Source: Hyphochytrium catenoides (lineage: Eukaryota > Protista > Hyphochytriomycota). From it: DNA of 39,325 nucleotides. Both the position numbers and the translations under genes were made by a program. Below the pieces are notes generated by a model. That model did not search any database. It was not told where the DNA came from and saw only the letters and a list, made by a program, of their open reading frames with translations. Within the stretch, counting starts at the first letter, position 1; each line of letters opens with the position of its first letter. Below are positions 1 to 39,325 of this stretch, piece after piece. The stretch covers positions 1 to 39,325 of the forward strand of contig FLMG01002842.1 of NCBI GenBank assembly GCA_900088475.1. Direction: 5' to 3'.

Positions 1-3000
1 ACTTCGCGAGTACTCGGCGAGCCACGTCGGCCTCTGTCAGAATGCCGCGAAGATGACCATCCTGTATATGTGACAGGAGAGAGTCGCTTAGCAGGCTTGG
101 CTATCAAGGGTTAAATTAGCTGAAGCTGAGACGACAAAAGCTACAAAGACTGTAGGACGAAGACAATTGAAATCTTGAGGCCAGCAAAGTATCAGACAGG
201 GTAATGGGAGAGAAAAATAAGAGCCAGCATGAGAGGTGCGGATAACTGAGCATAAGGATACCTCAGTGGTGACCAACACCGATCCCGAGCGCTTCTTCTT
301 CATCAGCACAGCAGCCTCAGTAACAGTTACCGTGCCAATCACTGTCAGCGCCTTCGTAGGATACATTTCTGCAACGGTGCGGTCGGGTTCAGTCAATCCT
401 TCTTTTTCTCTCTCACGTCTGTCAGATTGCTGAGCACTTTTCTTTGTATTTTTGCTGAATATCGAGCCTTTGGTGCTGCCGTCGTAACCAAACGATGCTA
501 CATTGAGGAATAGGGAAAGCGTAGGTTTATATCACCGAGTGCGATGAACTACCGACAAACTAGATCACTCCATTTCTTAAAGCTGTCCATGCGGGAACCT
601 ATATACGACTCTCTACCCTTTAACATCTCGCTTACCTTCGCTCTCTTCGTCACCGCCGCCAAGACCAAAAGCAAGGTTCCAGAAGCTTCGCCACTCCGCA
701 CTCCCTCCTTTCGCAAAGGAGCCATAGCAAATGCCAAGCACATCAAGCAGGCCACATATCTACGAGCACGGACAGACACAATTAGAGAGGCAGAGCTTCT
801 ATCCCTTGGAGATAGTGTCAGACAGTAACTTCTGCGCTACAGCCGCAGCATCACCAGTGTCTCATCCCCTAACGCATACATTGTTAAGCGATAAAGCGCA
901 ATCTCTCCGTTCACGTATCATCATCGGGCTCTCTATCACTTGCCTCCGGACCGCAAGGCTTTATTTAGTCATGGCACTTACCTCTCCAGTTTCTTCCCTT
1001 ACGACCGGAAGGTTGAGGATGCGATGATCGTGCATTAGGTGCAAGGCATCGATGACGGTGGCCTCTGGAGAGATTGAGATGGGTTCGGACGTCATCACCT
1101 CTCCAACAGCGACTCCTCTGACGTCTAAGTCTTCTGCTACCACCCTGTGAAGGATATCCTTCGGAGTGAGAATGCCTACCAGCTCGTCTTTCGCGCTCCC
1201 TCTGCCACCCTCTCGCTCGCCTAAGATTAATGCAGCCTTCTTGCTCCCTCCCATCTGCCTTGCAGCTTCCTCTATTGAGCAGTCTCCGGTAAGGAGAGGT
1301 GGCATCTTCTGCTCGTGGCTCAAAAGAGAAGCCAGACTGGGTTTGAACATTCTCTCCATCATAGGGAGAAGAAGCTTTGCCACTCCTGCTTCGCCTGAGC
1401 GTCCTCTCTCCGCTAATTCTTCTGCCGAGGAGGCTGCCTTCTCCATCTTCTTTATAGCAGAGCTTAGGCACCTCGCGATGTTAAGTACACCTGTTACTGA
1501 TCCCTCTTCTGTTACTACTGGGAGATGCCTGAATCGTCCGTCTAGCATGATAGAGAGCGCATCAATGGCGCTGTCCTCCATCGTCACACACTGCAGGTTC
1601 TCAGTCATGATATCAGAGACAAGAATAGAAGACGCATCTTTCCCTTGCGAGAGAACCTTCCTGGTCACGTCAGTGTCAGTTATAATACCGCAGAGTATTC
1701 CGGACGGAGACACTGCAAGAGCGGCGTCTCCTCTCTTCTTCTTCATCTCTCTTGCAGCCTCTGCCACTGTGGCCGTAGACAGGACAGTGATAGCTTTTGA
1801 TGGACGGAGTTCCGACACCTTCTTCTCATTCTCTTCTTCGACTCGATGCGCTTCGCCGTTTAGTCCTTCTCCTCCTCTCCTTCCTCGACGGAACCCTTGG
1901 CCCGTACCACTTCTAGGCCTGAAGAAGCTGCTGCCCTTTGACCTTCTTGAGGTACCAGAGCGTTGGCTAACCCCGGAGGCGGCACTTCTCACGCTCTCTG
2001 TGTCATCAAAGTCCCTATCTCTTCTGTCTCCTCCGTCTTCTAAATCTAGGGCAAGCTGCAAAAAGCTCTTCCACTCTGAACTGTTTCCCCTGGCAAAGGA
2101 ACCGTAGCAAATGTCCAGCACATCGACCAACCCCCAAACCCTCCCCGTCTCCTCGGCAACCACCGGAAGATTCATGATCCTATGGTCCTGCATCAAATGC
2201 AGAGCATCGATAACCGTCCTTTCGGGACCCAAGCACTCAGGATCTGGGGTCATCACCTCAGAAACAGCTGTCTTTTCTGGGGAGAGAGACATAGAAAGAA
2301 CTCGGTGGACCAGGTCTTTGGGGGTGAAAATACCCTCTAGACGGGTCTTCCCTTCCCTTGCAGATGTGATCAGCGCTGCCTTTCCTGTCTGCTCCATTAG
2401 CTTCGCCACCATGGCCACTGACATGGAGCTTGGTACCAGTGGAGGCTCATCCTGATGGTCGACAACCGTCCTCAGAGAAGGAGAGAAGGTTCTCTCTATC
2501 GCTGGGGCCAAGAGCCGAGCCGCGGCAGTCATCTCTCCTCTGCCTGCCGCTTCGGAATTAGCTTTCGCCCTCTCCATTTTCTTGACCAGCTGGTTAAGAC
2601 ATCTGTTAATATTCAGCAGCCCAACAACTGTCCCCTCCCCATCTATGACAGCCAGATGACGGAATCTGCCGTCCAACATTGTACCAACAGCATTGATGGC
2701 ACTATCCGAATTTTTTATGTACTTAGGGTTCCTCGTCATTACGGCCGCTACTGGAAGAGAGTCTGGTACGAGGCCCTTGGCAACTACTTTGCGTAGGATA
2801 TCTTTGTCCGTTATGATGCCCGAGAGAGTTCCAGCATCGTTAAGGACTAGTGCCGCATCCGATGACTTCTTCTTCATTTGTTTGGACACTTCCAAAACCG
2901 TGTCCTCTTCCTGGACAGTCAATGGCTTTGAGGGGCGCAGCTCAGACACTCGCTTTGTGTCCTCACCCGACTTGAGAGCGCCTAAAAGGGCGGAGGACAT

Positions 3001-5210
3001 CTTTCCTCCTCCCATTCCTGCGCCCCTCTGGGATAGCCGAGAGAGAGAAGATTGCCCGCTGCGAACACTTTCGTCATCCTTGACATCCCCGCCAGGCATG
3101 TCAAGCGCTAGATTCCAGAAGTTCTTCCATTCCGAGCTTTTGCCTTTTGCAAAAGAGCCATAGCAAAGATTAAGGACATCAAGGAGACCCTTTACCTCCG
3201 GCCGCTCCCCTCCTCGGCCTTCAGTACTATCCTCCCGGGGCACCGCGCTGAGAACAGGAAGATTTAAAACTTTATGGTCGTACATCACATGCAATGCATC
3301 AATGACTGACATATGTGGCTGCACGTACTCTGGATCTGAAGTCATAACCTCTCCTAACCTGACCCCTGCAGGATCCAAACCTTCGGCTATTACCCGGCTC
3401 AGTAAGTCCTTCGGTGTGAAAATTCCGGCAAGGGCGCCGCTACTATCTAGGATGAGACAAGCCTTTTTAGTGCCCGCCATCATATCCGCAGCATCCTGGG
3501 CAGAATGATCCGAAGAAAGGATGGGAGGAGGAGGTTCGTGGGCGAGTAGGGTGTCCAAGGAAGGAGAGAAAGTCTTCTCTAGCAGAGGAGCCAACATCTT
3601 CATCATCGTCGAGTTTTTGCTAGACGAAGAGGTCAAGCTGGAGGAAGATTTCCCCTTCTCCAGCTTCTTTATCACCATTTCAAGGCACCGGGAGATGTTC
3701 AGAAGGCCATAAATAGTGCCAGAGGACGATACTACTGGAAGATGACGGAATCGTCCATCCAACATTAGAGAGAGGGCATCGACCGCACTGTCAGAATGCT
3801 TGACGTACTTCGGGTTAGGAGTCATGATAGCTGACACAAGTGTCTCTTCNNNNNNNNNNNNNNNNNNNNNNNNNNNNNNNNNNNNNNNNNNNNNNCACCG
3901 CTGCCTCCGCTCTCTTGTTCCTTATAAACACGGCTGCATCTCTTACGCTGTATGACGCATAGATGGCCACTGCCTTTGAAGGACGGAGCTGTTCAACGGT
4001 CTTTTCACTTTTCGCAATGGGAGCGGGCAAGGGAGAGGCTTTCTCTCGTTCTCTGTCCCCTCTTCCCTCTCTCTGAAGTTGGGCAAGGCGAGACTTGGAT
4101 GATGACGCTATTGATGCAGTATCGGCGGCCCCTTTCATCCTGGATACGGAGCCCTTACTGAGCAAAGCAGAAGATGCCGTTCTGATAGACCGGCTGTCAG
4201 AGTTATCGTCCCCACCTCCTCCCTTCTCCGCTTCGTCCTGAAGTTGGAGGATGGTGTTCCAAAAACTCTTCCACTCTGAGCTTTTCCCCTTGGCAAATGA
4301 GCCATAACAGATTGCAAGTACGTCCACCACGCCTAAAATCTTCTCCTCCTCTCCCCTTCTCTCGCCGCGTGTATCCCTGTCTTGCCTGGTCACCTCCACC
4401 ACAGGCAGGTTTAGAATCCTATGCTCAGCCATGATCTCCAATGCCGTTATGACCGTTACCTCCGGTCCGATATGCTCCGGTTCGGCGGTCATTACGGAGG
4501 AGATGGGAGTGGTCTCTACGGGCAATGAAGCAGCGACCACTCTATGGAGGATATCCCGAGGCGTGCAGATACCAGAGAGCCTGCCACTGGCATCAACCAC
4601 AAGGCCAGCCTTCCTGGTCTCTCCCATCACTCTGGCAGCCTCTAATATAGTAGCTTCTTCATCGATGACAGGAAAGAGAGCGGAGTCCTTCTCCACCAGA
4701 GTTCTGACGGTAGGAGAGAAGAGCTGCTTGATCATTGGGCCAAACAGAGCCGCTAGGGCTCCTCCTGTAGCAGCGTTCTTTCCGCCACCACCGTCGAGGT
4801 GCGTATTTGCCGCCTGGTTGACACTCTTCATTTTAGAGGTCGCCGCATGCAAGCAGCGGGCAATGTTCAAGATTCCGTCCACCACACCTTGCCCGTTGAC
4901 CACTGGCAAGTGGCGGAAGTGGCCGTCCAACATCACCGATAATGCGTCCAAAGCGCTGTCTTCGGTCGAAACGAACTTGGGATCTCGGGTCATTATGTCC
5001 TCCACTACCGTAAGGGTGGAGGACAGGCCTTTGGACACTACCTTTCGGGTTACGTCTGTGTCTGTGAGGATGCCAACAAGCTCTCCTGACTCACTGACAA
5101 TCAAAGCAGCATCTGCTCTCTTTGAGAGCATCAGCTGTGCCGCATCGAAAACAGAGTGTTGAGGAGAGATAACTACCGCCTTGGAAGGACGAAGGTCTCG
5201 AACTTTCTTC
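1..5210 (-). repeat. Tandem 4xCBS modules, about 1.05-1.4 kb period: four complete plus the start of a fifth (at least 17 CBS motifs)
   Basis: Module starts: [10 protein letters not shown] (~5210), [10 protein letters not shown] (~4003), [10 protein letters not shown] (~2957), [10 protein letters not shown] (~1825), [10 protein letters not shown] (~381). Complete modules share MLDG(R/H)FRHL(P/A)V, GI(F/L/C)TP(K/R)D, NLPV and the end motif CYGSFA(K/R)GxSxEW. Confidence 0.93.
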
Positions 5211-8200
5211 TCATTCTTGTTCCCTTCCCCGCCTCTCCCATGTTCCCTTTGAACACCAGGCGTGGTGAAGGCGGTCAGGGAGGTCACAGAAGACGAACGA
5301 GCTGGTCTTGTCCCTTCAACCCCAGGCTGAGAAAAGCGAGTCAGAACTGGAGTTGTTGCTTCGCCAGAGGTCCGAATAGTATTCCTTGGTTCTGCAGCCT
5401 TTACTGGTGTCACACTTACCCGAGCGGCAGCAGATGCAGATGATACAACCGTTGATGTTGCCTTGGGACTTGCTTGCGGAGAAGAGCCTGGCAGAGGAGA
5501 CACAGACGACTCTTTGAGAGCAATTTTGGGAACAGTCGAGGCCCTGGGTAGAGTGGGAACTGCAGCAGGCCGTGGTATGGTAGAAGCACGAGAAGATGTA
5601 AGAGATTGAGCCGACACGATGGGTGTCGATGCAGAAGGACGACTGGTGGTCGCCGGAGGGTTAGTTGCCATGGTTGGTGATACGGTGGGCACAGGAACGC
5701 GGGCAAGAGGAAGATGAGAAGGAGAAGGTGAGCCTGCGGGAAGCTTGACTTGAGGCAGGGGGAGGTTTGGCGGGGGCGAGACTTTGTTAGATCTCTCACA
5801 TCTCTCTATCTGTCCTTTCAAGTCCTGGATCATTGTTTGCAGTGACGCACACTGCTGGAAATCCTTCTTCTGCAGAGCAGTATTCAGGGCGACCTCCGCT
5901 TGGGAGAGTTCTAGTCTTAGGTCTTCTAGAGTTCTTCTGTCCTCTGACTCTCCGTTTTTTCCTTTCCCTTCCTTCAGCTTCTCGTGCTCCGTCTCTTCGC
6001 TGTCCAAGAGCGCCTGGCGACCAGCTGTTAAGGTGTCCAGTTCACTCTGTAGCTCGGCGCAGAGCCTGAAGTCTTTCTTCTGGAGGGCCTCCCCTAGCCT
6101 TTTCTCTGTGCTCTTAATGTCTTGATCGAAGTCCGCCAATGTCCTCTTCTGCCTCCTCACAGCACGAATAACTTGTAGCTTGTCTTCGATGGCCTTTCTT
6201 AACGCCTGCTTGTTTTCTGCAGTGGCTGCCTCCAGAGCTCGTTCGAACGCTGAAATTTTGACGTCCAACTGCGTGGGAGACAAGGAGTCAAAGGTCTCAG
6301 GAGCCCGATAGCGGGCAACCCTTAGCTCGTCCAGCCCTTGCTGTATATCTTGGCAGAGAAAGAATTTTGAAGTGCGAATTGCAGCCTCGAGCGCCCTTTC
6401 CTGCTCGTTGATCTCTTCTTCAAGCTCCTCCGCTGTCCTTTTCTTCTTCTTTGCCTCTAACAGATTGTCAAGCTCCTTTTGGAGGGAGGTGCAGCGTAGG
6501 AACTGCTTCTCTCTCACTGCGTTCTGGAGCTCCTCCTCCTTTCCCTTGATCATCTGGTCCAGCGCCTCCCTTGTCACATCTTCAAATTCGTCCTTGGCTA
6601 ACCTTCTCCTTGTCAACCATCCCCGTGCTATTCGCTGTATAATTACTGCCTGCTTTCCAAGGCGGCGCCGTCTGGATAACTCTTGCCTAGCTACGTGTCG
6701 TCGATAGACGCTTTGTATCTGAACGGCACGTTTTCTGATCTTGAGAAAGCGGCCTCTAAGGAGACAAACGTATAAAAAAGACGCGAGGAGCTCTCTTGTC
6801 GCTTGTAGCTTCCGTGCCCGCAGCCTCGCTCTCCACCAGCACTGAATAGTATGACCTGCGAACTTCTTGCGAATTTGTACGAAAGACTCTAGTTTGGCGC
6901 TCATTTCATACCTAGTGAGTGGAGACGAGTTGTAGAAAGCAGCGGCACAAAGGTAGTTACGGCTGCGGTTAGTAGGACTACGAAGGGGGGGAGTAGGCTG
7001 CATCTGAGAAGAGGAGATTGATGATGCAGTCAAGCTAGGATGTGAGAAGAAGCTAAGCCTAGCCGTACCGCAGGAACACCTTGGAACTGCCTAGCTGCCA
7101 CTGATCCTTGCCTGCCTTCAAAACCTTTGAGATATGCTCAACTAGCTCCTCAATATCCTCCGCCTCAGGGTAAAGAACAGAAAAATGATGAAAGAAGTCG
7201 TCGTGCTCTTCCCGCAAGGCAAATCCCTGACGGCGGATCTTCACAGTCTCAAACATTCCTAGTTGTCACAGAGTGAAAGGACGTTGAAAAACTCGTCGCT
7301 GAAGCACGAGAGATACTTGGTTGCGAGGAAGCCAAAGATAAGCTAGGAAAGAAAGAGAGGAAGGACTACGGATAGCATATCTGACACAATGAAGACGGAA
7401 GATGCTGAGAGAGGGGAGTGGTCAATGGTCAGAGTTCTAGCATGTGGTAGTATGTTCATTGGTCGCCAGGGTAGAGGGCGGACGTGGACAAGAAGGTTGA
7501 CAAACTACGTTACCTGCATACTTCAGTTGCCTTAGAACCTCTTCATCCACAAACTTGTTTGGCAGCTTTTCTTGATTGGGCTTGATACACCTGAGAAAAA
7601 AGGGTACAAGGAGAAGTTGGCGAGATTCTGAGAAGGAGCTCGCGCAGGAGCCACAAGAAAAGGCAACGGAGGCAAGATCAGAATGCTCACGAGTGTAGAG
7701 GTTGACGCGAGGACTGCCAACAGGAGGTGAGAACAACAGAGACGACATAGCAACATTTGAATGATATATTGACTTCGTACCGGATGTAGTGCGGACGAGT
7801 ATTGGAAATGGTGGTCATTAGCTCCGACAGCTGGGTGCGGAACTGGTAGCCCACACTTTGTTCGCGTAGGTTGCGACTTGTCTTCCGCGCTGTTTCTCCT
7901 GTCTGAGACTGAGAGCCTATGAGGAGCGAAGGAAAGTTAAGCGATCGTATATGCCTTCTGTATCAGTGAATGGGCATCGCGGGATGGAAAGCAAATATGG
8001 GACGTGTGGAAGGAAGACGAAGCCTTGCTCTCTCTACGGTCCAGAGTCCCCACTCTGTGTCCTTCACAGGTAGTGCGGTTTAAACAGGTCTACCTGGGGG
8101 AGGACGGCGAACAGGAGTCTTGTCCTTGCTAGGCTCCTCCTCTGGCTTCCTACTCTTCTCAAAGACTGCTGCCAGCCACGTGCTGCTGCTACTCTGTATC

Positions 8201-11060
8201 AGCTTCTTCAGGTCCTCGTTCATCGTATCATTGTTCTTATCGTTCCAGCCAGTAACGTCGTAGTAGACTTCACCTGCGCCCAGAGATTCGTTAATACAGC
8301 GCCTGCAATAGATACTTCACACTCTGCCACATGATTGTGTCTCTCTCTCTCCCTTTACAATGCTAGGCGCACAACTCTCTGTCTATCGTCCTTCCTCTTT
8401 CCTTTTAGGTTCCGTCCTAAGCTGGACTGTCCTTAATGACACGTCTTGCCCATTATAAACGTCTACCCCTCCCCTGCTTCACTCTGATCCTTGGCTTATC
8501 ATCATGTTCCCGGCCCCACCTGCATAATGAACGATGCCAAACTCCCTATCGCCACGTATTTTGGGTTGCCTATAATACGAATGCTTCATGGTTCTGCCAT
8601 CCGCTCCGAAGGACGAGTTCAGCTGCGACAACAGCTTTTTGTTGGCCTCCTCTCCACTGAGTCTCCAGATATCGTCTAGTGCCATGAGAATGCCTGGAAC
8701 ATTATTTGGCTTCCCTTCAATGAGCTCTACACAGTCTGCATTGTCTTGGAAGGAAATAAAGGTCCAGTCGATGCCCTCACGCTTGTACTCATCTTGCTCC
8801 ACCTAATAGACAAAAAATGAAAGGTAAGAGGGAAGCTTGACCCTGAAGTAGTGGTAACATGCAAGATAACAGAGTGACAGCAGACTGCATGTGGAGGGCT
8901 TGAAGAAAAATGCTCTGAGCAAGAAGAGGCCACGAAAGAGCGAGCTAGACGTGTTCTGCACCTCAAAGATATGCCTATTGAAGTGCCTCTGGAGCTTCTC
9001 GTTCGCATAATTTATGCAGAGCTGCTCGAAAGTGTTCCACTCAAACTTCTCAAAGCCATAGATATCCAGCACACCGATAAACGGAGTAGAGGAAGAGGCT
9101 TTTCTCCTCCCAGTTTTGCAGTATATGCTTATTGTGGAGTTCAACTCAGAGACTAACCATTGGAAGAGCGAAGAATATAAAGCCTTGGCTGCAAAAGAGC
9201 GAGAGTTGTTGGGAGCGCAATAAGGTAAGTACATCGCTGAGAAGCCAAAGAATGCTACATTCTCCTGTCTTTGCTCTGGAGACAATGTCGGAACAGAACA
9301 TGGACATTTTTCAAGAGATTCCAAAATTTGTACTGCCTCACCAAGAGCATCACGCTTGTCTAAGGCTTGGTCTATCCTCTGCTCTTGAATGATCACTTTT
9401 CCTCCCACGAGCAGCTGTCTTTTGCACAATGCCGTCGTTAGATCAGACAGCTGAACGCCTAACAAATTAGCCACGAGCGAGAGTGAAGAGAGAGACTCTT
9501 CGTTTTCCGGAACACACTCGTCACGATCCAGAGTAAACTTGACGTCTCCCAAATGGAGAATTGCAGCCTATAGATAGCGGATGCGAGGAGACAAGGGCGA
9601 GAAAGCGTATTGAGGACTAGAGTGATAATATTATAAAGATAGTAGGACTTGCGCCAAACAGATCGGGCAATGACCGACAAGAGGTTATTGGAGGGCTCAC
9701 CAAGGTCCGAAACAGCTCTCTCCTACTCTCTCCAGAGATGCCAATCCTTCTCATGCACTCCTCCGTCGTTGCCAGTTCTTCCTTGTCATTCCTAAGATGT
9801 TTATAGGGCTTGAGTCGGGATAGCAGCAAGAAAGTTTGGCAAGAAAGGCCAGAATTGCAGGGAGGAAAGACAGAGCTGTGAAGAAATAGAAGAGGTGACA
9901 GCAACCCCGCCATTATGTTGCTGTGAAAGAAGCAACCTTGCGCACGCACCTTCCTTCCAGCGTATAACATTCGCTTTGGTTCAAATAGAAAAACTCATGG
10001 GGTGGCTTAAGGTGTAGCTCTGATCTTAGAGTCTGATCCTCTGTCGAGAGCAGCTACACGGAATGTTAAGAACCTTAGACTCCCTTACTATCCTTTAGAG
10101 CACCACAGGAGAGCACAAAAGAGCAAAAATGGCAATATACATCTTCCGAATGCAATAGTGACCCAAGAGAGCCAAAGACAAGCTCACCACGGCTTGCCAA
10201 GCCCAAGAGGAATAGTAAGGCTGCTGGGTCGCTCACCTGGTAGAATATATGAAAGTTTCTCTCGTCTGTTGTGGGCGCGACAATTCTCGTCTTCTCCAGC
10301 AGAAAGTTCGATATCTCTGCGCCGATAATCCTGCCGACATTGTCAAACTGAATCTCTATAAACTTTCCAAAGCGCGAAGAGTTATCATTGCGTAGAGTCT
10401 TCGCATTGCCGAAGGACTCTAGAAGAGGGTTTGCGTCAAGGACTTTCTGCTCCAGAGTGCTTAGTGTGTCGAAGAAATCCTGCATGTTGTTGCCCTTAAA
10501 AATTCCTCTCTGAGACCCTGGACTGCCTAAGCCCATGCCATGCTTGGGGATAGCAGAATGCGTTATCCTCGCCAGATATTGCATGATGATCTTCGTTGCC
10601 TCCGTCTTCCCTGCCCCACTTTCTCCACTGATAATGATTGTCTGGCTTGACGGGCCATCAGACGAAGCTTCCACCAGATCAGTGTAGGCCTTGTCAGCGA
10701 CAATGAAAAGATGTGGAGGCATTGCGCCTTGAGCTTTGCCTTGATACTGCAGCATCTTCGACTGTGAAGGTAATGGACAGGCAGCAAATATGAGCAAGGA
10801 GGAGAGTGAGCCACGCTTCATCTCACCAGTAGTATGGCAGCACTTACCTCTGTGTACAGTTCAGATATGGGAGCCGTCGTCTTATACGGGTTGATGGAGA
10901 TGAGAATCGGGCCAACAAACGTGTAAACGTCATCCCTGCTGTAGCGCGCTGATAGCGTGTTCAGGATGGCACCCTCAGAGAGATCATCTAGCTGCAAAAC
11001 ATTAGGGACGCCGGACTGCAGCTGCTGCTTCTTCTTTCGCTTGCGCCTGTCTTCCACCAT
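1..11060 (-). CDS. Myo29: Myosin heavy chain with CBS-domain tail (class XXIX/Myo29-like); multi-exon, 3' end outside the window, ATG at 11060 tentative
   Basis: Motor motifs in successive exons: [15 protein letters not shown]-loop GESGAGKTE, switch-1 [10 protein letters not shown], switch-2 [42 protein letters not shown]. One long exon (6911-982) carries IQ motifs, coiled-coil repeats and CBS modules. Further exons near 760-635 ([18 protein letters not shown]), 498-262 and 62-1 ([20 protein letters not shown]) splice in frame. Motor+IQ+many CBS is, from recalled literature, the stramenopile class-XXIX architecture. Confidence 0.92.
3850..3895. other. Assembly gap (46 N) inside the second CBS module
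   Basis: Run of Ns. Alignment to the sister modules implies about 28 codons (~84 nt) are missing, so the frame change across the gap is an artefact. Confidence 0.95.
5810..6545 (-). repeat. Five UvrB/C (UVR)-like helical-hairpin repeats in the myosin tail
   Basis: [26 protein letters not shown]; [26 protein letters not shown]; [26 protein letters not shown]; [26 protein letters not shown]; [26 protein letters not shown]. These resemble the UVR pattern LxxAxxxxxF/YExAxxLrDxIxxL. Confidence 0.65.
6600..6850 (-). other. IQ (light-chain binding) motifs of the myosin neck, about 3 copies
   Basis: [26 protein letters not shown] and [13 protein letters not shown] match IQxxxRGxxxR and follow the converter directly. 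Confidence 0.8.
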
Positions 11061-12257
11061 TTTACCCTTCTGCTCACAGAGGCTGACGCCACGTGCGGTC
11101 CTTGAAGCAGCCCCCTCTCACAGGCTTGAAGCTCGTTAGCCCTCCAACGAAAGCATAGGGTAGCGGACGTTGCTGAGCATCAGAATGCCCATAAGAACCA
11201 CACACGCACACGTTAGACTCAGCTTCTCTGTCACTCAATCCCGAGCGCGGACTCGGCCTAATATTGTCTCCAGACTGCTCCAGAGACGTCAATGCAGATC
11301 CCCAAGAGTCTGCAGATCTCTACTTTTCAGCAAAAGGGGTTAATAAGGCCGAGAGGCCCGCTGGTTTGCTAGGCAGCAGACCGGTCACGGAGCGGCAAAA
11401 AGTATTGACAGGAAAGGCGAGGACCGGGATCTGGCTCGAAGGATGATGGGAGGGAAGGTAATGGAGGGTGTTCAGAGCTACCCCTGTAGTAGGCAGGACA
11501 ATGAAAAGATTCATACGCCCAAAACTTCTTGGCAGGTTGGATCAAGCTGTCTACCGTCGGAAATAGCTTTGTGAAAGATACAGAGATCCCAGACGAAGCT
11601 TTCTTGGTTGAAACATTAGGCGTTTGGTTCTTATTGAAGCTTTGGGAGCTGCAGGATCTGGCGCTGTCGGGCAGAGAAAGGACACATGACCTGGCGTTAT
11701 TAATCTTGGCGCGGAGACCGCGAAGCTTGCTGGAGCAGAAGGAGATGCGTGGACCGGTGGCCGGGGATGGGCTGAGGGAGCTGCTGAGGGGATATAGATT
11801 GATTGGAATGCATCCGTAGATCACGAGCGGCGCGCGGGGCCACGAAGGTGCCGATAACGCCGCAGTTCTATGGAAGGAGCTCTCTCTAAATAACAGGGTC
11901 AAAGGCAGGTTGACCTGGCTTCCAGCTGACAGTACAGTGCGCTATGAACGCACGTGGTCCAGTAGCTTGTAGTCTCTATGTCACAGCATCGTGCCCTGTA
12001 CTGGGGCTAAGGTTCGTGAGTACATCTGGGTGGGCCGATCTCAATCTGACGTAGAGTTTAGGCTGAAGATAATGGGAAACGTATCCCGTGGACTTCTTTA
12101 TTAGATACCTAACATGGGCTGCTTTGGGAGCTCCGTAGCTTAAGTCTGATAAAATGGGTATTTGAGGCTTCCCTGGCAGCTATCAAAGTTCTATTCAGTG
12201 TTGAGAGGACTGCACGAATGTCCAAGAGAAGGAGGGTTCATATTACGTTAGGAAGAA

Positions 12258-12308
12258 GAGGAAGAGAAAGAGAGAGAGAGAGAGAAAGAAAGAAAGAGAG
12301 AGAGAGAG
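12258..12308. repeat. Imperfect (GA)n microsatellite
   Basis: Seen directly in the sequence. Confidence 0.85.
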
Positions 12309-12476
12309 TGAAGGACTTCGTTAAAAATGGGCTTCGGGAGACAGAACGGTGTAAGGAGCTTCATATCGTGATGCTCCCCTTGCTGTTCCTCCTCGCGAAC
12401 GCATGGCTCTGCTTACGATTCGTCTCTATGGATCATCTTTCACCTCTCTCGTACACGCAACTAGCATCAAAGGCGA

Positions 12477-15400
12477 CTAGGTTGCTAACACTTCAGCTTC
12501 TTCAGGTCTTGTTACTGAAGCCAATTCCTTGCCCAGGTAGCCTTCAGCCATGGCCTCCATCTGGTTATCGTCAAGCTGGGCTCTACCTGTCTTGCCTTCA
12601 TGCTCTGCCGGCCCCTCCTTCTCTGGCCCTGGAACTGCCCTTATTGTGAGCTTGTCATTCTCTATTTCTCTCTCTTCCGGACCTTCCAGAATGCTTCTTC
12701 GAATGAGATTGAGTGACAGGGAAGAACCTTGCGTCATGGACGACCGGGAAGAACTCTTTCGTCGGCCAGCGTTGGCGGAATAGAGAGAGGAGAACGAGAG
12801 AGCTCTGCTTTTGGTCTCTCCCAAGCTCAGGAAAGGAGAGGATGAAGAGATTGAAGACCGCGAAGAAGAGGGACAAGCCTCTTCTTCTTGCGCTTGCTGT
12901 TGGACATAATCCATAAGGCTCTGGAAGGAGGAAGAGAACCCAACACCCTCGGCAAAGTGGAAGAGCTGGGAGCGGCTCAAGGTGTAAAGCTTTCCGGCAT
13001 CTAACTTAGGGTTGGAGAGGATGATTGGCACGAGCTTCTTGCCCTTATCCTCTGCAAAAGCGAGTTGGTCGTTGACTAGGACAGTGCGGGATGATTCTCT
13101 TGAGAGGATGACGATGAACAGTGTGCAGCTGAGGATATTGTCCTAAACAGGATCAGAACGAGAAAGAGAGAACCAGACATTAGGGCCAACCCTCCAATCG
13201 TATTAGGTAGCATGAGGTCATTGGCTAGGTACGGGCGGCTCGGACGAGGAGACATGTAAGGGATGAAAGTAAGTGTTGAGGAGAGATCATTGTAGTCAAT
13301 GGAAGAACGAGAGAGAGAATAAGACACAGACGTCGCTAGGTGGGAAAGAGTGTGCGAACCTTAGCAGCAACGATCCTCTCTTTCATGTCCGCTGTGGCGC
13401 TTCCCGAGTCAATGGTGCACAAGCAACCCTGCCGTCTGAACTCTTTCTGGAGCTGTCGAGCGAACTCTGGATGACAGTCTCCATGAGAGATGAAGATTGA
13501 AAGAGAACTGGGGACCGGAGACCCTGGACAGAAGACAGAGGATAGAATGAGAGTTGAGCTGGCAATGATTGAACTCTAACACTCCTCATTCTTAAAGCGC
13601 GTCTTCACGCTCTTCTCTGTCCCACTTCAGTGCTCTCATCCCTCCCTTGTCCTGTTCCCTTGCCCTCCCTTTCCTTCCTTGCTCACCTCCAGAAAGTAAC
13701 GTCATGTCCCCAGTGCCACAGGAAGAGATGCTACTTCGTCGTCGTACTCGGGGTTCTTCTATCTCGGATGATGCGTCGTCCTCCCAAAACTCCAGCCTGT
13801 GCTTCTCTATCTCATCTCTGAGACCATCCAGAAGAAGACAGAGACGATGGGCATACTCTTCCTCATCAATTGCCATTGCGCTGACTTTGTCCCCTCCTTC
13901 TTTCTCTCGATCTTTTGATGGAGGAGGAGATAAGAAGCAGGAGTCAAAGTGCACGATCTGTCGAGTGTAAAGATAGACTTGCAGCTCGTCATCTATGGTC
14001 ATCTTCTCTATAAGAGATGCAACGACCGGGACCCCTTCCTGTTTAGCGAAGGCCAGTTCTTTCATGCACCACTCGCTCTTTGCGTAGTCCTTACTGAGGA
14101 TACAGAGGACCACGGACGCGTTCTGGATGCCCCTGGCAATCTCCTCTCTCCAAACAGCTCCAGCTCCTGCGAGATAATGGAGATGAAGTACCCGGAAGTT
14201 AGACGTGAGGGACGGAAGGCCTCCCATCTGTGTGTTTCTGTCTGTCTGTCTGTCTGTCTCTCTTTCTGAATAAGCCAACCTTCTCAACCGTCTGGCTTAG
14301 TATCTCTCACCTATGCCAGAAGGGTCCATACTATCCATCCAGGTTGTTATGTTGTTATCTTCTAGGCTCTTGCGAACCTAGCACAGCTCCGTTAGCAATA
14401 TACCCAGATAGATAATGGCAGAATAAGCTTTTCCTTTGCCCTAAAAGCTGAGCGGGCCTTGCTACTCATGAGAGCAGCGAAAAGAAGACGATCTGCAGAC
14501 ACGGAAAGCTGTATACCAGCAACCACGGAATGCAAGAGATGGAGAGAGGAAGCAAAAAGATAGCGTCGTACCTTTAACGCAAACTCTCTTTGTGAATGAG
14601 CGTAGCTAATCATAACGTCCCTCGCTCCTGCCTCCTTCTTCACGGCGAACTGGAGCTCAGTGCTCGTCGTGCAGTCGATGGGGCGCTTGCCTTCTTTGTT
14701 TGTTCGCATCAGATCTCCGCCTGCGAGAGGAGAGCAGGATATGACAACCGGAAGAAAGCCATTGAGGGGCCAGGACGACAGCCCCAAAGAGAAAGTTCAC
14801 AGTCATATATGGGCATGGCCCATAACAAAGCCGAAAAGCTTAAGGAAGAAACAAGGAGAAAGGTTGAGACCGAGGAAGGGATATGTACTAGCAGAACACT
14901 GAGCCGCTACGAGGAATGACGTGAAGTACCAACTTGGCAAGCTCTTCCTCTTGTCAAGAAAGAGACAGCGCAATGCTATTCCTACCATATTTGATGAACG
15001 AGAGAGCGGTGGATCTGTTCTCCAATTTGAGTGCGATGTGCAACGCTGTATCTCCACTCTCCTCTATTGTGGCGTGAATGTCAGCCCCGCTTGCCAGCAA
15101 CTGAGACACAACGGCCGGAAAGATGTCATCAACCTGCAGAGAGAGCCCGAAAACGCAAAAGCACAACAATGGGAAAGGGAAGAATATTAACAAATTAGCC
15201 GGGAACAGAGACGGAGGAGAGAGAGAGCGGAAAGAGAGAGAGAAAGGGCGACAGAAGACGGGGAGAAAACAGAGAACGAGAAAGAGAGGAGAAGGGTGTG
15301 ATGAGGAACCTCAAAAGGGCTTGAGATAGAGAGAGAAGATGATGGAGACAGACAATGGGGGAGGGGAGGAAGACTAACTGCTAGACAGAGAGAGAGGACG

Positions 15401-18400
15401 GACCTCTGCGGCAAGAAGAAGAGGTGTGCGGCCTTGATTGTCTCTGATGTTGGGATTGGCGCCAGCACTGAGGAGAAGATCCATAGCTGAGGCGTGACTA
15501 TGACGGGATGCCCTGTAGACGAAGCGAGACCGACAAGCAAGCAAGCGAGAGAGAGAGTTGGAGGCATAGAGAAAAAAGAGGGAAAAGCGAATGAGTGAGT
15601 GAGAGGGCTGTTTAAGAAGTATAAGAATCTATGAAAGAAAAAGCAGAAAGCAGAGACCCCGACAGAGAGAGATGCTAGAAAACTAAGGAGATCCGAAGAG
15701 CAACGCGGGACATCTAGAGAGGCACACATAGAGAGTAAGAGAAACACAAGGAAGATAGCCAGCACTCAAGAACGTAGGCAGACATGGACATGTGTAGGCA
15801 GTGCATGTCTACCAGTGAAGTGGTGTCTTTCCAAAGACATCCCTCGCGTTGACATCCGCCCCTGCTTTGATAAGAGTCTCTATAGCATCCAGAGCACCCA
15901 CTATGGCAGCCCAATGAAGAGGAGTACGAAGAGAAGCAGCAGGGAACTGGTCTCCCAGAGTGTCGGGGGAGAGACCGAAAGAGAGAATTCTCTCTATTCT
16001 TTTCTTATCATTCTCTGCTGCAGCTGTGTGCAAGGGTGAGAGAGCTACATCTCCTCCCCACTCTTCCAGCATGCGGTAGAGGGCCTTCTGCTCTCGAAGA
16101 TATGCTCTCTGGAGCACTGTGAGGCGCATGTACGAGCCAGCGCGAGGGATGTAAAGAAGGTTCGCACCGTGACACAGGAGGACCTATAGAAGAGCCAGAG
16201 AAGCAGAGATATTTGAGCCGAGTAGAGAAAAAGGAGGAGAGGCCAGGAGGTGCAAACAAGACGAAATTCAGCAGAGAGAGAGGGAGAAGCAAAGGAGAGG
16301 ACCGTAAGAATGAGTTTATCTCCGCCTCCATCATGACGAGTCAGCAGACTAAGAAGTAGCTGAAATGGGGATGGAAAGGAGTAGAGAAGGAAGAAACACT
16401 GAAGAAAGAGCGAAAAGTAGTCTCTAACTCTGTTGAAGGGGAGAGATGGACAGTCTTGGACAAGCAAACGCTGTTGGGAGGGAGAAAGGCAGAGTGGCTC
16501 TTACCTTGAGGACCTGTACGTTGTCTACCCAGTAGAGGGGAGGGACACAGCTCTCAGCTGTTATTCCCTTGGAGAGAATGTTAACATCTGCCTGGTGGTC
16601 GATTAGCCACTTTACGGCAGCGACTTGACCGTTGGCCGCCGCTACATGCAAAGCGCTGAGGTAGAGCAGAGAAAGTGAGCACAACCACTCGCTAATGGAC
16701 CAAGAGAGAGAAAGAGGACCATGAGCGTTGAAGAACTTTTAAGGCAATAGGACGGGGCCATGGAACGAGAGACCAAGATATCATTATCTCTGTTCTTAGG
16801 ATTTACCTTGCCAGGACATCGCTCTGACAGATTTCTGCTGATCCATGGTATCTGATGGCTTTGGAGCGAGTCCAGCCAAAGAAGAAGAGATAATGGATGC
16901 ACCAGATATAGAAGTTCCGCAGACTTAAGCCGCTGGCAATAGAGGGAGCGAGCGAGATAGGAAGAAACGGGGAACAGAAGGTGAGAAGGGTGAGGAAGAG
17001 AGAAAGCTTAGCACGCAATGCCGTCATACTGTCATTCTGCTGTGCTTCTCTATCTGATCTTACCTTCCCACGACCTCCTTGACGCTTTCTTTGTAATCAC
17101 CTCTCTCTCTCTCCCTCTGTTTCGCTCTTCCCACCTCTGCTCTCCCTTACTCCCTCCTTTTTTCTTCTCTTTTTCAAGCTTTGGGGTTCTTGTCTTCTTC
17201 TTCCTGGCCCCATCTTCTCATTGAACCATTGTTATCAACCGTCAAGCAAGATCCTCTCCTCTCCCCTCACCTGTGCTCCGCCCTGTCTAGCATGTTGACC
17301 TCAAAACCATGCTGCAGAAGGGTCGCCATCACCTCCACGTGTCCATAGGCCGCGGCAGCGTGCAGAGGGTTCAAGTTACTGATCCCAAGGTAACCCCAAA
17401 GAGAAGGAGGAGAGCGGTACATCCGTACAATAAAGTCTGCTCCAAACTCCTTTCTACATAGTTTGAAAGAGACGGAGAAGTCAGAGAGTAAGAGAGGCAA
17501 AAAAGCCCAAAGGGAGAGAGGAAGAGAGGAAAGAGACAGAGGGCAGAAGGGAAGGCGAGCAAAGTTTTAAGGAGACAGAGAGACGGAAGTGTCTGCACAA
17601 GAGAGGGGCCAGGTGTAAACGTTGGGAACGCGAGACATATAGCAGATGAAAGGAAACTGACTGATAATCCAGGATCACTGCCAGCAACAGGCGCGAGTGA
17701 GAGTAGTGAGAGAGAATGAACCCGGAGGAGCAGAATGAGAGAGATTGAAACAAGGAGAAACGAGAGGGAGCTAGAGAAGAGAGGGTGACACAAGGGATAG
17801 GGAGAAATGGAGGAGAAAAGCCCGAGGTTGAGAAAGGCAAAGAGAAAGGGCAAAGAGAAAGGGAGAGAGAGGGAGGGAAAGAGAAAAACGAGAATTGCTG
17901 AGTACGACCTTCCGCGTTCTACCAGCTTTGTAACCTCCTCTCCCTGCCCCAAGCTGGCAGCATCCACCAATTTTCTCCTAAACTCTTTCTTAGCCTGATA
18001 GCGCTGTAAAAAGCAGCTCCAGCGAGAAAGACAGACTGGAAACTTGGAGCTGAGCAAATAAAATTAAGAAAAGAGAAGGAAAGAGATGGACATTAGAGAA
18101 GGCTTCCTAGTCATCGTGAAGAGAGAGAGAGACAAGTGAGAAAGACAGAAAAGACAATAGCAAAGGGGAAGGGGCCATGAAGGCATCCCACACCGTTAAC
18201 ACTCAGTTCTAGGAAGTAGAAGAGAAGGAGGCGCAGACTCGTATCGCCAGAGAGTTGGAAGGGGATCTCGCCACGGTGGAAGAGAAGTCAACAGTCTAAG
18301 AAACACTACACTCGGCAGAGAAGGAAGTGAGAAGCTAGATTAGAGTTCTTTTATTCTCTCTGGCTCACCGGACGCCACTCTCGGCGACTTTGAAGCCAAA

Positions 18401-20403
18401 CGTGCAATAGTGAAGCTCCAGATGGTGTCTATAAAGGTTGAAGAGGTTGATCTGCTTCCATGCCAAGCAATAGATTATAACGTTGATGAGCTGCACGCTG
18501 AGCTCCAGGTAGGCGCCAGTGTTGAAGCAAGTTGCAAGGCCATAGTTCATAAACGGCCCAGCCACGGCAGTGACCGTCCAGAAGACGATGAAGATGATCT
18601 CTCCAATGACAAATATCTCGCAGGTCTACAAGGAGCGAAAGGGGAAACATCAGTTGAGGCGACACAGATGCCAAGGCAGCGAGAGACAAAGTGGACTATC
18701 AGAGAGACTTTGTAGAAAGAGTCAAAGAAGAGGATGTGAAAGGATGAGCAAAGAATAACGAAAAGAGTAGAACGCAGAGAGAAGAAAAATAAATAAGACG
18801 AGAAAGAGACACAAGGCAAGAGGAAGGAGGATTTGCCGTTTATCAACCACATGGCGTACTGGAGTTTTCAACGAAGTGAGAGGGAGGAGGTGGCAAGAAG
18901 AGAGAGCATTAGGATAGAGATTGAAGTGCCAAACGGGTGAGAATCCCGGGTCCAGTGCTCTCTCTCTCTCTCTCTCTCTCTGTGTATGTCTCTCTCTCTC
19001 TCTCTGTGTGTATGTCTCTCTCTCTCTTTCTCTTTTTCTCTCTCTAATTCACTCTCTCACCTCCAAGAATGTCGTCCGAATCAACCTCCTGGAGGTCCAA
19101 TCAACAGAGAATAGGCCAAAGATAGGCGGTCCAATGGCCGCTAAGCCCAGCACTATATTGGGTGCCAAGAAATAGTTGAAGAGGAGCCACAGGTTGATGG
19201 TCGCGGCACATCCTGTGTCTAGAAGCTTCGCTCTGTATTGAGAGGACTGCTGCTGGATGAGAGAGACAGCTAGCAGGTTAAGAGAGGAGAGAAACGCGGT
19301 TGAGAGGAGCAGACGCTTGGCGAAGAAAGAGTTGCCAATTCCCTTCCTCAAACCCCTGAAAGGAAACGAGAGAGGAAGAGAGGACGCCCTTGTGTCTCCA
19401 TGTCTCGTGTCTCCCTCCTGTGCTGCAGCTTGGCTGCGAGGCTCCTCTGCAGGTGCAAGACCGCATTCTGGATCCACTTCCTCACAGGCAGGTAGGGTTC
19501 CTATTGTTCCTGACCTAGTAAACCAATAACAGGACAGAAAGGAAGGAGAGAACAACAGCAAGAGATAGGAAGAATGAAGGAAGTTAGGGCAATAGATAAG
19601 CTTCGGATGAGAGAGAGAGAGAGAAGGAGGACTTGACCAAGGAGAAGGAAAGACAGAGAGAGTGTGAGAGGATTATTAACGACAGAGGAGAAGATGGAAA
19701 GAGGAAAGTAAGAAAGCAACAGAGAGGGAGCGCGGACCTGGTATCTGCGGTTGGCTGTTGGCCTCTCCTTAGAAGGAAGCTTTCTCCAAAGAAACTTTGC
19801 TTCTGCCTCCATCCTTTCTTTCTCTCTTTGACGGAAGGAAGAGGAGATAGAGGACCAGCTTCTCGATGTCTAGGGGATGTTAAGGAGGGAAGAACGGCCC
19901 GCTTTTCTTTCTCTCGCCCTGAACTAATCTTTCCTGCAGCCTAGCGGTCCAGACAGAAGGAAGAGAGTCCATGTCGTCAGAGAGGGTTAGGGTATATAAA
20001 GGTCTCAGATAAGAGAGAGAGAGAGAGACAGATGCACACAGAAAGAGCGAGAGAGTCTGTTCGAGTGGAACGGTTAACAAGGAACAAGAGAAGAACACCA
20101 GGCACGCCTTTTCTCCTACGTACCTCCGTGTAGCATTTAGCAGTGAGCTTTGCCCTTGCAGCGGTCTCAGTAGAGAGAGAAACACGAGGCGGGGTGGGAC
20201 GAGGGAGGGGTGGATGCCTTTCTTCTCTTCCTCCGATAGGACCTCCAGATTGTGACTTTGGACTTAGCTGAGATCGCAGTCTTTCCAGCAGAGGGTCAGG
20301 GAGAGGTAAGCTGTCCGTCTTCGCGCTGCTCTTTGTCCTAGAAAAGGATATAAGACCAGACGAACAAAGAGCAGAGAGAGAAAGAGAGTGAGTGAGTGAT
20401 TGA

Positions 20404-20457
<54 letters not shown>

Positions 20458-21751
20458 AGAATGTAGACAGAAAGAAATGAGAATGGCGGCCCGGAGGGCA
20501 CATTCTGCTATTTGTCAAGATTCAGTTGGGATTTATTGGGGACATTAGAAGGTACTGAGAGAGAGAGAGAGAGTGCTTGAAGAGTGAGGTCATAGAGATT
20601 GAGAAGAGACGATGAAAAAGGCATTCAGAACCAGATTTTGTTTAAACGGAGAGAGAGAGAGAGGGAGAGAATAAGAAGAATGCGAAGTTTAAGGAGACAA
20701 GAAAATAAAGGACTTAGAAAGGCATTTTGTCTTATAGTCTTTGGTAGACAAAGGCTGAGAAGATGGAGTGAGGAGATGGAAACGGCGAAGAGAGAAACAG
20801 AAAGGCATCTAGCCATAGAAACTGCTATAGGCAGAGAGAGAGAACAGATGGAATGAGGACAAGAGCGGCAAATGAATTTAATTATAGAGAAATGGACAGA
20901 AAGTGAGATAGAGATCAACATAGAGGGACAGACAGAGAGGACAAAATGCTGTTGAGAGAGAAGAGACACCATGGGCAAGGAGAAGGAAAAAGCAGGCCGA
21001 CAGAGAATTGGCGCCATCAGGAGCGTGCGATAGAAGTGAAGCTTGAACGGTCTTACCCTGGGCCAGCAGTAATGGAAGGCGCAGCGTTCACCCGCTTACT
21101 CTCGTGCTCTTCCTGCTTACTTCTTTCTTCAGCCCGTGTTCCCCGCCCATTCTCCTCTTTGACTCTCAGTTTAATGGGGATCAGCTGCGGTACTGTGGGG
21201 CTAAGAGGAGGCTCAGAAGAAGCGATGGGAGAGAGAACAGAAGAGGAAGAGAGATGAGACGGAGAAACTACTGAATGAGGAGGAGGAAGCCCCCAGATAG
21301 TTGAAAGTGCAGAGGGAGGAGAAGAGAGAGAGAGGGGAGAAACATGAGGCCTAGCCTCATTCCTCTGGTTATCTTCGAGCGTCCTCTCCGCAGGGCTGAG
21401 AGGGCTCAGATTGAGAAAGGGAGACAGAGGTGAGGACACAACCGCCCCTTGCTCATCCTGTCTCTCACTCTGCCTGGCCATAGCACCTTCCCGGTCCTCT
21501 ACTCCTAAAGGGAAGGAGAACGGATTCGCAGAGAGAGAGGCAGCGGACTCACTCCATCTGCGGTAAGAAGTAGCATTGACTTCCTCCTCTCCTTCTCCTT
21601 CTCTCTGATGCCTTCTCTCTCGCTTTCTCCCTTCTCTCTCCTCTTCATCATGCAGCAGTCGATGACAGAAGGCGCCTGTCCGCGCTCTATCTCCGCTACT
21701 TCGAGGATGGGGTGCGCTCTTTATCAGTTGAGAGCGTATCTTCTTCGTCAT
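12477..21751 (-). CDS. Transmembrane ankyrin-repeat protein with two C-terminal TIR domains (about 4TM-ANK-TIR-TIR), about 17 exons
   Basis: Manual GT-AG splicing gives one continuous frame. Exons include 21751-21057, 20337-20124, 19940-19738, 19514-19061 and 18625-18369 (the last two hold the hydrophobic helices), 18049-17909, 17453-17271 ([14 protein letters not shown]), ANK exons at ~16930-14985 ([59 protein letters not shown]), TIR1 exons at ~14720-13687, TIR2 exons 13523-13360 and 13142-12477 (TAG stop). The 5' exons are the least certain. Confidence 0.85.
12900..13500 (-). other. TIR domain 2, degenerate (Gln at the catalytic Glu position)
   Basis: [88 protein letters not shown]. Most of it is read in a frame missing from the ORF track. 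The Gln codon is at 13065-13067. Confidence 0.8.
13940..14620 (-). other. TIR domain 1 (TIR_2-like), catalytic Glu present
   Basis: [79 protein letters not shown]; the Glu codon is at 14057-14059. Confidence 0.9.
18958..19045. repeat. Compound (CT)n microsatellite at the 5' end of an intron of the ANK-TIR gene
   Basis: Seen directly; it reads (GA)n on the sense strand just after the donor at 19060. Confidence 0.9.
20404..20456. repeat. (GT)n(GA)n compound microsatellite
   Basis: Seen directly in the sequence. Confidence 0.95.
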
Positions 21752-22143
21752 TCTCTTCTCATAGTCTCTCCTTCTCTCCTCCTTCCAGGCTTTCTCTTCC
21801 TGGAAGCTCTCCTACGTCTACAAAGGCGATGGCCAAATCAAGCTATGTTGCTTGCCTCTCTGCCGCTCTTTTTCTCTATCTGCAGTTTAGCGAGCATGCT
21901 CCTTGATTTTTGTCTGGCTCAGTCACTCTTTCTTCTCTGTTTTGGGCTTGAGATCGAGGAGAAGAGGTTGCAAAGAGACAAAAGCTATGAGAATAAGAAG
22001 TGAGTTGAATCGTATGGTAAGCAGGTACAAGAGAGAGAAAGAGAGAGAGAGAGTTAGGAGGGAGAGCCGTGGGCTGATCCTCTGGATTCGATAGGCCCAA
22101 CTCTTCCTGTGCGGTGCCTTACACCTATCCCTGTGCCTTCTAC

Positions 22144-22170
22144 CTCTCTCTCTCTTTTGCTCTCTCTCTT

Positions 22171-22223
<53 letters not shown>

Positions 22224-22441
22224 TTTCTATCCTTCCTTATCTACCCCCACAAGTTGGCTTTTCAGTTGATGTTGCCCAGGAAGAGGGAAGGGCGTGGAGC
22301 GGGAGAGAACGGCCATTGGAAAGTCGATTACGTTGAAACTCTACAGGTCACAGTCCGCGGAAAGTGTGCAAAAGGACCGGAAACAAGAGAAACGATTGAC
22401 ATCGGACCAGGGAGAGCAAGTGCAGTTCCAAAGAGGATAAG

Positions 22442-22483
<42 letters not shown>
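22144..22483. repeat. (CT)n tract at 22144-22222 and (GA)n tract at 22446-22483 (complementary pair)
   Basis: Seen directly; followed by a 2-nt N gap. Confidence 0.9.
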
Positions 22484-23123
22484 NNAGTGATGTAATGCTT
22501 CCACCTTCTTGCCTTTTTATGTCCTTAGACAATGTAACGGACCGTGAAACCTTCATTCTTGTAAAGAAACAACGTTAATTTCAATTTCTATAGATCGTAA
22601 GTAAGGAGAGCTTTCATAGTTTCAGAAAGAGGGAAGCTTTCGTTTGCTACCTTGTGCCTCTCTGGTCTGTGAGCCATCCTGCAGCTCCAGGGCTGCGCTC
22701 TGTCTGTCTCTCCCCCTCTCTTTTCTCTCTCTCTCCCTCTTGTTGTTCCTTCCTCCATCGCTGGTCCAGCCTTTCGCTCTTTCCTTACCAACGATGGCTC
22801 CAATCGTTCCCACTCTGATGTACTTTCCTCAGATTTCTGACTATAACGCTCCTCCTCTGCTGCTGCTGCAGCCTGTGCACTTACAGCAGATGGATGATCG
22901 CTGGGTGGTTGAGTTAAGAAGACGGAGGGATGACGAGTACGGCAGACGAGCCATAGAGGATGACCAGAGCCCAAGATTTGGCAATTTGAGAAGAGGGCGC
23001 AAGGAAGATGGCGGTAAATGAAGAGGACAGGACCATCAGAGAAGAGAACAGGACAACCCTATCTATGGTTGAGGGTGGAACAAAGTCATTGATTAGTTGT
23101 TCTTATTTCTGGCTATCGCGCTC

Positions 23124-26100
23124 TCACATAACCTCATAGGCCGGTCCTCCCCCTCCCTCTGGCACTGTCCAGTTGATATACTCCTTGGGCATTTTGATCG
23201 AGCAGCATTTGCAGTGGACGCAGTTCTGAGCATTGATGACAAGCTGAGGCTGGCTCCCATCCTCCGGTGATGTGTACTCATAAACCCTAAGAGAATTGTT
23301 AGATTAGAGAAGAGGACGGCTCTGTGAGCGACATCGATAGGGAGGGAAAGTGGATCAAAAGCAAGGAAGACGGAAAAGGGTTGACTGAGTATGAGCACTA
23401 ATAAGCAGAGAGGAAAGGCAAAACAAGATCTCTTTCGTCCTCCCCACTCCTCTTTCTCTCGTGTGGCTTACTTTGCTGGACAGAATCTTTGCTCCGGACC
23501 GGCATAGACAGGGAAAGACTCATTCGAAGGCACCTCCTCCAGCCCTTGCTTCAGGCGGAGATGGGCAGGTTGGTCGTGGTTGTGATTGGTGCCGCTGCGG
23601 CCAAGATTGGTCAGCAAGTCGAAGGTGACCTTTCCGTCGGGCTTTGGATAGTCGATGGGCTTGAAATCCGAAGCTTTGCCTGTCTTCTCACTGTCTGTCT
23701 TGGTGTTCGCAATCGTCCATGGTTCCTAAGGGAGTCAAAGGAGACAGGCGGAGGTAGATCAATAAAGGGACGCTGTGGCGGTCAATGAGACAGATATCAG
23801 TTCTGATAATGCGAGACGTCTTAGAGAAAAAGTGAGGTCGTTAACGGGGCAACAAGGATACTAGGGCAACGAAAACAGAGAGAAATCGCTCAATATTCGT
23901 TTGCCTCTTTTCTCTTACCTTGCCCCTGAGGATGAAAGACTCAAGAGCCGCATATGCGAGGCCCGGAACTAGACCCCAGTGGAACGCGGCATGCGTGTTC
24001 CGGACCCGCTTTAACTCATCAAAGACCCACGACTTTTTCAAGTCGTGCTCGTACCTTCAAACAAGGGAAAGTGAGTGCACCCAGGACACAGGGAGACGGC
24101 GACAGGAGCAGTTGGAAAAGCGCAAAATTGGGTTGCCAGTAGACGAGGAGTATGTGCAGCCGGGAAACCGGATGAGGTTTCAAGAAAGTTAACTCTGCCT
24201 TGCAGTTAGAAAGAAAGAGGAAGACCTACTGCTCTACTTCCACCGCATTCTCCGAGAGATCTAGCTCTCCAGTGCTGGCCACAGGTTCCTTCCCTGACCC
24301 CTGAAGGGCAGCGAAAACAGCTTCTGCGGCGACCATCCCCGACTTCATAGCCGTGTGGCTTCCCTAGTTTGGCAAGACACAGGAGTAAAGGTTAGCGACA
24401 GAGTTATCGAGTCCTGGAAAACATTTCAAAAGCGGTCTTATGAAGAAACATCTTTGTTCCTATACTGCCCATGAGCCCAGCCGATGGGAATAGTATGAGA
24501 GTCATAGCAATTTGGTGCGAGACACAGAGCGAGAGCAAGGTACGGGGAGGGAGATAGCGAAAAGTTGAAAGTAAGGGTGGTCTTCCCACCTTGATCTTTA
24601 CTGAGTTCAAAAAGCCAGCGGAGCACCCGATGAGGGCTCCACCGGGGAAGGTTAGCTTAGGGATCGCATGGTATCCGCCTTCGTTGAGCACTCGAGCGCC
24701 ATAAGAAATGCAGTTGCCCCCTAGAAGACGAAATGACCACGAATGGCACAGATGAGTGAACATTGACTCGTCAGGGGCTAACACTTAGAAGTCTATGGCC
24801 AGGAGTAATTTGCCGGATGTCCCATTGCGTGCAATGAGAGAGAGAGACAGCTAGACTCTCCGATGGGCACTCACCTTCCAGATGCTTTTTGATATCTGGA
24901 TGCGTCTTCCACCTCTGGAACTCTTCATAAGGAGAGAGATAAGGGTTCTCATAGTCCAGCCCCACGACATAGCCGATCAGCACTAGATTGGGCTTCATAT
25001 GGTAGAGGAAAGAGCCTCCAAAGTTCTTGTCAAAGAGAGAGTTCTGCAGTGGCCAGCCCAAACTATGCTGAACAAAGCCTATTATGGATTAGGAAACAAG
25101 ATGAGTAGAATAGAATCAGACCCAGAGCAGAATGGGAGTGAGGTGATCTGATGCTCGGTCAATTGCACTTGTTACCTGGCTTGATTTTATCCTCTGGAAC
25201 CTCCCAAACCTGCCACCGAGCACAGTTGAGAGGACGAATGGGTAAGAGGCAGGCCGAAAGTCTTAGGGGTCGGGCAGAGCGGAGAAGGAATGCGTTTGGT
25301 GTGTAAGGTCGTAGTGCTAAGCCCAGGTTGGAGCACTTAAGAGGAAGATACTTAGGGTGGTGAAAGGGTTTGAATGGAATGGCTTGCTTTCATCCTGCTG
25401 TTCTCTTACCTCCTTGACACCTAGTCCGTACGTCTGAGGCTGGCGACCTTCTCTAAGGTTGAATTTTCGCATCAGTTCCTCGCTGCAAGAACCTCTGGCA
25501 CCCTCTCCAAACAAAGTTTGTCTTGCGCGAAGCTCCATTCCCCGCGCGAATGTCGACTTAGGCTTTCCATCCTTGCCTACACCTACATCTCTTGTGGCGA
25601 TGCCGAGCACACTTCCATCCTCTCTGTATAATACCTGGCAGAAAAGTCAAACGCTCCTTAGAACCTCCCTCGCAGTTATTCTGCCACGTTGGACCCCCCT
25701 TTCGCCCTCCCTCCCGGCTTTCTCAATTCTCGTTACCTCTTCGCTCTTCTCCTCTATCCAGCCCAAACCATTAGTAAAAGCGCTTGCGCGTCACTATCTG
25801 TAACTGGCTTCGAATGTACGCTTCACTCTTTTCTTGTCATCGTTTCGTCGCTGATCATAACCCGATACTCGATCTTCTCGCCGAACGCTTACAGAGCAAG
25901 CCAAGCTCACCTCAGATGCTGAAAAGCCTGGATAGATCTCCACACCAAGCTCTTCCGCCTGTTCTCCCAACCACCGGACGAGTTTGCCAAGACTGATAAC
26001 ATAATTGCCTTGATTGTGCTGAAGAAGTAGCGACGAAGGAATAACAAGTAGATGGTTAATCTTCCCACCATAAAGAGTAAACGTTGTCCGACAGGACAGA

Positions 26101-26898
26101 GGGACAAGAAACTCTACAATATAGATGCAAGAGGGTCAATATCCTAGGAGTGGCCGATCGAAGACAAATTGCCTGGGTCTGAAGTGCGACCCCACGAACC
26201 TGCTCAGGAGGAAGAAGGAAGTTTGGTAGTCTGATGGACTTTTCCTTGGACATAAATAGAAAGCTGTCCTCAGTCACTTCTGTCTCTAGCGGGGCCCCTT
26301 TCTCCTTCCAGTCAGGAATAAGCTCATTTAGAGCCCGAGGCTCAAAGACGTTGCCTTCAGAGAGAGCGCATGGAGAGAAGAGAGTAAGAGGGAGACAGAC
26401 AGAGTTTGGCAACAACAAAAGACCAAATTTGCTAAGGAGGCCCACTTTCGAGGAGCAGCAACAAGCGAAGGAGGGGAACATTGAGATATGACGCTGAGGG
26501 AAGCTAGCCTGACTTCCAAACCATCTCCTGTTTCTTTTTCCGCTTACCTGAGAGGATATGAGAGCCAATCTCAGCTCCTTTCTCCACAATGCACACTGAC
26601 AAATCCACTCCAGCCTCATTTGACAGTTGCTTCAGTCTAATAGCCGCACTAAGACTTGCAGGGCCACCGCCGACCTGAGCCAAAGGGTTAGAATGGTGTC
26701 GCCGTCTATTCTGATTCTGTTAGGTCCTACCAACAACACATCGTAATCCATTGCCTCTCTTGGCGAGTTCAGCAGCTCTTGCTCCTCGCCAGTCAAAGTC
26801 GAAGAGAAACGGGACAGTCGTGCTACTGTGGGACCCGTTCTTCTGTAGAGTGATGGCACTGCTGCCCTCAACAAGGCTCGACTTCTATGAAGCAACAT
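23124..26898 (-). CDS. ETFDH: Electron transfer flavoprotein-ubiquinone oxidoreductase, mitochondrial (multi-exon)
   Basis: Arg/Ser-rich presequence [20 protein letters not shown]; FAD motif [23 protein letters not shown]; [18 protein letters not shown]; GEGARGS; [10 protein letters not shown]; [13 protein letters not shown]; [10 protein letters not shown]; 4Fe-4S region QRFCPAKVYEY...[15 protein letters not shown]; ends [15 protein letters not shown] with TGA at 23124-23126. Confidence 0.96.
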
Positions 26899-29653
26899 CC
26901 TGTCCTTGATGTCTGCTAATTGCAAAGAGCAGAGCATTCTTAGTGTCCATCCCTAGGTCCTTAGGTTGCCTTGGTTGAGCTTTCCGGGACCGAGTCTAAG
27001 TCAAACGTGTTCGAGCTTACCTGCCTATAAGCTTTACAGCAGGTGTTCCTCCACCACTCTAGCGGTCGCACTCTTTCACCGACTGAAAAAGCCCTCTGTC
27101 TTCCGATCTGGCGCCAGCGCTGCCGATGATGGCTAAGGCAGACAGCAGAATGACAATGATGAAGAATAATGGCGCAAGTGACTCAATGAAAGGCCAAGAA
27201 GAATCATCTGCGCTTCGTTTCTTACTGACTGATCACCGAGCTTCAAGCTCACGACAGACTTTGTCACGGCCCCATACACATTTCTAATCTAAACAATGCT
27301 GATTAGAAACGATAAAGCAGAACCCCTAGACATTACAGTAGAACTGTACGGAAGGATGCATTGTTTTTATTTCGAACAACAAACAGTGCTCCACACAGTG
27401 TGTGTTTGTGTCTTTGTCTCTTGACCGATGATCCTCCTCACACATCAATTATTGCAGGCGGGACGGAACTACTTGTGAGCCAAGTAGGCTACTTGAAGTC
27501 CACCACTAGACTACTTGTACTTGCAGATAAGCGACGTGTGGATGGTGCCAGCAGTGTAACTATAAAGAAGAGGCAAGGGCAGAGATTTGAACAAGTCCTT
27601 ACCAATTATTTTTGTTTGTGACTACCCCGACTTGTACTTGTAGACTGCGGTACGATAAGTAGCTCGTACCCACTTTCATTCGCGTGACTAGAAGCTACTA
27701 GAAGAAGGAAGCAGCAGCAGCTAGTAGTTAGCAGCAGCAGCTAATAAAGTGTACTTCTTGTTGCTTCCTCCTTCTTGCGGCAAGCAGCAGTGCTTCTTGG
27801 AGACAGAAGAAGATAAGGAATACCATCCATTACGGTGATGGCTGGTGCCCTTGGAAGAAGAAAGGCTTTGTCTCGTTGAAGGGCAAACTGCGAGCCCACG
27901 AGCATCTGCCGCTCATCGAAAGGCCAGTATATAAGAAGGGCCTCCTCTTTTTTCTTCTTCTTGTGCACAACATGTTTCCTATAGAAGAATAAAGATTCAT
28001 CAGCACAAACATCATGCTGCAGCATCAACATCATCATCGTCGTTCCTCCCATTAGCCACCGGCGGCTGCTACTACTATTTGTTGACTTCTTCTACCATGA
28101 TGATGACATTCTTGGTGATGAGGAACTGCTGGTGGGCGGCGCACCACCTTAGAGAACCTGCTGCGCACACGGTTCCCAAGAGGTATGCTCGCAGCTGCGT
28201 ATTATGCTTCCATAATTATCTTCTTGTTCTAGTAGGAAGGCAACGAAGAAGGGAGAGTAAATGTTATTATGAATATTCTAGTACTTAGTGTTGTTGTTGC
28301 TCAAGACAATAACAACAACGAGAAGGGTAACCCTCCTCCGCAAAATAGTAGCGATGACAGCGTTTCTCCTGCTACTAACGGATTCAACAATGAGGGCCCC
28401 TCCCAGAGCCGATTCCTCGGTAGAGGAGTGATTCGTCTATTCGTAAAGCGAACGAACTATTCGAGGAGCATATCATTCAAGACCCAAAGCTCGATATTGC
28501 TCATCATGCCTCCTGATGATGGTGAAGTAGTAGAGCATCATTATTGCTGGGCCAAGTAAACCATCATCTATCTATCTTACGTCGCACTACTTGGGGATTA
28601 TAGTATATAAGTAACAACGTTCCTGATGATGGTGACCGTCCTGTCGGGTGATCCCGGAATCAATATTTACGACGACCCTGCTGGCAGTGTACGAGCTTGT
28701 AATAACAGTTCTAATAGATAGATTCGCTGCAATTAATCGCTCTTCTCGTCGTGTTATCCCCCTCCTCCTCATCATGCAGCAGAACGCGCCAATGTATGTG
28801 TATGTCGTCTCCAACAGGGCAGCGCACAAATGACAATATCCCTCAGAAAGTTCGGCAGTAGTATCTTAATGAGAGGAGTAGCAGCGGTCCCAGTCGGAGG
28901 ACTTCAAATTATTTACTACTCCTTTTCACGCCTCCTTTATGTTTTTAGGCGTTGGAGACAACCGATGGAAGTCAGTAGTAGGGCGACTCATTCACCACCA
29001 CCACCACCACCACGATAGATGTAAGGAGGTAAGTAAGTAAGGACCCGGTCTTCTGATCACACTAGCTCCTTACCAATAGAAGATGGGGAGGAGGACGAAG
29101 AACGTTTATTATGTCTCTTCTGCCGCCTTTGCTCTCTATATTTCTGGCTCTTCTACTATTACCCCTGCTGTCCTGTCGTGTTTACCCTTCTCCATCTATC
29201 CCCCATCATTATTACCTCTCTTCAGGTCTCATAATAAATAGGTGATGTTGATGATGCTGGTTGAGGAGGAGCCTCTGTTGAGGAAGTGATTAACGCACAG
29301 CGGCGGGTCCGTCCGGACTGGCTGCGGTTCGGGGCCAACAGCCAGCAGCTGTGGTCCTTAAAGGAGGTAACTGGGGGGTTTCCCCATGTTCTTCTTGTTG
29401 TTGATGTGTGGAGAGAAGGAGAAAAATGCTTCTATAAGGTCTTTAGGTGATGGATGCCTACTATAAATAACATCCTCGGAGTTAGCAAGCCTAAGATAAT
29501 ACTAGGTAATAAGTCTAATCCTACACTATGCTCTGCCTCACCCACACCAGCTATTATTATCTATGGCTTCGAATAGGCTAACATAACCTACAGTAATCGC
29601 ATCGAGTTCCCCTACTATTGACTATGACCGATGCTCCGTTCATACAGTACCCA

Positions 29654-29790
29654 GATTATTGCTTCGCTCCATCTAACAATAACTATGGCTTAGCTCCAAC
29701 TAGCAATAATTTTGGCTTAGCTCCGTCTAGCAATGACTATGACTTAGCTCCGTCTAACAATAACTATGGCTTAATTGGCTCCATCTAAAC
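29654..29790 (+). repeat. 27-bp tandem repeat, about 5 copies (consensus AACTATGGCTTAGCTCCGTCTAGCAAT = NYGLAPSSN)
   Basis: Units start at 29654, 29681, 29708, 29735 and 29762. The fifth carries a 4-nt insertion. There are no spacers. Confidence 0.85.
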
Positions 29791-30856
29791 ACTATAAAAA
29801 ATGCATGGCCCCACCCGAAGTAAGGGTCCACCACCACTCTGGGGCTGTAGTACCGGGTTTAAGTCCTACAGTAACCCCCCAGCACCCGTTCTCCATCCTA
29901 ACTACTCCAGGTTCTTTTCCCACCCAAGCACTCTTTTGTACCGGTACAGGGTGTGTGTGTAGGGACGGGTGGGTGGGTGGTGGGCAAGGAAGGAGGGTCT
30001 AAGAGGGCGGAGGGTCCGCTGGGGGCCCACCTGTCTGCGTTTCTTGCCTGTTGTGTCTGATGGGTCCCAAGCTCCTCATGATGTTGATCATCGACATGAC
30101 GCTGGACGACAGACAGACAGGAGCGAGCAGGGCGGCGGCTGAGGTGATGAACTTTGTCGAACCCGTTGCTTGTTCTCCTGCTGCCCTTGATTCAAGCTGT
30201 GGCAACCACAGCAGAGCGAGGACAGGAAGTGGTGGCGGAAGTGGAGATGGTCTTAGGTCTTCCTCCTTTTGTTGCTGAAGTGGGGAAGTCTGCGGTCATG
30301 ATGCTAGTGGTGTCGGCAGCCGTTAGGTGTCTTGAATATTAAGGGCAATGCAGCAACTGCACTGCTAGCAGGCAGCAAGCAATCCTCAAATCTGATTGAC
30401 CTGCTGTAGCTAGAGTTCTTTGGGTGGTGCTGCTGAATGATGATGATAGGGACTTTTCCCAATACTCAGTTGTCAACAATGCAGAAGTGGTGCAAGTTAG
30501 TATTATGATGCAGCAGCAGCAGCAGCTTATGATGGAGGAGTGAGAAGGCCACATCTTGTTGGCTGATTAGAAGTCAGTTCATCAACAACGAAGGAAACAA
30601 CAGCTCTTTAGCTTGGTTTCGTAGTAGTAAGAAGTTTGCAGCAGGAGCGCAGGAAGGCGAAACGGTGAGGAGACACAACAGGGATCATGACACTTGTTCC
30701 TTCAGCAGGAGGAGGCATCATCAAGAGCAACATGACGCGGGACCTAGTATAAGGAGTGGCTCCAATCTTAACCTCAGATGTGTGATCAACCCCACCAGGC
30801 GGCTTAGACAAAGAAGTAGGCACGGAAACGTCGTGGTTATCATCTTCTTCTTCACT

Positions 30857-33010
30857 ATGCTAAGCCCAGCCGCCTTACAAAGAGTACTTGAGGCGTCACC
30901 GTTCCCAGTGATCACCATGAGTGCGGATGGTGACGTCCTGCTATGGAACCAAGCTGCGACACAGTTCTTTGGCTGGTCGAGTGAAGAGGCCTGTCAGAGC
31001 AAACTCCATCTGCTCATCATTCCTGAGCGATTTCGGGAACGACATTTGAAGAGTGTCAGCCGGTACATACAGACAGGCAGCAAGGTATTTTTGGGCACTG
31101 CTGTCCGTGTCCCAGCGCTGAGAAAAGACGGCTCTGAAGTCATGGTCGAGATTCACGTGGAGGAAACGACTCCCGTTGTTGAACAGGAAGGAGCAAAGCC
31201 ACCTTTACGGACCCTCACAGCTTATGTGAAGGACCTTTCCAGTCAACTTGATCTAGAGAGAAGAGTGGACGAGAGACATGCTGAGACCTTGCAGTCACTT
31301 CTCGAGATTCTGAAGCACTCAAAGTTTGCAGTCTTCACGAAGGATGTAGAGGGCAAGTATACCTTTGCGAATGACAATGTGCTGAAGTTGGTCTCAGGCT
31401 TGGGGAACAACATGGGCTCGGCGCCAGATGTTGTAGGCAAGACAGACTATGAGATCTTTTCTCCCGAGGTGGCTGAGGACCTAAGGCAGAAGGACCTGGA
31501 AGTGATGAACAAGGCTAATGCTGCGGTGTCAACAGTTGAAGAAACGCTGTTCACCCCTCCTTCTACTTCCGCCTCACCCTCCTCTCCGTCAGGCGCAGCC
31601 GCTACGTTCGTGACCACACGCTCCCGTCTGTGCAACGCTAATGGCAGCGTTATTGGCATCTTTGGCTTCGCCTATGACATCACAGAGTATAAGAACGCGC
31701 TTCTGGAAATGACCAAGATAGAGAATGAGAAGCTGCTTTGGAGAGAGCAGAATGCCATTGCCAGGTCGAGACAAAAATCCGCCTTCCTTGCTAACATGTC
31801 ACATGAGATTAGAACCCCTATCAACGCCATAATCTCGCTCACATCCCTGCTTCTGGACACACAGCTTAGTAGTGAACAAAAAGATTACCTTATCGGCCTC
31901 AAGCAGAGCTCATCTTGTCTGATGTCACTTGTCAATGATATCTTGGATATCTCGAAGATTGAGTCTGGACGGATACAACTGGAGGAGCTGGATACGGAAG
32001 TCAGTGAGCTTATCTCCGAGTTATGTACCGTCTTTCGGCATCCAGCCAAATCGAAGAAGCTTCACTTGCATCTTCATGACCGTATTCCTGAGGACAAGAA
32101 GACAATTAAGGTGGACAGTGGAAGGCTTCGACAGGTTCTCAACAATATCCTCAGCAATGCTCTCAAGTTCACTTTTACGGGCCGCATTGATCTCTATGCC
32201 GACTTTATAGAGGCGGAGCCAGAGCCGCAGATTAGCGAACGAGGACGTAACAACGAAGTGTCTGGCCCAGACAAAGCAGCAGCAGCGGGGCTGCTGGAAA
32301 ACAACAACAGCAGCGGGTTCCTTAAGTTTACGGTTGTAGACACGGGTCTTGGAATACCAGCTGATAAACAGTCACTGCTATTTGAGCCTTTCTCCCAAGC
32401 TGAAGCATCAACTACTCGTCGCTTTGGGGGCACAGGTTTAGGCCTCTCCATTAGTAAGAACCTTGTCAACCTCATGCGCGGGGACATCGGGTTCAGTAGT
32501 CAAGAGAATGAAGGGAGTACCTTCTGGTTCACCATTCCCTACATCAAGGGCGAAGCGAAGCCGACAGGAAACCACCACAAAGCCGTCTCACCGCCGCCCA
32601 AGAGGAAGACAAGCACCCGGTTCATATTAGTTGTTGACGACAACAGCATGAACCTTAAAGTCGCGATGAAGCTTTTAGAAAGAGGGGGTTATAAGAGCAT
32701 TGGATGTGAGAATGGAGCTGAAGCTTTACAGAGCTTGCAGACCGATCCGCACCTATTTGGCTTAGTATTGATGGACTGCAGCATGCCTGTCCTTGACGGC
32801 TATGAGACTACCAGGAGGATCCGGCAGCTTCCTCCACCACTAGGAAACATTCCTGTTGTTGCGATGACGGCAAACGCTATGGAAGGGGAACGGGAACATT
32901 GTCTACAGGTAGGGATGGACGACTATCTAAGCAAGCCTATCCATCGAGCTACTCTCCTCGAGAAGGCAGCCTTTTGGATCTCTAAGTATGAGGAAGAGGA
33001 TGCAGCATAA
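30857..33010 (+). CDS. Intronless cytosolic hybrid histidine kinase (PAS-PAS-HisKA-HATPase-REC), 717 aa
   Basis: H-box FLANMSHEIRTP (His codon 31802-31804); N-box RLRQVLNNILSNALKFT; G1 DTGLG; F-box LFEPFSQ; G2 FGGTGLGL; receiver VVDDN, LMDCSMP (Asp codon 32774-32776), AMTANA, KP. Two PAS folds at the N-terminus. First in-frame ATG at 30857. Confidence 0.95.
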   Translation: MLSPAALQRVLEASPFPVITMSADGDVLLWNQAATQFFGWSSEEACQSKLHLLIIPERFRERHLKSVSRYIQTGSKVFLGTAVRVPALRKDGSEVMVEIHVEETTPVVEQEGAKPPLRTLTAYVKDLSSQLDLERRVDERHAETLQSLLEILKHSKFAVFTKDVEGKYTFANDNVLKLVSGLGNNMGSAPDVVGKTDYEIFSPEVAEDLRQKDLEVMNKANAAVSTVEETLFTPPSTSASPSSPSGAAATFVTTRSRLCNANGSVIGIFGFAYDITEYKNALLEMTKIENEKLLWREQNAIARSRQKSAFLANMSHEIRTPINAIISLTSLLLDTQLSSEQKDYLIGLKQSSSCLMSLVNDILDISKIESGRIQLEELDTEVSELISELCTVFRHPAKSKKLHLHLHDRIPEDKKTIKVDSGRLRQVLNNILSNALKFTFTGRIDLYADFIEAEPEPQISERGRNNEVSGPDKAAAAGLLENNNSSGFLKFTVVDTGLGIPADKQSLLFEPFSQAEASTTRRFGGTGLGLSISKNLVNLMRGDIGFSSQENEGSTFWFTIPYIKGEAKPTGNHHKAVSPPPKRKTSTRFILVVDDNSMNLKVAMKLLERGGYKSIGCENGAEALQSLQTDPHLFGLVLMDCSMPVLDGYETTRRIRQLPPPLGNIPVVAMTANAMEGEREHCLQVGMDDYLSKPIHRATLLEKAAFWISKYEEEDAA

Positions 33011-35495
33011 TCAATTGTCTTTATCAATAATGATGATGCTTTATAAGCTTTATAAAAAAAGAAGTACTCCTCACGTACAAAGTCTGATAGCAGGAGAAGC
33101 AGCCTCTCTGGTGGTCGTCGCCATTTCAAAGATCCCAAAGGAACCACGGAGCCAAACCATGCTGAGTTGTAAGGAAATGGGACCTGCATTAAGGAAACCG
33201 GCCCCCCGAGTGTGTGACTCAATCAACAAACAGAACAAGCTGTCACATAGCACTCTCCAAAGGTCTGATTGATGACTTGATACTCGGCAACAAGAAGCCT
33301 GACGACGGCGGGATAGTGGTCATGAGACCGCTGTGTTTACTTCTTCTTCCCATCATTCTACCTTGATCCAATGAATTTGGTGCGAGTGTAGTCGTGAAGA
33401 GGCCCTGCTGCTGCCATTCTCAATGATGGCGCGCTGCCTAAGAGTATGAGCAGATAAAGTGCAGAACCGGTCGATTAGTCTTTATCACTCTGTTAAGAAT
33501 AGGGAGATCTCTGGTGTACAGAAGACCGGCTGACCGCCAACTATACCTCATACTGCAGCTCTTTAGAGCTCTCTACACCCTTCACTCCTTTAACAGATCG
33601 CTGGCTGAAGGGCCTATGGGGGACAAGGACCCGGTAGTAGGGAGAGTTATTGGAGGTTAGGCTAGGCGACAGAAAGCAATTTCATATCGCCATTTGGTAG
33701 TCGTTATGGTCTTTCCTAGCTGCTTTTCGCTATGTTCATAATGAAGGCATTAGTCGTCGTTGATAAGGCAGAGTAAGAAGAGTCGGAAAGAGATACTTAA
33801 AATCTTTTCTAGGCTTCCCTTCTTCCTTATGAGTCGTAGCGACAAGATGCGGCAAATATAAGAGGACATTGTCATTAGTAGCTTGGCCATATAGTCTATG
33901 CATACGAATAAGTACAGACCTAGAGCCAAGCAGGTGGATCATCGATCTCGAGCAATCCAAAGCCCTCATGTACCATCCTTTGCCTGGGAAGCTATAGCAT
34001 GACGTAGTCGCCTAGCCACGTCTGAGCTATCAGACAATCCTGATGGCAACCATTAGGGGCCACTACTTTGTCCTCAAGGTGACTCCTGATTACCTGAAGG
34101 TAGCCAATGGCGTCAGCCCGCATGCCTTTCCGGCTCCCTTTGCATACGCAGTCACCTATGAACAACCCCATTCGCTCCCCACGCCCGCGGCTTATAAGTT
34201 TGTCAAGGAACACTTTCACACTTGTTCTTAATCATCAGGTTCTCCCTCTTGTGTCTTGCTCTAGGGAGAAATTAGCAGTCACGTCACCCATTGTCCCACG
34301 CTCCATTATCCTAGCAAGAAGGACCTTGCGGATGAGAGGACCATAGTAGGAAGCAGTTGCTGCATAAGCTCTAGGCTGCTGCTACCGTACCATCTCTGCT
34401 CCTTTGGCGTACGTACCCCCACCACTGACCGAAAGCGCCACCAACATTGTCTAGCGCCAGATCAGCCGAGGTCAGAGGCGGTTGGATTGATTGCTGGAGC
34501 TTTATCAAGATGGAGAACAGCAGCCAGGCTTCAGATGAAGATCCAGATTGATCTTCAAAATAATCATCGCCATACATTTTCAGTGAGAAGCCTCTTATCC
34601 AAGGGGAGTTCTGAAGGATGGCGCAGAAAAGTTTTTGGTCTTGGTACATTTGGGCGATGGGGAAAATTCGAATCAGCTCTGAGGTGATTTCGTAACCACC
34701 ATTTATTTCGTGCAAAGGCATCATGAAATATTTCTTTGTGCTATTCCCCATCATTTAGACAGAATGATTGTGTTCTCCCTCTGCCCAGAGTGACCCTATC
34801 TTGTCGCACGGGTGCGAGATTTGATTTGAGTGCGAGGCTTGATTCGCTCCTTGAAGTTTTCGCTTGCAAGGGGCAGGGCTGCGAATGGTAGCAATAAAAG
34901 GCGGTCTAGAAGTTGTTCAAGTTCAAAATGGTTGCCTCTTGAGACCAAAAGGTTGTTTAGAAGAAATGTACGATAACCCAAACAATCCGAAATAAAGCTG
35001 TTGAGATTCAATAATAATTGCTCAGAAATGTCTTATATTCCAAAGTTCTTCGATAAGAAGATAAGAACCCTGTTGTTTGTATTCTGCCTTTGGGTGATTT
35101 CCCGCTCTTTCTCGGAGACCTCAAAATGCGCGCCAGATGGCACTCTTCCAAAAAGAGACAGATTTCTATTGGCGACCAAGAAGCGAACTCTGGAACTCTG
35201 CAGAAATAGGCCTTTGAGTCTCAGTTAGCTTGAGTCTTCACCAGAAGCGCATTGTAGTGCCTGGGCTGTATCTCCTTTTATTGTCATCTGAAGTCTGCGT
35301 GAAGCTCCGGCTCAGCTAGAATCTTTTGGGTTGTGATGACTGCAAGGGTAGTGTTGTTGATCTCAAGGTGAAAACGGGACATCTTCGTAGAGATACTCCG
35401 AACAAGCGCAGTGCCGGCACGGTAACCCTGCGGAAATAGCAGTCTACGGCTGGCATTATCCTCCTGAGAGTCCTATCCATCCTATCCGAATCCCA

Positions 35496-38400
35496 ATGCG
35501 GGTAATGGCATACCAAGAAATGGAGCCTCCTAAAACCTCTCCTCGAAGGAAGCGAAAACCTCCGGCTCCCGTAGATACAACGGAGAGGATAAACACTAGA
35601 TTGGACTTTTCAGGATTTGGAGTTGGAAAGAAGTTTTCTCCCCAGCATCGGGTCAAGGACATAGTCCCCATGGACTTGTCTTCTCTACTATCTCATTCTG
35701 ATGAAAGTTGTACAGTTGTGGGTGTACGAACAGATGTGGTGAGACCGGTGACAAAGGTTCCAAAGACACCGGGCAGAAGCTGCGGAATTAGAAGCTGTCC
35801 AAGTCCATCTTCGCCGTCTTTATCTTTCTCGAGCTTTCCTGCCGCACTACCTCAGGTGCCCATTAGACCGAGAGATCTTGTGCTTCCCCTGGATTAACCA
35901 TAGAATTGTTACAGGTACCAATGACAGCGCTGGATGGGCCCACGACACCCCCTTCTTTTGCGTCCTCCTGCGAGCAATCATCCTTTTCTTCTTTGGAGGG
36001 TGCTTCTCCGCCTCCAGTTTTGAGAGATGACAAAGACTTTTCAGCACAGCTCACACCTATAAAGAAAGAGCAGAATGACTGCTCCGGCGTCTTGTCTGAC
36101 CCAGAGTACCAAGAGCAGAATACCAGCGCTTTATCTTCCTCGACAGGTTCGACTAGCAGGCCCTTGCCTGACCAGGTGACAAATCACGCCTATACATAAC
36201 CCATAACAGTTAAGGCTTCTAACGAAGGCTGCATGATTGACAGTCAGCTTTTGATACCAGCCAGTTGAGTTTTCACAGTAAGAAAAGCACACCGCAGAGA
36301 TCACCTGTCTGTCCTCCTACACCTATGAGGACACCCACTTGGGCGCATCGGTCATTAGACAGCGGGGTTCCAGCCCTGGTCAAAATGGGTAAGTAGGCCA
36401 AAGCAGGTTGACGATTGCATTGGAATTGTGTACCGACCTTGCTTGTCTTCTTCTGGTGCATTAATAGAGCGAAAGAGCTCTTTGAGCACAACCAAGATGC
36501 TTTTCAATCTCCAAGCAAGCAAAGGATTTGAGGGTGGTCGGAACAGGCTCCTTCAGCCAGACTTTTTCTACTCCGGGTTTGAGAATCTTGGAAAAATCGG
36601 AGCGGGAGCATTCTCAGAGGTGTTCAAGGTCAGTAATCGAGAGCCTGCTTGTTTCGAGACTTTAGCTCTATGGGCGGAGGGGGCCTAGCGGAAAACGCAG
36701 AGTAAAGATGGAAATGGTGGTCAAATGCATCCTTAAGATAGGGATGGGAAGACTGTTTGCGGTCTGCAAAGTGACTATGGCAAGAAAAAAGCTGGGATGT
36801 AGCCTATTAGGACTCACTCTGACCTTCTTGCACTTAGATGCGGAGCAGAGCCGACGGCAAGATATATGCAGTCAAGAAAGCGAAGCATCAATTTCGGAGC
36901 AAGAGAGATAGGTATCACTATATTGTTGAGGCAGTTTCTACCACCTAGTCACTTTTGAACTAAGCAGCTGCATGTAGGGAGAGGATGCTGGCAGAAGTGC
37001 GAATGTATGAGAAACTTGAGATGCGGAACAAAATGCAGTGTGAATACGTCATGAAATATTATCGTGCCTGGCAAGAAGACGGTAAGCTCACTACTGCGCT
37101 TCATCGTATATCTTGCTGTCGTCCGGACCTCACATGCACCTTCTGTACGTCACCCTTCTCCGTGCTGTTAGGATACTTCTGTACGATGACAGAATACTGT
37201 GAGCTGGGTAACCTTCGAGAGTCTATAGACAATCTGGATTCTCCTTTTCCAGAGCGCACTATTTGGACCTTCATCCACGATCTAGCTCGTGGGCTAGCCT
37301 ACATCCACTCTGCCGGGATAGTCCATTTGGATATCAAGCCACAGAATATCTTTATTTCAATAGACGGCGTCCTGAAAATTGGAGATCTAGGGCTTGCGGC
37401 TGAGGCAGGAAGTGAAGAGGTTAGAGATTGCCGTCTTATCATTATTATCTTATCAACTCTCCTCCTTTCTTCCTAGTCTTTGCCAATGCCCGCGCTTGGT
37501 ACGGTTCGGTCTTATGTCCGAATACTTGGACTTGCGCAGCTGCATTGTCTACATATACTTCTCTAACAAAAATGCTTATGCTGCCAGGACGGACATGAGG
37601 GCGACAACCAGTATATGGCTAAGGAGCTACTCACCAGCAGCGTGAAATCACCTTCTGCGGATATCTTCAGCTTCGGACTCATGATTTATGAGCTCGCCGC
37701 TCACGTCGACCTTCCCTTAGAGGGAGAACCCTGGCACTCACTGCGGGATGGAAACGTGCCAGCTCTTACACCTCGGCGGTCACAAGGGCTAGACTTACTA
37801 GTGCATCAGGTGAGCGCAATGCAGCTAGATTTCGATCGGGGGGAAAGTTTGATGGAGAGAAGCGGGGGGTTACAGCGAGCCAAGGATGGGAGATTGATGG
37901 TAGAAACAAATGCGGATGGGTGATGAGACTGATGGCAAAAGAGTGGTTTTTATGATGAGCGACAATCGAGTCTCACTAATGACGTTCTCGGCAGATGCTC
38001 CATCCTGTACCGTCTCTCCGTCCCTCTGCCAAGAGCATTCTGCAGCACCCGCTTGTACAAGATGCCGCTGAAAACCGGGACACATTCGTCCTTACGGTAA
38101 GATGACATTCTGTTTCTGCCTGGATCTCTTGCTCGTGTCCGCCTGAGTGCTGTTGCGGTTAGTAGGTTGGTCTTTTCTACAAGGCTAACGCTTAATTCAC
38201 CATCGCTCTTGCCGTGTTCACTTTGACTTTTTCTGTTTTGCCCAGTCTTCCTTCATCCTCTATATTCTTCCATCTCACACTCATACCTTCCTATGCGGGC
38301 TCTTTTGGCGCAGCTGCCGCGATACAAGCCGAGCAGAATGATGGAAGAAGACGATGCGGGAGCCAACTTCTTAAAGCAGAAATTCTTCAGTAGCATTCCT

Positions 38401-38508
38401 GAAGTAGAAGAAACTACTTCGCTCTCTTCTCTAACTCCTCCCACGACTCCGGCATCCACACCCAGTCCCCAGTTGATGCTCAGCTGGCGGTTGCCTGATA
38501 GAGTCTGA
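35496..38508 (+). CDS. WEE1: Wee1/Myt1-family CDK-inhibitory kinase (multi-exon)
   Basis: S/TP-rich N-terminus (CPPTPMRTP); KIGAGAFSEVFK; YAVKK; YYRAWQEDG; HLDIKPQNIF; KIGDLGLA; EGDNQYMAKELL; ADIFSFG; WHSLRDG. EGDxxY(M/L)AxE and WxxLRxG are Wee1/Myt1 hallmarks. Exons join through GT-AG introns; TGA ends at 38508. Confidence 0.88.
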
Positions 38509-38609
38509 AGATCAGAAGCCGAGTGCTCAGTGTACACTAACTCTATATATACACAGGCTTAACGGTGGAGAGGCGCGATGCATTCTCTCTTAGAAACGGG
38601 GCTAAACAG

Positions 38610-39325
38610 AGCCTCTCTTCTCCAGGTTTCTACTGGTTCTGTTTACCTCTCGCCCCTGCCATTGGACTATCGCCTCAACCTTTTCCATTGATCTCTTCGC
38701 CGCTAATCTTCTCTGTTACAAGCTACATATTATTTATATACATTATATATATACATATACTCTTATCAATAGACTGCCGCGGCGGTGCCAAGAAAGCTGA
38801 GGCGACAAGTCTAAGCCAGCAAGAGACTGCCAGAAAGAGCAAAAGTGACCATGGTTATCCGGTCAATCAATGCCCGCATCACCTGCTTTTCCCAATGTAC
38901 AGAGCGCATCAGATAGAGATCAAACTTCTCAAGTGGGAAACGGAACCCTCTGCGCACTCTGAGAAGTTTCCTCAGAGAGATCATCTGCTGCGCCATTGTT
39001 GAGCCTGTCAATGCGGCTTTATGCCTCGTCCTGGCTGGGAGATGGGCCCCAAAACCCTGCAGGAGAGAGAGAAAGACAGAGCCCTCGCTTTTAAACACTG
39101 AACAACCGCCGCAACGCTCCTCTTCCTGTCTGTTCCCAGGCATAACCTTTGTCGGTCAAAGGTTTTCGTCGGTCTTCTTCACAGGCGGGAGGAACGTCGA
39201 CGACGCGATCTTTCTCAAGTTTCAAAGACTCTGGCTCTTCGATCCTGTAGTGGCGTTACAGAAGTAGCCGTTGCGCACGTTGAGCTGTTTGATGATGGCT
39301 TGAAGAGGGGAGAGAGAGAGAGAGA
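38610..39325 (-). CDS. Possible 3' part of an unidentified spliced gene
   Basis: Open frame GFGAHLPARTRHKAALTG...LRKLLRVRRGFRFPLEKFDLYLMRSVHWEKQ, bounded by a polypyrimidine-CAG acceptor (~39060) and a GT donor. The neighbouring exons could not be phased and no domain was recognised. Confidence 0.3.

What the first reader, a model, noticed from the sequence alone, without database searches (positions are those of the whole stretch)
12900..14620. Catalytic / pseudo-catalytic TIR tandem (Glu versus Gln)
Seen: TIR1 has [21 protein letters not shown] with the WCxxE motif intact. TIR2 has [21 protein letters not shown], which keeps the flanking LAFA but has lost WC and carries Gln at the Glu position. 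The two are joined by an acidic, then Ser/Arg-rich linker (RRRSSISS). Established: that Glu is required for TIR NADase activity, E-to-Q/A substitutions inactivate it, and active sites form at TIR-TIR interfaces. Inference: TIR2 is a built-in allosteric partner (activator or autoinhibitor) of TIR1, analogous to a kinase/pseudokinase pair, and may be regulated by linker phosphorylation.
Basis: partly seen in the sequence, partly recalled or inferred. Interest (0 to 1): 0.72.

Follow-up and report, generated by a model that had tools for sequence, protein, structure and literature searches.

The report
Enzyme-type TIR plus conserved dead TIR
This is the tail of a real, intron-split protist gene for a membrane-anchored ankyrin protein that ends in one enzyme-type TIR domain and a second TIR whose catalytic glutamate is a glutamine; the same pairing is conserved across water moulds and is already on record, but what the second domain does is untested.

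Summary
On the minus strand, five GT-AG exons (14720-12477) encode TIR1 with [15 protein letters not shown] (Glu codon 14057-14059). A linker follows that holds RRRSSISS, then TIR2 with [12 protein letters not shown] (Gln codon 13065-13067). The Glu and the Gln align by BLASTP and by profile-profile comparison.

TIR2 is a true TIR. Its counterpart in a homologue passes Pfam's threshold on its own and folds confidently into a TIR.

The asymmetry marks a whole family. In 90 TIR2-type domains, 83 have Gln, and all 48 upstream TIR1 domains have Glu. Named members are all oomycete 4TM-ankyrin-TIR-TIR proteins.

The family is already on record. Lapin et al. 2022 note uncharacterised oomycete ankyrin-TIR proteins. 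A 2026 preprint lists Gln for these second TIRs and shows that one Phytophthora TIR1-type domain makes cADPR in E. coli. Four others, including the closest relative of this TIR1, gave no listed product.

The proposed role of TIR2 as a partner of TIR1 stays an inference, with precedents in RRS1/RPS4 and ThsB1/ThsB2. AlphaFold2 gave no confident TIR1-TIR2 packing. The linker is variable, so regulation by phosphorylation is unsupported.

This scan has already noted the same design on at least four other pieces of this genome. It is a new member of a known kind.

The parts
14572..14720 (-). Exon carrying the end of the ankyrin region and the start of TIR1 (strand A and helix A: [16 protein letters not shown]; TIR1 begins at 14619).
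   Evidence: Translation and splice sites. Pfam TIR_2 profile positions 1-27. Aligns to family TIR1. tblastn to L002, 75% identity, E = 8e-17.
14311..14377 (-). Small TIR1 exon ([22 protein letters not shown]): end of helix A, strand B and the start of the BB loop.
   Evidence: AG/GT boundaries and phase. Collinear with uninterrupted homologue sequence.
13796..14166 (-). TIR1 core: rest of the BB loop ([14 protein letters not shown]), [35 protein letters not shown], an insertion predicted as a beta-hairpin in the homologue model, and the long last helix ([14 protein letters not shown]).
   Evidence: Pfam TIR_2 5.9e-11, 43.3 bits, cut-off 28. PDB sequence hits to plant TIRs aligned over the WCxxEL motif. 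Family alignment. Secondary structure of the homologue model.
14057..14059 (-). GAA codon of the TIR1 glutamate at the catalytic position (WCMK-E-L).
   Evidence: Sequence. Glu in 48 of 48 family TIR1 domains that lie upstream of a TIR2.
13687..13795 (-). First part of the inter-TIR linker: acidic stretch ([13 protein letters not shown]), then [11 protein letters not shown] (RRRSSISS at 13721-13744), then GDMTLLSG.
   Evidence: Sequence. Homologous linkers are variable and predicted disordered (pLDDT under 50; comparison).
13360..13523 (-). First TIR2 exon: end of the linker, strand A (SIFIS), SHGDCH loop, helix A, strand B, a short variable BB loop and the start of helix B (KERIVAAK). TIR2 begins near 13500.
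   Evidence: Pfam TIR_2 profile 1-44, weak on its own. Aligns to family TIR2. tblastn to L002 E = 1.4e-6.
12895..13142 (-). Second half of TIR2: [80 protein letters not shown].
   Evidence: Pfam TIR_2 profile 48-107, weak on its own. E = 2e-15 to P0001. tblastn to L002 E = 2e-24. Family alignment.
13065..13067 (-). CAA codon of the TIR2 glutamine at the position of the catalytic glutamate ([12 protein letters not shown]).
   Evidence: Gln in 83 of 90 family TIR2 domains.
12477..12894 (-). Ser-rich, low-complexity C-terminal tail and the TAG stop (12477-12479).
   Evidence: Translation. Homologues have variable tails.
14957..18063 (-). Upstream exons of the same gene encoding ankyrin repeats. 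Context only; exon boundaries were not refined here.
   Evidence: Pfam Ank hits on five pieces. tblastn to the L002 ankyrin ORFs.
18461..19312 (-). Upstream exons with four hydrophobic, transmembrane-like segments. Context only.
   Evidence: Kyte-Doolittle peaks at 19256-19312, about 19103-19198, 18560-18616 and 18461-18517. Weak tblastn match to the equivalent L002 region. No Pfam family.

Best explanation
The region encodes the C-terminal signalling end of one multi-exon gene for a four-pass membrane protein with an ankyrin array and two TIR domains. The gene is a divergent member (about 40-55% identity in the TIRs) of a family otherwise named only from oomycetes.

TIR1 is an enzyme-type TIR. 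It has the Glu, the Trp four residues before it, and a long, near-invariant BB loop. It most likely converts NAD+ to cADPR when TIR1 domains are brought together.

TIR2 is a genuine TIR fold that has lost the Glu (now Gln), the Trp (now Leu) and five residues of the BB loop, and its BB loop is variable. It still keeps near-invariant motifs: SHGDxH after strand [11 protein letters not shown] in helix C, and YxLSR..HF in helix D and strand E.

The most likely reading is that TIR2 does not cleave NAD+. It probably works through TIR-TIR contacts, as a built-in non-catalytic partner that controls or templates the assembly on which TIR1 activity depends.

Shown here: the gene structure, the two domains, the Glu/Gln asymmetry and its conservation.

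Shown by others for a paralogue only: cADPR synthesis by a TIR1-type domain.

Inferred: that TIR2 is inactive, that it partners TIR1, and whether it activates or inhibits.
For: - **Gene model and motifs:**
- **Domain identity:** TIR1 passes Pfam. TIR2 of homologue P0001, scanned alone, scores TIR_2 1.7e-12, 48.4 bits. The AlphaFold2 model of TIR2 has pLDDT 85.9 and pTM 0.79, and its top 50 Foldseek PDB matches are nearly all TIR structures such as SARM1, AbTir, MyD88, SPARTA and RRS1.
- **Glu aligns with Gln:**
- **Conservation:** 27 of 27 first-round homologues have Gln. After a profile search of 1.84 billion representatives, 83 of 90 TIR2-type domains have Gln, 86 of 90 have Asp just before it, and 48 of 48 upstream TIR1 domains have Glu.
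- **Conservation maps:** the TIR1 BB loop is near-invariant and the TIR2 BB loop is variable.
- **Architecture:** the same layout is found in L002 and in full-length Pythium, Thraustotheca and Albugo proteins.
- **Activity:** a paralogous TIR1-type domain (1179-aa Phytophthora protein, TIR 816-972, Glu 892) makes cADPR in E. coli. The text states that a point mutation of the glutamate abolished production in all active TIRs (bioRxiv 10.64898/2026.04.20.719644).
- **Precedents for a non-catalytic TIR controlling a catalytic one:** RRS1/RPS4 (PMC13732033) and ThsB1/ThsB2 (PMC12578639).
Against: - There is no direct evidence of a TIR1-TIR2 contact. The AlphaFold2 tandem model has a disordered linker and pTM 0.47; it used only 23 aligned sequences, so this is weak evidence.
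- Four of five family TIR1-type constructs tested in the preprint have no activity listed. One of these is no. 126, which shares the [10 protein letters not shown] subfamily motif with this TIR1. So the activity of this TIR1 is not established. These constructs were isolated domains, and some were truncated.
- A few family members carry Thr, Leu, Arg or Glu instead of Gln. The Gln itself may therefore matter less than the neighbouring Asp.
- No transcript evidence exists for this gene.
- The spliced protein of this window was not itself searched or folded.
Confidence: 0.5

Rival explanations
1. TIR2 is an independent adaptor or scaffold TIR. It recruits other TIR proteins or downstream factors, in the way TLR/MAL/MyD88 assemble cooperatively, and it does not regulate TIR1 catalysis.
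For: TIR2 keeps conserved surface-type motifs in helix C, helix D and strand E. Its Foldseek matches include the scaffold TIRs MyD88, MAL and TLRs at scores similar to the enzymes. AlphaFold2 shows the two TIRs as independent beads on a flexible linker. By earlier notes of this scan, this genome encodes many other TIR proteins that could be partners.
Against: TIR2-type domains are almost always found directly after a TIR1: in 51 of the 59 cases where there is room upstream. That argues for a joint function. No partner is known.
Confidence: 0.2
2. TIR2 is a ligand-sensing pseudo-enzyme. Its remodelled pocket binds NAD+, cADPR or a related nucleotide without cleaving it, and so gives substrate or product feedback to the protein.
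For: The best-conserved TIR2 residues lie where enzyme TIRs build the NAD+ pocket: SHGDxH in the loop after strand A, the Ser ending strand C, and Asp-Gln at the start of helix C. The Glu-to-Gln change is the mutant used in the preprint to abolish catalysis.
Against: The Trp four residues before the catalytic position is replaced by Leu, and the BB loop is short and variable, so the canonical NAD+ site is incomplete. No binding data exist and no coordinates were available to inspect the pocket.
Confidence: 0.12
3. TIR2 is still an enzyme with non-canonical chemistry, for example using the near-invariant Asp before the Gln or the His residues of SHGDxH, or acting on another substrate.
For: The Asp before the Gln is more invariant (86 of 90) than the Gln itself, and it is retained where Gln is replaced by Thr, Leu, Arg or Glu. 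The His-Gly-Asp-x-His motif is near-invariant.
Against: Every active TIR in the 2026 survey depended on the glutamate. [quoted passage not shown] An Asp one residue earlier is also seen in the plant TIR motif WCLDEL, where Glu is still the conserved residue at the catalytic position.
Confidence: 0.08
4. The TIR2 exons are not part of the mature mRNA, or the gene is a pseudogene, so the tandem is an artefact of reading the genomic DNA.
For: No RNA run was listed for this stretch. The gene model is inferred only from sequence and homology.
Against: The reading frame is open across five exons with canonical GT-AG sites and matching phases. Exon junctions match continuous homologue sequence. TIR2 residues follow the family's conservation pattern. 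By earlier notes, paralogues with the same design exist in the same genome.
Confidence: 0.04

Closest known systems
Oomycete 4TM-ankyrin-TIR-TIR proteins (often auto-annotated 'TRP-CC family protein'; for example Pythium insidiosum GLE04463.1, Thraustotheca clavata OQS04396.1, Albugo candida CCI44432.1). Noted as 'uncharacterized ankyrin repeat-TIR proteins' by Lapin et al. 2022 (PMC9153377).
   Same: Same order of parts: hydrophobic N-terminal region, ankyrin array, TIR1 with S.WC.KEL, a variable linker, and TIR2 with SHGDxH and [10 protein letters not shown].
   Different: The window gene is intron-rich (five exons for the TIR part alone), whereas the oomycete-type locus examined (L002) encodes the TIR-TIR region in a single open reading frame. 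It shares only about 40-55% identity in the TIRs, and no database representative is closer. The organism was not identified here; earlier notes of this scan call it a soil protist.
The cADPR-producing TIR domain of a 1179-aa Phytophthora protein (D0N4Z2_1, Table S4 no. 122 of bioRxiv 10.64898/2026.04.20.719644).
   Same: It is a TIR1-type domain of the same superfamily. By eye, MISY.H, TxWMD.[20 protein letters not shown] and SEWC.KELA.AK are shared.
   Different: It is a different subfamily after helix C, lacking [10 protein letters not shown]. In that subfamily's representative the second TIR carries Ile, not Gln. The subfamily closest to the window (no. 126) has no activity listed.
Arabidopsis paired TIR-NLRs RRS1 (sensor) and RPS4 (executor).
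   Same: One TIR has the catalytic Glu and BB-loop Asp, and the partner TIR lacks them. The dead TIR holds the active one in a pre-formed hetero-complex (PMC13732033).
   Different: The two TIRs are on two polypeptides with NB-ARC-LRR bodies, not in one chain behind ankyrin repeats and a membrane anchor. There is no specific sequence kinship beyond the TIR fold.
Staphylococcal Thoeris ThsB1/ThsB2.
   Same: There are two TIR proteins, and only one of them needs its catalytic Glu. The other binds the trigger, then recruits and stimulates the cyclase (PMC12578639).
   Different: It is bacterial, acts in trans, and the complex is induced by phage capsid protein. ThsB1 still has a Glu, which is merely dispensable.
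Dictyostelium TirE (two diverged tandem TIRs) and the triple-TIR protist family noted earlier in this scan.
   Same: Several TIRs sit in one chain in a unicellular eukaryote. In the triple-TIR family only one keeps the Glu (note s1-345834).
   Different: The partner domains differ (RCC1 repeats; a beta-barrel). No homology to this family was tested here.

Membership tests
TIR domain (Pfam PF13676 TIR_2 / PF01582 TIR) | Significant profile match for TIR1. | tested here: met
   The exon piece 13595-14296 scores TIR_2 5.9e-11 (43.3 bits, cut-off 28) and TIR 1.2e-6.
TIR domain (Pfam PF13676 TIR_2 / PF01582 TIR) | Significant profile match and TIR fold for TIR2. | tested here: met
   The two window exons each score only 13.8 bits, but they hit collinear parts of the profile (1-44 and 48-107). 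The joined sequence was not scanned. The homologous TIR2 (P0001:160-300) scores 48.4 bits, 1.7e-12. hhalign of the TIR1 and TIR2 profiles gives 97.4% probability. The AlphaFold2 model has pLDDT 85.9 and its top 50 Foldseek matches are nearly all TIR structures. The window exons align without trouble to that family.
Enzyme-type (NAD+-cleaving or cyclising) TIR | Glutamate at the start of helix C (SARM1 E642 position). | tested here: met
   This row is for TIR1. WCMK-E-L, codon 14057-14059. Glu in 48 of 48 family TIR1 domains.
Enzyme-type (NAD+-cleaving or cyclising) TIR | The same glutamate in TIR2. | tested here: not met
   Gln, codon 13065-13067. Gln in 83 of 90 family TIR2 domains. The Trp four residues earlier is also replaced by Leu.
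Enzyme-type (NAD+-cleaving or cyclising) TIR | BB loop with conserved Asp and Gly. | tested here: inconclusive
   The TIR1 BB loop ([16 protein letters not shown]) holds Asp and Gly residues and is near-invariant in the family. The TIR2 BB loop is five residues shorter and variable. Structural equivalence of individual residues was not checked because no coordinates are returned.
Enzyme-type (NAD+-cleaving or cyclising) TIR | Measured NAD+ turnover or cADPR-isomer production. | not testable with these tools
   Only literature on relatives is available. One paralogous TIR1-type domain is active, and four others, including the closest, have no activity listed.
Oomycete-type 4TM-ankyrin-TIR-TIR family | N-terminal hydrophobic segments, then an ankyrin array, then TIR1, then TIR2, in one gene. 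| tested here: met
   Four Kyte-Doolittle peaks. Ank hits. Collinear tblastn to the ORFs of L002. Upstream exon boundaries were not refined here.
Oomycete-type 4TM-ankyrin-TIR-TIR family | Family motifs [20 protein letters not shown] and S.WC.KEL in TIR1; SHGDxH and [10 protein letters not shown] in TIR2. | tested here: met
   All are present in the window.
TRP-type cation channel (the name some databases give to homologues) | Six-helix ion-transport domain with a pore loop. | tested here: not met
   Three full-length homologues and the window's hydrophobic exons match no Pfam family other than Ank and TIR families, so no ion-channel family. Only four hydrophobic segments were found. The name most likely comes from the ankyrin repeats.

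The most novel reading that the evidence does not exclude
TIR2 is an obligate pseudo-enzyme partner acting in the same chain. Its conserved helix D / strand E surface docks on the invariant BB loop of a TIR1, in the same chain or a neighbouring one, to open the active site. The protein would then carry a ready-made asymmetric TIR dimer, and would be a self-contained, membrane-anchored cADPR synthase switched by its ankyrin and membrane parts. This would be the first catalytic/pseudo-catalytic TIR pair in one polypeptide with a defined mechanism.
Probability: 0.25. Interest if true: 0.65.

Novelty: new member of a known kind. Interest (0 to 1): 0.38.

Why it matters
TIR enzymes act only when TIR domains assemble, and how assembly is controlled outside plants, animals and bacteria is largely unknown. 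This family fixes an enzyme-type TIR next to a Gln-type TIR behind a membrane anchor, and it keeps that pairing across oomycetes and at least one more distant protist. That makes it a convenient natural system for asking what a dead TIR does for a live one. It could also explain why most isolated TIR1-type domains of the family gave no product in the published survey.

For this particular window the gain is modest. It adds a divergent, intron-rich member and a clearer picture of which residues of TIR2 are constrained.

Tried and rejected
- **RNA evidence:** no run was listed for 12400-14800.
- **PDB sequence search with the last exon:** no hit even at E = 10.
- **Word-based protein searches:** these were limited by the length window. 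The last exon found one protein. The TIR2 region of P0013 found only three. This is why the profile search of all representatives was run.
- **ESM Atlas features for TIR2:** only generic TIR clusters came back.
- **Recent tandem duplication:** rejected. The two TIRs share about 23-25% identity, have different intron positions, and differ by a BB-loop deletion and a hairpin insertion.
- **TRP-channel reading:** rejected.
- **Conserved phospho-site in the linker:** rejected as a family feature, because RRRSSISS has no fixed counterpart.
- **Fixed intramolecular packing:** not supported by AlphaFold2.
- the joined, spliced protein of this window was not built, searched or folded. Exons were used one by one by reference, and the stored homologues P0001 and P0009 stood in for the tandem.
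- **Not done:** the organism was not identified.
Full report
**What is there**

The window is eukaryotic DNA with short GT-AG introns. On the minus strand, five exons cover the finding:

| Exon | Coordinates | Content |
|---|---|---|
| 1 | 14720-14572 | ...[19 protein letters not shown] |
| 2 | 14377-14311 | [22 protein letters not shown] |
| 3 | 14166-13687 | [44 protein letters not shown] ... [50 protein letters not shown] |
| 4 | 13523-13360 | [54 protein letters not shown] |
| 5 | 13142-12477 | [63 protein letters not shown]..., a Ser-rich tail, and TAG |

The phases fit.

Upstream on the same strand lie ankyrin exons (Pfam) and four hydrophobic segments.

**Are both parts TIR domains, and do Glu and Gln correspond?**

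TIR1 passes Pfam's threshold (TIR_2, 43.3 bits). Its WCxxEL stretch aligns to plant TIR enzymes in the PDB.

The two TIR2 exons each give only weak Pfam hits, but the hits are collinear. The two halves of the window align to each other without gaps over 61 residues, with Glu opposite Gln.

The last exon found a 350-residue metagenomic protein, P0001 (E = 2e-15). P0001 carries both TIRs without interruption, with SEWCLKELA in the first and [12 protein letters not shown] in the second. Its second TIR, scanned alone, passes Pfam (48.4 bits).

A profile of family TIR1 aligned to a profile of family TIR2 gives 97.4% probability over 127 columns. Glu falls on Gln and Trp on Leu. TIR2 has a five-residue shorter BB loop and lacks the roughly 18-residue insertion before the last helix of TIR1.

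AlphaFold2 of the family TIR2 gives pLDDT 85.9 and pTM 0.79. Its top 50 Foldseek matches are nearly all TIR structures, both enzymes and scaffolds.

Exons were used by reference, and stored homologues stood in for the tandem.

**The family**

A word search with P0001 returned 43 proteins. They come from Phytophthora, Globisporangium, Thraustotheca and Aphanomyces, plus unnamed assemblies. All 27 that reach TIR2 have Gln, and every one that covers the TIR1 motif has Glu.

A profile search of 1.84 billion cluster representatives with the TIR2 alignment gave 61 proteins at E <= 1e-30. I re-scored all fetched proteins locally with TIR1 and TIR2 profiles:

| Feature, across 90 TIR2-type domains | Count |
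|---|---|
| Gln at the catalytic position | 83 |
| Thr | 2 (Achlya and one unnamed relative) |
| Leu | 2 |
| Arg | 1 |
| Glu | 2 (P0098 from an unnamed assembly; one borderline match) |
| Asp at the preceding position | 86 |
| TIR1-type domain directly upstream, where there is room | 51 of 59 |
| Glu in those upstream TIR1 domains where the position aligned | 48 of 48 |

Named members are all oomycetes: Pythium insidiosum, Nothophytophthora, Thraustotheca, Albugo, Aphanomyces and Achlya. One is a marine transcriptome entry.

A metagenomic scaffold (L002) shows the same gene layout in a few long ORFs: four hydrophobic helices, ankyrins, then TIR-TIR. The window matches it collinearly.

Full-length homologues match only Ank and TIR families in Pfam, so no channel family. 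The database label 'TRP-CC family' is therefore not backed by a channel domain.

No representative is closer than about 40-55% to the window's TIRs. The window is thus a divergent, intron-rich member.

**What is constrained**

Across the family, the TIR1 core is more conserved than TIR2 (mean pairwise identity 0.70 against 0.49). The linker is the least conserved part.

- **TIR1:** the strand A loop, the whole BB loop and helix B ([20 protein letters not shown]), [19 protein letters not shown] and LLLDGxRDEIE are near-invariant.
- **TIR2:** conservation is concentrated in FxFxSHGDxH, the end of helix B, the strand C Ser, SE..[17 protein letters not shown], YxLSR..HF and GF..SF. Its BB loop is variable.

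So TIR2 is not decaying. It has its own constrained pocket-side and surface motifs, but it lacks three hallmarks of the catalytic site.

**What is already known**

Lapin et al. 2022 mention that some oomycetes share uncharacterised ankyrin repeat-TIR proteins (PMC9153377).

- Its Table S2 lists many oomycete second TIRs with GLN at the structurally defined catalytic position.
- Its Table S4 tests five TIR1-type domains of this superfamily in E. coli.
- One of them makes cADPR (no. 122; 1179-aa protein, TIR 816-972, Glu 892; 4 h induction).
- Nos. 123, 124, 126 and 127 have no activity listed. No. 126 shares the [10 protein letters not shown] subfamily motif with this window.
- The main text names the oomycete result in one sentence and does not discuss the tandem.

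Earlier notes of this scan describe the same design on this window (s1-341988) and on at least four other pieces of the same genome. One of those notes led me to the preprint, which I then read myself.

**Mechanism**

Established knowledge is that TIR NAD+ turnover needs the Glu and the BB loop and occurs only in assemblies. In plant resistosomes each active site belongs to an asymmetric TIR pair (summarised in PMC13732033).

Two documented systems use a TIR that does not need catalysis to control one that does:

- RRS1/RPS4, where the sensor TIR lacks the Glu and the BB-loop Asp.
- ThsB1/ThsB2, where only the ThsB2 Glu is required and ThsB1 recruits and stimulates it.

By analogy, and given the conservation pattern (invariant BB loop in TIR1, unconstrained BB loop but constrained helix C, helix D and strand E in TIR2), I rate a non-catalytic partner role for TIR2 as the most likely reading.

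This is inference. AlphaFold2 of a homologous tandem predicts two confident TIRs joined by a disordered linker, with pTM 0.47, so no confident mutual orientation. Whether TIR2 activates or inhibits cannot be told.

The linker's RRRSSISS is not conserved. Only a basic/Ser-rich character and a short [ST]-hydrophobic-hydrophobic element (GDMTLL here; GTMLHT, DSMFGS and SSFFGD elsewhere) recur. Phospho-regulation has no support beyond composition.

**Verdict**

This is a new, divergent member of a known but functionally unexplored family. Its interest lies in the family's conserved live-plus-dead TIR pairing, which is testable with simple recombinant assays, and not in this copy in particular.

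Noticed in passing
P0098 (unnamed Logan assembly, 902 aa), TIR2 at residues 777-901: This is the one clear family member whose second TIR has Glu at the catalytic position (SDELAYAEDKN). Its SHGDxH motif is changed to AHAECH. It may be a lineage that kept or regained the Glu.
   Followed up: partly
P0143 (Aphanomyces astaci RQM21065.1, 853 aa): UniRef names this protein 'NADAR domain-containing protein'. It carries a TIR2-type domain with Leu at the catalytic position, preceded only by the tail of a TIR1. This is a possible link between this TIR type and an ADP-ribose-processing domain.
   Followed up: no
P0059, P0074, P0087, P0088, P0093, P0102 and others: The weaker hits of the TIR2 profile are large proteins with five to seven TIR repeats, most of which keep the Glu. 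They are a separate multi-TIR family of unknown origin and function.
   Followed up: no
L001 and L002, beside the TIR gene: A CCDC61-domain gene lies next to the ankyrin-TIR-TIR gene, on the opposite strand, in both Thraustotheca clavata and the metagenomic scaffold. This suggests conserved local gene order in oomycetes. It is not seen next to the window's gene.
   Followed up: no
window 10078-11117 (-): Exons of a myosin motor head ([10 protein letters not shown]-loop, [10 protein letters not shown]...INPYK) lie downstream of the TIR gene on the same strand.
   Followed up: no
window about 23100-25650 (-): Exons here resemble electron-transfer flavoprotein:ubiquinone oxidoreductase (for example [16 protein letters not shown] and a C-terminal 4Fe-4S-like CVHCKCC). 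They lie upstream of the TIR gene on the same strand.
   Followed up: no
window about 22480 and 15000-21000: An N (assembly gap or ambiguous base) sits inside a CT/GA dinucleotide repeat near 22480. The introns of the TIR gene are strongly pyrimidine-rich on the coding strand, seen as high GC and AT skew on the + strand between 15 and 21 kb.
   Followed up: no
P0044 (2664 aa): This database protein contains two complete TIR1-TIR2 units. It is most likely two neighbouring family genes fused by a gene caller, which would mean tandem gene copies in that genome.
   Followed up: no

What the first reader, a model, noticed from the sequence alone, without database searches (positions are those of the whole stretch)
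12477..21751. Hidden 17-exon membrane receptor-like protein: about 4TM - ankyrin array - TIR - TIR
Seen: the exons splice in frame into about four hydrophobic helices, about 8 ankyrin repeats and two TIR domains. Established: TIR domains act as NAD+-cleaving signal or death enzymes (SARM1, plant TNLs, Thoeris ThsB) or as scaffolds (TLRs), and ankyrin arrays are ligand/protein-binding sensors. Inference: this is a multi-pass membrane sensor that is neither a TLR nor an NLR, possibly for protist innate immunity or regulated cell death. From memory (not checked), similar TM-ANK-TIR proteins occur as uncharacterised oomycete hypotheticals, so the family may be widespread in stramenopiles yet functionally undescribed.
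Basis: partly seen in the sequence, partly recalled or inferred. Interest (0 to 1): 0.78.

Follow-up and report, generated by a model that had tools for sequence, protein, structure and literature searches.

The report
Membrane-anchored ankyrin–TIR–TIR protein gene
This is a real, apparently intact, intron-rich gene for a four-pass membrane protein carrying about ten ankyrin repeats, one enzyme-type TIR domain and one catalytically dead TIR domain. It is a further member of a little-studied family found across water moulds, so it is of moderate interest and not a new kind of protein.

Summary
On the minus strand, 12 exons (19480/19514 down to 12477) join through GT-AG introns into one open frame. 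They encode a four-helix membrane domain, about ten ankyrin repeats, a complete TIR with the catalytic glutamate (SEWCMKE) and a second TIR with glutamine at that position.

All 12 exons are backed by colinear homology to 900-1600 aa oomycete proteins. A profile built from relatives' N-termini picks out exactly the two membrane exons in the whole window (E 2e-18 and 2e-7) and runs straight across their splice junction. The membrane and ankyrin-TIR parts are therefore one gene.

They do splice in frame (1479 aa). No RNA run was listed.

The family is known. A 2022 review notes uncharacterised oomycete ankyrin-TIR proteins. A 2026 preprint shows that the first TIR of a Phytophthora member makes cADPR in E. 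coli, and it lists Gln/Ile at the catalytic position of the second TIRs.

This scan already reported several paralogues elsewhere in this genome. Verdict: a new member of a known, poorly understood family. The "receptor" reading is weak because each outer loop is under 20 residues.

The parts
21057..21751 (-). Candidate first coding exon A (ATG 21751; Ser/Pro/Arg/Glu-rich, low complexity). Unverified.
   Evidence: Open frame with donor CCAGG|GTAAGA. It splices in frame either to X1 or directly to exon B at 19514. No Pfam hit and no match to relatives' N-termini. Codon score is only weakly coding.
20124..20337 (-). Candidate exon X1 (unverified, low complexity).
   Evidence: Has an AG acceptor after a pyrimidine tract and donor ACGGAG|GTACGT. 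It is in frame in the 17-exon chain. No homology support.
19738..19869 (-). Candidate exon X2 (unverified). It contains an alternative start ATG at 19812.
   Evidence: In frame in the 17-exon chain. A model starting at ATG 19812 is also open (1157 aa).
19061..19514 (-). Exon B: cytoplasmic NSFFxxRL motif, TM1, outer loop 1 with a conserved Cys, and TM2. The acceptor is at 19514 (phase 2) or 19480 (phase 0).
   Evidence: The family N-terminal profile HMM matches at E 2e-18 (profile 29-166), from about 19435 to the donor. Upstream of 19514 the sequence is clearly non-coding by codon score. This frame has no in-frame ATG, so an upstream exon is required.
18369..18625 (-). Exon C: TM3, outer loop 2 with a conserved Cys, TM4, and a basic juxtamembrane stretch.
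   Evidence: Profile HMM E 1.8e-7 (profile 167-234), directly continuing exon B's match. The conserved motif RTxxLxxCE spans the B/C junction.
17909..18016 (-). Exon D: linker and capping ankyrin repeat.
   Evidence: The profile HMM match (259-294, E 0.037) starts and ends at the exon borders. In frame with C and E.
17271..17453 (-). Exon E: ankyrin repeat.
   Evidence: Pfam Ank E 2.6e-6. tblastn hits from many relatives.
16807..16932 (-). Probable or optional exon F (126 nt, frame-neutral). It lies where most relatives carry an aromatic-rich insert of 40-50 aa between two ankyrin repeats.
   Evidence: It has the best donor in the gene (CAAG|GTAAAT), is open in the required phase, and fits the length and position of the family insert. 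There is no sequence similarity to that insert. Skipping it also gives a perfect ankyrin junction.
16505..16655 (-). Exon G: ankyrin repeat.
   Evidence: Pfam Ank E 2.1e-6. tblastn hits.
15813..16183 (-). Exon H: ankyrin repeats.
   Evidence: Pfam Ank E 3.2e-13. tblastn up to 4e-32.
15404..15512 (-). Exon I: ankyrin repeat.
   Evidence: Pfam Ank E 2.1e-6. The junction completes TPLHW|A in ankyrin register.
14986..15133 (-). Exon J: ankyrin repeat.
   Evidence: Pfam Ank_4 E 2.3e-4. tblastn hits.
14572..14720 (-). Exon L: last ankyrin repeat and the start of TIR1 (first strand and first helix).
   Evidence: TIR_2 profile 1-27. tblastn up to 2e-20, 65-73% identity.
14311..14377 (-). 67-nt exon: TIR1 segment with [11 protein letters not shown].
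   Evidence: tblastn alignments run through it (14377 onward, up to 7e-43). In frame.
13687..14166 (-). Exon M: TIR1 core with the catalytic-type Glu (SEWCMKE), the conserved post-TIR helix [14 protein letters not shown], and a linker.
   Evidence: TIR_2 E 5.9e-11. 353 library hits. Cys and Glu are invariant in 16 sequences. It aligns to plant TIR 7xoz over the S.WC..EL motif.
13360..13523 (-). Exon N: first half of TIR2.
   Evidence: TIR_2 profile 1-44. tblastn up to 8e-12.
12477..13142 (-). Exon O: second half of TIR2 with Gln at the catalytic position (VNDQLAFAE), a low-complexity tail, and the stop codon at 12479-12477.
   Evidence: TIR_2 profile 48-107. tblastn up to 6e-25. In alignment A1 the position is Gln in 14 of 16 sequences and Thr in 2.

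Best explanation
One intact gene encodes a tetraspan membrane anchor with both ends in the cytoplasm. This is followed by an ankyrin solenoid of about ten repeats, an enzyme-competent TIR domain, and a pseudo-enzyme TIR in which the catalytic Glu is replaced by Gln.

Shown here: the architecture, the intact frame, the motifs, and membership of the oomycete 4TM-ankyrin-TIR-TIR family.

Inferred, step by step:
- TIR1 converts NAD+ into cADPR at a membrane surface, as the first TIR of a Phytophthora member does in E. coli.
- TIR2 does not catalyse. It serves as a built-in partner surface for TIR1, either activating or restraining it, because TIR enzymes need TIR-TIR contacts to form an active site.
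- The ankyrin array binds a partner or holds the TIRs inactive, by analogy with the ARM domain of SARM1.
- The four-helix domain is an anchor or clustering device and not a ligand-binding receptor.
For: - Exon-by-exon Pfam hits.
- A single 1048-aa frame over 13 GT-AG exons.
- Four hydropathy peaks confined to exons B and C.
- Colinear tblastn of about 50 relatives over exons E to O.
- Relatives carry 3-4 N-terminal hydrophobic helices.
- The family N-terminal profile finds only exons B, C and D among 1225 open segments of the window, in order and across the B/C junction.
- Family Pfam content is Ank plus two TIR_2 stretches.
- TIR1 Cys and Glu are invariant. TIR2 Gln is conserved.
- AF2 of a relative's N-terminus gives four long helices, pLDDT 81.5.
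- AF2 of a relative's TIR tandem matches RPP1, RUN1, SARM1, SPARTA and MyD88 TIRs.
- The preprint 10.64898/2026.04.20.719644 reports Glu-dependent cADPR production by a family TIR1. Its tables list Gln or Ile at the catalytic position of the second TIRs.
- By eye, that tested TIR is about 59% identical to the window's TIR1, including [22 protein letters not shown] and SEWC.KEL.
Against: - No transcript evidence: no RNA run was listed.
- The start codon and 5' exons are unresolved.
- The enzyme activity was shown for a relative's isolated TIR in E. coli, not for this protein or in its own cell.
- The roles proposed for TIR2, the ankyrin array and the membrane domain are inference only.
- The tandem model's inter-domain geometry is uncertain (pTM 0.51).
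- This is one of several paralogues in the genome, so it could be weakly expressed or not expressed.
Confidence: 0.6

Rival explanations
1. The protein is a NAD+-depleting death effector and not a messenger synthase. Once triggered, TIR1 drains NAD+ and kills or arrests the cell, as SARM1 and some bacterial TIR effectors do. cADPR would then be a by-product.
For: TIR1 has the catalytic Glu. SARM1 TIRs are among the structural matches. SARM1 also makes cADPR while depleting NAD+ (my own knowledge, and noted in the preprint text seen).
Against: The preprint classifies the family TIR as a cADPR producer that activates a cADPR-sensing Thoeris system. No NAD+ depletion data exist for this family.
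Confidence: 0.2
2. The locus is an unexpressed or decaying paralogue of an expanded family, even though its frame looks intact.
For: Several paralogues are noted in this genome. No RNA run was listed. The N-terminal exons are low complexity and unsupported.
Against: There are no frameshifts or internal stops over 12 homology-supported exons. All family-invariant residues are kept in the TM domain, TIR1 and TIR2.
Confidence: 0.1
3. Both TIRs act only as non-enzymatic adaptors, in the classical TLR/MyD88 style, recruiting partners by TIR-TIR contacts.
For: TIR2 lacks the catalytic Glu. MyD88 TIR is among the fold matches.
Against: TIR1 keeps the invariant S.WC.KE motif across the whole family. 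A family TIR1 is enzymatically active in a Glu-dependent way.
Confidence: 0.07
4. It is an ion channel, as suggested by the database names 'TRP-CC family protein' given to several relatives.
For: Names. The four-helix domain weakly resembles tetraspan scaffold and channel proteins (connexin, TTYH, MS4A, tetraspanin; Z 9-12).
Against: No ion-transport or TRP Pfam domain is found in any exon or relative. There are four helices, not six, and no pore loop. The Z values are below the stated noise bar for helical bundles (about 13), and Foldseek finds nothing at E<0.3. The name most likely comes from the ankyrin repeats.
Confidence: 0.05
5. The membrane exons and the ankyrin-TIR exons belong to two adjacent genes that were wrongly joined.
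For: No transcript data. The C-to-D junction uses a weak acceptor context (..GCTGGAG|).
Against: The relatives' N-terminal profile runs colinearly through B, C and D into the ankyrin part. Relatives have the same order in one protein. There is no stop and no ATG at the join.
Confidence: 0.03

Closest known systems
Oomycete 4TM-ankyrin-TIR-TIR proteins. Examples: Achlya hypogyna OQR96094.1, Pythium insidiosum GLE04463.1, Albugo candida CCI44432.1, Saprolegnia diclina XP_008615575.1. Includes the Phytophthora protein whose first TIR was tested in preprint 10.64898/2026.04.20.719644.
   Same: - Same domain order and similar length.
- Homologous membrane domain with the same motifs (NSFFxxRL, two loop Cys, RTxxLxxCE).
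- TIR1 has S.WC.KE; TIR2 has D-Q-L-A-F-A-E.
- Conserved helix LLLDGxRDEIE after TIR1.
- 40-70% identity per exon.
   Different: - Intron-rich here (at least 12 introns), whereas the closest relative found is encoded without introns on its contig.
- On a 117-column tree the window protein falls outside both oomycete subgroups, unresolved.
- The N-terminus before TM1 is unrelated.
SARM1 (animal ARM-SAM-SAM-TIR NADase)
   Same: - An alpha-solenoid repeat region precedes a Glu-dependent TIR that makes cADPR.
- Membrane-associated.
- The TIR fold matches.
   Different: - No SAM domains.
- Ankyrin repeats, not ARM repeats.
- A true four-pass anchor, not a targeting peptide.
- An extra dead TIR.
- No detectable sequence relationship outside the TIR. 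This is an analogy, not membership.
Plant paired TIRs (RPS4/RRS1) and TNL resistosome TIRs
   Same: - One Glu-bearing TIR is paired with a TIR that lacks the Glu.
- TIR1 aligns to a plant TIR over S.WC..EL.
- RPP1, RRS1, RPS4 and RUN1 are among the best fold matches.
   Different: - Here the two TIRs lie in one chain.
- No NB-ARC or LRR.
- Membrane-anchored.
- The family's tested product is canonical cADPR, not the plant-type products.
Toll-like receptors
   Same: A membrane protein with a cytoplasmic TIR.
   Different: - No LRR ectodomain.
- Four passes, not one.
- Outer loops under 20 residues.
- Ankyrin repeats and tandem TIRs in the cytoplasm.
Bacterial TIR defence proteins (Thoeris ThsB, TIR-TM effectors)
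   Same: TIR_2/ThsB_TIR profile similarity (ThsB_TIR E 0.0057; relatives up to 7.7e-9) and the Glu-dependent NAD+ chemistry.
   Different: Eukaryotic multi-exon gene; there is no partner ThsA-type effector nearby; ankyrin and tetraspan context.

Membership tests
Oomycete-type 4TM-ankyrin-TIR-TIR family | N-terminal four-helix membrane domain homologous to the family's. | tested here: met
   A profile of 30 relatives' N-termini hits exon B at E 2e-18 and exon C at E 1.8e-7, colinearly. The conserved motifs are present. Four hydropathy peaks.
Oomycete-type 4TM-ankyrin-TIR-TIR family | Ankyrin array between the membrane domain and the TIRs. | tested here: met
   Pfam Ank in five exons. Colinear tblastn of relatives.
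Oomycete-type 4TM-ankyrin-TIR-TIR family | First TIR with the invariant S.WC.KE motif; second TIR with Gln in D-Q-L-A-F-A-E. | tested here: met
   Alignments A2 and A1. Motif survey of 60 relatives.
Oomycete-type 4TM-ankyrin-TIR-TIR family | All parts are in one transcript or protein. | tested here: inconclusive
   The frame is continuous and the order matches relatives, but no RNA run was listed.
Catalytic TIR NAD+ cyclase/hydrolase | Catalytic glutamate in the helix after the third strand (S.WC..E context). | tested here: met
   TIR1 has SEWCMKE, aligned to plant TIR 7xoz SSWCLDE. The Glu is invariant in the family. TIR2 does not meet this feature (Gln).
Catalytic TIR NAD+ cyclase/hydrolase | Measured NAD+ turnover or a cADPR product. 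| not testable with these tools
   Shown only for a Phytophthora relative's TIR1 expressed in E. coli (preprint Table S4 row 122).
Toll-like receptor | Extracellular LRR ligand-binding domain and a single membrane pass. | tested here: not met
   No LRR in any exon or relative. Four helices and outer loops of about 19 and 15 residues.
NLR / TNL | Central NB-ARC or NACHT nucleotide-binding domain. | tested here: not met
   No such Pfam hit in the exons or in eight full-length relatives.
TRP channel (the database name of some relatives) | Six-helix ion-transport domain with a pore loop. | tested here: not met
   No ion-transport Pfam hit. The relative's model has four long helices. No channel match above noise.
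SARM1 | ARM repeats plus tandem SAM oligomerisation domains before the TIR. | tested here: not met
   Only Ank and TIR families are found. The resemblance is functional logic only.

The most novel reading that the evidence does not exclude
The tetraspan domain is more than an anchor. It would oligomerise, or sense membrane disturbance or clustering, for example at a site of viral or bacterial attack, and so bring the TIR1/TIR2 pairs together to switch on local cADPR synthesis. That would make this family a self-contained membrane-damage or infection sensor that couples directly to calcium signalling or cell death in oomycete-lineage protists. Such an innate-immune design would have no counterpart among TLRs, NLRs or SARM1.
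Probability: 0.12. Interest if true: 0.7.

Novelty: new member of a known kind. Interest (0 to 1): 0.35.

Why it matters
TIR enzymes link immunity and cell death in bacteria, plants and animals. Protist TIR biology is almost unexplored. This family is present in every oomycete order sampled, many of them crop and fish pathogens, and as several copies in this intron-rich relative. It joins a cADPR-making TIR to a conserved dead TIR, an ankyrin array and a private four-helix membrane domain.

Knowing that the design predates the oomycete radiation, and which residues are fixed, gives concrete handles for experiments. The fixed residues are the two loop cysteines, RTxxLxxCE, S.WC.KE, D-Q-L-A-F-A-E and the post-TIR helix.

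This particular locus adds a paralogue and an exon map, not a new principle.

Tried and rejected
- Pfam on the membrane exons and the 5' candidates: nothing.
- Fold of the membrane domain, modelled on relative P0012:1-265. Foldseek against PDB gave no match at E<0.3. VIA-align wide gave tetraspanin, synaptophysin, TTYH and connexin at Z 9-12, below the stated helical noise bar. The ESM Atlas shape search gave TM below 0.4. I do not claim a known fold.
- Exon F: a profile of the relatives' insert did not hit it. It stays 'probable' on splice sites, phase, length and position only.
- Codon-usage log-odds, trained on this window, separated introns from exon B but could not decide among the 5' candidates.
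- The bacterial promoter/terminator scan is irrelevant for a eukaryotic gene and was ignored.
- A candidate exon at 14806-15063 was rejected, because the J-to-L junction completes an ankyrin repeat exactly.
- I looked for the preprint's tested protein among the fetched relatives by a short motif. It was not in the set, so the ~59% identity figure is a by-eye count, not a tool result.
- The joined spliced protein was not sent to any search or fold tool. Exons were searched one by one by reference. The joined translation was made only inside local scripts, to check frame, stops and hydropathy. For the same reason the window's own TIRs and membrane domain were not folded; relatives were folded as proxies.
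- The big representative search was used because no exon frame exceeds 252 aa. The length-limited word search could therefore not reach relatives of 900 aa or more.
Full report
**What is in the sequence**

The window is eukaryotic, about 50% G+C, and its introns are CT-rich on the coding strand. In 12477-21811 the minus strand carries a string of open segments with recognisable domain pieces.

Pfam scans of single segments, each given by reference, gave the following.
- Ankyrin repeats in 17270-17566, 16427-16738, 15812-16183 (Ank E 3e-13), 15377-15628 and 14957-15310.
- A first TIR split between 14395-14796 (TIR_2 profile 1-27) and 13595-14296 (profile 34-104, E 5.9e-11; PF01582 E 1.2e-6).
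- A second TIR split between 13339-13575 (profile 1-44) and 12480-13142 (profile 48-107).

The two TIR2 halves are individually sub-threshold (E about 0.09). They abut in profile coordinates, and relatives' second TIRs hit them at up to 8e-12 and 6e-25.

**Exon map**

Reading the minus strand, I placed GT-AG junctions that keep the ankyrin and TIR registers. The resulting exons are:

| Exon | Coordinates |
|---|---|
| B | to 19061 |
| C | 18625-18369 |
| D | 18016-17909 |
| E | 17453-17271 |
| G | 16655-16505 |
| H | 16183-15813 |
| I | 15512-15404 |
| J | 15133-14986 |
| L | 14720-14572 |
| 67-nt exon | 14377-14311 |
| M | 14166-13687 |
| N | 13523-13360 |
| O | 13142-12480, stop at 12479-12477 |

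A local script confirmed one frame of 1048 residues with a single terminal stop and introns of 144-615 nt. Several junctions are pinned by biology:
- TPLHW|A (H/I);
- LLLAAE|VDD (I/J);
- IKYG|GDL (J/L);
- ALK|[15 protein letters not shown] (L to the 67-nt exon);
- the TIR2 halves (N/O).

Some donors are weak at position +3 (GTCGTA, GTCCGT, GTTCGC), yet homology verifies them. This genome therefore tolerates such donors.

**Are the membrane exons part of the same gene?**

Hydropathy gives four peaks, all in exons B and C.

No exon frame exceeds 252 aa, so the length-limited word search could not reach full-length relatives. I therefore used the one representative search, with exon M as query. 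It returned 353 hits at E<1e-3, and the best hits are mostly 900-1600 aa.

About 50 of these relatives align colinearly to exons E through O by tblastn. Most carry 3-4 hydrophobic helices near their N-terminus.

I built a profile HMM from 30 relatives' N-terminal regions and searched it against all 1225 open segments of the whole window on both strands. The hits were:
- exon B at E 2e-18 (profile 29-166);
- exon C at E 1.8e-7 (profile 167-234);
- exon D at E 0.037 (profile 259-294);
- nothing else below 0.3.

The match is colinear and continuous across the B/C splice site. It begins and ends at exon D's borders. The family motifs NSFFxxRL, a Cys in each outer loop, RTxxLxxCE (which spans the B/C junction) and F..R.H are all present in the window. 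The membrane, ankyrin and TIR parts are therefore one gene by comparative evidence.

**The 5' end and exon F**

Exon B's frame has no ATG, so at least one upstream coding exon must exist.
- A, 21751-21057;
- X1, 20337-20124;
- X2, 19869-19738;
- B starting at 19480;
- F, 16932-16807.

It is in frame, 1479 aa, with 16 GT-AG introns.

Two other in-frame solutions exist: A spliced directly to 19514, and a start at ATG 19812. The candidates are low-complexity, have no Pfam or family match, and my codon score cannot choose among them.

Exon F is frame-neutral (126 nt), has the best donor in the gene, and sits where most relatives have an aromatic-rich insert of 40-50 residues. It shows no sequence similarity to that insert. 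Skipping it also yields a perfect ankyrin junction, and some relatives lack the insert. No RNA run was listed, so these points stay open.

**What family it is**

The named relatives are all oomycetes: Achlya, Thraustotheca, Saprolegnia, Aphanomyces, Albugo, Lagenidium, Pythium, Globisporangium, Phytophthora, Plasmopara, Peronospora, Hyaloperonospora, Bremia and Peronosclerospora.

There are 241 clusters at E<=1e-5 for the TIR tandem of the closest relative. Species carry several paralogues each. Database names include 'TIR domain-containing protein', 'Ankyrin-like' and 'TRP-CC family protein'.

Eight full-length members show only Ank plus TIR_2 in Pfam; TIR_2 matches two stretches in six of them and one in two.

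On a 117-column tree the window protein sits unresolved outside the two oomycete subgroups. That fits the earlier notes that this organism is a close relative of oomycetes; I did not test that identity.

**Catalytic residues**

In TIR1 the Cys and Glu of S.WC.KE are invariant across 16 aligned sequences, and the motif is present in most of 60 relatives. The window reads SEWCMKE, which aligns to SSWCLDE of a solved plant TIR annotated as an ADP-ribosyl cyclase (7xoz).

In TIR2 the equivalent position, in D-Q-L-A-F-A-E, is Gln in 14 of 16 sequences and Thr in 2. The window has Gln.

A helix after TIR1 (LLLDGxRDEIExxR) is nearly invariant.

**Literature**

Lapin et al. [quoted passage not shown]

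The preprint 10.64898/2026.04.20.719644 reports cADPR-producing TIRs in unicellular eukaryotes, including Phytophthora nicotianae. Its Table S4 row 122 is the first TIR (residues 816-972, Glu 892) of a 1179-aa protein. The printed sequence shares [22 protein letters not shown] and SEWC.KEL with the window's TIR1. I count about 59% identity by eye.

The same tables list the second TIRs of oomycete ankyrin proteins with Gln, or Ile, at the catalytic position. In that paper Glu-to-Gln changes abolish activity. The natural Gln therefore argues that TIR2 is inert.

**Structure proxies**

The window's domains are split over exons, so I folded relatives.

The N-terminus of P0012 (residues 1-265) gives four long helices at pLDDT 81.5. 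It has no convincing known fold:
- Foldseek finds nothing at E<0.3;
- VIA-align finds tetraspan scaffolds at Z 9-12, under the noise bar for helical bundles;
- the Atlas search finds nothing.

The TIR1-TIR2 tandem of P0015 folds as two TIR-like domains (pLDDT 78.9). Its relative orientation is uncertain (pTM 0.51). It matches RPP1, RRS1, RPS4, RUN1, SARM1, SPARTA, TcpB and MyD88 TIRs.

**Topology and mechanism**

Basic residues cluster before TM1, between TM2 and TM3, and after TM4. The loops TM1-2 and TM3-4 are about 19 and 15 residues, with 2 and 0 basic residues and one conserved Cys each (read). By the positive-inside rule both termini are cytoplasmic. That suits an NAD+-using TIR, and it leaves almost nothing outside the membrane.

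I therefore read the membrane domain as an anchor or clustering module, not as a ligand receptor.

The most likely working model is a membrane-tethered cADPR synthase. TIR1 needs a TIR-TIR contact to be active. TIR2 supplies or blocks that contact. The ankyrin solenoid binds a partner or auto-inhibits, as the ARM domain does in SARM1. Only the chemistry of a relative's TIR1 is experimentally shown; the rest is inference.

**Verdict**

The family is already in databases and in two papers, and this scan has already reported several paralogues of the same design elsewhere in this genome. It is a new member of a known, poorly understood kind.

Noticed in passing
window 16807-16932 (-): A frame-neutral 126-nt candidate exon lies inside the E-G intron. 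Both including it and skipping it keep the frame and the ankyrin register. Relatives exist both with and without an insert at this spot, so this may be an alternatively spliced cassette.
   Followed up: partly
window 961-7033 (-), N run 3850-3895: Two very long open frames (958 and 1072 aa), separated by a 46-N gap, encode many CBS domains (Pfam CBS, 9 stretches, E 1e-95). The upstream ORF begins with a basic, coiled-coil-like region. Probably one giant CBS-repeat protein.
   Followed up: partly
window 8803-10821 (-): Myosin motor-domain exons (Myosin_head E 2e-64), directly downstream of the TIR gene on the same strand.
   Followed up: partly
window 24404-26937 (-): Exons of an ETF-ubiquinone oxidoreductase gene (ETFQO_UQ-bd E 9e-23 at 24771-25061). 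This is the next recognisable gene upstream of the TIR gene.
   Followed up: partly
window 30665-33010 (+): An intron-less 781-aa hybrid histidine kinase: PAS, PAS_4, HisKA, HATPase_c and a receiver domain. Another note of this scan (s1-342033) covers its PAS domain.
   Followed up: partly
window 36985-37476 (+): A protein kinase exon (Pkinase E 4e-20). By eye it has a Wee1/Myt1-like look.
   Followed up: no
window 18958-19045, 20374-20456, 22144-22223, 22446-22483: (CT)n/(GA)n microsatellites lie inside introns and upstream of the gene. One abuts a 2-N assembly gap at 22484-22485. Introns are strongly pyrimidine-rich on the coding strand, which shows as positive GC and AT skew on the plus strand.
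   Followed up: no
P0001 (Lagenidium giganteum DAZ99117.1, 2664 aa): This relative contains two complete units of the architecture in tandem, with two sets of membrane helices, ankyrin and TIR-TIR hits. It is either a fused gene model of adjacent paralogues or a true duplication.
   Followed up: no
L001 969-3842 (Logan contig of SRR27418475): The relative most identical in TIR1 among the full-length hits (P0012; 58%, 56% in the alignment) is encoded without introns on its contig. That contrasts with at least 12 introns here. The contig could be a transcript assembly or come from an intron-poor oomycete.
   Followed up: no
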